This document shows, one piece after another, positions 1 through 64,000 of a stretch of 64,000 nucleotides of DNA. Where the stretch lies: NCBI GenBank assembly GCA_035352955.1, contig DAOPYQ010000002.1, positions 233,267-297,266 of the forward strand. Direction: 5' to 3'. A program made the translations under genes and the position numbers. Below the pieces are notes generated by a model. The model was not told the origin of the DNA. It ran no database searches and worked only from the letters and a program-made list of their open reading frames with translations. The number at the start of each line of letters is the position of its first letter. Within the stretch, counting starts at the first letter, position 1. The stretch comes from Candidatus Omnitrophota bacterium (GTDB lineage: Bacteria; Omnitrophota; Omnitrophia; Omnitrophales; Aquincolibacteriaceae).

Positions 1-180
1 GAACCTTTACCGGTCGTTCCGGCGACAAGGACTGGGAAGAATTTCTTTTCGGGATGACCGCTCGCCTTCAGCAGGTGTTCCATCCGCCGGAGGTTGAAAA
101 AGGCATTGTCCGGGAGCCGGCTCAGTTTCTCGAGGTTGACGAACGAATCAAGATAGCGGAGAGATTGGGTGTAATTCATC
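1..180 (-). CDS. folC: Folylpolyglutamate synthase / dihydrofolate synthase, N-terminal part only (gene continues beyond window start)
   Basis: Reverse translation of 180..1 gives MNYTQSLRYLDSFVNLEKLSRLPDNAFFNLRRMEHLLKASGHPEKKFFPVLVAGTTGKGS. This matches the FolC N-terminus, including the VAGTNGKGS P-loop-like motif. Confidence 0.6.
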
Positions 181-185
181 GGAAA

Positions 186-262
186 GCAGGATGACGGGTG
201 ACGGATAACGGATGGCGGAAAAACCGGCTTGTCGTCATCCGCCATCCTCCATCCGGTATCCG
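186..262. repeat. REP-like intergenic palindrome of the GGATGRCGGATGGCGGA family
   Basis: ggatgacgggtgacggataacggatggcggaaaaaccggcttgtcgtcatccgccatcctccatccgg lies between the folC start and the purH stop. Confidence 0.6.
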
Positions 263-263
263 A

Positions 264-1832
264 TCAGTGACGGAAATGCCGTTCGCCGGTAAAAGCCATC
301 GCGATGCCGGCCGCGTCACAGGCCGCAATGACATCGTTATCGCGGATGGAACCTCCGGGCTGGATGATGGCCTTGACCTTGTGTTTGGCCGCGATCTCGA
401 TCGAGTCCGGCATCGGAAAGAACGCGTCGGAACCGACATACGAACCTTCGGCGAGATAACCGGCCTTCTGAAGCGCGATCCCCATGGAATCCACGCGCGA
501 CATCTGTCCCGCACCGATCCCGACGGTGCGTTTGCCCTGCGTCAGCACGATCGCGTTCGACTTGACGACCTTCGAACACTGAAACGCAAAGACCAGGTCT
601 TCGATCTCGGCTTCCGAAAGCTTTGTTTTGGTCACAAATTTGATGTTTTTCCTGAATTCAGCCATATGGGTTTTAATCGGACGGTCCTTTTCCTGGACCA
701 GCACGCCGCTCCGGAGGACTCTCACGTCCAGAAGATTTTCCTCCCGGATCTTGTTGATCGTAATAATCCGGAGGTTCTTGCGCGCCTGAAGGGCCTTCAA
801 CGCGCCGGCCTTGAACGACGGCGCGACGATCACCTCAAAAAAGTTCAGTTTCTCGAGGATCTTCTCCGCGGTCTTGCGGTCACAATCGCGGTTGATCCCC
901 ACGATGCCGCCGAAGGCCGATAAAGAATCGCCGTCGATCGCCATCTCGACCGCAGTAACAATGTCCGGGTCCTGCGCGATCCCGCACGGGTTGTTGTGTT
1001 TGATCACACACGCCGCAGGCGCGCTGAATTCCGCAAGGATGTCGAGCGTGGCTTCGACATCGAGAAGATTATTAAAAGAAAGCTCCTTGCCGTGAAGCTG
1101 CGTCCAAGGTGCTTCCGACTGGGAAAGCGGCAGATAGAACGCCGCCTTTTGATGCGGGTTCTCGCCGTAACGGAGGTCCTGCCCCTTTTTAAAATGGAGC
1201 GCGAGCTGCTTCGGAAGGCCTTCCTCCTTATGTTTGCGGCGTTTGCCCATGTACTGGCTGATCACGGCATCATACGCGGCCGTTCGCTCAAAAACCTTGC
1301 AGGTTAGATCGAACCGCGTTTCGTCGGACACCGCGCCTTTGTATTCTTCCAGCTCCCGAGTCACACGCTCATAATCATTCACGTCCGTGATCACGGTGAC
1401 AGACTGGAAATTCTTCGCCGCGGAACGGAGCATCGAAGGACCCCCGATATCGACGAACTCGATCGCCTCTTCGAGCTCCAGATCGCCCTTACTCGTCGCG
1501 GATTCGAACGGATAAAGATTCACGACCACGAGGTCGATCGGCAGGATCCCATGCTTCTTGACCTGTTCGCGGTGGCTTTTCTTCGCGCGCAAGTACAGAA
1601 GACCGCCGTGGATCCTGGGATGGAGGGTTTTGACCCGTCCGTCGAGCATTTCGGGGAATCCGGTAAATTCGTCCACCGCTTTCGCGGGGACATGCGCTTC
1701 TTTCAGAGCCTTGAGCGTGCCGCCGGTCGAAAGGATCTCAACCCCGAATTTATGCAATGTTTTCGCGAAAGGAATGAGGCCGGTTTTATCGGAGACGCTG
1801 ATGAGGGCGCGACGAATGCGTTGGCGTGACAT
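264..1832 (-). CDS. purH: Bifunctional AICAR transformylase / IMP cyclohydrolase
   Basis: 522 aa. The N-terminal RALISVSDKTGL... MGS-like domain and the C-terminal AICARFT domain are typical of PurH. Confidence 0.9.
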   Translation of the reverse strand: MSRQRIRRALISVSDKTGLIPFAKTLHKFGVEILSTGGTLKALKEAHVPAKAVDEFTGFPEMLDGRVKTLHPRIHGGLLYLRAKKSHREQVKKHGILPIDLVVVNLYPFESATSKGDLELEEAIEFVDIGGPSMLRSAAKNFQSVTVITDVNDYERVTRELEEYKGAVSDETRFDLTCKVFERTAAYDAVISQYMGKRRKHKEEGLPKQLALHFKKGQDLRYGENPHQKAAFYLPLSQSEAPWTQLHGKELSFNNLLDVEATLDILAEFSAPAACVIKHNNPCGIAQDPDIVTAVEMAIDGDSLSAFGGIVGINRDCDRKTAEKILEKLNFFEVIVAPSFKAGALKALQARKNLRIITINKIREENLLDVRVLRSGVLVQEKDRPIKTHMAEFRKNIKFVTKTKLSEAEIEDLVFAFQCSKVVKSNAIVLTQGKRTVGIGAGQMSRVDSMGIALQKAGYLAEGSYVGSDAFFPMPDSIEIAAKHKVKAIIQPGGSIRDNDVIAACDAAGIAMAFTGERHFRH

Positions 1833-2685
1833 CTTCTTGGATCCTCCTAGTTAGCAAACGGTGAAGTTTCAGGGTTACCGGCCCGGGGACCTTGTTGCCG
1901 ATCATCCGGCCGTCAAGCTCTCGTACGGGAAGGACCTCCCAGGAAGTATTGCAAAGGAAAGCTTCATCCGCGTTGAAAAAATCATGCCGGGTCAAAGGCG
2001 TTTCGCGGACCCGGACCCCGAGTTCGCGAGCGCATTTTATCACAAAGCGCCGGGTCACTCCATTCAAGATTAGGTGCTCCGGCGGCGTCAACAGCACTGC
2101 TTCCTCCCCCCTCGGAGCACGGGTTCCCGAAGCTTCGGAGCCCCAGTCTCCGAAGCGGTATTTCACGAGGAAAAAGTTGCCGGTCCGGGTCTCGGCAAGA
2201 TAATTCCCCCGATCCAAAAAGAGCCATTCGAAGATCCCTTCCGGATGCGGCTCCGTGCTCGCCAGAATCGCCTGATGATAGACCGAGGCCTTGACCTGAT
2301 AAGGAAAAGCGTTTGCACTTCCCCGCGGGAACGACGACGTCTTCAAAGTGACACCCTTTTCATAAAAGTCCGGAGAGATCTTACGCGAACCGATTATGAC
2401 GAAAATTTTTCCGCCGCAAAACGTCAGCCTGACCGAAGTGTCTTCTTCGCCGGAAGTTCTGAGCGCTGACTCCGCTTCCCTGCGCAAACTCCGTCGTTCC
2501 GGAAAGGGCCGGCAGCCTACGGTCTTCGCCGACTCCTCAAGGCGGTCGAGATGATCTTCCAGCCGAAAGATCTTTCCTCCGTAGGCGCGCATACTTTCAA
2601 ACACTCCCCCGTCCTCCTCCCGCAGCAACGAAAAGGCCTGCCGGTCTGAAACTTCCCGTCCGTTGGAATAGACCCGGTACTTCAT
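1786..2685 (-). CDS. Class IV aminotransferase-fold protein, probably aminodeoxychorismate lyase (PabC-like)
   Basis: Class IV fold motifs FRLEDHLDRL and EAFLCNT. The start is placed at the internal MKYRVY so it does not overlap the upstream gene. It lies next to a PabB-like gene, and its 3' end overlaps the purH start by ~46 nt. Confidence 0.55.
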   Translation of the reverse strand: MKYRVYSNGREVSDRQAFSLLREEDGGVFESMRAYGGKIFRLEDHLDRLEESAKTVGCRPFPERRSLRREAESALRTSGEEDTSVRLTFCGGKIFVIIGSRKISPDFYEKGVTLKTSSFPRGSANAFPYQVKASVYHQAILASTEPHPEGIFEWLFLDRGNYLAETRTGNFFLVKYRFGDWGSEASGTRAPRGEEAVLLTPPEHLILNGVTRRFVIKCARELGVRVRETPLTRHDFFNADEAFLCNTSWEVLPVRELDGRMIGNKVPGPVTLKLHRLLTRRIQEDVTPTHSSRPHQRLR

Positions 2686-3833
2686 GACATCCTGTGGATG
2701 ATCTTTTTTCCGAGACGCTGGAACGGCTGCTCGATCCACCGGTAGGTCAGTGCGGAAATAGCAAGCGTTCCCACAAGCCCCACCAGAAAGATCATAAAAA
2801 AGTACAGGTTGGGGTGAAACGACGGATTGAACTTCTTCGCAAAACCGAACCAGAACCGGGTGAAACGGTCCAGGACAAAAAAATGACAGAGGTACGCACT
2901 AAAACTCACCTTCCCGACAAACCGGGTGAACCGGTTCACGAAGAAGGAAAACGGCCGCAAGGCAAGCGCCCAGGCCAGGAACAGGAACCCCGCACCGTGG
3001 ATGATGTGCGGCGGGATGACATCCCATTTCAGCTTGAAAAAACTTTCCATCAATAAACAATAAGCGCACAAGACAAGCAACACCCCCGCCGAGACAAGAT
3101 CCTTTTGTCGCGAACCCTCCGTCGCTGGCGCAGCCCCCTCAAAACGGTCCCGGAGCAAATGAAACAGAATGAAACCAAAGCCAAAAACAGGGAGCTGGTT
3201 GGGGAGCCAAAAATAGAGAAATTGACCCGCGATAAGGGGGTCTTTCGAAGGCGAAATCCATTGCTCGCCCAAAAAATTCGCCCCGAGCCGAAAAACCATC
3301 AAAAGGGCCAAGAGCAGCATGGATTTTTTGAGGCTCGAAACATACTTAAAGAAGAACGGGAGCAGGAGATAGAAATTCATCTCCACAGCAATGCTCCAGC
3401 CCCCCGGAACGACATTGTTGATGGTGTCGGGATTCCAGCCGTTCACGAACAGACAGGTCGATAAAACCCGCCAGAACGTGATCTCGTACGGAGGGGCGTA
3501 CAGCTGCTTGAACCCGGTGATCGCGATGTAAAAAAAGGCGGCCGCCCAAAACATCGGCGCGATCCTGAAAAAACGCCGGATAAAAAAGGCCCGGACGTGA
3601 CCGTCGCCTTTCTCTTTCCGGACATGGAAGGAATAAAAAAGCGTGAAGGCGGACACCACAAAAAAAAGCTGCACCCCGAACCGTACTGCCTGAGTCCACT
3701 CCGAAACGGCATTGGCGAACGGAATGCGTTGATCGGTGTGAACGAGAAGGACCAGCAGAAACGCCCAGCCGCGCAAGGCATCGATGAAGTCGAACTGCCG
3801 GAACTCTCTCAGCGCTTTTTCGTCATTACTCAT
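2682..3833 (-). CDS. Acyltransferase family 3 (OafA/OpgC-like) integral membrane protein
   Basis: 383 aa with about 10 hydrophobic helices. The N-terminal FDFIDALRGWAFLLVLLVH motif is typical of acyltransferase_3. Confidence 0.6.
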   Translation of the reverse strand: MSNDEKALREFRQFDFIDALRGWAFLLVLLVHTDQRIPFANAVSEWTQAVRFGVQLFFVVSAFTLFYSFHVRKEKGDGHVRAFFIRRFFRIAPMFWAAAFFYIAITGFKQLYAPPYEITFWRVLSTCLFVNGWNPDTINNVVPGGWSIAVEMNFYLLLPFFFKYVSSLKKSMLLLALLMVFRLGANFLGEQWISPSKDPLIAGQFLYFWLPNQLPVFGFGFILFHLLRDRFEGAAPATEGSRQKDLVSAGVLLVLCAYCLLMESFFKLKWDVIPPHIIHGAGFLFLAWALALRPFSFFVNRFTRFVGKVSFSAYLCHFFVLDRFTRFWFGFAKKFNPSFHPNLYFFMIFLVGLVGTLAISALTYRWIEQPFQRLGKKIIHRMS

Positions 3834-5274
3834 AATGTTGCTCTTCCGAGGCCGCCTTCAGCGCTTTCATCAACGCTTTCGCTTTGTGCAGCGTCTCTTC
3901 GTATTCTTTTTCCGGATCGGAATCATGGACGATCCCGGCTCCGACCTGCAGATGCCCGCGATCTTTCCGGAGAATCATCGTCCGGATCACGATATTGAGA
4001 TCCATGTCCCCGCACAGATCGATATAACCGAGCGACCCGGTATAGATCCCGCGCCGCACAGGCTCAAGCGCGTCGATGATCTCCATGCACCGGATCTTCG
4101 GGCACCCGGTGATGGTCCCGCCGGGGAAGATCGCCCGGACAAGATCAAAGGCGTCTTTCCCTTTTTTCAGCCGGCCGGTGATCTTCGAGACAATATGGAC
4201 GACATGGGAATATTTCTCAAGCGTCATGAATTCCCGGACCTTCACCGAGCGGTAATCGCACACGCGGCCGAGATCGTTCCTCTCGAGATCCACGAGCATC
4301 AAATGCTCTGCCCGCTCTTTGGGATTCCTCAAAAGCTTTTGACGCCATACCGCGGGGCGGTTCCTCTCCCCGCCCGAAGGACAAGTCCCGGCGATCGGAC
4401 GCGTTTCACAGATGCGTCCCGTTTTACGGATCAGCCTTTCCGGAGAACTGCTGATGATCTCGAGGTCCCCCACCCGGAAGAAACAGGAAAAAGGCGACGG
4501 ATTGATCGCCCTGAGTTTTCCGTAAAGCGCGGCCGGAGATCCGGAAAATCCGAACCGGAACCGCTGCGAAAGGTTCGCCTGATAAATATCTCCCGCCGCG
4601 ATGTAGTCCTTGGCTTTTTCCACCATCGCCTTGAACCGCCGCTTCGGCATCTCCGGCACGATCTCCTTCAAATGGAAAGGTTGCGATTTTACCGGCAGAG
4701 TCTCGAAGAATTTTTTTAATTTTTCGCAGCGTTCCCTGCACGTCTTGGCATTTTTAAAAACGTTCCGGCGGGAGGCACGCTGCGCGTCATACGCTACGAG
4801 GTAATAAACACGCCGGTGATGGTCATAAACGATCACCTCCCTGAAAAGGCCAAGGTGAAGCCGCGGAATCCCCAGTTCTTTTTTGGGACGGAAACCGATT
4901 TTGTCGCAAAGCTCCGCAAGCTCATAGCCGAAGTAACCGACAAACCCTCCGGTAAAGAACGGGTACTCCTTCCCGGACGAGCTGCGGTAACGCCGGAATA
5001 TCTTTTTAAGCGCGGCGAACGACTCCGCTGCCGGATATGTTTCGCGGGATTCCCCCGCAACGCGAAGCGAGGTTCCCTCTAACCGGACCTCGAGAACAGG
5101 GTCCATCCCGATGTAGGAATAAATCTGATCCGGCGGAGCGTATTGAGGAGAGTCGAGAAAAAAACAGGTTTTCGACGTTGCGTAAACCGCGCGAAAAACT
5201 TCCCACGGGGTTTTGGAAGATCGGAACTGTTCAACGTGAAGCGGCATAGGATGCAGCCCAAAGTAAAAAGACAC
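3826..5274 (-). CDS. pabB: Chorismate-utilising enzyme, aminodeoxychorismate synthase component I (PabB) or anthranilate synthase component I family
   Basis: 482 aa with the C-terminal chorismate-binding signature GGTITGCPKIRCMEIIDALEPVRRGIYTGSLGY. Confidence 0.75.
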   Translation of the reverse strand: MSFYFGLHPMPLHVEQFRSSKTPWEVFRAVYATSKTCFFLDSPQYAPPDQIYSYIGMDPVLEVRLEGTSLRVAGESRETYPAAESFAALKKIFRRYRSSSGKEYPFFTGGFVGYFGYELAELCDKIGFRPKKELGIPRLHLGLFREVIVYDHHRRVYYLVAYDAQRASRRNVFKNAKTCRERCEKLKKFFETLPVKSQPFHLKEIVPEMPKRRFKAMVEKAKDYIAAGDIYQANLSQRFRFGFSGSPAALYGKLRAINPSPFSCFFRVGDLEIISSSPERLIRKTGRICETRPIAGTCPSGGERNRPAVWRQKLLRNPKERAEHLMLVDLERNDLGRVCDYRSVKVREFMTLEKYSHVVHIVSKITGRLKKGKDAFDLVRAIFPGGTITGCPKIRCMEIIDALEPVRRGIYTGSLGYIDLCGDMDLNIVIRTMILRKDRGHLQVGAGIVHDSDPEKEYEETLHKAKALMKALKAASEEQHYE

Positions 5275-5312
5275 AGGGGACAGGCAGTCAATGAATGCCT
5301 GTCCCCTGTCTG
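5272..5312. terminator. Bidirectional terminator hairpin of a recurring family GGGGACAGGCA-N9-TGCCTGTCCCC
   Basis: ggggacaggcagtcaatgaatgcctgtcccctgtctgttttt lies between convergent/tandem minus-strand genes. Confidence 0.6.
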
Positions 5313-5318
5313 TTTTTA

Positions 5319-6644
5319 TTAGTCTTTATGCGAATAAAAGACGAGGCCGCTTGCGAGCTTGGGATAGAAATACGTCGACTTTTGCGGCATGCGCTCGTTC
5401 ACCGCGCCCATTTTCTCGAGCATCCCCACTTCGGGGGCCTGGAGAAAGAACGCGGCTTGGGCATTCTGCTTTTTCATAACATCCATCGTCCCGTCAACCG
5501 TATGATCGAAACGGAGAACGGATTCCCATTTTGTCTCGGGAAGATCGAGAAGCTTCGCGAAGATCAAGTGCCCGAGCATGTTCACGTTCAGATCGAACCA
5601 GACCTCCGGCTTTTCCTGTGCGACCTTCTGCCGGGCCTGGGCTTTGTCGAGAAGCTTGAGGAGGAACGTCCCGCCGCTTTTCAGCGTCAGACCGAACGTC
5701 ATCGGCTCCGTAGCTCTGGAAAGGACCATCGCTTCAATATCTCGAAGAGTGGCTTTTTCGACCTTAAAAAATCCTTCGAGCCGCTTGAGGATCTCCGCAT
5801 CGCTCATTCCGACGTCCAGAAGAATGCGGTGCGTAGGAAGCACGATAAATCCCGGGTCCTGAAAACTTACAAGCGCCATGTACCCGTAATCGGAAGGATA
5901 GGCTCCCGGAGGAGCGGCCAGCAATTCCTGCCGCTTGAGACGCGAATACTCGAGGTTCGTTTCGTAGCGATGGTGCCCATCGGCAATATAGACCTTTTTG
6001 GATTTCAAGCCTTCGTGGATCTTCGCGATGACACCGGCATCGCGGATCACAAGCAGACTGTGCTTGATCCCGTCATCGTCCGTAGCTGCAAAAACCGGAA
6101 CGGAGGTCTTGGGATCGACAAGCAGTTTGTGGATCGCTAAATTTTCGTCCTTGTAGAGCCCGAATACCGGAGAAAAGTTGGTCTGGGTCGTCTTCAGGAC
6201 CTTCATCCGGTCCACTTTGGGACCGCTCAACGTCTTTTCGTGAGGGACGATGATGCCTTTTTCAAAAGGTTCGAGTTTAACGCGGCCTAAAAGCGCCATG
6301 CGCCGCTTGGCGATCCCGGTAAGGGGATCCTTGAAATCCTGCGTATAAACATAAAAAGCAGGCTCTTTTTCTTTCGTGAGAAATCCCTGTTTGCACCATT
6401 CATTGAAAAAATCTCGGGCGCGGGTATAGGTGTTCTGTTGTTCGTTATCCGAGGCTTCCTTCTTATTCAGGACGAGCCGGACGCAATTCTGCGGGGAACG
6501 TTCGTAAAGCTTCTGCTGCTTTTCGGGAGAAATAACATCGTACGGGGGTGCAAGAACCAGGGAAACATCGATCTTTCGGGGATCGTAATGCCAAGCTTTC
6601 AGGGGCTGAAAATCAAGTACGGTATCGGTCGCGCAATGTGTCAT
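5319..6644 (-). CDS. DUF1015-family protein
   Basis: 441 aa. The N-terminus LKAWHYDPRKI...VLAPPYDVIS resembles the DUF1015 family. Confidence 0.5.
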   Translation of the reverse strand: MTHCATDTVLDFQPLKAWHYDPRKIDVSLVLAPPYDVISPEKQQKLYERSPQNCVRLVLNKKEASDNEQQNTYTRARDFFNEWCKQGFLTKEKEPAFYVYTQDFKDPLTGIAKRRMALLGRVKLEPFEKGIIVPHEKTLSGPKVDRMKVLKTTQTNFSPVFGLYKDENLAIHKLLVDPKTSVPVFAATDDDGIKHSLLVIRDAGVIAKIHEGLKSKKVYIADGHHRYETNLEYSRLKRQELLAAPPGAYPSDYGYMALVSFQDPGFIVLPTHRILLDVGMSDAEILKRLEGFFKVEKATLRDIEAMVLSRATEPMTFGLTLKSGGTFLLKLLDKAQARQKVAQEKPEVWFDLNVNMLGHLIFAKLLDLPETKWESVLRFDHTVDGTMDVMKKQNAQAAFFLQAPEVGMLEKMGAVNERMPQKSTYFYPKLASGLVFYSHKD

Positions 6645-6699
6645 AGGGGTGGAATCCTAACATAAGGGTTAAGGTTTGACAATAACATCGGAAAAACAG

Positions 6700-6765
6700 G
6701 CTAACGGATGGTGGAATGGGGATGACGAAAAACCAGTTTTTACGCCATCCGCCCTCCGAAATTCT
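6700..6765. repeat. REP-like intergenic palindrome of the same family
   Basis: taacggatggtggaatggggatgacg…ttacgccatccgccctccg lies between the DUF1015 gene and csaA. Confidence 0.55.
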
Positions 6766-6776
6766 TCATCCCCCCG

Positions 6777-7097
6777 TTACTTTACCTTCGCTCCGTCGGC
6801 GATCGGGCGATCCGTCGTCACAACGGTCAGCATGGTTTCATTAGATGCGGCCAAAAGCATCCCCTGGGACTCGACGCCACGGATCACCGCCGGATCAAGG
6901 TTGTCGACGATTACGATCTTTTTTCCCTTCAGCTGATCTTCGGTATAATGCGCCCGAATGCCGGCGACGATCTGCTTACGAACCTCGCCTACCTTGATTC
7001 CAAGGACATACAACCGATCCGCATTCGGATGCGGCGCAACAGTCTCGATTTCGGCAATTTTAAGTTCTAATTTCTGAAAATCTTCATAAGAAGCCAC
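6777..7097 (-). CDS. csaA: tRNA-binding protein (CsaA / Trbp111 / EMAP-like OB-fold)
   Basis: 106 aa containing LKIAEIETVAPHPNADRLYVLGIKVG...GVESQGMLLAA, a canonical tRNA_bind domain. Confidence 0.75.
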   Translation of the reverse strand: MASYEDFQKLELKIAEIETVAPHPNADRLYVLGIKVGEVRKQIVAGIRAHYTEDQLKGKKIVIVDNLDPAVIRGVESQGMLLAASNETMLTVVTTDRPIADGAKVK

Positions 7098-7402
7098 GTT
7101 TTTCTCCTTTTTCGATTTTATCGGACGTTCAGTTTTAATTTAAAACTTTCCCAGAGAAGATTATTACCGATAGATTGACATTCTAAATCTCGCTAAGTGC
7201 CACGAGGGCGGTATTTTAGCATAAAATTTTCTCCGGAAAAGAACTTTAAAAATGGATTATCGGACGTATGAACCGTAAGCATTTACAGTTAAAACGCTTA
7301 GAAACGCCTTGTTTTGCTTGATTTCAAGAGGCTGAGTGCTTATCATAGGCGCCTACTTAGAAAATCCCATCGCATTCATTCAAATCCAACAGGGAGGAAT
7401 CA

Positions 7403-8521
7403 ATGGGCAAGATCAAGATCGCCATCGTCGGAACCGGCAATTGCGCAGCGTCGCTCGTGCAAGGGATCGAATATTACCGGGCTTTGGCTAACGAAAAACT
7501 ACCCAAAAACAAGCCGGTCGATCTCATGGGACTGATGAACTACAACATGGGCGGCTATTTTCCCCATGATATCGAAGTTGTCGCGGCCTTCGACATCGAC
7601 AAGCGGAAGGTTGGCGAGCGTCTCGATGTCGCTTTGAACGCAAAACCCAATTGCGTGTGGCCCATCGGCAATCCCCTCCCCAAGAGTAAGATCCGTGTCG
7701 AGATGGGGAATATCCTCGACGGCTACTCTGAACACATGGCGAATTACGCCGAGAACCGGACGTTCGTACCCGCGAACAAAAAACCCTGCAACGTAGAAAA
7801 GGTCCTGAAGGAAAGCGGTGCAGAGGTTCTTCTCAACTATCTCCCCGTCGGCTCGCAAAAAGCCACGGAATTCTATGCCGAGGCCTGTCTGAAAACAGGT
7901 GTCAGTCTCATCAACTGCATGCCGGTCTTCATCGTCTCCAATCCGGCATGGGCGAAGCGCTTTGAAGCGAAACGGATCCCCTGCGTCGGCGACGACATCA
8001 AGGCCCAGATCGGCGCAACGGTCACACACCGCACGCTCGCGAAGCTGTTCATGGACCGCGGCGTCAAGATCGACCGCACCTACCAGCTGAACACCGGCGG
8101 GAATACAGACTTCCTGAACATGCTTAACCGCACGCGCCTGGAATCAAAAAAGATCTCCAAAACCTCCGCGGTCCAGAGCCAACTCGATGTCCCGCTCGAT
8201 CCGGACAACATCCACATCGGCCCTTCGGACTACGTTCCCTGGCAGAACGACAACAAAGTCTGCTACCTTCGTATCGAAGGCCGCGGGTTCGGCGGCTTCC
8301 CGGTGACGGCAGAAATGCGCCTCTCCGTCGAAGATTCTCCGAATAGCGCCGGCTGCTCCATCGACGCCATCCGGGCCTGCAGGATCGCACGCGACCGCAA
8401 GATCGGCGGCCCGCTCATTTCCATCTCGGCTTTTACGATGAAACATCCGCCCAAACAAATCGTGGACTACGATGCCAAGGAGCTGGTGCGCAAATTCATC
8501 CAGGGCACCTGCCCTCGGTAG
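7403..8521 (+). CDS. ino1: myo-Inositol-3-phosphate synthase (bacterial/archaeal short type)
   Basis: N-terminus MGKIKIAIVGTGNCAASLVQGIEYYR. An RBS-like AGGGAGG lies 6 nt upstream of the ATG, and the upstream region is AT-rich and promoter-like. Confidence 0.85.
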   Translation: MGKIKIAIVGTGNCAASLVQGIEYYRALANEKLPKNKPVDLMGLMNYNMGGYFPHDIEVVAAFDIDKRKVGERLDVALNAKPNCVWPIGNPLPKSKIRVEMGNILDGYSEHMANYAENRTFVPANKKPCNVEKVLKESGAEVLLNYLPVGSQKATEFYAEACLKTGVSLINCMPVFIVSNPAWAKRFEAKRIPCVGDDIKAQIGATVTHRTLAKLFMDRGVKIDRTYQLNTGGNTDFLNMLNRTRLESKKISKTSAVQSQLDVPLDPDNIHIGPSDYVPWQNDNKVCYLRIEGRGFGGFPVTAEMRLSVEDSPNSAGCSIDAIRACRIARDRKIGGPLISISAFTMKHPPKQIVDYDAKELVRKFIQGTCPR

Positions 8522-8530
8522 GACGTCCCG

Positions 8531-9130
8531 ATGTTGCGCAAGATCCTCTATCCGAAATTTGAATCGGCGATCAACCGTATCGTTGCCTGGCTGACGCAAC
8601 AAGGGATCTCCCCGAATCAGCTAACGCTGACAGGGGCGGCACTCAATCTCCTCGCCGGCGTGATCTACGCCAAAGGATTTTTCTTCCTCGGCGGATGGAT
8701 GCTCCTCGTCGCGGGCCTCGGCGACCTTCTGGACGGCCCCCTCGCGCGGGCAACAGGGAAAGCCTCTTCCTTCGGGGCCTTTCTTGATTCGACGGTGGAC
8801 CGGTACTCCGATTTCTTCGTCTTCGCGGGAATCGCCGCCTGTTTCATCGGCCGTGGCGAGGTCTTCTGGTTCCTTGTATCGCTCGGGATCATCCTGGGAG
8901 CGTTCGCGGTGAGTTATTCCAAAGCGCGCGCCGAAAATTTCATCAAGGATTGCGGGGTCGGCGTTTTCGGCCGCGGCGAACGGGTGATCCTCTTGGGTCT
9001 CGCATCGATCTTCACGCCGCTCCTCAAACTTGCTTTGTTGGTCCTTCTCGTCGGCACCCATATCACCGCCGTCCAGCGGATCCTCCACACCAAGAAAACG
9101 CTCACCGGCAAATCTTCCGCGAAGGGCTAA
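8531..9130 (+). CDS. CDP-alcohol phosphatidyltransferase (phosphatidylinositol-phosphate / archaetidylinositol-phosphate synthase-like)
   Basis: 199 aa membrane protein with the CDP-OH_P_transf core D-x2-DG-x2-AR...G-x3-D-x3-D (GLGDLLDGPLARATGKASSFGAFLDSTVDRYSD). It lies immediately downstream of the MIPS gene. Confidence 0.75.
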   Translation: MLRKILYPKFESAINRIVAWLTQQGISPNQLTLTGAALNLLAGVIYAKGFFFLGGWMLLVAGLGDLLDGPLARATGKASSFGAFLDSTVDRYSDFFVFAGIAACFIGRGEVFWFLVSLGIILGAFAVSYSKARAENFIKDCGVGVFGRGERVILLGLASIFTPLLKLALLVLLVGTHITAVQRILHTKKTLTGKSSAKG

Positions 9131-9131
9131 G

Positions 9132-10271
9132 ATGGACCGTTTGGCCCGATCCTTCTTTCTTTTCTTAACGGTTATTCTCTGTTCTTTTTCCGTTACTCCA
9201 CAGATCCTTTCCGCCGGACCGGCCCCCCAGGCCGAGCTCGAGAGCGTTCTCCAAAAGATCGAGAACCGTCATTACCGGTGGGTCGCGATACGCGCGGAGG
9301 TGCTCCTCTTTTTCGCTGCTTCGGAAAATTCGAGAGCGATGTGCGGTGGCGAGCTGATCTACCAGCGGCTGGATGAACGGATGTCCCTTTCCTGCGTGGA
9401 TTCCGAAAAAAACCTCGTATTCGTGTTCCGGACGCTCGACCGGCGATTCGACCTTTATTTCCCGTCCCAGAACACGATCTATCACGGTTCCATCTTTGAC
9501 ATGGAGGATTCTCCCGAGATCGAAAGCCATCTAAAACCCCGCGATCTTTACCGCGCCCTTAAACCGATGGCCGTAAACCCTAAAGAAGCCGGGGTCGAAC
9601 GAACAAATTCCGTGATCACGAGCCTGGACGTCTACGGAAAAAAAAGAGACGGCAAATACCTGAAACGAAAACTTTATCTGACGCCCGAGGGCGATGTCCG
9701 CGGCGAACTTTTTTTCAATTCTGACGGAAAGCCCGTCACCGAGATCCAGCGTTACGATTTCCGGGAGATCCCGGCAGACGTCGGCACGTTCCATTCGGTC
9801 ATTTTTCCGAAAAAGATCACCGTCATCTCGCCCGAAACAAAGAAAGGAAGCGCGATCTTTTTCGCGCGGGTGCAGCCGCTTGATTCTATCGACCCGCTGG
9901 AGTTCCTTTTACGAGTCCCGGAAGGGACAAAAGAAGTCTTTCTCGACGAAAAGGATCCGAAGCTCGCCTTCCGGCAAATGGAACTTGATCGGCGCTCGGC
10001 GCGGTCCTCGGAAGTAGGACCGGTAGAAAAGATCGCGCCGGAAGCCGTTCCCGTCCCGGAAAAACCCGCTCAAGAAATCGCCCCGGAACCTTCTCCGGAG
10101 CCTGCCGCAGAAAATCCGGAGACTTCTGCGGACGCTGACATTGCGATCAGCGAAGAACTTTCCGCCCCGGTCCCTCCGTCTGAACCGGAATTTACGGCAA
10201 AGACACCTCCGGAACAAGACTCCCCACCTGCCACTCCGTCCGACAGCGCTCCACTCCCTGCCAAAACATAA
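9132..10271 (+). CDS. Hypothetical secreted protein with C-terminal Pro/Glu/Ala-rich low-complexity tail
   Basis: The ATG lies directly after the upstream stop. It has an N-terminal signal-like hydrophobic segment (FFLFLTVILCSFSVTPQILSA) and a C-terminal PEPSPEPAAENPETSADAD... tail. Confidence 0.5.
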   Translation: MDRLARSFFLFLTVILCSFSVTPQILSAGPAPQAELESVLQKIENRHYRWVAIRAEVLLFFAASENSRAMCGGELIYQRLDERMSLSCVDSEKNLVFVFRTLDRRFDLYFPSQNTIYHGSIFDMEDSPEIESHLKPRDLYRALKPMAVNPKEAGVERTNSVITSLDVYGKKRDGKYLKRKLYLTPEGDVRGELFFNSDGKPVTEIQRYDFREIPADVGTFHSVIFPKKITVISPETKKGSAIFFARVQPLDSIDPLEFLLRVPEGTKEVFLDEKDPKLAFRQMELDRRSARSSEVGPVEKIAPEAVPVPEKPAQEIAPEPSPEPAAENPETSADADIAISEELSAPVPPSEPEFTAKTPPEQDSPPATPSDSAPLPAKT

Positions 10272-10385
10272 CCGTCCGGCATTTGATCGCCGATCAAAAA
10301 TTTGGGACAAATAAAGATCTTCTTTTTTTGGAATTCGGATCTGGAAGGCGGGCTCCGGCCCGGAAGAAAGTCCTGCCGGAAAAAA

Positions 10386-10832
10386 TTATTTTGCTTTTTC
10401 CTTCGCGGATTTTCCGGGAAGCGTGCGGCGCTCGTGACGGGGGCTGTGGAGAGTCCGGTAGTAAGTGATCTCCGGTTCCCCGAGCTCCCAGGAAAAGTAA
10501 ACCGTTTCCCCGTCATGCTCTCCGAGAAATTCCACCTGCCCCTTTTCGATATTACGGAGAATGGAGCCTGAGGCGAAAATGGCTTCTACGTCCTTGGCGA
10601 GTTCCTCGATCGCGTCTTCCAGAGCATGGATGCCCATCTCGAGATCATCCTGCTCCTCGACGAGACCCTTGGAACGTTCGGCAGCGCAGATGAGCTCATG
10701 CATAAAGAGCGAATCGTGGGTGCGGCTGTAGGCTTCTTTTTTATTCTGGAGATGACGCAAACGTTTTTCGAGATCGGGCAAAAGGCTGTTGGCTTGATGA
10801 AGGCTGAAGACTTTGTGTTTTTTCTTCGTCAC
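10386..10832 (-). CDS. Hypothetical protein
   Basis: 148-aa ORF on the same strand as its neighbours, with no recognisable motif. Confidence 0.3.
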   Translation of the reverse strand: MTKKKHKVFSLHQANSLLPDLEKRLRHLQNKKEAYSRTHDSLFMHELICAAERSKGLVEEQDDLEMGIHALEDAIEELAKDVEAIFASGSILRNIEKGQVEFLGEHDGETVYFSWELGEPEITYYRTLHSPRHERRTLPGKSAKEKAK

Positions 10833-10903
10833 AGATGATATCTCCCGCGGAAAAGAATACTCCGCACTTTTCTAAAAATCAAACCCAAATCATCTTATGG
10901 AAC

Positions 10904-12268
10904 TTACGCGGTAAAACCTTCGGGGACAACATCCGACCAGATCGCCGGCATGAGACCGCCGCCGGTCGCGACGTTGATCACGCTTTCGTCGCTCAGCCGC
11001 ACAAACCCGCCCGAATACTTTCCGCCGGAAACGAGCAAGTTAAAGTTATACTTTTTGTAGGCAAAATCCAGCTTCTGGTTCACAACGACCGGAACGGTCA
11101 AGATCGGCACGGGGACCTGCTCCTGGATGACCCAATCTTCCTCTTTGAGAGCCCGATCCACGACCGCGTTCCATTCACTGTCAGGGGTCTCGCGACCGAC
11201 ATACACGCGGCGCGCACCATGGCTGCTCCCGTTCGGCTTGAGGACTAACGTCTCTTTTTCGTCCTTCAGGAAATCGATAATAAAAACCTTCCGGTTTCCG
11301 TAAAAATCCTCGGCATCGGCCAGACAACGTGTCCAGGGCAAGTGTTGCTGCTTCATCGTATTCTCATTCTCCGTGAAGAACCGGTCGAACTCCGGAGTCG
11401 TAAGCAGTGAAAAGATCGACTTGCTCGACGCGAGCCGGGAGCAAAGCGGATTCACCATGCAAACCGCCTTGTCTTTATAGGCCCGCACAAGATCCTGAAC
11501 TTCATCAAGGCGTTCCACGAGCTCATCAAACGCCGCGCGGCGGTAGATGAGATGGACCCGGAAACCTTTATGATAAAGTTTCCCGCCCTTGTACTGAAGT
11601 TCGCGAGGGTCCGCGATCGTCGTCTTATATCCTTTGGATTCAAAATGGCTTTTCATGGGCGTGAATTCGGCGGAGGTTCGCGCGTGGCGCCATTCCACGA
11701 TCGCGATCTGCGGCGTTTCATACCCGCCGAATTCCTCATAGACCGAAAGAAGCGTCGTCAGAATGCTCTGGACGCGCTCCGTGGAGGCGAGATGATGCTC
11801 CTCGGCGAACGGCCAGACCAGTTCTTCCGAAAGGAACGCGGATTCAAGCTGGTCCGTGTACGCGGCGCCGGCCGGAACATCGCTATTGAATTCCAGAAGT
11901 TTGAGGCTTTCCCCTTCCAGGAGCGCATCGAAGCGGCTGAAAACGACGTGCTGAGAATACCCCGGATCGATCTTCACAAGTTCTTCGGCCTCGGGAGAAA
12001 GACGGAAATGGGAGCGGAGCTGGACCTCCTCGAAATAAAGCCGCGCCGTCGTGTTAAGGATCTGATGGAACGCCGACGAAACGCGTTTGAGGAGATGGTG
12101 TTGCTTGGGCGTGACAAAATATCCTTTGTAGAACGCGGGAACGGTGAAACGGCCGAACGCGAACTGGGGGCCCTTGAGTTTTTCGCGGAATTGGAGAATG
12201 GCGGGAACAGCCTGACCGGCCTTCCCGGTCAGATACTGGTCGTAGGCGTGATCAAGATTCGCGCTCAT
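10904..12268 (-). CDS. Circularly permuted ATP-grasp type 2 family protein
   Basis: 454 aa whose length and sequence pattern resemble CP_ATPgrasp_2 proteins, which are often partnered with alpha-E/transglutaminase genes. No such partner is present here. Confidence 0.5.
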   Translation of the reverse strand: MSANLDHAYDQYLTGKAGQAVPAILQFREKLKGPQFAFGRFTVPAFYKGYFVTPKQHHLLKRVSSAFHQILNTTARLYFEEVQLRSHFRLSPEAEELVKIDPGYSQHVVFSRFDALLEGESLKLLEFNSDVPAGAAYTDQLESAFLSEELVWPFAEEHHLASTERVQSILTTLLSVYEEFGGYETPQIAIVEWRHARTSAEFTPMKSHFESKGYKTTIADPRELQYKGGKLYHKGFRVHLIYRRAAFDELVERLDEVQDLVRAYKDKAVCMVNPLCSRLASSKSIFSLLTTPEFDRFFTENENTMKQQHLPWTRCLADAEDFYGNRKVFIIDFLKDEKETLVLKPNGSSHGARRVYVGRETPDSEWNAVVDRALKEEDWVIQEQVPVPILTVPVVVNQKLDFAYKKYNFNLLVSGGKYSGGFVRLSDESVINVATGGGLMPAIWSDVVPEGFTA

Positions 12269-12285
12269 GATTGCCTATGATAAAC

Positions 12286-12332
12286 AAAAGGGGACAGGCA
12301 TTCAATCATTGCCTGTTCCCTTTTTTATTTCC
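12286..12332. terminator. Terminator hairpin of the same family
   Basis: aaaaggggacaggcattcaatcattgcctgttcccttttttatt lies downstream of the gltA stop. Confidence 0.6.
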
Positions 12333-13491
12333 GCTGTTCGGCGGGAATGTAATAGCCTTCCTGGGGACCGACGTATTCGGCAAGGGGCCGGATGAGCCGG
12401 TTGTCGAGCTGCTGCTCAATGATATGCCCGCTCCATCCTGCGACACGGCTGGCCGCGAAAACGGTCGTGAAAAAATCCGGCGGAAATCCGAGCACGTAAA
12501 GAACGGGGGCCGAGAAAAAGTCCACGTTGCAGGGGATCTTCTTCCGTTCCCACATGACCTTTTCGACGCCGTCGGCGATCTCAAGCCATGTCGTCTTGCC
12601 GGCTTTGACGCAAAGGTCGCGGGCGATCGCGCGGAATGCCTCGGCACGCGGGTCGCGGGTCTTGTAGATCCGGTGACCGAAACCCATCACCTTCTTTTTT
12701 TCATCCAGCAGCTTGTTCACATACGGGATCGCGTTTCCCGGGGCGCCGATCTCGAGGATCATTTCCATGGCGTACTGGTTCGCCGCGCCGTGCAACTCGC
12801 CGGAGAGTGTCCCGACCGCTGAAGTGACGGCCGAATAAAGATTAGAAAGCGTCCCGGTCGTCACGCGCGCCGCAAAAGTCGACGCGTTGAGACCGTGGTC
12901 CGCCAAAAGGATCAGGTACGCATCGAGCGCCTTTTCCATCTCGAGCGTGGGTTTCTTGCCTGTCAGCATATAAAGAAAGTTGGCCGCGTGCGAAAGCTCC
13001 ATGTCGGGCGCCACGGGTTCTTTCCCTTCGCGTAGCCTGTAGAACGCCGCGATGATCGTCGGGAAAACTCCGGTCAGATGATAGGCTTTCCGTTGGGACT
13101 CCTCGGGATTTACGATGTGAGCACGCGGATCCAGGGAACCCATGAGCGAACACATCGTACGGAGCGCGCTCATCGGATGCGTCGTGGTCGGGATCAGCCG
13201 GAGGATCGCGAGCGCCTTTTCAGAAAGCGGACGCTGGGCCTTCAGGGTATTCTTGAAAACCTCAAGGTCCTGGGGATTGGGAAGTCTCGCGTACCAAAGA
13301 AGGAAAGCAACTTCTTCAAAATGGGATTTTTCGACAAGCTCGCCGATCGGAAAACCGCGGTAAAGAAGCCGCCCGTTCGCGCCGTCGACATCGCTCAGGG
13401 ACGTCTGCGCCGCCACGACGCCTTCAAGGCCTTTGATCAGCTTGGATGCGCTGGAGGGTTCTTTAACTTTTGGTCCCTTTGAATTAGGCAT
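12325..13491 (-). CDS. gltA: Citrate synthase
   Basis: 388 aa with the GFGHRIYKTRDPRA active-site region and overall citrate synthase architecture. Confidence 0.9.
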   Translation of the reverse strand: MPNSKGPKVKEPSSASKLIKGLEGVVAAQTSLSDVDGANGRLLYRGFPIGELVEKSHFEEVAFLLWYARLPNPQDLEVFKNTLKAQRPLSEKALAILRLIPTTTHPMSALRTMCSLMGSLDPRAHIVNPEESQRKAYHLTGVFPTIIAAFYRLREGKEPVAPDMELSHAANFLYMLTGKKPTLEMEKALDAYLILLADHGLNASTFAARVTTGTLSNLYSAVTSAVGTLSGELHGAANQYAMEMILEIGAPGNAIPYVNKLLDEKKKVMGFGHRIYKTRDPRAEAFRAIARDLCVKAGKTTWLEIADGVEKVMWERKKIPCNVDFFSAPVLYVLGFPPDFFTTVFAASRVAGWSGHIIEQQLDNRLIRPLAEYVGPQEGYYIPAEQRK

Positions 13492-13784
13492 TTCTGGAAT
13501 TTCCTTCCCGGTCCACGTTGACCTTCCTCATCGCCTGCCACCCTTGGCAGGCCGGCGGCACTGACTCTCATTGATTCTTTAACCGAGGTCAGTACTGCAC
13601 TGAACCTCCCTTTGACTTCAATGGAGCGTTCAGTGCGGTATTATACTCAAAGCTCCGGGAATGGGAACTAGGAAAGAGTGTAAAACTGAGGGCCACGCCC
13701 GCCTGCCGGCGAGGCAGGCACCACGGACATCGGGCCACGATCTGCCTTCTCCGTGGGCCGTGGCCCGTTGATCGTGGACCGGTC

Positions 13785-16700
13785 TTAGAAATCAAATCTC
13801 GCGGTGCCGTAATACGTGTTCGAGATGAACTCGTCCTTGAGCTCCATGTCATAATTCGCCGTCAAGGTCATGTTCCCCTTGTTCAGGAACGCGAGCTCGC
13901 CGCCTAACAACAGGCCGCTCTTCGCGGGCTTGGCGCCCTTCGACACGAACGAATTTCCGCCCCCGGCAAAAGACGCCGTCGTCTCCACCTGATCCCCAAT
14001 ATAATCGTACATCCACGCCGCTTTCACCGCCGGCAGGAATGTCCCGACCTTTTTCGACACGAACGGGTACGCGAACTTCGTACCAAGAGCCTGCAGAAGC
14101 TCATTGTAACCTTCCCCCTGCACCGTCAGATTGAGTGCCCCCGCGCCATCTTCCTTGTACTTGTTGATGTTCAGATAGCTGTACTGTAACGACGCAAAAG
14201 GCGTGACCTCGAGGTCCTTCGTCGCTTTCGTCAGGAACGTATACCCCGATTCAAGCTTCGTGCTGTACTGCTGGCCGTGGTGGTCCGATTTTGCCACGCG
14301 CTTCGTCGCGGGTGTCAGCCAGATCTCACGGCGAGAATCATAATTATTCTCCGTAAAACCGAACATGCTGTCCACGTACCACGCGTTATCCCGGCGCTCT
14401 CTCACGCCGCCTTTCCCGCCGCGCTGGTTCTCTTGTAACTTGCAAAGGTTCACGGAATCATAGCTCCCGTAAAGCGTCGCCTGCCAACTATTGATGTCAT
14501 CGCTCGGACTCCCAGGCGTCTTCGCGTTCACGTTCGAGAATCCGTAACCGCCCGCCGCACCCAAACGAATGTGATCGTCCACCAGTTTATCCGCGCCGAT
14601 CGAGGTGCCGAACACGTTCGCATTAAACCCCTCGATGCCCTTGCGCGTGCCTTGCTGGATGTTGCTCCCCAAGGCCTGATACCAAAATCCCGTACCCTGG
14701 AGCATGTCCCCCGTCGAAACACCGCCCTCACCGCCCGTCCGGCCATAACCCAAGCGATTGCTAACGCTCCCTAAAAACTGGTTCGCCGTCTGCTGGCTTG
14801 CCTGCATCGTCCCCGAGCTCATGTCCGGCGTCATCGTTTCCAATGCGCTCCCGACATTCCCGGACGATTCTCCGTCCAGCGTGTTCAACACCCCGAGCAT
14901 ATCCCCTGAAGCGCCCGTAATATTATCCAGTACATCGCCCACCGCCCCAGCGTTCCCGTTCCCCGCCGGTGCGTCGCTCGCAAATCCGTTCTCCGCGCGG
15001 CTCGCCGTCAGGATCAGGATGTTCCCCGATTTCGTGCCCGTAAACGTGTACTTCGTATCCCCGAGCACGTTGATCGTCGTCGCCGTGTCGTACGTCAGCG
15101 CTCCCGTACTCGTCAGCACCGACAGCGTGCCGCCGTTCGGGATATAACCGTTCACCGTAAGATCGATCACGCCGGCCAGATTCCCCGTACCGCCTGCCGT
15201 GATCGAACCGTAACTCGACGTCGAATCCGCCGTCAGTTTCAGCGTTCCCGTCTGCGCGTAGTTCCCGCCCACCGCAAGAGCCGTCGTCCCAATATCCAGC
15301 GTCGCGCCGTTCGTCACATGCGCCGCAGCTCCCGTCCCGAGCGCACCGGCGTTACTCACCTGCACCGTCCCCGCATTGATCGACGTCGTGCCGGTGTACG
15401 TGTTCGCGCCGCTCAAGGTTAGTGTCCCCTCGTCGTTTTTTATGAGTTTACCTGTGCCCGTACCAATCACGCTATTGATCGTGGTATTGCCTGCTCCGCC
15501 TACGGTAAGCCAGAAACCAGCGCCTGTTATCGTGCCTGCGTTGCTGAGCGTGAGCGTGCCGGAATCGGACTTTATCCCGGTATCTGCACTGAGCGTCACA
15601 AGACCGGTGTAGTTGTTGTCGCCCGATACGTTCTGTAATGCACCCGAATCGCTTATTCCATAGCTGGCAAGCGAGAGGGCGTTGGCATTGGTGGTGATGA
15701 TACCTCCCTGTAGCTGCAACCCGGCGACGTTACCGCCTGTCACGCTCACGCTGCCGCTGCCCAAAGCACCATTGTTTTGGATATTCAAGACGCCCGCTGA
15801 TACCGTCGTCCCCCCACTGTAAGTATTTGCGCCGGAAAGTGTCAGCTTACTCCCGCCCGCTTTCACAAAACTGCTCGCCGCCGTGCCGCTGATCACACCG
15901 GCGTACGTCGCGTCCGCGCCCTGCGTGACCGTCAGCGCGCCCGCGCCAAGCGCCACCGTGGCGTTGCTGTCGCCCGTCAAAGTACCGATCACCTCGGTCA
16001 TCCCGTTCACATCCAGCGTGCTCCCCGCGTTCGCGATCGTTACCGCGCCGTCGTTCGCCAACACACCGCTCGCGCCCAACCTCAATGTACCTCCGTTAAT
16101 GTTTGTGCCGCCGGCATAGGTATTATTCCCCGAGAGAGTAAGCATCCCCGATCCCGTCTTCGTCAAAGCGCCGTTACTGATGGCGCCGGAGATCGCTGTC
16201 GCGCCGGAACCGTCCACCGTCAGCGTGTGCGTACCGTTATTCACATTGCCCGCCACGGAAAGCGTGTTACTGCTGCCGTTCAGCCAGGTTTGTGATGCAC
16301 CCAACACGACATTGCTATTGACCGTCAGAGCGCCCGCGGTCGCCTCAAGATTGATCGCATTGCCGGAACTGTTCAGCGTCAGCGTGTTGCCGCTGATGCT
16401 CACGGCATTCGTCCCGGCATTCATCGTCAGACTGTTGATCGTAAAATCCTGACCCAATGTGGTATCAAGATTCGTCGCGTCGGTGTAATAAAAATGAACG
16501 TCAGAGGTCGAACCCGGGATGGCATTCGCTTCAGTGCCCGATCCATTGACCCAGTTCGTAACACCGCCGGCCGTGTGATAATTCCACGCCGTACTCGTGC
16601 CGCCCTTCCAAGAGATCGGATTGGCGGGCGTGTTCACGGCCCCCGTGTAGACCACCTGAAGAAGATCCGGGCTTCCGCCGGAATTGTCCACGTCCACAAA

Positions 16701-19508
16701 GCTGATGCTAAAAGAACCGTTCGTGCAGCCGGCGCCGGTGCAAGCGATGCTGTTGGTCCCGGTGAAATTGCCGTCCGCCAGAGTGAATTTGTTAGTCGCA
16801 AAACCGCTGATACCGCCCGAAGCGCTGGCAATGGTCCAGGTATAATTCTGGTATTTGTTAAAATCCGCCAAGGCCCCGGTGGCGGTGATATCGATCTCGA
16901 AGGTGTTGGCCGGAAAAACACCCGGAGTCGAAGCGATCGTCAGAACGTTGCCGACGCCGCCGGTGATGTTCTGGAGATCCCAGTTGGTGCCCGCGACGCC
17001 AACGGCGTTCGCGATCTCCCAGGTATACGTCCCGCCGTCACTGTAAGTAACATTGCCGGCGGTCGTGAGCGTTCCCGGGCTGTTCCCCGGAGCAAGCGTG
17101 CCGCCGCTTGCGATCGTCAGGTCGCCGGTCGTGCCGGTCCCCGAAAGCGTCCCCGCCGTCTGCACCGTCGTAAGAGAACTTTCCGCAATGGAACCATCCA
17201 CCACCAGCGTCCCCGCGTTCACGTTCGTCGCGCCCGTATACATATTCGCGCCGGAAAGCGTCACAGTCCCCGAAGTCGTCTTGGTCAATCCCGCATCTCC
17301 GGCCAAGATCGTTGACGAGGAACCGCTTTGAGCATCGATCGTGTTGACGCTCGTCAAAGTCCCCGACCCGCTCACCGCGCCGCCCGCAAGAATAAGCGTG
17401 CCGATGGTTTCATCCTTGCCGTTCTGGTCAAAAGTTCCGCCGTTAAGCGTCACGGTGGCGCCGTCCCAGATCTGAAGATTGTTCGTGCCGTTCAGCCGTA
17501 ACGTCCCGTCGTTGACGACCACGCGCGACGTCGCATTAAAACCCGCGCCGGTCTTTGCCAATACCAGTGTGCCGGCATCGACCGTCGTCGCGAGACTCGT
17601 GTTGTCCGTACTTCCGCTCAGCGTCAGAGTGCCCTCGCCGGTTTTATCCAGGATCTGGAAGCCGGCTCCGGAGGAACCGATCACGGAACCGGAAAGAGTG
17701 AGCGCTGTGGTGACATCCACGGTGCTGGTTCCCGTCACCTGAATTTGTCCGGACATGCTGTTCGTTCCGGAACTTGACGAAAGAGTGCTGCCGCCGGCAA
17801 GCGTCAAGCCTTCATTCCCCACCCCGAAAGTCCCGTTAAGATCCAGTGTGCCCCCGTTCCCAACCGAAGTTGCGCCTACCGTGCTGCCCAATCCCGTCGC
17901 TGAAGTGATCCGCAACGTGCCATGGCTGATCGTGGTCGCGCCATCATAGGTATTCGCCCCGGAAAGTGTTACTGCGTCGTCCCCGTCCTTGGTCACACCT
18001 CCCGATCCTTTAATGTTCGATGAGACCGTACCGCTTTGGAACGTGATCCCACTGACGGTCCGAAAATCTCCGGTCACGGTACCGGCAGCACCCGCATTGA
18101 TCGTTCCAGTCTGGTCCCCGGCAGTAGGATCCGTCAGATTGAATGTCACGCTCCCATTGATCGTACCGTTGCTTTGCGATGAACCATTGAACACCCACGA
18201 AAGATCGCCGTCTGTGTAATCCCAGCCGCTCGTGTCTTCGGTCCAAGTCTCGCCATCCTCGAGCGTGAACTGCACGTCATTTGTCGCTCCTACAAAGCTG
18301 CCCGTTCCCTGAAAGATATACGGAATCCCGCCCGCATTTCCGTAGTTCCCATAATCACCGGGGTCGACCGTCTCTGCAAAAAACGCCGTGCCGGTCACCG
18401 TTCCGTCACCACCGCCGACTCCGTGGTTGGCACTCGTGTCATTGAAAATGGCATTTCCAGTGACCGTGCCACCTTCGTTCTTGGACGAATTATTGAACGT
18501 CGCATTGCCCGTGACGGTGCCGTTGAAATTACTGCTATGGTCATAAAAATAGCCGGTGCCGACGCTGCCCCAGTTCATGGCTCTCCCGTAAAGAGTAGCC
18601 GTGCCTTGGACAGAACCCTGGTTGTAGGCATCGTCCTCACTGCCAGCCGTGCCGAACGTCGCATTGCCCGTGACGGTGCTGGAGTTGACGGACAAATCAT
18701 TGAATACCCAGCTGTATACCCCATCATGGTCCGAGGTATACTGGCTCCAGCCCCCGGCGCTCGTATCGGTCGACCAGGTCTCGCCAGTCAGGGTGAATTG
18801 CACGTCATAGCCGCCATGGCCTGATGTGAACGCAGCTGTACCGGCGCTAAAATCAAGCTTTGTTCCCACACTACCAAAGTTAGTAGCGCTGGGGCCAAAG
18901 AAGCCATAGCCGGTGACGACGTTGCCGTTCCGGCTACTATCATTGAACGCACCAACGGTGACATTGCCTTCGGCGTTACTGCTTGAATCGTTAAACGTGC
19001 CGATGGTGACAGAACCTCCGTTGGTGCTCGTACCATTAAACGTACCGATAGTGGCGTTGTTGTTGTTATAGCTAGTATCAGCAAACGTTGCGATGGTGAC
19101 GGTGCCAAAGTTGAGGCTGCTGCCATAGAAATAAGCACCGTTCGTAGCAGTGAGCGTAGCTCCTGAGAATCTAATGCTGGGTGCCGTATCGCTTGTAAGA
19201 GTGTTGATGGTCGTATTCCCTGCGATCGAGATATTGGTGAGGAATATCACGTCATCCGATGCGTTAACTTCCCTGCCGAGAAGGATTGTGTGGTCGTAAT
19301 CCGAAAACCAGTTGCTCGCCGTTTCCCAGGCGTAATCCGAATCCGAATAAAAGTAGATGGGGTCCGCCGCCTGCGCCGCGGGCGTGACCGGAACGGATAA
19401 GACCATAGCGATAACCGTGGCGAACGAGATGAGTTTTTTTACCCCGTGAGAGACCGGGCTGATGGTTTTGGGAGTTTTAAAAGATAAATTGAAATATGAA
19501 GTTTTCAC
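13785..19508 (-). CDS. Autotransporter-type outer-membrane surface protein / adhesin with many passenger-domain repeats
   Basis: 1,907 aa with an N-terminal signal peptide. It has dozens of G/T/N/S-rich 'GTLTLSGANTYTGGT'-type autotransporter-associated beta-strand repeats and a C-terminal beta-barrel region ending in an aromatic F (…YYGTARFDF). Confidence 0.75.
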   Translation of the reverse strand: MKTSYFNLSFKTPKTISPVSHGVKKLISFATVIAMVLSVPVTPAAQAADPIYFYSDSDYAWETASNWFSDYDHTILLGREVNASDDVIFLTNISIAGNTTINTLTSDTAPSIRFSGATLTATNGAYFYGSSLNFGTVTIATFADTSYNNNNATIGTFNGTSTNGGSVTIGTFNDSSSNAEGNVTVGAFNDSSRNGNVVTGYGFFGPSATNFGSVGTKLDFSAGTAAFTSGHGGYDVQFTLTGETWSTDTSAGGWSQYTSDHDGVYSWVFNDLSVNSSTVTGNATFGTAGSEDDAYNQGSVQGTATLYGRAMNWGSVGTGYFYDHSSNFNGTVTGNATFNNSSKNEGGTVTGNAIFNDTSANHGVGGGDGTVTGTAFFAETVDPGDYGNYGNAGGIPYIFQGTGSFVGATNDVQFTLEDGETWTEDTSGWDYTDGDLSWVFNGSSQSNGTINGSVTFNLTDPTAGDQTGTINAGAAGTVTGDFRTVSGITFQSGTVSSNIKGSGGVTKDGDDAVTLSGANTYDGATTISHGTLRITSATGLGSTVGATSVGNGGTLDLNGTFGVGNEGLTLAGGSTLSSSSGTNSMSGQIQVTGTSTVDVTTALTLSGSVIGSSGAGFQILDKTGEGTLTLSGSTDNTSLATTVDAGTLVLAKTGAGFNATSRVVVNDGTLRLNGTNNLQIWDGATVTLNGGTFDQNGKDETIGTLILAGGAVSGSGTLTSVNTIDAQSGSSSTILAGDAGLTKTTSGTVTLSGANMYTGATNVNAGTLVVDGSIAESSLTTVQTAGTLSGTGTTGDLTIASGGTLAPGNSPGTLTTAGNVTYSDGGTYTWEIANAVGVAGTNWDLQNITGGVGNVLTIASTPGVFPANTFEIDITATGALADFNKYQNYTWTIASASGGISGFATNKFTLADGNFTGTNSIACTGAGCTNGSFSISFVDVDNSGGSPDLLQVVYTGAVNTPANPISWKGGTSTAWNYHTAGGVTNWVNGSGTEANAIPGSTSDVHFYYTDATNLDTTLGQDFTINSLTMNAGTNAVSISGNTLTLNSSGNAINLEATAGALTVNSNVVLGASQTWLNGSSNTLSVAGNVNNGTHTLTVDGSGATAISGAISNGALTKTGSGMLTLSGNNTYAGGTNINGGTLRLGASGVLANDGAVTIANAGSTLDVNGMTEVIGTLTGDSNATVALGAGALTVTQGADATYAGVISGTAASSFVKAGGSKLTLSGANTYSGGTTVSAGVLNIQNNGALGSGSVSVTGGNVAGLQLQGGIITTNANALSLASYGISDSGALQNVSGDNNYTGLVTLSADTGIKSDSGTLTLSNAGTITGAGFWLTVGGAGNTTINSVIGTGTGKLIKNDEGTLTLSGANTYTGTTSINAGTVQVSNAGALGTGAAAHVTNGATLDIGTTALAVGGNYAQTGTLKLTADSTSSYGSITAGGTGNLAGVIDLTVNGYIPNGGTLSVLTSTGALTYDTATTINVLGDTKYTFTGTKSGNILILTASRAENGFASDAPAGNGNAGAVGDVLDNITGASGDMLGVLNTLDGESSGNVGSALETMTPDMSSGTMQASQQTANQFLGSVSNRLGYGRTGGEGGVSTGDMLQGTGFWYQALGSNIQQGTRKGIEGFNANVFGTSIGADKLVDDHIRLGAAGGYGFSNVNAKTPGSPSDDINSWQATLYGSYDSVNLCKLQENQRGGKGGVRERRDNAWYVDSMFGFTENNYDSRREIWLTPATKRVAKSDHHGQQYSTKLESGYTFLTKATKDLEVTPFASLQYSYLNINKYKEDGAGALNLTVQGEGYNELLQALGTKFAYPFVSKKVGTFLPAVKAAWMYDYIGDQVETTASFAGGGNSFVSKGAKPAKSGLLLGGELAFLNKGNMTLTANYDMELKDEFISNTYYGTARFDF

Positions 19509-19605
19509 GATGTTTTCGCCTCTCCTTAGCGGACTTGCCCAACAGCAAGTCCTGTTTCTAACGGGGTGAATGATCTTAAAAGTTCCGCTAGAATTGACCC
19601 GGACG

Positions 19606-19795
19606 GCGGCCCGACCGTCCCTGAAGCCTCCGGAAGGGAAATCTCCTCCCGAACCCTTGGAAATAATGAAAGCTGAAAGTCAAATGCCGACTGTTTTCGT
19701 TATCGGCATCTTCCGCTCCGATATTGACCGCGTTATACCCCCCAGGGGGGGGGGAATCCGAAACGCAAAATCCTAAATCCAAAAAACTTTAATCC
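19606..19795. repeat. ~190-bp direct repeat, copy 1 (flanks the COG1373 ATPase gene); contains C6-A-G9 and other hairpins
   Basis: Near-identical to 21113..21302 (…gaaataatgaaagctgaaagtcaaatgccgactgtt..cgttatcggcatcttccgctccgatattgaccgcgttataccccccagggggggggaatccgaaacgcaaaatcctaaatcc…). Confidence 0.8.
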
Positions 19796-19800
19796 ACCCT

Positions 19801-20964
19801 CTATAACGGAAGAGGTCCTATTTCTTTTAATAAACTCGAAATGGAAACAGCCTTTATTTTGGGGGCCATTCTGTAATTTTGAGTACCCGCGTGGATCACG
19901 GTCAGCTCTTTGAGTTTCAGGTCGCGAAGGGCGTGCCCCATGGACGGCGTCACGGAAGGGGAGCTGGTCCGTTTGATCTCGAATCCGAGGCGGGTCCGGC
20001 CGCGGACGACCAGAAGGTCCAATTCCGCTCCCGCGTGCGTCCCCCAATAAAAACATTCTTCGGGCAAAGCGCCCAGCCGCCGGATCAGCTCATGGATTAC
20101 AAAACCTTCCCAGGAGGCCCCGATCTTGGGATGCCCTTCGAGGTCGCGAAGGGTTCTTAAATTCAAAAGGGTATGGAGCAATCCGCTGTCCAGGATATAA
20201 ACCTTGGGCGCCTTGATCTGCCGTTTTCCGATGTTTTCGTGCCAGGGCAACAGCTGTCTCACGACAAGAGCGGCGGTAAGGATGTCCAGATAATGCCGCA
20301 CCGTCGTATCCGCAACGCCAAACGCCCGGCCAAACTCCGAAGCATTCCACTGCTGTCCGTGATAGTTCGCCAACATCGACCAGAACCTTCTGAGTGTCAC
20401 GGCCCGGATACTGATCCCGAGCTGGGGCAGATCCCTTTCCAGGAAATTCTTGATAAAAAACTGCCGCCAGGCAAAGCTTTTGGCTTCCGTCCCTGCCAGA
20501 AAGGACAGGGGGAACCCCCCCCGTATCCACAACCGCTCACCGTTCTTCGCGCCAACTTCGCTTAGCGAAAACCCTCCCAGTTCATGATAGGCGATTCTCC
20601 CCGCAAGCGTTTCCGAACTTTGCCGCAAGAGTTGGGGCGAAGCGCTGCCCAGGATCAGGAACCGGGCAGGCCGCGAGGGACGGTCGGCAAGCACTCTCAG
20701 GGCCCGGAATATTTCCGGTTTTTGCTGGATCTCATCGATGACGACCAGTCCGCGGAGCTGTTTGAGCGCAAACATCGGGTCGTCCAGCCGGGAAAGGTCT
20801 TCGGAGTTTTCGAGGTCAAAAAAAGACGCGGGACCTCCTTGCGCTTTCATTAGGGTATGGGCCAAAGTCGTTTTACCGACCTGCCTTGCTCCGACGATGC
20901 CGACGACCGGATGATCGTTCAAAAAGGCTTGTAAGGTTTTTAATTCTGAAAGGCGCTTCAGCAT
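19801..20964 (-). CDS. AAA-family ATPase, COG1373 / DUF4143-type
   Basis: 387 aa with Walker A GARQVGKTT, Walker B VVIDEIQ and a C-terminal DUF4143-like region. Confidence 0.7.
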   Translation of the reverse strand: MLKRLSELKTLQAFLNDHPVVGIVGARQVGKTTLAHTLMKAQGGPASFFDLENSEDLSRLDDPMFALKQLRGLVVIDEIQQKPEIFRALRVLADRPSRPARFLILGSASPQLLRQSSETLAGRIAYHELGGFSLSEVGAKNGERLWIRGGFPLSFLAGTEAKSFAWRQFFIKNFLERDLPQLGISIRAVTLRRFWSMLANYHGQQWNASEFGRAFGVADTTVRHYLDILTAALVVRQLLPWHENIGKRQIKAPKVYILDSGLLHTLLNLRTLRDLEGHPKIGASWEGFVIHELIRRLGALPEECFYWGTHAGAELDLLVVRGRTRLGFEIKRTSSPSVTPSMGHALRDLKLKELTVIHAGTQNYRMAPKIKAVSISSLLKEIGPLPL

Positions 20965-21112
20965 GCCAAAAGGTTACCTTGAATATTCGGTTATGTCAAC
21001 CGAGAATTCAATGTTTGTTCCAACGTGAAAATCGGATGCGCCATGCTCATCCTTCAATGATACTCCTCTGATCGAAAGACTAACTCCTCGCTTCCGTTTA
21101 TGATCGGAATGC

Positions 21113-21302
21113 CGGCCCGACCGTCCCTGAAACCCACGGAAGAGAATTCTCCTCCCGAACCCTTTGAAATAATGAAAGCTGAAAGTCAAATGCCGACTGT
21201 TTCCGTTATCGGCATCTTCCGCTCCGATATTGACCGCGTTATACCCCCCAGGGGGGGGGGAATCCGAAACGCAAAATCCTAAATCCAAAAAACTTTAAAT
21301 CC
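21113..21302. repeat. ~190-bp direct repeat, copy 2
   Basis: Same sequence as 19606..19795 in the same orientation. Confidence 0.8.
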
Positions 21303-21402
21303 GCCGCGCGAAATCCGAACTGCTTTCGGTCTGAAGGCCGGGATCCGGATGGGTTTATGCAGGATGGCGATTCACCCTGCTAACGTCGGGGTTAGGAACG
21401 GG

Positions 21403-22257
21403 TCATTCTTTGACGACACGCTGGTCCTGGCGGCCGAGGGATTCGATCTCGAGGGTCACGCGATCGCCGGGTTTCAGGAATTTGTCCTCCCCCCAGGATT
21501 TTGCGTTGCCCGGCCCGGAACCCATGGCAATGATGTCGCCGGGGCACAGGGTAAAAAACCGGCTGAGGTAGCTGACCGCTTCTTCCGCGTTCAAAACGTA
21601 GTCGCTCGTGTTGAAATCCTGCCGGAGTTCACCGTTCACCCAAAACTTCACGTCAAGGTCGGAGGGATTCGGGACTTCATCCGGCGTGACGATCTGGGGC
21701 CCGACGGGAGCGAACGAGTCGAAACCTTTCCCTTTGGTGTATTGCTTGTCGCCGGTCTCGAACTGCCAGTAGCGATCGGAGACATCGTTAAAACAGGTGT
21801 AGCCGAGGATGTGGGTTGCGGCGTCCGCCGGCTCGATGTACTTCCCTTTTTTCCCGATCACGACGCCAAGCTCCGCTTCCCAGTCAAGTTTTCCGGCATG
21901 GCGGGAGTAAAGGATCGGATCGTTCGGCCCGGAAACGGCGGTCGCGGGCTTGAGGAACACGGTGATCGGATCGTCCGCGACCGGCGCGTGCCCCATCTGC
22001 TGCGTGTGGAGCCGCGAATTGAATCCGATGCACATCACCTTGCCGGGACGGCTGACGCAGGGGCCGGTACGGACATTCTCCTCGATAACGGGGAGCGAAC
22101 GGAGATCGGCGGAACGCAATATGGAAACGATATCGACGGCGGCAAGCGACTGCGGGTCCAGGTCAGAAATGAGACGCGAAATATCGCGGATCTTGCCCTC
22201 GGGATCAAGAACGGCCGGCTTCTCTTTTCCCGCCGGCCCGTACCGTAATAGTTTCAT
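21403..22257 (-). CDS. Fumarylacetoacetate hydrolase (FAH) family hydratase/isomerase
   Basis: 284 aa with FAH-fold signatures (…KVMCIGFNS…, …DWEAELGVVIGK…, …GDIIAMGSGPG…). Confidence 0.8.
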   Translation of the reverse strand: MKLLRYGPAGKEKPAVLDPEGKIRDISRLISDLDPQSLAAVDIVSILRSADLRSLPVIEENVRTGPCVSRPGKVMCIGFNSRLHTQQMGHAPVADDPITVFLKPATAVSGPNDPILYSRHAGKLDWEAELGVVIGKKGKYIEPADAATHILGYTCFNDVSDRYWQFETGDKQYTKGKGFDSFAPVGPQIVTPDEVPNPSDLDVKFWVNGELRQDFNTSDYVLNAEEAVSYLSRFFTLCPGDIIAMGSGPGNAKSWGEDKFLKPGDRVTLEIESLGRQDQRVVKE

Positions 22258-22374
22258 CTCACCCTCTTACAAAAGAGAAAAATTCAAAGCTTAAAGATTA
22301 AAATTCCGGTAACGGCTTTGCCGTTCTTATTTTAAAAAAGCGCGAAGCGCTTCTTTAATTCTGATCTTTGAACT

Positions 22375-25074
22375 TTACTTCAGCAATTGGCGAAGGACGT
22401 ACTGGAGGATGCCGCCGTGGCGGTAATACTCGATCTCGATCGGCGTATCGATCCGGCAGACAAGTTCAAAACTCTGCTGGGTCACGGTGCGGCGACCGCC
22501 GGAGACCGTGCAGGTCAGGATCTTCCCCGGTTTGAGGTTTTCGGAAATGCCTTCGATCGCGTAGATCTCCTCACCGGTCAGGCCAAACGACGCGGCGGTC
22601 TGTCCCTGGAAGAACTGGAGCGGCAGGATGCCCATCCCGATCAGATTACTGCGATGAATGCGCTCGTAACTTTCGGCAATCACGGCTTTGACGCCGAGAA
22701 GCGCGGGGCCTTTGGCAGCCCAATCCCGCGATGATCCGGAACCGTATTCCTTCCCGGCCAGAATGATGAGGGGAACCTTGTCTTCCTGGTATTTCACCGA
22801 GGCGTCGTAGATGGTGGTTTCCGACGCCTTGCCTTCCTTCGGGAAATATTTCGTGAATCCGCCCTCGACCCCCGGCACAAGCTGGTTCTTCAACCGGATA
22901 TTCGCGAACGTGCCGCGGACCATGACTTCGTGATTGCCGCGCCGTGAGCCGTAAGAATTGAAGTCCACGGGCGCGACGCCATTCTCGATCAGGTATTTCC
23001 CGGCGGGGCTGTCCGCCTTGATGGAGCCGGCCGGGGAAATGTGATCGGTCGTGATGGAGTCCCCGAGCACGGCCAACACGCAGGCGCCTTTGATATCCCT
23101 CAGCGCCCCGGGCTGCGCGGGCATGCCTTTGAAATAGGGCGGGTGTTTCACATAAAGCGATTTTTTGTCCCAGGCGAACGTGTTGCCCGCCGGCGCCTCG
23201 AGGGCGCGCCAGGCGTCGCCGCCTTCAAAAACATTGCGGTACCGGTTCCGGAACATCGCGGGATCAACGCTCTTCAGGGCCTGACCGATCTCTTTCGCGG
23301 ACGGCCAAAGATCGCGAAAATAAACGGCCTTCCCTTTCTTGTCTTTTCCGAGCGGATCTTTTTCGAGATCAACGTTCACATTCCCCGCGATCGCATACGC
23401 CACCACAAGCGCCGGGGTCGCAAGATAATTCGCCCGGACCTGCACATGAACGCGGCCTTCGAAGTTGCGGTTCCCGGAAAGCACCGCCGAGACGACCAGG
23501 TCTTTTTCCTTGATCGCTTGGGACACCGGCGCGGAAAGCGGCCCGGAATTCCCGATGCAGGTCAGACAACCGTAACCGACGAGATCGAATTTCAATTGTT
23601 CCAGATAAAATAAAAGTCCGCTCGCCTTCAGATAATCGGTCACGACCTGTGAGCCCGGCGCAAGGCTTGTCTTGACCCACGGTTTCACGGTGAGACCTTT
23701 TTCAACCGCCTTCTTCGCGAGCAATCCCGCGGCAAGCATCACGGACGGGCTGGAGGTGTTCGTGCAGCTCGTGATCGACGCGATCACCACCGCGCCGTGC
23801 CCGAGCTGGCATTTTTCGCCCCCGATCGACACGACCGCCTTCCGGGAAAGATCCGCCTTGGTTTTGACCGCTTCACCAAGCGTTTTCCCGAACGACGCCT
23901 TTACTTCTTTCAGGCGCACGCGCTCCTGCGGCCGGCGTGGCCCGGCAAGACTCATCTCGACCGTCGCAAGGTCGAGTTCGACGACGTCCGAGTAAACGAT
24001 CTTCTCTTCCCCGCCGTCGCGGAAAAGCCCCTGTGCCCTCAAATACGTCTCGGCAAGCGTGATCTGCTCCTCGCTCCGGCCGGTCAACCTCAGAAAATCG
24101 AGCGTCTCCTGATCCACCGGGAAAAATCCCGCCGTCGCGCCGTATTCCGGTGCCATATTGGCCACCACGGCCCGGTCCGCCAGCGGAAGTGTCGCGACGC
24201 CGGGTCCGAAAAATTCCACGAATTTTCCGACCACGCCTTTTTTGCGAAGCATCTGCGTGACCGTCAGCACAAGATCCGTCGCGGTGACGCCCTCCGGTAG
24301 CTCCCCGGCCAGTTTGAACCCGATGACCTCGGGGATCAGCATCGACACCGGCTGACCGAGCATCGCCGCCTCGGCTTCGATCCCGCCGACGCCCCAACCC
24401 AGCACTCCGAGACCGTTGATCATGGTCGTGTGCGAATCCGTACCGACCAGCGTATCCGGATAAAGGAAGGTTTTCCCGCCGTCCTTGCGGCTAAAGATCA
24501 CGGGCGAGAGATATTCCAGGTTCACTTGGTGGATGATGCCCGTGGCCGGCGGCACCACGCGGAAATTATCGAAGGCCTTCTGGCCCCATTTGAGGAACTG
24601 GTAGCGCTCACGATTGCGCTCGAATTCTTTTTCGATGTTCAACCGGAAAGCGTCCGGTGTCCCGGAAAAATCGGTCTGGATCGAGTGATCGATCACAAGG
24701 TCGACCGGCTGGAGAGGGTTGATCTTCTTCGGGTCGCCTCCCATTTTTACCATTGCTTCGCGCATCGCGGCAAGATCGACCACCGCGGGAACGCCCGTAA
24801 AATCCTGCAAAAGCGCCCTCGCCGGCGTGAACGCGATCTCATGCTCGCTCTTGCGCGCAGGGTCCCAGGTCGCGAGCCGCTCGATATCCTTTCGCGTGAC
24901 ACTCTTCCCGTCCTCGTTGCGGAGCAGGTTCTCGAGCAATACGCGGATCGAATACGGCAAACGCAGGACCTTCGCGATCCCGCATTCCTGCAGCGCCCTC
25001 AAACGATAGATCGTGAAATCCTTCCCCGCGATCTTGAGCGTGACCTTACTTCCAAAACTGTTCAAAAGACTCAT
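22375..25074 (-). CDS. acnA: Aconitate hydratase A
   Basis: 899 aa with aconitase family signatures (SITSCTNTS, the cluster-ligand region [10 protein letters not shown], and a C-terminal swivel domain). Confidence 0.9.
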
Positions 25075-25310
25075 CGTTAGAAGATCCCTTGTTTATTTAG
25101 GAAAGGGCCGTACTTCTTGTCCACTTCCATGATGTGATGATCCAGCCGGTTCGTCAAGCCGGGGCGTTCCTTTCTCCGCGTCCTTCTGGAGCCCGGCCGC
25201 AGTGGCCCTGAACACATCGTGCTGTTGATCGATCCCCTCGACCCCGCCGCTGTACTTCTCATCCCACTTTATCTGCGACATGGAAGCCCCCCGCTCCGGA
25301 TTTTCGTTCG

Positions 25311-26393
25311 CTATCTCATTTTCCGGATGATCGCCTGCGCCATTTCTCTTGTGCCGACGGCGGTCGGATCGTTCCGGTCCGCCTTCATGTCATACGTCAC
25401 ATCCTTGCCTTCCCGGATCACGTCCGCCACCGCTTTTTCCAACCGGTCCGCGGCACCCACTTCCCCGAGATGCCTCAGCATGAGAACGCCCGAGAGGATC
25501 AGCGCCACGGGGTTCATCTTGTTCTGGCCCTTGTACTTCGGCGCAGAACCGTGCGTCGCTTCAAAGAGCGCGCTGTTCGTCCCGATATTCGCGCCGGGCG
25601 CCACCCCGAGCCCGCCGATCAGTCCCGCGCAAAGGTCGGAAAGAATGTCGCCGTAAAGGTTCGGCAGGACCAGCACGTCATAAAGCTCCGGCTTTTGTAC
25701 GAGCTGCATGCACATATTGTCCACGATACGGTCTTCGAATTCGATATTCGGATATTTTTTGGCGACTTCGCGCGCGACCTCGAGGAAAAGTCCGTCCGAA
25801 AATTTCATAATGTTCGCCTTATGGACCGCGGTAACCTTCTTACGCTTGTACTGCCGGGCATATTCAAAAGCGAACCTCACGATACGCTCGGTCCCCGTCA
25901 CAGAGATCGGCTTGATGCTCACGCCCGAATCGGGACGGATCTTTCTTTGGGAAAGTTTTTCGATCTCCGTGATCAACGCCGTCGCTCCGGGCGTCCCTTT
26001 CTGGAACTCGATCCCGGCATAAAGATCCTCGGTGTTCTCGCGGACGATCACGAGGTCGATATTCTTGTAGCGGGAGCGCACGCCGTCGTAGGACTTGCAC
26101 GGCCGGAGGCAGGCGTAAAGATCGAGTTCTTTGCGGAGCGCGACATTTACGGAGCGGAACCCGGTCCCCACCGGCGTCGTGATCGGCGCCTTGATGGCGA
26201 TCTTGTTCTTGCGGATGGATGCGATCACGCGATCCGGAAGCGGCGTCCCTTCCTGGGCCATCACATCCACCCCGGCGGTCTGGACATCCCAATCGAATTT
26301 AACGCCCGTCGCTTCAAGACACGCCTTCGTTGCTTCCGCAAGTTCGGGGCCGACTCCGTCCCCCGGGATCAATGTTACTTTATAAGATTTCAT
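25311..26393 (-). CDS. icd: Isocitrate dehydrogenase (NAD-type) / isopropylmalate dehydrogenase family
   Basis: 360 aa. The N-terminus [14 protein letters not shown] and the [10 protein letters not shown] motif are typical of IDH/IMDH. It sits in a TCA gene neighbourhood. Confidence 0.8.
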
Positions 26394-26650
26394 CGATATT
26401 CTCCGACTTTACGAACGACGAGCAACGGATCACGAGTAACGAGCCGCGTCACTCGTCGCTCGTGACCCGTTACTGATGCGTCAATGAGTTGCAGAAGGGA
26501 GGGAACCTTAAGTCCCCCTTGCCTTAGATTTTATTCCAAAAAGGGTTGGCAAAGCTCGTCCCAATTTCAACTTCGTTGAAATTGATAGGCCTTGGGACTA
26601 CAATGCAACCCGACCCGCAATATATCTCACTGAAAGGATTCGTATTCTAT

Positions 26651-27439
26651 ATGAAGACCGCTGAAATTAAAAGAACGCTCTTGGAAGCCATCGCTCGGGC
26701 CGGAAAGATCGTCAAAGCGAATTTCGGAAAGCAGCAAAAGATCACGAAAAAGGGTGAATTCAACCTCGTCACCGAGATCGACAAAGCTTCCGAAAAAGCC
26801 GCGCTCGCGGTCATCCTCAAACGTTTCCCGGACCATTCTGTCCTTGCCGAAGAATCCCCCGAAGTGGCGGGCTCCGGCTGCCGTTGGATCATCGACCCGA
26901 TCGACGGCACCACGAACTTCGCTCATGGATTCCCCATCGTTTCGATCTCCATCGGATTTGAGCATCACGGCCGTCTCTTGATGGGCGGGGTGCTTGACCC
27001 GACGCGCGATGAACTTTTTTTCGCAGAACGCGGCCGGGGCGCTTTTCTAAACGGGAAGCGGATCCGGGTCTCGACCGCCAAAACGCTCTCGGATTCCCTT
27101 GTCGTCACGGGATTCCCCTACGACCGGAAAGAGAACCCGGAAGTCTACCTCGCCTTGCTCCGGACATTCCTCACCCGCGTCCAGTGTATCCGCCGCACAG
27201 GCTCCGCCGCGATAGACCTCTGTTACGTGGCCTGCGGGCGCTTCGACGCTTATTATGAAATGAAGCTGAGGCCCTGGGATAAGGCCGCCGGAATGATCGT
27301 CGCGGAAGAAGCGGGCGCAAAACTCACGGATTTTTCGGGAAAACCGCTCACGCTCACAAGTGTTCAGAACCTTGCGACGAACGGCCGGGTCCATCAGGAA
27401 ATGCTTCGCCTGTTGAAACCGTTCAAGAACTTAAAATAG
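26651..27439 (+). CDS. suhB: Inositol monophosphatase family protein (SuhB/ImpA)
   Basis: IMPase signatures WIIDPIDGTTNFAHGFP and a metal-binding region. The start is chosen at MKTAEIK; a longer ORF begins at 26546. Confidence 0.8.
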   Translation: MKTAEIKRTLLEAIARAGKIVKANFGKQQKITKKGEFNLVTEIDKASEKAALAVILKRFPDHSVLAEESPEVAGSGCRWIIDPIDGTTNFAHGFPIVSISIGFEHHGRLLMGGVLDPTRDELFFAERGRGAFLNGKRIRVSTAKTLSDSLVVTGFPYDRKENPEVYLALLRTFLTRVQCIRRTGSAAIDLCYVACGRFDAYYEMKLRPWDKAAGMIVAEEAGAKLTDFSGKPLTLTSVQNLATNGRVHQEMLRLLKPFKNLK

Positions 27440-27525
27440 CGCAACGCACAACGCGCAACAGAAAGACCTTTGTTCTTTGCGTTGGGCGTAGTTCTCAATG
27501 TCACTGGATCGAAATGGTTGTAGCA

Positions 27526-27672
27526 TGAAGAAAAAATCACTCCGAGCTCCGAAACCGCGTCACGCCTGGAAGATCAACCCGAAAACCCGCGTCAAAGACT
27601 CCGCGAAAAAATACTCCCGCCCAAAAACCAAAAGATCCGAAAAAACCTGGGCCGACGAATTCTTTGATTAGA
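27526..27672 (+). CDS. Possible small highly basic protein (48 aa)
   Basis: The ORF MKKKSLRAPKPRHAWKINPKTRVKDSAKKYSRPKTKRSEKTWADEFFD lies in an otherwise empty spacer and is followed by a strong terminator. Confidence 0.25.
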
Positions 27673-27730
27673 AAGACCCCTCTGCTAAAAAACGAGGGGA
27701 GATATTGCGGAAGATAACGCCACAAATAAA

Positions 27731-27766
27731 AAGCGCCGGGCTCTAGAGCCCGGCGCTTTTCGAAAC
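27731..27766. terminator. Bidirectional rho-independent terminator
   Basis: The GC stem-loop aaaaGCGCCGGGCTCtagaGCCCGGCGCtttt has a U-run on both strands. Confidence 0.7.
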
Positions 27767-27781
27767 AGCTGAAGTTTTTAC

Positions 27782-28111
27782 TTATTTCCCGGAAAGATTG
27801 ACATCGTCCGGAATCGGAATATCCGCGGCGATCGGGAAAGTGACCAACTGCGCAGCGCCAAGAACCGTCGTGACGGCTGCGGTGATCATACCCTGACCAA
27901 CGCCCGACCACACATTCTTGCCGGCGGTGGAATATTCGTTAGGAACGGAGAAGATCTTGGTCCAACCGAGAACCGTGTTGGTCAAGCCGTACCCTAACTT
28001 GCCCGCGGCTTTTTCACCGTAGGTTTTTTCCTCAACCCACGGGCTGGCGGCGAATGCCATCGGCGCGAGGATCATGGAAAGGACTATCGCTAAGCTGATG
28101 ATTTTCTTCAT
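27782..28111 (-). CDS. Small secreted protein, paralog of 29992..30516 (possibly exosortase-system-associated TIGR04073-like family)
   Basis: MKKIISLAIVLSMILAPMAFA signal peptide, then KAAGKLGYGLTNTVLGWTKI. This parallels GGMLGRGFVNALTSPVDIFV in the paralog. Confidence 0.4.
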   Translation of the reverse strand: MKKIISLAIVLSMILAPMAFAASPWVEEKTYGEKAAGKLGYGLTNTVLGWTKIFSVPNEYSTAGKNVWSGVGQGMITAAVTTVLGAAQLVTFPIAADIPIPDDVNLSGK

Positions 28112-28295
28112 TGCTGTTTCCTCCTTGGTTTTTAAAGCCTCGGATTTACGCGATTGCTTGAGAGTGATTCTGCCACAACTCAACGCCATCGACAACTATT
28201 AATATGCCTGATGGTTATCGTCCTCTCCCTGCTTTCCTTAAGCAATATTTATCAGAAATCTTGCCGCCGCACGGCTCCCCCTATATGATACCCGG

Positions 28296-29351
28296 ATGAA
28301 ATCCCCCTTCCGGCCCCAAACACGCTTACAAGATCATCTCTTGGCATGGTACCACCGCCACAAAAGAGACCTGCCTTGGAGAAAAATCCGGGATCCTTAC
28401 AGCATCTGGGTTTCCGAGATCATGCTGCAGCAAACCCAGGTCGTTACCGTAATCCCCTACTACCGGAAATGGCTTAAAAAATTCCCGACCCTCGCATCGC
28501 TTGCGCGAGCCCCCCTCTCGGAAGTCCTGAAAAGTTGGGCCGGTATGGGATATTACCGCCGCGCCAGAACGCTCCACGCAGCCGCACGGCATATCCGGAA
28601 AAACCTCGATGGAAAAATTCCGCGCACGGCCCTTGAGTTAAGGCGGCTGCCCGGGATCGGCCGGTATACCGCCGGCGCCATCGCAAGCATTGCATTCGGT
28701 GAAAAAACCCCGGTCCTGGACGGCAACGTGATACGCATTCTCACAAGAATCTTCGGGATTTCCGCAAGTATCGACCGCCCCGCAACGATCGAAAAACTCT
28801 GGGACCTCGCGGAAACCCTTCTCCCGGAAAAAGATCCCGGGGATATGAACCAGGCTCTCATGGAACTGGGGGCCACCGTCTGTTTTCCGTTAACGCCCCA
28901 GTGCCCCCGCTGTCCCGTCCGCTCTTCCTGCAAGGCGCGCAGAAAAGGAAAAGCGCTATCGTATCCCGTCCGTTCCAAGAAAGACGTTTATGAAAACATC
29001 CGGATGGCCGCGTTGGTTTTACGGAATGGAAAAAACGAGGTCTGGCTCGAGAAGCAACCCGCGCATGGCCGCTGGGGCGGCCTCTGGATCTTCCCTTCGC
29101 ACAAAAACAAAATAGAACTCGCGAAAAAAAACAGCCTCGCCCCCGCTTCGCTAAGACCCCTTTTAACCGTGCGGCATGCTTTCACGAAATACCGGATTCG
29201 ACTGGATGTGTACGATTCTTCCGTCAAAACAAAACCGGGAAAGAACCCGCTCAGCGGACGCTGGCTCGCCATCAAAAAACTTGGGGAGACCGCGTTGCCG
29301 TCTCCCCACAGGAAAATCGCAGAACACCTTCGTGCGGAAAAAAACTCCTGA
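28296..29351 (+). CDS. mutY: A/G-specific adenine DNA glycosylase
   Basis: Motifs WYHRHKRDLPWR, SEIMLQQTQV, an HhH-GPD region and a C-terminal FeS Cys ligands/NUDIX-like domain. Confidence 0.85.
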   Translation: MKSPFRPQTRLQDHLLAWYHRHKRDLPWRKIRDPYSIWVSEIMLQQTQVVTVIPYYRKWLKKFPTLASLARAPLSEVLKSWAGMGYYRRARTLHAAARHIRKNLDGKIPRTALELRRLPGIGRYTAGAIASIAFGEKTPVLDGNVIRILTRIFGISASIDRPATIEKLWDLAETLLPEKDPGDMNQALMELGATVCFPLTPQCPRCPVRSSCKARRKGKALSYPVRSKKDVYENIRMAALVLRNGKNEVWLEKQPAHGRWGGLWIFPSHKNKIELAKKNSLAPASLRPLLTVRHAFTKYRIRLDVYDSSVKTKPGKNPLSGRWLAIKKLGETALPSPHRKIAEHLRAEKNS

Positions 29352-29473
29352 CATTCTCTTTTCCCCAAAAGAGAACGCCCCGGCCGGTGGAAACCGGCCC
29401 TTCCCATAAGACCTTACGGTCCCGGCTCACCTGAACACGTTATCGTAAAGATAACCTTTGAGCCCGAAAAGTC

Positions 29474-29701
29474 TTATTGGTTCATTCGATCCATCAGCCA
29501 CTTATCCAGAACGTCCTTCTTGAAGCGCCACTGTCCGCCGATCTTCGTCGCCGGAACCTCGTTTTTCTTCAGAAGACGATAAATCGTCACAAGGTGAAAC
29601 CCGAGATACTTCGCCGCTTCCTTGGGCGTCATGATCTGCGTTCTCTCGCGCCTCGGATACTGGAATTCCTGGCCCTGATTCTGATCTTTTGCCTGCTCCA
29701 T
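29474..29701 (-). CDS. Excisionase-family helix-turn-helix DNA-binding protein
   Basis: 75 aa containing the HTH_17-like core MTPKEAAKYLGFHLVTIYRLLKKNEVPATKIGGQWRF. Confidence 0.7.
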   Translation of the reverse strand: MEQAKDQNQGQEFQYPRRERTQIMTPKEAAKYLGFHLVTIYRLLKKNEVPATKIGGQWRFKKDVLDKWLMDRMNQ

Positions 29702-29811
29702 CTTTGTTCTCCTTGTTTAGTATTGCTATTTTTAAGATCGATTAAGCTATATGCTACAACACAAACTACACTACATACTATAAATTGTCAATAGTTGCTA
29801 GTTTTTACAAC

Positions 29812-29832
29812 TCGGCGCTGTTTTTGCAACTC
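29812..29832 (+). promoter_or_regulatory. Candidate sigma-54 (-24/-12) promoter
   Basis: cGGcgctgtttttGCaact has GG-N10-GC spacing with a TTGCA -12 box. It lies in the AT-rich divergent spacer about 160 nt upstream of the 29992 ATG. Confidence 0.35.
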
Positions 29833-29991
29833 CATACTGTAATTGAAGTTACAATGAAATCACCACTTGTAAAAAAAATAATATTGCTTGTTATTTTTAT
29901 TAAATGTAGTATCCTAACTCGTCAGATTTTTAGAAGTACCAATCCAGCCAATCGGTCATATTCAAAATCTTTCAAAAGAGGGAGGTTGTTC

Positions 29992-30516
29992 ATGAAAAAG
30001 GCAAAAGTATTGCTGGCTCTAGCGGCCTGCGCTTTTCTGTTGGTCCCGCAGGGTCTCGCAAAAGATGTTTGGGAAATGGCGCAATCGGACGTCTATAAAG
30101 AAAAATCCGGCGGAATGCTCGGTCGTGGCTTTGTGAACGCCCTGACAAGCCCTGTAGACATTTTCGTCCAAACTGTTGATAAGAGCAAAAAAGGCCCGGC
30201 GCTTGTGGGTACGCTGACCGGTATGGCCGGGGGTCTTGGTTGCACCGCACTGCGCGCCTCTTCCGGCATCGTTGACGTTGCCTTTTTCTGGGTCCCGGGT
30301 TTTAACGGGTTCCCTGTCGCAAAGTCTTACGAAAACTGCCTCGAAGATGATACGGAAGTTGTTGAGCCCATCCAGGCTCCCGTTGTGCAACAGCCGATCG
30401 TGCCTGTCGTGACCCCGGCAGAACCTCAGAAGCCCCTGGTAACGGTTGTGGAAGATCAGCCGGCGCCGACGCCGAAAAAGGTTGTCCGGGATCCGTACCG
30501 CTACGTGAAAAAGTAA
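29992..30516 (+). CDS. Small secreted protein, paralog of 27782..28111, with C-terminal Pro/Val-rich extension
   Basis: An RBS AGAGGGAGG precedes the ATG. It has the signal peptide MKKAKVLLALAACAFLLVPQGLA and a shared GxxGRGxxNxxT core. Confidence 0.4.
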   Translation: MKKAKVLLALAACAFLLVPQGLAKDVWEMAQSDVYKEKSGGMLGRGFVNALTSPVDIFVQTVDKSKKGPALVGTLTGMAGGLGCTALRASSGIVDVAFFWVPGFNGFPVAKSYENCLEDDTEVVEPIQAPVVQQPIVPVVTPAEPQKPLVTVVEDQPAPTPKKVVRDPYRYVKK

Positions 30517-30544
30517 TTTCAGAAATTTCCTAAAATAAAAAAAC

Positions 30545-30578
30545 CGCTCCGTGATGTACGGAGCGGTTTTTTTATGTC
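30545..30578 (+). terminator. Rho-independent terminator
   Basis: aaaaaaCCGCTCCGTgatgtACGGAGCGGttttttt. Confidence 0.7.
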
Positions 30579-30599
30579 TGAATGCAAAAAAAAGGGAAC

Positions 30600-30632
30600 A
30601 GACAATGATGGCATGCCTGTCCCCTTTTTAAC
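30600..30632. terminator. Terminator hairpin, diverged member of the same family
   Basis: aaaaaaaagggaacagacaatgatggcatgcctgtccccttttt lies downstream of the pyrE stop. Confidence 0.45.
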
Positions 30633-30638
30633 TTAAGA

Positions 30639-31199
30639 TTAAAGACCGAGTTCGCGCAGCGTGAAGATCGGCGAATAATTGTAATTGGCCAACGTTTCCG
30701 AAGCGCCCTCATTCCGGTCAACAAGGCACGCAACCTTCACGACCTTCGCTCCTAGTTTTTCCACTTCCGCGATCGCCTTCAGGACCGAACCTCCCGTCGT
30801 GATCACATCTTCGACCATTATAACCTTATCGCCGGGTTCAAGTGCGGGCCCTTCAATCATTTTCTGCATCCCGTGATCTTTGGCCTCTTTGCGGACAATG
30901 AACGCCTTGATCGGATGACCGCTTTGAGAGCTCAGAAGCGATACCGCAGCAGCGATCGGATCCGCACCAAGCGTAGGGCCTCCTACGGCATCCGCGCCGA
31001 CCGCCTGGGCCATATGAAGGATCGCCTTCCCCACGAGCCAAAGCCCCTGGGCGCTGAGCGTCACCTGCTTGCCGTCGATATAGTACTGGGAGATCTTCCC
31101 AGAGGCGAGTTTGCGCTCCCCGCGCACGACCGCCTTTTCCTGGATCAACTTTAAAAGTTCTTCTCTGACCTGTTGTTCGTCCATGATTACGTCCCTCAT
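30639..31199 (-). CDS. pyrE: Orotate phosphoribosyltransferase
   Basis: PRTase type I fold with a PRPP-binding motif (VMVEDVITTGGS). Confidence 0.85.
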   Translation of the reverse strand: MRDVIMDEQQVREELLKLIQEKAVVRGERKLASGKISQYYIDGKQVTLSAQGLWLVGKAILHMAQAVGADAVGGPTLGADPIAAAVSLLSSQSGHPIKAFIVRKEAKDHGMQKMIEGPALEPGDKVIMVEDVITTGGSVLKAIAEVEKLGAKVVKVACLVDRNEGASETLANYNYSPIFTLRELGL

Positions 31200-31205
31200 T
31201 TTCCG

Positions 31206-31967
31206 TTATTCTATCCTGTCCTCCGGACAACTCAAACGCTTTTTCGTCAAAACCTTGTCCGAGATCCTCCTTGAGAGCCCTTTGATCATCTGCGCTTCGG
31301 CCGGGAGAAGACCGCTCCTCTTGATAAGCCCGCGCAATGTCTGAAGGATCCTCGGCAAAAGGTCCGACCCGCCTTCACGGTAGCCAAGCACCCTAAGCGC
31401 CTGCTCAAAATGTCCTAATGCGGCTTCGATCGCGATCCGGTTTAAAAAAGATCCAGCCTGCGGGCTTTCCTCCCCGCCCTCTTTTCCCGCCGTGGCGATC
31501 GAAAACAGAACGACCATAACCGCCTGCGCGAGGTTCAGTGAGGGATAGACCTTCCCGGTCGGGATGGTCATCAGCAGATCGCACTGATCAATATCCTCGT
31601 TGGCGAGACCTTTGGACTCGCAACCAAAAACAAGCCCGGTTTTCTTCACCTTAGAATTCCGGCGGATCTTTTCAACCGTTTTTGAGAAAGCGCAGAAATT
31701 TCCGCGGTGCGATCCTCTCCGGCGCGAGGTCCCGACGACGAGATTCAGATCCCGCACGGTTTCTTCCAGCGAACCAAAAACTCTGGCCTTCTGGAGGATA
31801 TCGCCGGCCGACATCGCCATCTTTTTCCCTTGGGTCCGCCAGTTCGTCGGAGGCCGCACCAAACGGAGATCGGAAAATCCCATATTCTTAACCGCGCGGG
31901 CAACGGCGCCGATATTATCAATGTTTTCGGGACGGACGAGGATGACGGAGATATGCTCAGGTTTCAT
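31206..31967 (-). CDS. trmJ: SpoU/TrmH-family RNA 2'-O-methyltransferase (TrmJ-like)
   Basis: 253 aa. The N-terminus ISVILVRPENIDNIGAVARAVKNMGF and the SPOUT knot motifs are typical of the family. Confidence 0.75.
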   Translation of the reverse strand: MKPEHISVILVRPENIDNIGAVARAVKNMGFSDLRLVRPPTNWRTQGKKMAMSAGDILQKARVFGSLEETVRDLNLVVGTSRRRGSHRGNFCAFSKTVEKIRRNSKVKKTGLVFGCESKGLANEDIDQCDLLMTIPTGKVYPSLNLAQAVMVVLFSIATAGKEGGEESPQAGSFLNRIAIEAALGHFEQALRVLGYREGGSDLLPRILQTLRGLIKRSGLLPAEAQMIKGLSRRISDKVLTKKRLSCPEDRIE

Positions 31968-32002
31968 GAAGAGCCCTTCGAACTGGAAGACGCGGACCGC
32001 GG

Positions 32003-32368
32003 CTATTCTTTATCCCAGCAATAGTCCGGAAGATCAAAATGCCTTGTGATCGGCCGGGAATCGTCCGCTTGGATCATGTAAACCGGAAGGACAAGGACAT
32101 CGCTGATCCCGGAGGAAAGCCGGACCGCGGTGTTCATAAAGGCCCTGGGAATATAGGTCACCGGCCAAGCCTTCGGGTACGTCTTGGGCTCGAGCTTTGC
32201 GACGCGGATAAACTCACCGCCGCTGGTAAAGATATTCTTGATCCCGCGCTCCTGGACATCCAGGATCTGTTTGAAAGCACTTGGCTTTTTAACCGTCTCG
32301 ACCGCATCGAGAGCGGTTGCTCCGAGAAGCATGAGGCTGAAGAGAACCCACACCGTTATTTTTTTCAT
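32003..32368 (-). CDS. Hypothetical secreted protein
   Basis: 121 aa with the signal peptide MKKITVWVLFSLMLLGATALDA. Confidence 0.4.
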   Translation of the reverse strand: MKKITVWVLFSLMLLGATALDAVETVKKPSAFKQILDVQERGIKNIFTSGGEFIRVAKLEPKTYPKAWPVTYIPRAFMNTAVRLSSGISDVLVLPVYMIQADDSRPITRHFDLPDYCWDKE

Positions 32369-32393
32369 TTTTAAGTTCCTTATCGTTTAAGAC

Positions 32394-33722
32394 TTAGGGG
32401 ATCTTTTCAAAAGCCGCAAGAAAAAAACCGTCAGTCGCGCTCTGCGGAGGCCATAATTTCAGATAGTCCGCCCCATCCTCCCCACAAGGCGCCAATCTCA
32501 ATTCGGGATGCGCCTCAAGGAATTTCCGGACCACGTCCTCGTTCTCGGCGGTCTCCACCGAACACGTCGCGTAATATAGTTTGCCGTTTTTCCCGAGATA
32601 TGGCAAAGCTTTTTCAAGGATCCCGAGCTGCTGCGCCTGAAGTTCACTGAACCATTCCTCGGTCAGTTTCCATTTTGCGTCCGGATTGCGACCCAGGGTC
32701 CCGGTCCCTGAACAGGGCGCATCCACAAGGATCCTGTCAAACCCCGCCTTGGCGATCTTGATCTCGGACATCCGTTCGAGTTCGGCAGGAAACACGTTAA
32801 AGACCCCCGCGCGCTTCGCTCGTTTTTTTAACTCTTCCAGTTTGTACGAGCGGAGATCCGTTGCCACGATCCGGCCTTTGTTCTCCATGATCGCCGCCAG
32901 AAGTAACGTCTTTCCGCCGGCGCCCGCACAAACGTCCCAAATATTTTCTCCGGGTTTTGGCCCTACCGCCTGACAGACCAGCTGGCTTCCCTCGTCCTGA
33001 ACCTCGAACCATCCGTCGCGAAAGGCCGGGGTATCGAACACGTTACGCCGCTCCTGAAGGACGAGACCATAATAGGAGCGTGCCGTCTGGTTGGCCTCCG
33101 CGCCGAACCGGCGGAACATATCCACCAGTTTCTTCCGGCTGATCTTCAGCGTGTTGGCCCGCAGGACAAGAAGCGGTCGCTGCTGGAAGAACCCGAGCAA
33201 CCTTTCCGTTTCGGCCACCCCGAACATCTCCACCCAGTGCTGCACAAGCCAGAGCGGAAAAGAATAAAGCAACGCCATCATTTCTTCTTTGGATTTCGTT
33301 CCGGACGTTTCCGGAAGGAGGTGTTCCCGGAGCGCCGCGTAGACTTTCTCGTTCTCTTTGAAGATCTCGCGGAACTCTTCTTTCGTGACAAGGTCCTCTT
33401 TGACCGCCGCAAAAAGGCAGAACCGCTCGGCCTTCTCCGCATCGGTCAATAGAGGCCGGCCCTTCGCTTTTTCGATCCAGGCTTGGAGAAAACTTTTGTG
33501 GCGGAACGCGCTATAAATAGTTTCGGAGAGAAATTTGCGGTCGCGGGACCCGACCTTCTTGCGGTTCTGGAAGAAGTATTTCGAAAGACAGCGGTCCGCC
33601 GGCACGGGATCGTTCTCGATCCTCTGCCAAAGCTCTCCGGCCAGCCGAAGCTGCGAAAAAAGAAGCCGCCGTTCGTTGTCTTTGATCATCCCGCATCTCT
33701 CATCATGTTCCCCATGATACAC
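32394..33722 (-). CDS. rsmB: 16S rRNA (cytosine-C5) methyltransferase, RsmB/Sun family
   Basis: Motifs IWDVCAGAGGKT, DRILVDAPCSGTGTLGRNPD and a catalytic Cys (ATCS). Confidence 0.8.
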   Translation of the reverse strand: MYHGEHDERCGMIKDNERRLLFSQLRLAGELWQRIENDPVPADRCLSKYFFQNRKKVGSRDRKFLSETIYSAFRHKSFLQAWIEKAKGRPLLTDAEKAERFCLFAAVKEDLVTKEEFREIFKENEKVYAALREHLLPETSGTKSKEEMMALLYSFPLWLVQHWVEMFGVAETERLLGFFQQRPLLVLRANTLKISRKKLVDMFRRFGAEANQTARSYYGLVLQERRNVFDTPAFRDGWFEVQDEGSQLVCQAVGPKPGENIWDVCAGAGGKTLLLAAIMENKGRIVATDLRSYKLEELKKRAKRAGVFNVFPAELERMSEIKIAKAGFDRILVDAPCSGTGTLGRNPDAKWKLTEEWFSELQAQQLGILEKALPYLGKNGKLYYATCSVETAENEDVVRKFLEAHPELRLAPCGEDGADYLKLWPPQSATDGFFLAAFEKIP

Positions 33723-33809
33723 ACCCGGCGCACGTCACGGTGATTTAAAATAAAAAGGCCTGATCTTGAGGACCAGGCCTTTTGACGATCTCAGATTAAA
33801 CGCGAACGC

Positions 33810-34247
33810 CTAATTCTCTTCGCCCGCCTTCAAGAGCCTCTGGCGGATATCCGATTCCCGGTCGAAGCGGTTCTGCCGCGACACATCCAACGTGCGCTGC
33901 GCGGAGGTCAGTTGCTGCTGAATGTAAGGGTCGTTATTGCCGCTGCGCGCGGTTTTGAAAGCATCTGCGGCGCTCCAGGCATGGTTGGCGAGCAAGGGAC
34001 CAAGGCCCGCCCAGATAATACCGCCGCCCACGAGCGTCGCAAGCAAAATGGTCGTCGTAACCGCGGCGACTTCAATGCCCGCCATGATCTTCGTCTTCGT
34101 GGCGCCGATCTGGCCGTTCATGGCCTGACCGGTGGTCGGAAGAAGTAACGATGCCCCGAATTCTTTCGCGCCCTGCGCAAAAACGGGAGTGGTCAACGAG
34201 GCAAAGATCAATAAAAAGGCGGCCAAACAAGCAAAGGTTTTCTTCAT
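33810..34247 (-). CDS. Hypothetical membrane/secreted protein
   Basis: 145 aa with a signal peptide and one additional hydrophobic segment. Confidence 0.35.
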   Translation of the reverse strand: MKKTFACLAAFLLIFASLTTPVFAQGAKEFGASLLLPTTGQAMNGQIGATKTKIMAGIEVAAVTTTILLATLVGGGIIWAGLGPLLANHAWSAADAFKTARSGNNDPYIQQQLTSAQRTLDVSRQNRFDRESDIRQRLLKAGEEN

Positions 34248-34427
34248 GGAAATTCTCCTTCTGTTGATGATTTTCCTTCCCCTAGAGTAACGGTTTTTTC
34301 AAGAAAATCTTTACCCCGTTAGAGTCTTAAATCACTCGGTCCGCAATACCCATGATAAAGAAACGGAGGAATCTATAAAAGGCTCTCTTAAAGACCCGCG
34401 AGGTGAAGGCTCTAACGGGGTGAACCC

Positions 34428-35954
34428 TTACTCGGCTTTGGAAAAACTCTCCGGCCCCCAGTTCGAAAGGATCTCCGCAAAAAGACGGACGCCGTACCCG
34501 GTCGCGCCCTTCGGACAATCGAACCTGTTCTGAGTAATGTTCGCGACGCCCGCGATATCGAGATGGACCCACGGCGTCTTCGCCGGCACGAATTCTTTGA
34601 GGAACATCGTCGCCGTAATGGTTCCGGCGTAACCGTCCCCGACATTCTTGAGATCGGAATGGTGGGATTTTATGCACTCGCCGTATTCTTCCCAAAGCGG
34701 GAGCTGCCAGCAACGTTCCCCGGTCTTCTCCCCCGCTTTCACGATCCCGTCGATCAGTTTCTGATCGTTGCCGAGGATGCCGCTCGTCTTGTCTCCGAAC
34801 GTGTGGTGGCACATCCCCGTCAGCGTCGCAGCGTCAAGGATCGCCTGCGGTTCGTATTTTGCCGCGTACGACAGCGCATCCGCCAGGATCAAACGGCCCT
34901 CCGCATCGGTGTTCATCACCTCCACGGTCTTCCCGTTGAACATCTTGATGATATCGCCCGGACGTTGCGGATCGTTCGCGACGTTGTTCTCGACGCACGG
35001 CGCGAGTCCGACGATATGGAGCGGCAGCTTCAACTCCGCCGCGAGCGCCATCGTCGCGATCACCGCGATCGCGCCGGACTTATCGTATTTCATTTCTTCC
35101 ATGCTCTTGGAGGGCTTGATCGAGATCCCGCCGGTGTCGAAGGTGACGCCTTTGCCGATCAAACAGACCGTTCCCTTGTCTTTGTGTTCGATGCCGTACT
35201 CAAGCGCGATCAGGACCGGCGGCGTCGGGCTCCCCTGGTTCACCGCAAGGATCCCGTTCATCCCCATTTTTTTGAGTTCCGCAAGACCGAACACCTGGCA
35301 GGACAACTTCTTCTCCGCGGCGATCTTCTTCGCTTCCTGCGCAAGACGCGGCGGGTTCATGATGTTCCCCGGCTCGTTGTTAAGATCACGGGCAAGAAGC
35401 ACTGCCGCGGAGATCTTCCCGGACCGCACCATCACGGAGCGCATTTCCTTCACCGCTTCCTTTTGTTCCGTTACAAGCTCGATGGACGCCGGAGTTTTGG
35501 CGGGTTCGTTCTTCTTTTGGGTCTTGTATTTGTCAAAACGATACGAAGCTAAAAAGGAGATCTCGGTAAAAATCCCCGCGGCTTGCTCCGCGCTGACCGT
35601 GTCGGTCAGAAAAGAATCGAGAAACACGCGAACCTTTGCGGCCTTCTTGCCGGAAGCGAGCGCCACCACGGACCCGACCGCCTTCCTCAGGGAAGCAACC
35701 TTGAGATCCTTTTTCCCGCCGAGACCGAGCAGCGCCGTTTCCGAAGCCTGCCGGTAACCGGTCTGAAAAGAGCTGAACACCTCTCCCGCTTTACCGGAAA
35801 AGATCTTTTTCGCGATGGCAGCCTCGGCCGCCTTGGCAAAAACAGGATCGATCTTCCGGAGCGCCGTTAGATCCTTTTCTCCTTTGAAATAGCCGATCAC
35901 AAAAAGGTCCGCCTTGGGAGCTGATTTCGTCAGATTCGTCAAAGAAACTTTCAT
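34428..35954 (-). CDS. pepA: Leucyl aminopeptidase (M17)
   Basis: Motifs NTDAEGRLILADALSYA and the M17 metal-ligand pattern. Confidence 0.85.
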   Translation of the reverse strand: MKVSLTNLTKSAPKADLFVIGYFKGEKDLTALRKIDPVFAKAAEAAIAKKIFSGKAGEVFSSFQTGYRQASETALLGLGGKKDLKVASLRKAVGSVVALASGKKAAKVRVFLDSFLTDTVSAEQAAGIFTEISFLASYRFDKYKTQKKNEPAKTPASIELVTEQKEAVKEMRSVMVRSGKISAAVLLARDLNNEPGNIMNPPRLAQEAKKIAAEKKLSCQVFGLAELKKMGMNGILAVNQGSPTPPVLIALEYGIEHKDKGTVCLIGKGVTFDTGGISIKPSKSMEEMKYDKSGAIAVIATMALAAELKLPLHIVGLAPCVENNVANDPQRPGDIIKMFNGKTVEVMNTDAEGRLILADALSYAAKYEPQAILDAATLTGMCHHTFGDKTSGILGNDQKLIDGIVKAGEKTGERCWQLPLWEEYGECIKSHHSDLKNVGDGYAGTITATMFLKEFVPAKTPWVHLDIAGVANITQNRFDCPKGATGYGVRLFAEILSNWGPESFSKAE

Positions 35955-36086
35955 CGTGTATCTCCTTATTGTGTGAATGATTCGTCATTCTGAGACCGTC
36001 CCGTTTTGGGACTTACGAAGAATCTCCCAAATAAGATCCTTCGACTTCGCGCCTGCGGCGCTTCGCTCAGGATGACACCGTCGGTG

Positions 36087-36443
36087 TCATTTCGAAAAGA
36101 TCATCTTGAGAGCGACCAACAGCAGAAAACCCCCGAACAACCGCTTCATCAGGGTCTCCGGAAGATTCTGCACAAAATGCGCGCCGAGCCAGCCTCCGAC
36201 CACGAACCCCGCGCAGATCAGCGCGGCCATCCCCAGCTTCACGTTCCCGCTCTGGTAATAGCGCCACGCCGCAAGTAATCCGATGGGCGGCACCATAATG
36301 GCCAGCGTCGTGCCCTGCGCCTGGTGTTGGGTCAGTCCGAAAAAGTAAACCATCGCCGGGATCATGACCGCACCGCCGCCGATCCCGAACATCCCGCCGA
36401 ACACGCCCGCGACAAGACCTAGAAGGATATATGCAAGCGTCAT
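36087..36443 (-). CDS. TauE/SafE (DUF81) family membrane transporter, short form
   Basis: 118 aa, four TM helices, and the GxGGG motif FGIGGGAVMIPAMV. Confidence 0.65.
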   Translation of the reverse strand: MTLAYILLGLVAGVFGGMFGIGGGAVMIPAMVYFFGLTQHQAQGTTLAIMVPPIGLLAAWRYYQSGNVKLGMAALICAGFVVGGWLGAHFVQNLPETLMKRLFGGFLLLVALKMIFSK

Positions 36444-36538
36444 ATCTCGCCTCCCGTTACATCATGAGAGCTGTTGTCAGCTTAATCGCGCAACGCTCGT
36501 TGATCGTTGTGCGTTGACCGTTGCCCGTTGCGCTGCTT

Positions 36539-37039
36539 TTAGTATCCCGCCCGATTCAACGCGATATTCACGAGCCTGTCCACGTGCTTAATCTTCGGAT
36601 GTTCGCGCGGCACGTGAAAATAACTGACTCGCTGAAATTTTTTCTCAAGCGCTTTGACTTCCATAAAGAACGGCCGAAGATGTTCGGCCTTGAGCTTATA
36701 GATGCCGGAAAGTTGCCGGGCCACGAGTTCGCTATCGAGGAAATAATCCGCTTCTTCGATCCCGAGTTCGGCGGCAAGTGTCAGTCCGCGGATCACGGCC
36801 GTATATTCCGCGATATTGTTGGTCGCGTCTCCGATGGTTTCGCCGTGATCGGTGAGTTTTTGGTCCTGGGCATCGCAAACGAGAACGCCGATCGCCGCGG
36901 GGCCGGGGTTGCCGCGCGCGCCGCCGTCGGAATAAATCTTTCCCTTCTTAGCGGATAACGGATGGTGGATGGTGGATGGTGTTTGGGCTTTTTCGCCCTC
37001 CGCCTTCCGCCCTCCTTCATCCCGTTTCAGAGGTACCAT
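36539..37039 (-). CDS. rnhA: Ribonuclease HI (true start probably downstream of the annotated ATG)
   Basis: RNase H core IYSDGGARGNPGPAAIG...TNNIAEYTAVIRGL...D. The ATG-defined N-terminal ~30 codons overlap a REP-like palindromic element (36953..37018). Confidence 0.7.
   Translation of the reverse strand: MVPLKRDEGGRKAEGEKAQTPSTIHHPLSAKKGKIYSDGGARGNPGPAAIGVLVCDAQDQKLTDHGETIGDATNNIAEYTAVIRGLTLAAELGIEEADYFLDSELVARQLSGIYKLKAEHLRPFFMEVKALEKKFQRVSYFHVPREHPKIKHVDRLVNIALNRAGY
36953..37018. repeat. REP-like palindrome of the same family
   Basis: gcggataacggatggtggatggtggatggtg…cgccctccgccttccgccctcc lies between cysE and rnhA. Confidence 0.55.
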
Positions 37040-37042
37040 CCT

Positions 37043-37747
37043 TTATTCATTCCCTGACTTCTTTTGCTGCTGCCCCTTATGCTGCGCTTCGATCTGTTCG
37101 ACTTCTTTTTGGAGTTCCAGAACGCGGTTCTTGAGTTCCTTGACGGGGTCCGGGAGATCTCCGTGTTCGAGATCGATCTCTTCGGGCCGCTTGCCGTCGA
37201 TCCGCACGATCTCGGCAGGCACGCCGACCACGGTGCAATTATCCGGCACCGGATGGATCACAACCGATCCGCCGCCGATCTTCACATGATCGCCGATCCG
37301 GATGTTGCCAAGCACTTTGGCGCCCACGCCGACCACCACGCTGTTCCCGAGGGTCGGGTGACGTTTGCCGCGTTCTTTCCCGGTGCCGCCGAGCGTCACA
37401 CCCTGATAGATCGTCGCGTTCTCACCGATCTCCGTCGTTTCCCCGATCACGACCCCCATGCCGTGATCGATAAAAATACCGGGGCCGATCTTCGCGCCGG
37501 GATGGATCTCCACGCCGGTCAGGAAACGCGCGATCTGGGAAATAAGACGCGGAATAAAAGGGATCCGGAGCAGCTGCAGAACATGCGCAAAACGGTAGAG
37601 AAGGATCGCGTGAAACCCCGGATATAAGAAAAGGACCTCAAGAACCCCAAGCGGCGTCCGGGCGGCCGGATCGCGCTCAAAGCAGGCCTTGAAGTCGCGG
37701 TAGACTCTATAGAAAGGATAATGTTTCATAGCCAGGATTATACTCAT
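37043..37747 (-). CDS. cysE: Serine O-acetyltransferase
   Basis: SATase N-terminal domain followed by hexapeptide repeats (IHPGAKIGPGIFIDHGMGVVIGETTEIG). Confidence 0.85.
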   Translation of the reverse strand: MSIILAMKHYPFYRVYRDFKACFERDPAARTPLGVLEVLFLYPGFHAILLYRFAHVLQLLRIPFIPRLISQIARFLTGVEIHPGAKIGPGIFIDHGMGVVIGETTEIGENATIYQGVTLGGTGKERGKRHPTLGNSVVVGVGAKVLGNIRIGDHVKIGGGSVVIHPVPDNCTVVGVPAEIVRIDGKRPEEIDLEHGDLPDPVKELKNRVLELQKEVEQIEAQHKGQQQKKSGNE

Positions 37748-37779
37748 TCATTACGGGATGGGCAATTGATTCAAAAACT

Positions 37780-37860
37780 GGATGAAGGATAACGGAAGAA
37801 GGATGGAGCCTAGTTTGTCGCCATCCACCATCCGCTGCCCTCCATCCGTCTTTTCCGGTT
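37780..37860. repeat. REP-like palindrome of the same family
   Basis: ggatgaaggataacggaagaaggatggag…tcgccatccaccatccgctgccctccatccg lies between cysE and ychF. Confidence 0.55.
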
Positions 37861-37865
37861 TTCTC

Positions 37866-38960
37866 TTATACAGAAAACCGGAAAAGCATGACATCGCCAT
37901 CCTGCGTCTCATATTCCTTACCTTCGATGCGAAGCAGGCCTTTTTCCTTCACCGCCGGTTGGGAACCGTACTTGATAAGATCCTCGTAACGCATGACCTC
38001 GGCGCGGATGAACCCGCGTTCGAAATCCGAATGGATCACGCCCGCCGCCTGCGGCGCCTTGGAACCTTTTCGAACGGTCCACGCGCGGACTTCTTTTTCG
38101 CCGGCCGTGAAATACGTGATGAGCTGAAGCGTGGTATAACCCGCGCGGATCAGCGAATTCAGCCCCGGTTCTTCAAGGCCGAGCTCCTTGAGAAAGATCT
38201 TCTGGTCGTCTTCGGAAAGATCGATAAGCTCCGACTCCACCTTCCCCGAGATCACCACCGTTTCCGCGCCTTCCTTGGCCGCGTGCTGCCGCACAAGATC
38301 GACATACTTCCCGCCCGCCGGAAGTTCGTTCTCCGCAACGTTCGCGCAATAAAGCACCGGCTTGAGCGTGAGGAACGCCAGATCTTTCACGATCTTTTTT
38401 TCTTCTTCCGTGAGCCCGATCCCCCGGAGCGGCGTGCCGTCCTCAAGCGCCTTTTTGACCTTCTCGTAGACGGGCATTCTTTCCTTGGATTCCTTGTCAC
38501 CGGTCTTGGCGAGCTTCTCGGTCTTGTCGTAGCGCGCGTTGATGGTGTCGAGGTCTTTGAGGCATAGCTCGGTATCGATGACGCCGATATCGCGCTCGGG
38601 ATCGATCGAGCCGGAAACGTGGACGATGTTCGGGTCTTCGAAACAGCGAACGACGTGGAGAATGGCTTCGACTTCCTTGATGTGTCCGAGGAACTGGTTC
38701 CCGAGACCTTCCCCTTTAGACGCTCCGGCGACAAGTCCCGCGATATCATAAAATTCAACCGTGGTGGGCGTTGTTTTCTGGGGATTGTACAGCTTACTCA
38801 GCGCCAGAAGGCGTTCATCCGGAACCGGTACCATGCCGACGTTCGGCTCGATGGTACAAAAAGGATAGTTCGACGCCGCGGCGTGTGCCTTGGCGATCGC
38901 GTTAAAGATGGTGGACTTGCCGACGTTCGGAAGCCCTACGATACCGCATTTGAATCCCAT
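37866..38960 (-). CDS. ychF: Ribosome-binding ATPase YchF (Obg-like)
   Basis: N-terminus [22 protein letters not shown], followed by a TGS domain. Confidence 0.9.
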
Positions 38961-39018
38961 GATGACTCCTTGTGATTTGAGGGGAGACTATAACAGAAAA
39001 GCAGAATAGGAACAATCA

Positions 39019-39173
39019 GGATGGAGGATGACGGATGGCGGAGGGCGTAAAAGCCAAAGCTCCATCCGCCCCAACTTTTAATTTTATTTCTGAAAAGGTA
39101 GTTGGGACGGCCCCAATTTCCGCTTCGCAAAAATTGATAGGTATTGGGACCGCCCTCCGTCATCCGACATCCG
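39019..39173. mobile_element. MITE-like element with ~22-bp terminal inverted repeats GGATGACGGATGGCGGAGGGCG, intergenic copy
   Basis: The left end ggatgacggatggcggagggcg and the right end cgccctccgtcatccgacatcc are reverse complements. An inverted copy of the whole element lies at 39842..39942. Confidence 0.6.
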
Positions 39174-39178
39174 TACTG

Positions 39179-42100
39179 TTATGCCGCCCACGCGACGACC
39201 TGCTGGTTCAGATAATCCTGAAGGACCGCGCGAAGCTCCGCGTGAACGATCAGATCGCCATCCGGCGATTCCGTCACGCCCCGTTCTTTCCCTTCGGAAA
39301 GCACGTACAGAAGCGCGAGCGAGATCAGGCCCTGCTCCTCATCCAGCCTGAGCGCTTTAACGAGAGGATGCCGTTTACGCCGCGCATTCTTTCCGTAAAG
39401 ATCGACGGCGGCACGATTCGGGAGACCAAATTTCGCGAACGCCTGTTCCATCCCGAGTTCCGTGACCGCGATCTTCCCGCCCTCGATCTGCCGGAGGATC
39501 GTTTCGCGTGCCAAAAGCGGCTCTTGCTCTTGCCGCGCAACCTTCGTCATCCTGAGCGCAGGCTTCGTCATCCTGAGCGCAGCGAAGGATCCCGTCTGAG
39601 ATTCTTCCCCCGCCGATGGCGGGGTCAGAATGACGGCCTTATTAGTTGGTGCTTCCCCGTAAAGAACGATCCGGGCGTCTTTGCGGCCTTCGGCAACCGC
39701 CGTCGCAACAATAAAGAATTCTTCCCACTGTTTTGCCGTGAGCGCGGCAAGTTCCGCACGGCTCATCAGGATCGTCCCAGCGCCGTTCAATGTTTCGATC
39801 CGGCTGCGGACCGCGAGCGCGTGACGCACAGCGCTTCGCGCTGAGGATGACGGATGACGGAGGGCGGTCCCAATACCTATCAATTTTTGCGAAGCGGAAG
39901 TTGGGGCGGATGGAGCTTTGGCTTTTACGTCCTCCGTCCTCCGTTTCCCTTCCTCCTGCTTTTCGGGTGTTGCACGGAGGGCGGGTGAAGCAGAAGCTGA
40001 GGGGTCAGAAAACTGCTTCGTGCCCGCCTCTCCGCGCGGTTGAATGGTTGTATTAATTATAATTTTTTCTCGCTTGGGTTCTTCGCCAGAGGCGAATCCG
40101 TCCACTTGCTGGTGGATTCGACTCGGGACGAATCCGCCGCGCTGCGTGGCGGAGAGTCTCGACGGGGCCGATACACGCCTCGGGTTTACGGCCGTAAACC
40201 CGAGGGCTGCTTCATTGACACCCCTAAAAGGCTGTGATAGGCTTTGGGTGGTTTCGCGGGAAAGAAGCTGTAAAGAAGATAAGCTACGGGTTGTTAAACC
40301 GCTCGGTTGAGAGATCAGCCGGGCGGTTTTTTTGTTGTCCTGCCTGCCCACCAAAACTTCAGCGCGGATTTCAGAGCGGGGCCCCGAAAAAACCGACGCC
40401 CACGCGTAAAACCCTCGGACGACGGCCCGCTCATAATCCAGGGAGTCTTTTTGGAGACGGGTCAATAGCGACTTGCCGACCTCGCCTCCCGTCGACATAA
40501 ATTCACCTTTATCGTCATCCGCCCGGCGGCTTTCCTGTGCTTCGTTTTCAAGAAGCTTGAGCCATCTCCGAAGCGGTTCAGTTTCTTGACCGGAAAATGG
40601 GGTCACCGGCTCACCGTGAACGGCTGCCCGGAAACGAACTCCCGCTTGCGCGATAAAAGACAGAACTTCCTCGGCAGCTTCCGAAGCCTGCGCCTGTTCT
40701 TTCTCGGGATAAATTCCCAGAAACTTGCGCCGCTGCGACAGCGCCTCTTCAAGGGCTTGCCGCATCGTGAAATATCGTGCCGCCATCTCCGCCTGCCTTT
40801 CGCCAAGCGTTCCCTGCCACGGGTTAAGAGCCTGAAGCGCTTTCCCGACAAGGCTCTGCGGCACGGCATCCCAGGCCCCTTTCTTCCGGATCTCAAGCGC
40901 AAGATTCTCCACATCGGCCCGAATACTCATGAATTCTTTCAATAATGTCCCCTCCGAAGACACATTGCCGGTAAGTGCTTCCTGAGAATAGATCTTTGTC
41001 AGCAGCCGGTCGGAAACGGTTTCACCTGCGGGATCCACAAGGAAGGGACGCAGGGTCGGAGTCGGCTCAAAGTGCGCGAAACCATACCCCAGCTCCCAAT
41101 CAGAAAATTCTATCCCTTGGGCAGCTATATCCCATTGGGCGCTCCTGAACTTCCATGTTGCCACACCCATCCAGGTATTCTGCAAAGCAACAAGAGCTGC
41201 CAGCGCCTTGAGCGCCGCAGCTTGATGAGGGCTCACTTCTTCGAGCGTTTCCACAAACACATCTTTTAACGAGTGGACGATATCGTCGACATCGGCGTAG
41301 ACCTTGCGCAGCCTCTCGATCAGGGATTTATTATGAAGTCCTTTATCCGCAAAATCACGCCGCAACGCCGTCTGGAAGCTCTGAAAGGATTTAAGAGCCA
41401 CCGCAAGTTCTCCGTGAGCCTTTATCTTGTTCTGGGTTTTCAAAAATTCTCCGGCGCGGATCAGATGGTTCACTCCATCGCCCAATGAAATCCTTTCGGC
41501 AGAGATTGTTTCCGCCATGCCCGCAAACGCCGGCTGGTTCATTTCCGTGAGCGTGTTCCTTACGCGCGCAACGATCGCCGCGATCTCAGGAATCGCCGCC
41601 CGCATCTCGGCGCGGCCGCCCACCTTTGCGGCCGGCCGAGAAATGCTTGAATACGGATTCAAGCGCGCTTCGGAGCGTTTGGCGGATTGGGAAGAAAGCT
41701 TCGCCTGGACGGCTTTGGCCACGGCCGCGACTGTTTTCCAGTCGCTTCGCGAAAGCTGTGCGGCGCGCAGACCCACGCCCATCATCCCGAAACTCGCTAA
41801 AGCACGTGACGCCGCGACCCAATTTTCATGCTCCAAAGCCTCAAGCACGCGGCGGAAATACGGCCGCAGCTTCATCGGAACTTGGATACTCCGGAAGAGT
41901 TCCGTGATCCGGCGGTGGTTCCGAACTGCTACGGAACTTTTTCCGGAGGCTCTCCTCAGGACCAATCCATCGTCCGTTAGCCGATAGATCCTCTGACTGA
42001 GGCTCCTCGCGGGCGTCCGGCGAGATCCCGTCAATCTTGTGATCTCGACCACGTCTTGATAAAGATTGATCCGGACATTCACTCCGTATTGCTCAAACAA

Positions 42101-45100
42101 AAACCTTTCAAAATTATTCAAAGAATCCGTGAGGGCGCGCCCGTGCTCCTGATCGTAATCGATCAACATATCCGGTATTTTCGGAGCAAACTCCGCCAGA
42201 AGAAAATGAGAAGCAAAATCCATACCGAAGATCTCGTATTTCACGAATTGTTGGAGCGCAAGCTTAAGTGTAGATATGTCGACCAGCAACCGGCCCCCCG
42301 GCTTGAGGGCCTTGACCCATTTGGAAAAAAATCTTGGAGCTTCTTTTTCGTCATTAAAGGCATAACTCAGGGACTTCGTTCCTATCATCAGGTCAAGCTG
42401 TCCTTCCCCATAATCAAGCGTGCTGAAGTCCGCCAGCAACGGATAGGCCGCCACATTCCCCGGAAGGACCGCGCGATATTTAACCCCACCTGAAGATCCT
42501 TGGAACGAACTGTCTTTCTGAAAGAATTGTTCAAAGATCAGCTTGAGCGGCTGGGAAACATGATATTCGCCCCAGTTTCTATCGGTCATATAATTACGCG
42601 CTTGGGAAGGATTCGCGCTGATCCCCCTCAGGACCTCTATCTCCGGCCGCTGATTCGAGACCACTGAGAGCTCGATCGGGCGCTTACCATATCTCCCGGC
42701 AAGCACGCCGGCAACTTCCAGAAATTGGGGCGACTCTAGGGAGCCTGCTTCATCATGTAATCCAGGTCCCATTAAAGCCACTTTTAGAGGGCCGCGTTTA
42801 GCAGTATCAAGAGGGCGCAGCAAAAGATCGTATAACCCCGGAAATCGCTGTGCCTCAGTAAAGTCACCGTATCCGGACCGTCCGTAGAATTTCGCCAGCT
42901 GCGGATTGATCGTCCGCAGATAATCCGCGTAGGGGCCCGCCGCTTGAGCTGCCTTATCCGCAGGCTCCCGAATCTCGGCTCGGACTTCCTTGGTCCGGGC
43001 ACGAGTGCGTGCAGGACTAGGGGTGTCCTGCCGCATCTCAGCACGGCCGCCCACCTTTGCGGCCGGCCGAGGAGTGCTTGAATGCAGATTCAAGCGCACC
43101 TCGGCTGGGACTTCCTTGGTCCCAGCACGAGTGCGTGCGGGACTAGGGATGTCCTGCCGAATCTCGGATCGAAGGGCGGCGATCGTTCTGACGGCTGAAT
43201 CCAGTTTGTCATAGAACTCAAGGGAGTCGGCTTCGCGGGTGATCACGAGCGGCTTGCTCAAACCGGGATGGCCGAGGATCAGCTCTCCTCTGTCCGCTGT
43301 CACGGAAGCCCCGTACATCTTGTTCAAAACCTCGTTCAGGATCTCCCGGATCCCGGCGGCGGTCCTGTCGGAAGGATTGCCGTGAAGCTGGATCGGCGCT
43401 ATCCAGAGGATCATTTTCAAAAGCTCCCGGTCGTATTGACCCGGTGTGGCATGTTCTTTTTGCCGGACCAATACATCGAATTCTTTCAAGGATTCCCGGA
43501 GCGCGGGATAAAAATACCGGTTCAGCGCCTCTCTCGCATTTTGAGATCTTCCGAACCGAACTCCGCTCAAATGCATCGCGATCCGCTCGGTCCCTCTTTC
43601 CAAAAAGATCTTCGGCTTTACATCGACCTCGTGGTCCCCATAACCGGATGCGAAAAGGATCGCGTGCTCCGTTGATTTGCGGAGACACTGGGCCGCTTTT
43701 TTCGCAAAATTGACGGCATCCTCCCCGTATTCCCCGTAGCTTTGAACGTCCAGCTCGGCTCTTAAAAGTTCGGTCCGGGCTTGATCGGCTTCTTTTTCCG
43801 CCTGATCGAGCGCGCGCCGGAAAACAACCTCCTTACGGGCGGCTTCCAGAACGGCGTCCCGATGGCTTTCAAAATACCCTTTCAAGTCCAGCATCAGATC
43901 GAGGACCAGATCTCCGTACGTGGATAAAACCTGTTCTTTAAGAGCAGCCTCTTTCGCTTTATAGATCGTTCTTTGTCCGGAACCCTGAAAAACCATCATG
44001 AAATCCGCCGCCAGCGCTGCGGCGGCGATCCTTTCCCGGATCTCTCCGGAAAAATACTTTTCAAGCGCCGGCCAGGCGACCGCAAGGTCCGGGTCTGTCT
44101 GCAGAAGTTTCGCGGTTTCATCGACCATCTCTTCATCCACCCACTTCAGCAGAACCGGCGCATCCAGACCGGCCACTTCCATTTCACGTCCTCTTGCCGC
44201 GAAACTTTTGGGGAACATTTTTTTAGCCCGGGCGATCCGTCTTCGATCTCTTTTCCATTCTTCGTTCGCGTCCCGGATCTTTTCAGGAAGGGATTGAACC
44301 GCTTTTTTGAGCTGTTTGATCAGGTCTTGGGGCACGTATTCCTTCGAGGACTTCAAGCCCCCTCTCGCTACCGAAAAAGACGCCAAAATGAACTGGTACG
44401 CGACCTTGAGCATGGGAACGGTTTCTCTCAACGCGTCCGGACCCGTCACATCCAGATCGTATTTCTGCTCTTTCATGGCCTGATAAAAAATATCGAGCTC
44501 AGCTTCGTCCCACGGCATGCCGCGTAAAAAGAAATCCATGAGCAGTTCTTTATCCGTCCCCATCTCCGTCCCCGCAGGCTCTGTTTTAGCAAGGGACAGG
44601 AATGTATCGCCGCCGGATGAGCGCAAAGTCGCGCGAGCAGGCGAGTTCACGTCCGCCTCGCTGATCGCGAGAGCCAGGGCCTCCGCGATCCATCGGCGGG
44701 TCCTGTCAGTGGAGCGGGCTTCCCGCCTGTCCGCCGGCAAGGGGCTGTTACCCGAGATAGAGTCGGGCTTCATCTCGGGTCCGGCATCCTCCTTTTGGAA
44801 GGTGAAACTCAGGGAGGCGGGATCGAACCTCATGTGCTTGAGGAAAGCGAAAACAACGGCCGGGTCGTAAAAAACGCCCGCGAGATTCGCGATCTCCGTC
44901 AGGGCTTCCGACGGTTTGAAGATATGATTGTAGGGCCGCTGAAAGGTCATCGCGTCGAACGAGTCAGCGACCGCCGTGATCTTCGCGATAAGCGGGATCT
45001 GATGGCCCGCGAGCCCTTTGGGGTAGCCCTGCCCGTTGTATTTTTCATGATGCGCGACGACATTCGCCGCGACCTCACGGAGATATTCGAACTTCTCCAT

Positions 45101-48100
45101 CAGCGGTCTCAGCACGTTAAACCCCTCTGCCGCGTGGCTCATCATCACGGGCCACTCCGCGGGATCGAGCCGCCCCGGCTTCTTCAGGATCGCGTCGGGC
45201 ACCGTGAGTTTGCCGATATCGTGGAACGCGAAGCTGTCGACCAGCGTCCGGGTGACATCAAGTCCCATAACCCCGGCCGTGGCAACGCCAAGCTCCGTCA
45301 CGCGCGCCATGTGATCGAGCGTGACTTCGTCTTTTTCCGCCATCTGTTCGAGCAGTGCGAGAAGCTCGCTCCCGACCGGCCCGTATTTCAGGACCCTCCC
45401 GATCGCCTCCTCCCCCGCCCGAAGTTCGCTCCGGTCCGCGGGAGTTCCCCAGGAGGAGCGGGAAACCTTCAGGGATATCTCGAGGGAAACTGCATAACTG
45501 CCTTGTTTTAAGATTGAAGCAGAGCTCTGAAGTCCGGCAATTTCATTCGTTCTTTTAATTCGATAGACACTTTCCGGGAATTGGTCTTTCAAAACCACTG
45601 CCCACTCGTTCCGTCCTCCAAACTCCGCTGTAAAATCATCCGTATCATCAGGAGCAATAACCAACCGCCCCTTTGGCTTCAATAAACGGAAAATGCTGGC
45701 CGCCTTCCTCTTCCCAGAATCAAAAAGATACGTTTCATCCGGATAAGGCGCCAAACAATAGACCCCCGCCACGAAAGCCGCTCCCTTTTGCGCGGCAAAA
45801 GCTTCGGAGTCCTTACCGAGGATGATCCGGACATTCCTCAAACCTTCCTGCCGGATCAATAAAACCATTTTGTTGAACAACGCCGGATCGGGTTCGATAA
45901 AAATGAACCGGGCCCCGGGATTCTCACGCACAAGCGAAAGCGAAATCCAGGATTCGCCGGGACCGATATCTACGAACAGGGGCGCCGCGGCATTACCAAA
46001 AACTTCCCGCCAGTCCGCCGTCACAGAAATGATCGGAGAAAAATCGTTTTTCGCGGTTGCTTGGCGGTCGTTTGTTTTTTCATTTTCCGGCGACGCTTTT
46101 TGCGTTTGCCGCGACTCGGAGCGGGCCTCCTGCCTGTCTGCCAACGTGTCCACGGCAGAGCTATCTCTTGTTTGTTTGCGGGCCAGTTCCTCTTCAGCGG
46201 CCCGCCGGACTTCCGTCAAAAGCGCTTCGGTCGAAATGTCTTCGGGCGTGCTTAAGAGGATCGCGGGAGCAACGCGGGCCAGGAACCGGAGGATGGCGAC
46301 ACTGCCGTAAGAATAGGTCCATTTCTTCTTGAGGTGCGTGATGTCACTAAAGCCTTCCTTGACGAAAACGCTGGTCGAGGCCTGGAAGGTGCTTGGCGTA
46401 TTTCCGTCCTCGCGCGCGGTCCGCACCAAGAGATCGGAAAAAGGAAGCATTCTCTCCAGGGTCAGCTGCGGGTACGGATCAAAGACCTCCTGCATCCCGG
46501 TAGCGTCCGTATCGAGATTGTAGAATAACGCCTGCTTCCTTGGCCTCGTGACGGAGGGATTCCCGAAAAATTTCCCGATCCATCCCCAACTGGTTTGCCC
46601 GTCAATGCCCGGCACGGACGCCGTCCGCCACAGATCAAGGCTTCCCTTGACCCAGAAGTGCCCGGCCAGGAACCCCGTCGCGCGAAAAGCCTGATTAAAA
46701 TTTTTCATGGTGATCCAGAAAAGGGAATCTCCAAGCACCCCGGATATTTTTTCCCAGTCTTTTAACCGCGCCGGATCTCCGACGGGAGGAAATTCACCGG
46801 GCATTTTAAAGAATGGCTTTGCCGGATCCGGGATCGCGCCATCCGGACCCGCCGAAGGGCTTTCGTCATGGTGCTCGTCCATAAAAAGCTGGATATTGCC
46901 GGAAGTCGGCATCTCCCCCCGGGCCGCCGCTTCCATGGCATATTTAGCGGAACTTCCGTGATCCCCCGCAAAATAAAAACTGACCGTCCCGCCGCCGGGT
47001 CTTTTGAAACGGATCACCACGTCCCGCGCGGGGACCACGGGATTTTCCCCCGCCTGGACGATGTCCTGCCAGGTCCCCAGGATCAGGGCCGGAAAATCGT
47101 TGGATTGCCAAACGCCCTTTCCGTCGGCCTGCCGCACAAAATGATAATGTGCCCGGTCGAATTCATCGAGGAAGGGGGGTTGTCCTTCTACCGAAGGTGC
47201 GTGAAGTTTCTCCGCCGGATAATACATCATGCCTTCCGCCAACCGATCGATCCGCATCTCAGCACGGCGGCTTTCATTAGAAGCCGGCTGAGAAGTGCTT
47301 GAATATTGATTCAAGCGCATCTCGGCTGGGGCTTCCTTGGTCCCAGCACGAGTGCGTGCAGGACTATGGATGTCCTGCCGCACCTCGGCGCGGGGAAGGT
47401 TTTGGTCCATGACGGCGATCACGTCTGTCACTATCCGCCGGAATTGCTCGTACGTAGGCGCGGCATTGGCAATACGCTGCCCATCCACCAGCTGTTGACC
47501 ACGGGCAGAGCTGTAAAACGACGCCGCGGTCGCGTCGGACACCGCATGACCCGTGACCCGGTTTGAAACAAGAGTGAGTACATCCTGTAAAACATGGCAT
47601 AACTCATGCCCCGAAGATTTCAGGAATAATCCGGTTAACCAGATACTTCCTCCCACAACGATCGTCGCGCCCGCCGAATACAGGAACAAGCCGGCATCGA
47701 TATGAGATCCTCTGTTCGCCAAGTCGTGAAGAACCATGCTCGCAAAGAGCGCCGGATAAACATGAATCCGGTCAAAGTAGCGGATCACTTTCACAGAGCC
47801 CGCCTCATCGAAATGGGTGGCGGTCTCTCCTCCGTTATATTGGAATATAAGCTTCCCCAACGAAAACACCAGGCTCCCAAGCCCCCATAGCGTGTGGAGA
47901 TAACGTTTGTGTTTGAGATCTTTAAAAATTTCCAACGGAGTGCGATAAAAGAACCGGTAAAGTTCATTGAATATGACTGCCGTCCAACTCCCCGGGGCTC
48001 GGACCACGGGAACGCCGTACCGGGCTGCCAGGATTTTGACAAAACGCTCGTAATCGGCCGCGTCCCTGAGCTGGCCGGGAACGGAGAACATCGTTGATTC

Positions 48101-51100
48101 CATCCAGGCCGAAGCCAAAACATCGTTCAATAACCGCTTTAAGGGCGGCCGTAATCGCTCATCCGCCGCAACGGCCGCGGTGGAACTGTCATCGATTTTC
48201 CGTGCCGTCCCGGTCCGTAATTCGTTTCGTCCGAATTTTTCGAGCCGCTCCCCGGTGAATTTCTCGAGATCCGCAAAACCTTCCCCCATCCTCCGGACAG
48301 CCTCCGAAAAAACCTCCCGGTTCCACGCCCGGTCCTGACTTTCAATGAAGACCTCGTAAGGGAAATAGAACATCTGCTCCATCTTTGTCATCGGATGTTC
48401 TTCGGAATTATTTTCCACCAGACGCCCGGCATCCCGGTATTTTGCGTAGCGCGGGCCCGCAAAGTCCTCCCGGATCGCCTTGACCAATTCCTGATACTGG
48501 GCCAGCACCGCCCCGACCCGGTCAAGATCGCCGCGGATATCTTTCGAAAGGTCCCGGGCCAAAAGACCTTTCTTTAAAAGAACATACATTTCGAGTTTGA
48601 GGGCGGCCAGCGAGTTCCTGATGTTATGGTCAAACCATTCTCCCCAGGTCACCCGGTCGCCGTCATAACCCTCCCCGAAGACCGAAAAACCGTTCTCAAG
48701 TTCTGTCACGATCCCGATCAGGTCCTCTAGATACTGGACCTTCTGGCGGAGTCTATAGATGTCCGTTCCCTTTTCCTCGCCCGCCGCGGCCTTGCCTCCG
48801 AAAGAATCCGCCCTTATCGGAGCCTCCGGATCGGGCCATGCGATCTCCCGGGGAACCTGGATCACGGAAGGAATCGTTCCATAAGACGCCACCGTCTTCG
48901 CGCCGAACAAAAGATCCTCATATCCGGGAACGATCCGGTCGTCGAACGCTTTTTCCGCCGAAGTATAAAAAAGCGACGCGCGGTCAAGGCGAACCTTCTG
49001 CGGCTCATGCGCCTCGCGGTTCGTGCGGCTTACGGCATCCGCGAGAATGGCCGCTTCTTCGGGGGAAAGCGGCGCCACCACATGCATCGCCGTAACGTGA
49101 TAACGGGTCCGCGGCCTGAAATTCGAAAGACCTTTGTGCCTTTCGAGAAGTCCTTCCACCATCGCGTCCATCGCGGCAAGATCCGAGTCCCGCGCCGGGT
49201 CGAACTCAAAAACAAGAAGCCGGCCTCCCTTGAAAAAAGCAAGCTTTCCGAGGTAACCTTCGGCCGACTTCATGGTCTCAGCCGCTTCGCGAAAAACCGA
49301 CGGGTCCTTTTCCAGTTCCGGGTTCCGGTCTGCGGGTCCCGCAACCAACGTGATGTGCCGGACCTCCGAAGGAACCAGCCTTACCTTGGCCGCGAGCTTG
49401 GGATCCGCGCGGTCGAGCTTGCGAAAAAGTTTCAAAAGCATTCCGTCCATATACGCGTTCGCTTCGGGATCGTTCCCGAGCCTGTGGGCAAACACAACAT
49501 GACGCGCCGGCTCGATCGGCTCTCCCTTGACACCCTCCGCCTTCATCGCGGCAATATCGTCCTCTTCGAGCCTCGCGAACTGTTTGCGGTATTCCTGAAC
49601 TCGCTGAACGGTACCGGGCACCTTGTGGACACTAAAGTGCTGCTTCGCCGCAGGTTGATCCGCCCGCATCTCAGCACGGCGGCCCCCCTCTGCCGCCGGC
49701 TGAGAAGTCCTCGGATATCGATCCGAAGGATCCTCGGCCCTCGGGATTCCCACAACGATGCGGTACAACTGCTCATTGTGCCGGTACAGTCCCGCGACCC
49801 GGCCAAGCGATTCCAGCGACCATCCTCGCTTTCGGGCCAGGGCCGTCAAGGAAGCAATCTCGTAATCGGTATACTTGGGAGATTCATCGCCGAGCATCAA
49901 CAGGGTCCCGGGATGCGAGCGCTTCAGAACATTCCCGACTAGCTCATCGATCTCTGGCTTGGAGGACAGGTAACGCGCCTGTTCCGGATGCTGCATGATC
50001 GAGGGCAATACATTGAGCATGATGACCAGATCAAAATTCTCACCAGCGGGGATCCCCCCGAAATCGGTCTTCCTCCCGCGGTCCATCGCGTCAAGCCGGT
50101 CCTTCAGGACCGAAGCCCAGGCCGACACTTTCGGCACTTTGAACTGCCGGTCAAGAGCCTCCCGGAGCGCCGCCACCCGCTCAACGTATTTCTCGTCGTG
50201 CACATCGCTGGGCTGCAGCAGGGTCACATCCACCCCGGCAGTTTCTAAGGCAAAACTGATATCAAAGAAATCGGACGGTCCCACCTCGAGGACTTTCTGC
50301 CCTGCCTTGATCCTGCCGCTCGCGAAAAGTTCCTGCGCAAACCGGACGGCACCTTCCTGAACCCGCCGCGCTTCCTCTTGCTCGAAGGAATACCAGCGCA
50401 CCACCCAGCTCAGAACATCCAGCACACCGGTCCGGTCAAACGCTGTCAGAAGGTCCCGGACAGGAATGCTCTTTCCCTGAGCCTTCGCGGGCGCCGTTGC
50501 TTTCACGGATGTTTTCCCCGCCCGTGATTCGGCGCGGACGTCCGGCGCAAGCCGGACCTTGAAGATCTTCACCGTCTGCGTGCCGGCGGGACGGCCGAAC
50601 GCGCTGACCGAAATGACCTCCTGGCGGATCTTTCTGACCGAAAGACCCTTTTCCTGTTTGAAGAGAGGCTCCAGGGTATTTCCAATTCCCATGACGTAGT
50701 AGGCGCCGCCGGGTTTGAGACGAACGGACAATTCGGACAGGGTTTTGGAAAACGTCCTGCCTCCGGGGTCTTCCGTCCTGAGATCCGCTTCGTTTCGGTC
50801 TTCGGAAGGAGCCGGGGCGTTATCAATAATGGCATCGTAGGTATCGCGGACATTCTCAAACCCGTCGCTTTCCCAGACCCGCACACGGTCCTGAAGGTTG
50901 TGCGCGTACACATTGGCCAGGCTGTTTTGAACTTCCAGCTTACCAATGTCCACGCCGTCGAGCTCGATACCCGGTACCGTTTTCCCGAGAACCACAAGCT
51001 CCGGACCTGCCCCCGACCCCTTAACCAGGATCTTTTGACCCGGACGGATCTCCGGAAGGACCGCGGCGAGCAGGACGGCAACATAGGGATTTTCGGGAGA

Positions 51101-54100
51101 ATACACATTGGCAAAAACGAGGAACCGGTAGTCGTTTAATGTCTGCTCCCGGAATTGAATGCGGTGGGCACTCGAAACATTGATCCGCTCGCCGGTCTTC
51201 TTTCCCGGAAAAACCACGGGCGAAAGCAGGTCCCGGCGGTCCCGCCAGAAGGAGAGCCACTCTTCTCCCGGATCAAATATGGATTTTCGCCCCTCAAAAA
51301 CCGTAGGGTCCAATTCCATCAAGCTGAGGTTCCCGCGTCTTGTTTTCTCAACCGCCAGGCCAAGAGGGTCGCCCTTATACGCAAGGAGCCAGGAACGGAA
51401 AACTTCGCCGTCTGAAAACCAATCGGCAAACCGGATCACCCGGTCAAGCGATGCGGACGGCTCGATCGGAAAAACGCTATAGCCCTCGCCAAGCGAAAGA
51501 CCGGCGGGTCCCTCGGGAGATATCCCGAGCGCCTTCAGGTAAAAATAAAGCGGCGAATTTTCCGAGACTTTCAAACCCTCCGCCCGCTTCCCTTCCCTCG
51601 GCGCCGCCCGCATCTCCGCGCGAAGATCGTCCTTTTTGCTCCCGGAATCAGCGTCTGCGGCTGAGCCCCTTCCCGAGATAAGATTTTCCCTCATGTACCA
51701 AGCCCCGTAGAGCTTCATATTTTCGGAAGGCGCCGGCACGGAAAACGCAACGGGCTTTTCCAGTGACCGGAGTGCGGCGGCAATAGCCTCGCGGGTTTCC
51801 CGATTGAAGTCCCCCGTTTTCGCGCGCAGATCCGCAAGAGCAGCCCGGATCCTTTCCGAACAACTCCGGTAAACGGAAGAGTTTCCGAGCGCGCGTCCCG
51901 CCTCAACCGCGATCCTCGATGCGCTGATGAAAACCGAGATCTTCACATAAATGTTCTCGCTCTCCTCTCCGAATCCGGTCAGCCCTTGCAGAAGATCTTC
52001 CAAAGCTGAGGGAGAAAGGACGGGCGCTACGCGCTCCATCCCCGCAAGGGCTTTCTTTCTCAGATCGCTTTCGCCGATCCCCTTGAAATTGGAAATAACC
52101 ATCCACTGGGCCGTAAAAAACATGGCCCCAAAAACCGCTAACCCGGCCAAAACCATGCCGTTTTCGGCAAACCATGCGTTCATCGGAGATTTTGCGGCAA
52201 ATTCGGGACGAAGCGCGAAAAGAACTCCGACCATCATCGCCGCTTGAGCTACCGCAATGCTTTGAACGAGCCCGACGAGCGCGATCCTTTTCAGGATCTT
52301 TATCAGCCGGCGGTCTCGCCATGTCTCGGCGGTTCCTTTACTGCCATCCTTGAGCACTTTCAACCAGTAGACCGCCTCGACCGAAGCGATCCATTCCGTT
52401 CTCACCTGCTGCATCAGCTGTGAAGATCCGGCCGGTGCGGCGTCCTCAATCAACGCATCGAGGACCCTTCCGAGATTTTCTTCATAAATAATGGTGAGCC
52501 CTTTAGGAAAGAGACGGGCGAGACGCGAATCGCTCGGCAATCGGGAGAGATCAGCTCCCGCGGCCAACATCTCCCGGAGCGCAAAAAGCCGGGCGATCAC
52601 TTCAAGCTCCAGAGAAGTCGCCGGACGTTTAATGTCTTTTCGTAGGATCGCAAGCTGTTCGCGTGTCCGGGACGCCCATTCTTCATCTACATTCGTGCCC
52701 CGTTCCACGATCCGGACCGCCCCAGAACCTTGGGACAGCTTCGCGCCTGCACCCACGGGAGCGGCGTCAGAAACGGTAACAGAAGGCTCGTGAAGAGCCT
52801 TTTGCGGAACGGTTTTCTCCAAACCCTCGACCGCCAGAGAAATTTCCTTCCCCAACGCGAAGCCAACGATCCCGAGTCGGGACCGGGTCTCGAGAAGCCC
52901 TCTCCGGAGCATCCGGACTTTCTCTTCGCTCACATGGATGACCGGAAGCTCCCCGGGATCTTTGGAGACCGAAACGGCGAGCCGGGAAGCACTTAAAAAT
53001 GCCTGCATTTTCAGGGAGAGATCTTTCTGGTCCTCCGCGAACCGGATCAGACGGTCCGTCATATCCGCGCGAACTTCGGACGCCAGATCCGGCGCGATCT
53101 TCGCAAGCTCCACAAGTGCGTTTTTTCTCAAAACGGCTTCCGCGATCCCGCCGGTGCAAGCGAGGATCAGGAAATTTAAACCGGAGAAAAGCCCCACGAA
53201 TCCGGACACCGCGGTAAAAAGAACCCGGCTCTCCGCGAACCCTCCCTGCGCCGCGGAATTCGCGCCGCCGAAGTAAAAAGACCCCAAAGCCCCGGCCAAA
53301 ACCGCCGCAGCCTGAACGATCCCGGCGATCGAAAGTCTCCGCAAAAGTTTTTCGGTGCGCCGCTGTTTTTCCGTCCGGGCAAAGCCTTTTCTGCCGTCCA
53401 CCAGGACCTTGAACCAGTAGCCGGCTTTCACCGTAGCGCTCAAGGCCGCTTTTTGATCCGGCGAAAGCCCGGCATCCCCGGCCCTTTCGACTTCCCCGAT
53501 CAACGCTTCCAGGATCCTTTCCAGATTCCCGGAATAAATAAGCAGGAGCCCTTTCGGGAAAAGGCGGCCAAGCCGAGAATCAGCCGGAAGTCCGGAAAGA
53601 TCCGCGCCCTCGGCCATCATGTCGCGAAGCGCGAAAAGCCGGGAGAGAACTTCAAACTCTCGCGGGAGCGCGGAACGCCTGATGTCTTTTTGAAGCGTCA
53701 CATACTGTTCGCGTGTCCGGGCCTCCCATTCTTCATCCGCGGTCCAGACACGAGTGCGTGCAGGGCTAAGGATGTCCTGCCGCAATTCAGCCCGGACAGA
53801 TCTGGGTTCCTTTTCATATCCCCTTGCGGCCTCGCGGGCGGTCGAAAGAACGGCAATGCTGCCAAGATCGAGAGCTTCGTTCATGGGCCGGATCTTTGAC
53901 CGGTCTTCCCCAGAGAAGGTGCTGCTCACCCCTCCCACGTACGTCGCGAACTTCGGGGAAGAACCCGTTGCTCCGGTGGAAGGATACATTTTTTCCAAAG
54001 TCCTGAGCATCAGCCGCGCGGCCAGGATAAGACGATCGCGAAGTTCCTCCTTGGAGGAACCTTTTTCGAAAGAAGCCGCGAGGGTGTGTTCCCCCGAGAG

Positions 54101-57100
54101 ATCGCCCTGGGGTTCGAAATCAAAGATCATATGAACCGCCTGCTTGGGATCATGCCCTCTAAAGCCGAGGTCTTGATGCCGGTAGGTCCGTTTGAGACCG
54201 TGGTGAGGCGTTACGACGATCGTGATCTCATGCTCAAGAAAATAGAGGCTTGCGAAAACGTTCACGTCCTTCTGCCCGCTGTGTTGAAAGGCCCGCATGG
54301 CTGCGACCTCGCCGGAAAGACGCTGCGCAAAAGTTTCCAGAGACGCTTCATTCCACTCGCCGGAGCGGAGCGTCAAGGCTTTCCGGTCCCCTTGCTCATC
54401 GAGAAATTCTTCCGCGATCTTTCCCTGCGATATTTCCGTAGCGGTTTCCGTCTGCGGGGCAAGCGCCTTGGGGGCGACAGCCGGGGTCTTTTTTTCCGGA
54501 AAATATTTCTCGAGGAAAAGGGCTATCCGACGGAACAGCCCCGGAGCTTTGGCTAAAAAAACTTCTTTGGGGCCGGGGAGAGCCTGCTCCGCGTTTCTCG
54601 ATAGGATCGCGCTAATTGAACTAATATCCGCTTCGACCCTGTTCGTCCGGGAGCGCGTCATGAGCCACGGACCTTCCTGGATCTCACGGAGTATGTTGTC
54701 AACTTTCGCCTGAAGGACTACGGCGTCGGCTTCGAGCGACGCGTCAGGCTCGCAGAACGTCCCCTGCGGGGTTTCCGTCGCAAGTTCGAGCGCACGAAGA
54801 TAAAGGTTGGTCGCGCGGAAAAGCGCGGGGTCTTCCGACTTGAGGAGTTGTCTCTGCGCCAATAAATTCCGCGCCATTGATTCCGCAAAACGTTCCCGGT
54901 TCGCCCCCAGGATCACCGTATTGACGATAAGATCCGCGGTCAATGTTCCGACCGCATACTGCTGGTTCGCATTAAGCCGTCCGTCCGGATCCAGATCGTA
55001 AATGGGCCCGTGAATGCCAAGCTCCCTCAACAGCCGTTCCCCGGCCTGCCGAACGAGCGCGTGGTCGAACGAATAAGAAAGGCCGAGCTGGAGCGCGTTC
55101 CGCGGGATAAGGATTATTTCCCCCATCATCGAGACCGCGACGTCATTCGCCAAAGCAAAAGAGAGGTTTTCCAGGGGAGAAATCGCTTTTGCTTCCTGGC
55201 GTTCGTAATGGGCCCAATAATCATTCCGGAACTTCGCGAAATCTTCTCCGGTCTCGAGGATCCGGACCCGGGGCGTCACGTCCAGATGCGGGAAGATCTT
55301 TTGCGCCTCCTCCATCGTTCGCGCCACCCAGGCTTCCGAAAGAACGTCCCCCTCCGCCCCATGTTGGCGCATCTCGGCTGGGACTTCCTTGGTCCCAGCA
55401 CGAGTGAGTGCAGGACTATGGAGGTCCTGCCGCAGCTCGGCACGTACGGGAAGCAAAGAACGGGTTTCCGCGCCGGCCTGGCCGACAGGCTGGCCGTCCC
55501 CTTTCTTTTTGAGTGTGACGACTTTTTTCCGGAGCTCGAGGGGGGAGGTGTAAAGCGGAACGGTCCCGTCCAGTTTTCCGGAGGCTTCCCCGGCGGCTTT
55601 TTGAACGATCTCCGAAGGATCTTTTTGCCCCCCGGCAAGAGTTGTCAGAATATTTTTCCAGGCCTCTTCTTGCCCGGTGCCAAGACGCCCGGCGATCTCC
55701 CCGATCGCAAAAAAGGCCGCCCTCCGGATAGCGTAATGATCATGCCTTGCGGCTTTCATTAATACAGGGAGCGATTTTGTGTCGCCGGCCCGGCCCAAGG
55801 CCTCGGCGGCTTCCTTACGGGCCGGAAGGAAATCATCTTTCCGGACCGTTTCGCGGAGCGCGGCAAGTACAACCTCCCGCATTTCCGCTCCCAGATGCCC
55901 GGTGCGCAGGAACGCGCCCAACGCGATCGCCGCCGCCGGCCTCAAAGCCATATCTTCCACATCATTCTTTTTCAGTAGATCGATCAGAAACGGGATCAGC
56001 TCGACTTGCTCTTTTGTGCCGGCGCCAAGGATGGCGAGGATCTTGCCGGTATTCATGATCGGAATAACCTTGAGCCTGGCCCTTGCCTCAAGCCATCGGG
56101 TCACGAGACGATAGGCGGCATAGGCAGCCAGCGCAGCGCCGGCGACGTAGTAGAGGTCGCTCCCCGTCCATTCGCCGCGGATCAATCGGTCGCCCAGGAA
56201 CGCGACGCCCGGGACCGCATCCGCCCGCAGCTCGGCTGGGACTTCCTTGGTCCCAGCACGAGTGAGTGCAGGACTATGGATGTCCCGCCGCAGCTCGGCG
56301 CGCATCGGCTTCCGGTCAAATTTCCGGCGCAGCACGGTAACATTGTCGGGCGCGGTCTTGCCTCCCGCGTACTCGACATATTGTTCCGCTGAAGTTCCGT
56401 ACGAAACAAACCCCCGGATCCGCTCATCGCGAAACTCCCGGGACTTCCCCGCGTGGAATCCATAGATCCCGTCCGAAGCCAGAAGGACCTCGACCGCGCT
56501 TGCGTCGCTCAGGTCGATCGTCTGGATATCGACTACCGGGATCAGGATCTTCCGGAAAGCCCGGTCCCCGAAAGAACGGCCCGTGATATGGGATTTCCCG
56601 GTCACGGGATCCGTCAAATACCACCCGCCGTTTTTTTGTTCCGCAAACGTATAATCGCGTCCTTCCAGGAGCCCGGCTTTTGCGGCCACCCCCCGGTAAG
56701 CATCCCGCTGTTTCGGGTCCGAAAAATGCTGTTCCTCGACCGGAACTTCCTTTCCGTCCTTGAGAAGATATGCCGGAGAATCTCCGATCAGCATAAGGTG
56801 CAGCGTCTTCCGGTCCGACGGCACGAATACGCAGGTGAGGGTCGAGCCCGACTTGAATCCTTTCATCATGGAATAAAGGATTTTGAACGTCCTCTCAAAC
56901 GCCGCGCGGATATCGCCTCGATTCAGGAGAAGCGCCCACTTGAAGACGGGCGTCAAAAGAACGCTCAGAAATCTCGAAACGGCCTTTCCGCCGTGCCCGT
57001 CCATGACCGCCATCATCTGCCCTTCAACCTTCATCCATCCCGGGACCCATACTCTGAGTTTTCGATCCACAAAACTGTCTTCCTGGGGCAGCGCAAGTTC

Positions 57101-60100
57101 CGGGTGTCCGATCTCGCTGCCGCGGGCCTGCGCGATCTCCGTTCTTTCCGGATCCTTGAAAGAGATCCGCTCCCAGGCGCGAGAAGAAACACTGGCAAGG
57201 CTGCGAAGGACGGCCCCGAGGACCTTAAGGGCGGTGCCGCCGGCGATGCTGATCATCAACCCGAGGGACCATTCCCTGACTTCCCGGGCGTTAAGGAACA
57301 TCGCCCACTTGAATTCCTGCGGAGAAAGAACGCCTTTCCCGAAACCGCGATCCAACATGAACAGGGAACAGCCTCCCGGTTTTCGCATATCAAAGACGGC
57401 GGCGTAATCGGGGTAGAGCTTCAGTTCGTCGGCGGGGAGCGGCCTCGGCCCGACAAGAGACATTTCTCCCTTAAGGATGTTGAGGATCTGCGGGAGTTCG
57501 TCGAGAGCGGTCCGGCGAAGGAACGCGCCGATCGGGGTCGGGATCCGGTCGCCTCCTTCCGGCATGGTCCGGAACTTGTACATCCAGAAAAGTTTCTGCC
57601 GGTAACCCGGCCGTTCCTGCCTGAAAAAGACCGGCGCCCCGATCCACGGCGCAAAGAGCAGTGTCGCCGCCGCCAGGAGCGGCAGCAAGGCCACCGCCGC
57701 CGCGACATCGATCACCCGGATCCACGGCGCCCATTTCGCGTACGGCGTCTTCCGGAATTCTTTCGGCGTAATAATATTCCGGTCGCGCCCCCCGAAAGAA
57801 ACCGCTTTACCACCCCCCTCGGAGACCCGGTCTCCGAGCTGCGGCGACTGATCGCGAAGCTCGGCGCGGCCGCGAGCTTTCGATGGAGCGGACGAATTAA
57901 GATCCAGAGCGGCCAATTCTTCCAGCGAGGAAGCTTTTAGTTCCGGAAAAAGCTTCGCTTCCGTAAAAGCGAGGATCCTGCCGGAGCGCCCCCGGACCTG
58001 CTGATCGATCGCTTTTGAGATCAGCTGCGCCGCGCGGATCACTCCCTGCCGCTGCCTTTTCAAGATAGCTTTGGCGCCCGCGCGCAGAAGACCTTCCTCG
58101 CTCTCCCCGAAGAAATCTTGCATGGCTTCCGTATAACCGGACAAATTCTGCTGAGGCCAGAGATGAACGCCCGATAAAATCCCTTTCTGATCGTAAATAA
58201 GCGTGACTCTGATCCAGTCGGAAGCGTAGAGACTGCGCGACACGTCGTACTTTGTTCCCCGGATCGCCTGGAGATGGGAAGTGGCCTTTTCTTCGAATCC
58301 CAGAAGCACCTGCTGCCTCTTTTCGGAGATCGCCAAGGCGCCCAACCGTTGCCCCGGTCCGGCTTTCGCGGGGATCATTTGAGAAAGGATCCGGACAGTG
58401 ATGTCGTCGTTTAATCCGTAGGGGCCCAGTTCCGCCTCTCGCTGGCGGACCAAGCTTTCCTCCGGCTCGTCTCCCGCAAGATCCGTCCGCAGCTCGGCTG
58501 GGACTTCCTTGGTCCCAGCACGAATGCGTGCAGGACTATGGATGTCCTGCCGCCGCTCAGCGCGAGGCTGGCCTTCGGAGGATCTCTTCTGCTGCAAGTC
58601 GGCACGGGATAACCACCCCCACCGGATCAGGAGATCGACGGCTTCTTTTTGAAAATTTCCCGCCGCGGATCCTTTCGCCTTCAACTCGGATGCGATCCTC
58701 TCGATCACCTGCCATTCATCCCTGTGTTCCAGAGCGGCTCTTTCAAAGACGGCTTCGAGCATTCTTCCGCGAATTGAAAGATCTTCTTCCTGAGAAGCGG
58801 TGAACGCCAGGATCTCCTCAAGGAGCGAACGGGCCACAAGCTTTTTTTCTTCGGCTTCCGTCAGCGGGACCTTGTGCAAATACCGCTCCTGAAGCTGGCC
58901 AAAATAACCCGTCAAACCCGAGCCTGTTCCCGGAAGGCCGGAGGCCATCAAGGGGCCTCCCCTCATGCCGTCTTGCAGGAGCTTTGCGTTCATCGCGTGC
59001 GCTGCTCCGACGTTGTAGACGACATTCGCCCGGGGATAGCGGCGCAAGAGTTCGAGTTTTTGCTCGCGAATGAGTTCATCTCGCCGGAGAGTTAATTCCG
59101 CCATCAGTTGCCCGATCTCGCGATAGGTTTTGAACAATTCACCGGTTTCATTTTGATAAAAGAACTGCCCGAGGGAGCCCCCGAGCGCCCTGGCCCGGAA
59201 ATAAAGGTCCCGCCAGACCTCATAGCTCACTTGCATCGGGAATCTTACACGCACGCCGGCGCCGGCCATCCAAAAATCCCGTCGCTTGACGAAACCGTCT
59301 GCCGGTACTTTCGCCCACCGATCACGGGTCTTTTCAAGCCGCCTCGAAACCGTAAGGTCATCCTGTTCGATATATCTCACGGCCCTTTCGCGGGTGACCT
59401 TTTCATAAACCGCTCGGAGCTCCCGGTCATGTTCCGCGAGGATCGCCGGCCACGGAAGTTCACGGATCCCCGCCGGCAGGCGCGCCAGCATATGCTGCGG
59501 AGACATGATCTCTTCAGGGATCACGATCAGTTCCGGATACCCATGGCGGGCAGGATTTTTGTAGGACCTTGCGACAAGCCTCTCCAGCTCCGGACGGATC
59601 TGCTCAAAATCTGCCGTGGTCAGATGCGACGAATACAGGTCGAAGGCGTGCCCTTCGATCACCGCGTCCCGGGAACTTTGCACCCGGAAGACCCGGAAGA
59701 CGCTCAGACCCATGCCGGCCGCCACCGCGAGAGTTCCGCCCATGAAAAAATTCCGCCTTGAAAAACCCCTGCCCTTCGCCGGTAAGGAAGGTTTTTCCGG
59801 TTGCCGCAGAAGCTGAACGCCTTCCGCTGCCCGCTTCCCTTCAACCACGATTGCCTTCGCCCGTATCTCCGAGCGCTTTTCACCCATCCCAGAACCAGGT
59901 TCCCAATCTCCGTCTTCAGGGGCCTCACCTACAGCATCTTGAGCGGGCCGCTGCATCCATTTCCAAAGAACTGACGGACGGATCCCCAACCCCAACCGGA
60001 GCATGGCCCCGACAACCGCTCCGAATTCGAAACCCAGAACCCATGTGGATGCAAAAACCGTAGCGATCGAACCCGCGAGGATCATCCATATTTCCCAATC

Positions 60101-63100
60101 AAGAATAATGCGGAGAGCCGCATAAGCGTTCCAGCTCCGCGGGGAATGGAAGAACCTCAAGATACCTTTTTTCCCTTCCAGGAGATCCTTGAGGGTAAAC
60201 AGAACGGGAACATCAAAGAAAAAGCTTGGCGTTGTAAACTCAGCGAACCCGCGCACCTGTTCATAGGGCTTTTCGACGACACTCCAGCCGAATTTTTCGA
60301 CGGGGATGTAAGCAAAGTTCCGCGCAATATCCGGACCGCAGGTATACGTCACGAAAATTTCTTTTTTGCGCTTGGCGTCTTTCATCCAGCTTGCGATATC
60401 GTCTTCGGTAACATCTCCGTCCGAAGCCGTCCAGGTATTCCACTTCCCGTGCCCTGCCACGCCAAGGTACCCCACAGACGGATCCAGAAGATTTCTTTTC
60501 AGATCTTCCCGGCCGGAATTCTTCAGAACGCGGAACGAAAACCCCTTGAGCCGCCAGTAGATCCGCGCGAACCAAAGCCATGGCTGGATCGCTTGATAGA
60601 TCTCCTGTGTACTGACCAGAAGAACAAATTCCTTTTTCGCTTCCGCGGAAACCGGCAGCGTCTTCACCTGATCGGGTTCTTGAGCGGAAATGCTTCGCGA
60701 AAACACCTCCGGTTCTTCGGCCTCCGGGATCTTCATGACGGCGAGAACGTCCTCGAGATCTCCGATGAAATCATCCAGGGACTCATACCGGAACTGCCGT
60801 TCAAGCCCGCAGCGCTTGAGCATGGCAAGCAATTCCGCCGGCATATAGCCGATCTCCGACAACGCTGCCGACGTCAACCCCTCGTCATTGCGCAGGGCGA
60901 TCCCGTTGAGCATTTTCCCAAGGCGCATCAAGTCCTTCGTGGAATACAAATTAAAGTCGATGACCGTGAATCGCTTTTCGGGACCGGAAAGAAAAACGTG
61001 CCAGTATTGCAGGTCCCCGTGGTTTTCGCCCGTCCAACGCTGGAATTCCCTGAGAGCTTTCGCAAAAGCCAAAAGCTGCGGCGCCAGCACCGGAAAATTT
61101 TCCCGGAAATAATCCTCACCCCGAAGATCCTTTGTGCCCCAGAGAAAGTCACCCAGTTTGACGCCTTCAACGGGCTCTGTAACATTGACCGGATTCCCCA
61201 GAGGGTCCTTCAGCGTGATCCCTCCCGCGAAATACCGGGTCCAGGGCTCCATCTCATGTTCTTTCAGGACTTGAAAGATCCGGGCCTCCCGCAGCAGGAA
61301 CCGAGGCTCCCGCCGGTCGTTCAACCGGAGCCAAAAATCTTTTCCGAGGAAGCCGTCGGGACGGATCTCCACCGCTTTTTTGACCCGCTTGCGCTCGTCC
61401 TGATCCGACGCGTCATGGAAACCTTCCCCCTCGATCAAAAACCGCCTGCCTTCCAGCGCCACGATGTCCCCGGCCAGGATCTTCTCGTAATGTCTCGTAT
61501 CCTTCACCACCCGAAGCCCCGAAAGATCGGGCCGGACCTTCCCTTTCCGGCTCACCCCTTCGGAGACCCGGTTTCCGAGGCGGGTCGGTTGGTCGCGCAA
61601 TTCCGAACGCCGCCGAAATTCGTCCGAGGCCCAGCCGCGAAGCGTCGAGAGAATATGTTTTTTAAGAAACCTGCTTTCAAGCGAGTCTTCGGCAACGGCG
61701 CGCGCTTCGAAAGAACGCGGCATCGCAAGAGGCCCCGGGCAGGCATCATGAAAGAAAGGCTGGATAAGCGCGTCTTGGGCGACCCGTGCAGGAGGAGAGC
61801 GGCCTTCATCGTCGCCCTGCGGGTCCACCGCGATCCAGGTCTTCAGATGTTTTTCTTCCAGGGTCCTAAAATATTCGGAGAAAAATGTTTTGATCACCGT
61901 GCCCGGATCCGGGAAGAACTCCTTCCGGCCTCCGATATCGAGCGAACGGAAAACAGCGCCGAAGATCGCGGCCTTCACGACCACCTGATCCGCACCCCAA
62001 CGTTCCCCGAAGGACCGGAGGCTTGTCAGGTCCGTTTCCTCTCCCGCGAGCGTTTCGTCTTGAATGTGAAGCGTGTTTTTCCTCAGGCCGGCGTTCTGCT
62101 TGAACGCCTCCTGCCTGCCCATTTTCTCCGCGTTCATCAGGATAAGTTCGGAAGCCGAAAGAACTTTCCCTTTGGGAAGCATCCCAAGGCCGGCCAGGGC
62201 TTCCGAAAGACGCGTCCGGAACCGGGCGAGGTGCGGATCGCTTTGCAAAAGCTGCGGGAACTTGACCCAGCGGTGCGGCGTCAGCGTCCGGTAGAAAAGA
62301 AGGCGGGCAGTCAATGTTTTCCCCTGTCCCTTCGTTCCTTCGCGAAGTTCGGAAACCGTCTGAAGGGCCCCGGCTCCATCGGGGAGAGCGTCGAGGCCGC
62401 GGATCCCGAGGAGCTCGATGAATTCGCGGTTTTTATTCGTCATTTTTTGAAAATGTCTTTTCCCGAATCCGATAGAATCCTCCGTCAGCACGCCTTCATA
62501 ACGGCCAGCAAGATCATTCCAGAAGTGGACCGGAGCATGCTTCGTTTCCTCGTTGGAATAAAGCTCCCCCACGCCTTTGACCGCAAGCCATGTCCCGTCC
62601 CGCAACGGGAAATAAACGGTCCGGAGATTCGCCACCAGAACCGGCATCAGACTTTTTTCGGACGAACGGTCCGTCACGCCCACAAGGATCTTTTGCCCGC
62701 GGCGGAGCATCTCCGCGACGACGGCCGGATCGCGCGAAGCGAGAAAAACGGCATGCTTGTCAAAAAACTCCTCACCTCCCATCGCTTTCACCGCGCCGGG
62801 ATCGATCGCCTCGAACGACCCGGTAAAATGTCCGGCCGGCATCACCGCCATGAACACCGGTTTAAGCGCATGATCCTCCAAAAGAACCCGTTGGATCTCG
62901 TCCGTGAACAAACCTCTCAGCGCCGGATATCCCGCCAGCCCTTCTTCGTGGAAATAAGCCTCGAAGCGGCCGCTCACCCCCTCGGAGACCGGGTCTCCGA
63001 AGTGGGTGGGTTGTTCACGCAATTCCGCGCGAACGGAATCTGCTTCGGCGATGCGAATCGCCGAAGGGAGATCTTCCCATCCCGGAAACGGCTTCATGTC

Positions 63101-63793
63101 TTTCAGGAAATCTTCCAGGGAGGCTCCTTTTTTAAGAAACATCCGGCGACTGAACACCGGCACGAAGGTGTTCAGCGCGGCGTCCCGAACCAGATAATAC
63201 TCCGGCTTTCTCCGGCTGTTCTGATGGTAAGCCTCCCCATCATGCGCCGCGATCAGAACGCGTCCCTTTTTCTGGAAAACAGGGACGAGCGTCACGGTCT
63301 TCCCCGCCAGATCGGAAAGCCGGTGGATGTCAGCGCTCCGCCCGTTTTCTTTTAAATACAGGATGCCGTTGGAAGCCACCGCAACGTCATGTCCGTAAAT
63401 CCCAAGCGGGACCTCTTTGCCGTGCGCGTAATCGATCAGCGCAAGCCGCCCAAACCGCACCGGCGCCGCCTTTTCGCCACCCGGGACTTGCTTAAAACTT
63501 TCTTTCCCGGAAGGAAAACGCGGGACGGCCGCTTGTCCCAAAGAATGCCTGTAATAAGTCGAAACGATCTTTCCGGAAACTTTGTCGCGTACGGCCATGT
63601 AGATCCCGTAAACGGGGTGTTCCTCCAGAGAGATCTCGGCAGGCTGAAAACCGCTACGCCCTTCATAAATAGCTTTGGCCTCCGGGAGCGTCACAAGCTG
63701 GTTTCCCAAAAAATTCACAAAATGCGGGGAGCCGTGGTAGCGATCGATCAACCCGCGGCTCTGGTGCCGCGATTCACGGACAGAAACCGTCAC
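39179..63793 (-). CDS. Giant multidomain protein (8,204 aa; putative GTG start). Modules N→C: unknown (aa 1–740), kinase-like fold, TM/[8 protein letters not shown] segment, phosphoglycosyl transferase (Bac_transf), PP2C phosphatase, HEAT repeats, unknown, 2× ~380-aa membrane module, 2× SAM-MTase, possible 2H phosphoesterase, HExxH, SAM-MTase, HD-GYP, SAM-MTase, unknown C-terminus
   Basis: A single stop-free frame of 24.6 kb carries recognisable motifs throughout. A PglC-like block …[22 protein letters not shown]…[22 protein letters not shown] lies at ~57340–57700. A PP2C block MAVMDGHGG…GSTLTCVF…LIGDSPAYL…LLASDGI lies at ~56300–57030. An HD-GYP block HD…[14 protein letters not shown] lies at ~44860–45380. 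Four GxGxG SAM-MTase folds lie at ~50600–51120, 49920–50310, 45550–46010 and 42050–42650. Chance absence of stops over 8,204 codons is implausible at this GC content. Confidence 0.8.
   Translation of the reverse strand: [8204 protein letters not shown]
39842..39942. mobile_element. Inverted, partially degraded copy of the MITE-like element, inserted in-frame inside the giant ORF
   Basis: It is the reverse complement of 39040..39170, including the core cccaatacctatcaatttttgcgaagcggaagttgggg. In the giant ORF it is read as …[29 protein letters not shown]…. Confidence 0.6.
41600..41672. repeat. In-frame palindromic repeat, A-type unit (encodes …[23 protein letters not shown]…)
   Basis: cgcatctcggcgcggccgcccacctttgcggccggccgagaaatgcttgaatacggattcaagcgc contains the hairpins GGCCG…CGGCC and GCTTGAAT…ATTCAAGC. 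Confidence 0.75.
42972..43168. repeat. In-frame palindromic repeat, composite B-A-B units
   Basis: Two copies of the B unit ctcggctgggacttccttggtcccagcacgagtgcgtgc(a/g)ggactagggatgtcctgccg flank one A unit. It encodes [67 protein letters not shown]. Confidence 0.8.
47253..47392. repeat. In-frame palindromic repeat, A+B units
   Basis: Near-identical to the other copies and encodes [47 protein letters not shown]. Confidence 0.8.
49665..49740. repeat. In-frame palindromic repeat, diverged A-type unit
   Basis: cgcatctcagcacggcggcccccctctgccgccggctgagaag… encodes …[18 protein letters not shown]. Confidence 0.6.
53735..53795. repeat. In-frame palindromic repeat, truncated B unit
   Basis: …cacgagtgcgtgcagggctaaggatgtcctgccgcaattcagc encodes [18 protein letters not shown]. 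Confidence 0.6.
55367..55443. repeat. In-frame palindromic repeat, B unit
   Basis: cgcatctcggctgggacttccttggtcccagcacgagtgagtgcaggactatggaggtcctgccgcagctcggc encodes [27 protein letters not shown]. Confidence 0.8.
56225..56303. repeat. In-frame palindromic repeat, B unit
   Basis: Same unit, encoding [27 protein letters not shown]. Confidence 0.8.
57811..57870. repeat. In-frame palindromic repeat, C-type unit (hairpin CGGAGACCCGGTCTCCG)
   Basis: It encodes [20 protein letters not shown] immediately N-terminal to the phosphoglycosyl-transferase module. Confidence 0.75.
58488..58563. repeat. In-frame palindromic repeat, B unit
   Basis: It encodes [28 protein letters not shown]. Confidence 0.8.
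61551..61612. repeat. In-frame palindromic repeat, C-type unit
   Basis: ctcaccccttcggagacccggtttccgaggcgggtcggttggtcgcgcaattccgaacg encodes [20 protein letters not shown]. Confidence 0.75.
62974..63033. repeat. In-frame palindromic repeat, C-type unit
   Basis: ctcaccccctcggagaccgggtctccgaagtgggtgggttgttcacgcaattccgcgcg encodes [20 protein letters not shown]. Confidence 0.75.
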
Positions 63794-64000
63794 GGGATAA
63801 ACCTGACGGGCCCGGGTTCGCGCGAGCTCAAAAGAGCTCCCGCTGTAATAATCCGAAATATCCCTCTCGGAAAAAACGAAAGCCTCCTTGCCGGCATACG
63901 AAAAAAGCGGATAAAGAACATCCGCCCGGCCTTGCTGGTAGTTCCAGAATTCGGATTCCAGATAAAAATTCGCGACCTGCCCGCGCTTCGGGTCCCGCTC

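Follow-up and report, generated by a model that had tools for sequence, protein, structure and literature searches.

The window analysed here, a 64,000-nucleotide stretch of a Candidatus Omnitrophota contig, contains a giant open reading frame on the reverse strand (39179..63793) with 8,204 stop-free codons, which remains open to the end of the window. The whole window is 100% identical to contig DAONFQ010000006.1 of GCA_035403665.1, a Candidatus Omnitrophota MAG in which the called gene has 10,513 residues. The N-terminal ~2,300 residues of the protein lie beyond the window, and all the domain searches described below cover the 8,204 residues inside it. A run of 8,204 stop-free codons could not arise by chance, and so an artefactual reading frame is rejected; assemblies made independently (NCBI, JGI and Logan) also contain the identical sequence.

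Pfam identifies in the giant protein a phosphoglycosyl transferase (PGT), a PP2C phosphatase, HEAT repeats, at least three methyltransferases and an HD_5 domain of the HD-GYP type. The Pfam matches in the 8,204 residues seen include no GT, GH, peptidase or NUDIX domain, and no glycosyltransferase, flippase or polymerase is found either in these residues or near the giant gene in the window. The recognisable cargo domains (SAM methyltransferases, HD-GYP, PP2C and PGT) all use cytoplasmic cofactors, which fits a location of the giant protein at the cytoplasmic face. The segment that contains the PGT and the PP2C, together with its surroundings, has the following features.

39179..64000, reverse strand: giant open reading frame, the C-terminal 8,204 or more codons of the 10,513-residue gene (ORF list and Pfam)
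60932..61090, reverse strand: 'kinase-like' region, residues 902-954, with HGDLQYWH and VIDFNL; sub-threshold APH match only
57806..57880, reverse strand: linker upstream of the PGT-PP2C segment, core R1976-A-E-L-R1980 at 57854-57868
57638..57778, reverse strand: basic lead-in (ITPKEFRKTPYAKWAPWIR) and hydrophobic helix of re-entrant type, residues 2026-2052, with a break at L2037-P2038 (alignment)
57218..57718, reverse strand: PF02397 PGT catalytic domain, residues 2026-2192 (Pfam)
57497..57502, reverse strand: Asp2098-Glu2099 catalytic dyad, within LDELPQ (alignment to the PglC/WbaP dyad)
57440..57448, reverse strand: P2116-R2117-P2118 nucleotide-binding motif (family alignment; role from PMC10186338)
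57281..57382, reverse strand: clade-variant C-terminal third of the PGT, with KPGGCSLFM for RPGxTGxxQ, C2142 for Thr, N2168 for the Asp169 equivalent and E2171 for Tyr
57089..57181, reverse strand: PGT/PP2C junction, residues 2205-2235; PGT tail '...RISFKDPE', then 'RTEI-AQARG...'
56303..57088, reverse strand: PP2C/PPM phosphatase module, residues 2236-2497 (Pfam and relatives' alignment), with the Pfam core at 56462-57019 (residues 2259-2444) and the motifs QED 2237-2239, DGHGG 2265-2269, GDSP 2337-2340, SFGD 2407-2410, SDG 2440-2442 and DN 2483-2484
56232..56307, reverse strand: linker downstream of the PP2C, core R2498-A-E-L-R2502 at 56288-56302
55445..56287, reverse strand: next cassette, with a hydrophobic helix (residues 2546-2568, 56090-56158) and HEAT repeats (Pfam)

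With a position of about residue 4,335 out of 10,513, the PGT domain is embedded well inside the giant protein, as the initial annotation had it. It matches PF02397 (Bac_transf) with E 6.3e-33 and 114.2 bits against a cutoff of 27, over profile positions 2-178 of 179, which bears out the description of a complete catalytic domain of the PglC/WbaP type. The interval originally given for it, 57340-57700, spans the core of the domain but omits the final ~40 residues; the peptide strings quoted with it are found in the translation. The sequences of solved WbaP and PglC structures are matched with E about 2e-18, and a structure model, built for the PGT part from a homologue alignment, has a three-dimensional fold of the PglC type that matches both WbaP and PglC.

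The catalytic core was examined in an alignment of 334 PF02397 domains, together with four copies embedded in giant proteins, namely the present one and those of P0125, P0133 and P0225, whose identity to it is 36-56%. The Asp-Glu dyad (Asp93-Glu94 of PglC), whose positions are 98% and 96% conserved in the family, is retained in all four, and in the present copy both the dyad and the PRP motif are intact. R2093 is the equivalent of Arg88, while the Arg145 position is occupied by K2138, as in WbaP; the roles of PRP and of these two arginines are described in PMC10186338 and PMC10519829. The retained positions comprise R2026, D2029, P2038, R2061, G2063, KFRTM (beginning at K2073), R2093, D2098, E2099, P2101, N2105, GPRP and PG2139-40, and nearly all of them are also kept in P0125, P0133 and P0225. 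A core conserved across such divergent copies bears the mark of a selected active site and not of decay. The domain is a complete monotopic PGT of the PglC/WbaP superfamily, and its Asp-Glu/Mg2+ site is most likely placed at the membrane surface. All the NCBIfam subfamily models score under their cutoffs against it, so that no substrate is assigned, and the substrate class can be suggested only provisionally from the sequence.

The hydrophobic helix at the start of the domain has the highest hydrophobicity (KD 2.43) found among the giant protein's residues inside the window. Its basic lead-in is conserved in P0125, and the proline of the L2037-P2038 break is 94% conserved in the PF02397 family. 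Compared with PglC, the N-terminal arm of the helix lacks 4 residues, and DSSP run on the model gives a continuous helix over 13-46, with no break. The flanks are strongly basic on both sides, which fits a re-entrant helix at the cytoplasmic face, and the helix would most probably enter the membrane leaflet on the cytoplasmic side.

The C-terminal third of the PGT is different in character. The motifs PGxTGxxQ...GR and LDxxY...D, at positions 71-92% conserved in the family, are absent, and PGGCSLFM...GK and LNxxE...M stand in their place. The residues replaced include the Arg of 'DPR' (90% conserved), the Thr, Gly and Gln of PGxTGxxQ, a Tyr (92%) and an Asp (90%). At the other end of the domain, the Lys7-Arg8 dyad is not kept whole: the Arg is present as R2026, but the Lys is I2025, and the position is likewise hydrophobic in the three clade members that align there. 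The salt-bridge partner of Lys7, Asp169, is N2168. Such features mark out a small and divergent PGT clade, whose members, mostly from Omnitrophota, are all in giant or fragmentary proteins; nine positions otherwise conserved in the 334-domain alignment are replaced in it with consistency. Across the clade the Tyr is Glu in all members, the Gly is Ser in all, and no member has Thr at the Thr position. Aligned through WbaP, with the 23-residue spacing of Thr and Tyr as a guide, Cys2142 and Glu2171 occupy what we take to be the positions of Thr134 and Tyr157 of Staphylococcus aureus CapM, a placement that draws partly on the CapM sequence. In CapM, phosphorylation of Tyr157 has been shown to activate the enzyme, and the Ser/Thr kinase PknB inhibits it, with Thr134 as the candidate site; an artificial Y157E substitution raised activity (PMC6441080).

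These replacements could be taken to mean that the domain is a pseudo-enzyme, serving mainly as a monotopic membrane anchor, or as a scaffold, by which this part of the giant protein is held at the inner leaflet. The nine lost positions include Lys7, for which the K7A variant of PglC is inactive (PMC6133551) and which there pairs with Asp169 through a salt bridge, as well as Asp169 itself and PGxTGxxQ; the membrane helix is also shortened, and the window holds no glycan-assembly genes nearby. Against this, the residues with the closest link to the chemistry, namely the Asp-Glu dyad, PRP and the Arg88 equivalent (Lys in P0225), are kept in four of the four divergent copies, KFRTM is exact in three of them (ELRSL in P0225), and the same or similar substitutions recur clade-wide, which points to selection for an altered state and not to drift. 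Moreover, P0225 has a GT4 glycosyltransferase cassette two linkers after its PGT cassette, as would be expected of a working priming enzyme. We regard a pseudo-enzyme as unlikely, and favour a PGT cassette that is a real variant and is probably active.

The second enzyme of the segment is matched by PF00481 with E 5e-8 and 33.4 bits against a cutoff of 20.3; of the two phosphatase families proposed for it, PF13672 gives no match. The interval first given, 56300-57030, is essentially right, the module as defined by the alignment of relatives being slightly longer. The metal-coordinating motifs I, II, VIII and XI are present (E2238-D2239, D2265-G2266, D2441-G2442 and D2483-N2484), and these residues are invariant in six giant-embedded PP2C modules, except that E2238 is Leu in P0138. 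Nearly every residue of QED, DGHGG, GDSP, FGD, SDG and DN.T is invariant across the six, with variation in single relatives at the Glu of QED and in parts of DGHGG and FGD. A profile of the six modules aligns to solved PPM phosphatases, the best match being 4JND with E 1.8e-10; a homologue search with the PP2C part of the present protein by itself gave no matches. The phosphate-binding Arg of motif I (G-x-R-x-x-x-E-D) is absent, being replaced by Ala after an 8-residue insertion, whereas the five relatives have Arg (3) or Lys (2). The module is a metal-dependent Ser/Thr phosphatase of the PP2C family, which in relatives appears as an independent, linker-bounded cassette.

The boundaries of these cassettes are given by a short sequence motif. 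R-[AS]-E-x-R occurs 20 times in the giant reading frame against 0.34 expected (an enrichment of about 60-fold), and 0 times in the 25 other reading frames of the window (10,867 residues), which rejects an origin by chance. Seven of the seven Pfam domains fall between linkers, so that the motif is strictly inter-domain, and it is common to related giant proteins from other Omnitrophota genomes. It is conserved as amino acids while synonymous codons vary (Ser is encoded by both TCN and AGC), which disfavours a purely nucleotide-level explanation for the five-residue core. The extended linkers do show constraint at the nucleic-acid level. Some of the sites carry hairpin-forming, strand-specific DNA elements of 60-140 nucleotides, and for one of these the identity between genomes is 89-95%. 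The linker upstream of the PGT-PP2C segment lies within a 62-nucleotide hairpin-forming repeat family (D5, 3 copies), and the downstream linker within a 60-80-nucleotide repeat of the D2 family (7 copies), which codes for RAELRRDIHSPALTRAGTKEVPAELR and forms two hairpins. No Rfam family matches the linker hairpins, and viral contigs contain no copy of the D2 element.

The PGT and the PP2C are separated by ~65 residues with no canonical linker, and the claim that the phosphatase directly follows the transferase therefore stands. In relatives, the equivalent of this junction reads 'RSE[IL]R-x-P-x3-Q-x-x-G', a linker that is absent or degenerate in the present protein. In P0126, P0127 and P0138 the core motif coincides with the start of the PP2C or lies slightly upstream of it, and in P0126, P0127 and P0128 it follows the module. 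In the present protein the linker between the PGT and the PP2C has been lost, and both modules share one inter-linker segment (residues 1981-2497). The adjacency is not conserved: in related giant proteins each of the two is a linker-bounded cassette of its own, and among the best 150 matches from 1.84 billion representatives, no other protein has both a PGT and a PP2C. P0125 and P0225 have the PGT without the PP2C, and P0126/P0274, P0127, P0128, P0135 and P0138 have the PP2C without the PGT; the neighbour of the PGT in P0125 is an unknown domain. A homologue search with the whole PGT-PP2C segment returned ordinary PGTs only, and generic PGT peptide patterns, searched in genome and metagenome contig collections, found ordinary PGT loci only, none of them inside a giant reading frame. 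The top PGT matches, considered as possible fusions of a PGT with another domain, proved to be tandem double-PGT proteins without PP2C.

On the basis of these observations, we think it reasonably probable that this part of the giant reading frame consists of two adjacent enzyme cassettes, PGT and then PP2C, of a modular Omnitrophota giant protein. The initial annotation went further, and grouped a kinase-like domain upstream, the PGT and the PP2C into a single self-regulating unit for glycan priming or signalling; on such a model, phosphorylation and dephosphorylation would switch the PGT. PGTs can indeed be phospho-regulated, as CapM is (PMC6441080), and the two enzymes do share one inter-linker segment, with a weak APH-like signature upstream. 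The kinase-like domain itself is rejected as unsupported: the APH match has E 0.062 and 13.5 bits against a cutoff of 23.2, and a PDB sequence search with the region gave no match. The region also lies ~1,070 residues upstream of the PGT, across three R-x-E-x-R sites (two canonical and one variant, RAERR). The shown and the candidate phospho-site of CapM are both replaced here, with Glu at the Tyr position in all clade members, and in no relative are PGT and PP2C adjacent. The non-conserved adjacency and the lack of known phospho-sites argue against coupling; the two enzymes appear not to be functionally coupled, and a self-regulating unit is in our view very unlikely.

A different account of the linkers is that the product is a polyprotein, cut at the R-[AS]-E-x-R sites. 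Because the internal site has been lost, the PGT and PP2C would then be released jointly, as a bifunctional membrane protein of ~517 residues. Cleavage of Omnitrophota giant proteins has been suspected, with the cleavage points stated as unknown (bioRxiv 10.1101/2023.11.21.568195). The enrichment of the motif, its inter-domain position, its conservation as amino acids and its presence in other Omnitrophota giants are all consistent with such cleavage, as is the operon-like mix of unrelated enzymes in the cargo. However, no protease is found in the 8,204 residues seen, the motif might just as well act as a charged, flexible spacer or a docking site, or be what remains of recombination events that put cassettes together, and the extended linkers are constrained as nucleic acid. 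We consider cleavage doubtful, though clearly less so than a pseudo-enzyme or a self-regulating unit. The polyprotein and the two-cassette arrangement are compatible with each other.

More broadly, and just as tentatively, the giant gene might be an in-frame cassette array, an operon written as one reading frame, in which R-[AS]-E-x-R marks proteolytic points, the PGT-PP2C pair is released, and the hairpin elements shuffle the cassettes; in bringing about gain, loss and shuffling, such elements would resemble the attC sites of integrons or REP elements. The array might have conserved N- and C-terminal 'bookend' modules around a fast-exchanging cargo of unrelated cytoplasmic enzymes, a possibility that we hold together with that of the array and no more firmly.

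It is useful to set the two cassettes beside systems already known. PglC of Campylobacter concisus and C. jejuni (PDB 8E37, 8G1N, 5W7L) is a stand-alone monotopic PGT of ~200 residues, unlike the embedded domain described here. Relative to PglC, Lys7 is Ile, Asp169 is Asn and PGITGLAQ is PGGCSLFM, and, besides the shorter arm of the helix, the loop from KFRTM to the dyad is 9 residues shorter. In WbaP of Salmonella enterica (PDB 8T53) the PGT is preceded by a four-helix transmembrane bundle and PF13727, neither of which precedes the PGT here, and the present domain is followed by a PP2C and does not form a C-terminus. In the Bi-PGT class, a PGT is fused to an acetyltransferase or a glycosyltransferase (PMC11626204, PMC10942596). 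The present protein resembles this class in having a PGT core and a second catalytic domain in one polypeptide, but the partner is a PP2C and not a glycan-pathway enzyme, a combination absent from the lists in those two papers; the adjacency is not conserved, and the fusion is one segment in an array of at least 20 cassettes, with a different neighbour in relatives. CapM belongs to the same family with the same membrane arrangement, and is a precedent for tuning by kinase and phosphatase (PMC6441080), but differs in having the regulatory Tyr157 and the candidate Thr134 that are Glu and Cys here.

The PP2C module is likewise recognisable but distinct. As in known PP2C/PPM phosphatases (4JND of CaMKP/FEM-2 type, 4YZG of Arabidopsis PP2C57, and the bacterial Stp1/PstP), PF00481 is matched and all the metal-binding Asp motifs align. 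Unlike these, it belongs to a clade of its own, being 31-43% identical to the other giant-embedded copies and reaching only E 1e-10 to PDB entries, and has an insert of ~40 residues between GDSP and FGD, with the motif-I Arg lost in this copy.

The giant protein as a whole is similar to the 'Archaeovorins' and related giants (West-Roberts et al., 2023 preprint; Seymour et al., 2023) in its Omnitrophota origin and its size of over 7,000 residues; like them, it combines methyltransferase domains with glycan-related and signalling ones and has some transmembrane helices. Origin and size fit, but of the recurrent Archaeovorin-type set (GT, methyltransferase, GH, peptidase and NUDIX) only methyltransferases are seen in the 8,204 residues. 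Those papers stress extracellular adhesion and degradation, with protease domains, whereas the cargo here consists of enzymes of cytoplasmic type. The texts of the two papers, as searched, make no mention of a PGT domain or of an R-x-E-x-R linker.

For glycobiology, the locus presents a PGT core that lies far inside a megadalton polypeptide and works there, or is at any rate conserved. The clade to which it belongs, with its rewritten C-terminal third, is a natural experiment on which of the conserved PGT residues are truly required, and the Glu at the position of CapM Tyr157 would be an activating phosphomimetic. The more novel lead here lies in the linkers and the cassette architecture. The R-x-E-x-R linkers are candidate module boundaries or cleavage points that are missing from the literature; they make the cleavage of giant proteins testable by proteomics, and they allow structure prediction module by module. 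Finally, it seems that at least some of the Omnitrophota giants are arrays of enzymes of cytoplasmic type at the inner face of the membrane, and not extracellular adhesins only.

The largest feature of the window is a minus-strand ORF (39179–63793) of 8,204 codons, whose frame is open up to the window edge, with no upstream stop in 63794–64000. In an NCBI record of a Candidatus Omnitrophota MAG (GCA_035403665.1, contig DAONFQ010000006.1) the gene call is 10,513 aa long, and the window is 100% identical to that contig and to JGI and Logan contigs. The giant protein is seen here as the 8,204 codons within the window; about 2,300 N-terminal residues fall beyond its edge, and could hold a signal sequence, a protease or GT modules. 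The GTG listed as the start is rejected, being produced by the window boundary; the product in the source record has 10,513 aa. The giant gene has ordinary housekeeping genes as neighbours (purH, trpE, citrate synthase, aconitase, icd, rsmB, pepA and ychF). A pair of 63-nt inverted repeats (39110–39172 and 39845–39907, 96.8% identical) flanks the 3′ end of the giant gene, made up of its final ~240 codons with the stop; the ychF–giant intergenic region contains one arm.

Within the giant protein are found:

57218–57718, minus strand: phosphoglycosyl transferase (PGT) domain, PF02397 Bac_transf, aa 2026–2192; Pfam E 6e-33, 114 bits, profile positions 2–178 of 179
56462–57019, minus strand: PP2C phosphatase domain, PF00481, aa 2259–2444; Pfam E 5e-8

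The PGT domain is full-length, as the initial annotation had claimed; its location there was right, but the real domain runs about 40 residues past the end then assigned. By sequence comparison it aligns with solved structures of WbaP (8T53) and PglC (8G1N, 8E37) with E about 2e-18. Conservation was scored per column in a 334-domain family alignment built from database matches. R2026 (PglC Arg8) and D2029 are retained, as is the helix-break proline (P2038, PglC Pro24), here in a Leu-Pro pairing described as common (PMC6133551). Also retained are Q2059, R2061, G2063, K2073-F-R-T-M, R2093 (PglC Arg88), P2101, N2105 and P2139-G2140, while K2138 occupies the position of PglC Arg145, as in WbaP. 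The fold is complete, and both the catalytic Asp-Glu dyad (D2098-E2099) and the nucleotide-binding PRP motif (PMC10186338; G2115-P-R-P) are intact.

The domain is nevertheless not canonical. Nine positions with 65–92% family conservation are replaced: the equivalents of PglC Lys7 and Asp169 become Ile and Asn, the Arg of 'DPR' becomes Ile, PGxTGxxQ becomes PGGCSLFM (Thr to Cys, Gly to Ser, Gln to Met), the Arg of 'GR' becomes Lys, a 92%-conserved Tyr becomes Glu and a 90%-conserved Asp becomes Met. Compared with PglC, the membrane helix has a first arm that is four residues shorter. In exhaustive HMMER searching of 1.84 billion representatives, the nearest relatives of the domain among the best 150 matches sit in other very large proteins: P0125 (4,446 aa, domain 55–57% identical), P0133 (2,204 aa), P0225 (4,223 aa) and the fragment P0167. 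Where named by the sources, the organism is Candidatus Omnitrophota, except for one record labelled Elusimicrobiota. All four carry the same or similar substitutions (Tyr to Glu, Gly to Ser, Lys7 to a hydrophobic residue), and these changes are therefore not random decay. The dyad and PRP are present in every giant-embedded copy, with KFRTM exact in three and ELRSL in P0225. Separately, a large group of proteins of about 445–455 aa (P0001–P0043) has an unusual architecture of two tandem Bac_transf domains per chain, confirmed by Pfam in five sampled members; the dyad motif is found in both copies (LDELPQ and LDEFPQ in P0001).

The PP2C domain indeed follows the PGT, and all its hallmark motifs are present: QED (2237–2239), DGHGG (2265–2269), GDSP, FGD, SDG (2440–2442) and DN.T (2483–2486). 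When aligned with five modules from other giant proteins (31–43% identity), the motif residues are nearly all invariant, the exceptions being the QED Glu (Leu in P0138) and some residues of DGHGG and FGD that vary in single relatives. The six-module profile matches solved PPM phosphatases (4JND, E 1.8e-10). The metal site is intact, and the giant-protein copy deviates only at the motif-I Arg/Lys, which is lost following an insertion of 8 residues.

The sequence R-[AS]-E-x-R occurs 20 times in the giant protein (aa 255–7806), against 0.34 expected from composition, and all the Pfam domains fall between two such motifs. None of the window's 25 other ORFs (10,867 aa together) contains it, and ordinary PGT proteins have it three times in 108,576 aa. 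Six of the eight related large proteins examined have 10–22 copies (1.7–3.2 per 1,000 aa); of the others, P0135 has three and P0133 none. Codon choice at the motif varies synonymously, with Ser encoded by both TCN and AGC, yet AGR is used for none of the 40 Arg codons. The motif may mark where modules meet or where the protein is processed. A 1,907-aa ORF elsewhere in the window (13785–19508, minus strand), with Gly/Thr/Asn-rich β-strand repeats and a C-terminal Phe, looks from its sequence like an autotransporter-type surface protein; R-x-E-x-R was not found in it.

The PGT–PP2C pair fills a single inter-motif segment exactly, bounded by the RAELR motifs at aa 1976 and aa 2498. In relatives, PGT and PP2C are separate cassettes. 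Their PP2C modules open with 'RSE[IL]R-x-P-x3-Q-x-x-G-x4-QEDRFVN' (the core motif being canonical in P0126, P0127 and P0138), with a further motif behind the module in P0126, P0127 and P0128. PGT modules have a motif directly before them in P0125 and P0225 and one behind them in P0225 and P0167. In the giant protein the conserved PGT tail 'RISFKDPE' ('KRFVLKDPK' in P0125) runs straight into the PP2C lead 'AQARG...QEDSFV'. Because only 'RTEI' stands at the expected motif position, the adjacency is best read as two neighbouring cassettes that would have lost their separator. The cassette boundaries are clear, as are the clade-specific PGT substitutions.

It had been suggested that the pair, with an upstream kinase-like domain, forms a self-regulating unit. 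We find no positive evidence for this, since no relative among the best 150 matches has a PGT beside a PP2C, the kinase match is weak and CapM-type phosphorylation sites are missing. The complete genes of P0125 and P0225 have a PGT and no PP2C, and P0225 has a GT4 glycosyltransferase cassette downstream of its PGT. The supposed kinase matches APH below threshold (E 0.062) and has no PDB support; about 1,070 residues, with three R-x-E-x-R sites (two canonical, one variant), lie between it and the PGT. CapM of S. aureus has an activating tyrosine-kinase site at the highly conserved Tyr157, the phosphomimetic Y157E being more active, and a candidate PknB site at the highly conserved Thr134 (PMC6441080). 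In WbaP, 23 residues separate the PGxTG Thr from the conserved Tyr, matching the CapM 134-to-157 spacing. From this equal spacing and the CapM sequence, we take Cys2142 and Glu2171 of the giant protein as the probable counterparts of CapM Thr134 and Tyr157. A regulatory PGT–PP2C(–kinase) unit is accordingly improbable.

It is also unlikely that the PGT is a non-catalytic anchor. The K7A mutation alone inactivates PglC (PMC6133551); the joint loss of Lys7 and its salt-bridge partner Asp169, as read from the alignment, suggests repacking rather than breakage, and the dyad is kept. A third possibility, tentative and compatible with the reading we favour, is that cleavage of the giant product at the motifs would release a ~517-aa bifunctional PGT–PP2C protein; for giant Omnitrophota proteins, cleavage points are expressly described as unknown in the West-Roberts 2023 preprint.

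We consider it probable that a membrane-face PGT, with predicted sugar-phosphate transfer, and a PP2C are carried as cassettes of the giant protein. The helix at aa 2026–2052 is the most hydrophobic stretch found in the part of the protein that lies in the window, with flanking net charges of +3 and +5. It would most likely enter and leave the cytoplasmic leaflet, holding the catalytic site at the interface, where the PGT would most likely move a sugar-phosphate from an NDP-sugar to polyprenyl phosphate. The substrate is not assignable, because no NCBIfam subfamily model reaches its cutoff. Facing the same side of the membrane, the PP2C may act on phospho-Ser/Thr substrates. As supporting context, cytoplasmic cofactors are also used by the remaining cargo domains that can be recognised (SAM methyltransferases, HD-GYP-type HD_5, HEAT).

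Known PGTs are small, large (WbaP-like), or bifunctional with an acetyltransferase or glycosyltransferase partner (PMC11626204, PMC10942596), and the giant-protein PGT fits none of these classes cleanly. It lacks the four-helix bundle and PF13727 domain of WbaP, its partner is a phosphatase, and it belongs to an array of at least 20 cassettes. Earlier work has described giant Omnitrophota proteins (Seymour 2023, PMC10066038; West-Roberts 2023 preprint), and the searched texts make no mention of a PGT domain or of any linker motif.

Three extended types of linker, with peptides such as 'RAELRQDIHSPARTRAGTKEVPAEMR', are in-frame, same-strand DNA repeats of 60–137 nt within the giant gene:

D2, seven copies: 42905–43176, 47252–47397, 53736–53795, 55304–55449, 56162–56307, 58424–58569
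D4, four copies: 41600–41673, 43031–43104, 47252–47325, 49664–49737
D5, three copies: 57814–57875, 61555–61616, 62977–63038

Folding gives strong hairpins in the mRNA sense for all three, and Rfam has no family matching them. The D4 hairpins have five compensatory double changes, concentrated in one copy with a differing peptide. For paired cells, double changes and covariation score, the observed value was reached by just 3 of 500 shuffles, as against 102 of 500 for pair types, and pairing in slid controls falls to 32–42%; with four sequences only, this is suggestive, not conclusive, of maintained pairing. A separate 260-nt direct repeat in the giant gene (52428–52687 and 53478–53737, 73% identity) represents two paralogous modules (aa ~3340–3700 and ~3700–4058), each with a hydrophobic helix pair.

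D2 is 89–95% identical over ~80 nt to a single copy in the P0125 gene (locus L108, 5921–6007, GCA_964508905.1), whereas the homologous PGT coding DNA of the two genes is only 65% identical, which suggests that D2 is a mobile or very strongly constrained nucleic-acid element. It is absent from two further related loci (L109, L110) and from viral contigs. Directly downstream of the P0125 gene (L108 16431–17141) is a Y1_Tnp gene (PF01797); such IS200/RAYT-type tyrosine transposases mobilise hairpin (REP) elements. No gene of this type was seen in the window.

Loci L108 (3001–16341) and L110 (5001–12065) are syntenic, both having the order thyA-folA-lactamase_B-TPR-sodB-giant, with giant genes of 4,446 and 2,354 aa. 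The two giants have only N-terminal (42% identity) and C-terminal modules in common, and their middle cargo is wholly different, one carrying a PGT and the other a PP2C. Residues 7918–8204 of the window protein, its C-terminal module, are 51% identical to the C-terminus of P0127. Together, the linker repeats, the conservation of D2 across genomes and the differing cargo at a syntenic locus suggest that the giant genes may undergo turnover of cassettes between conserved 'bookends'.
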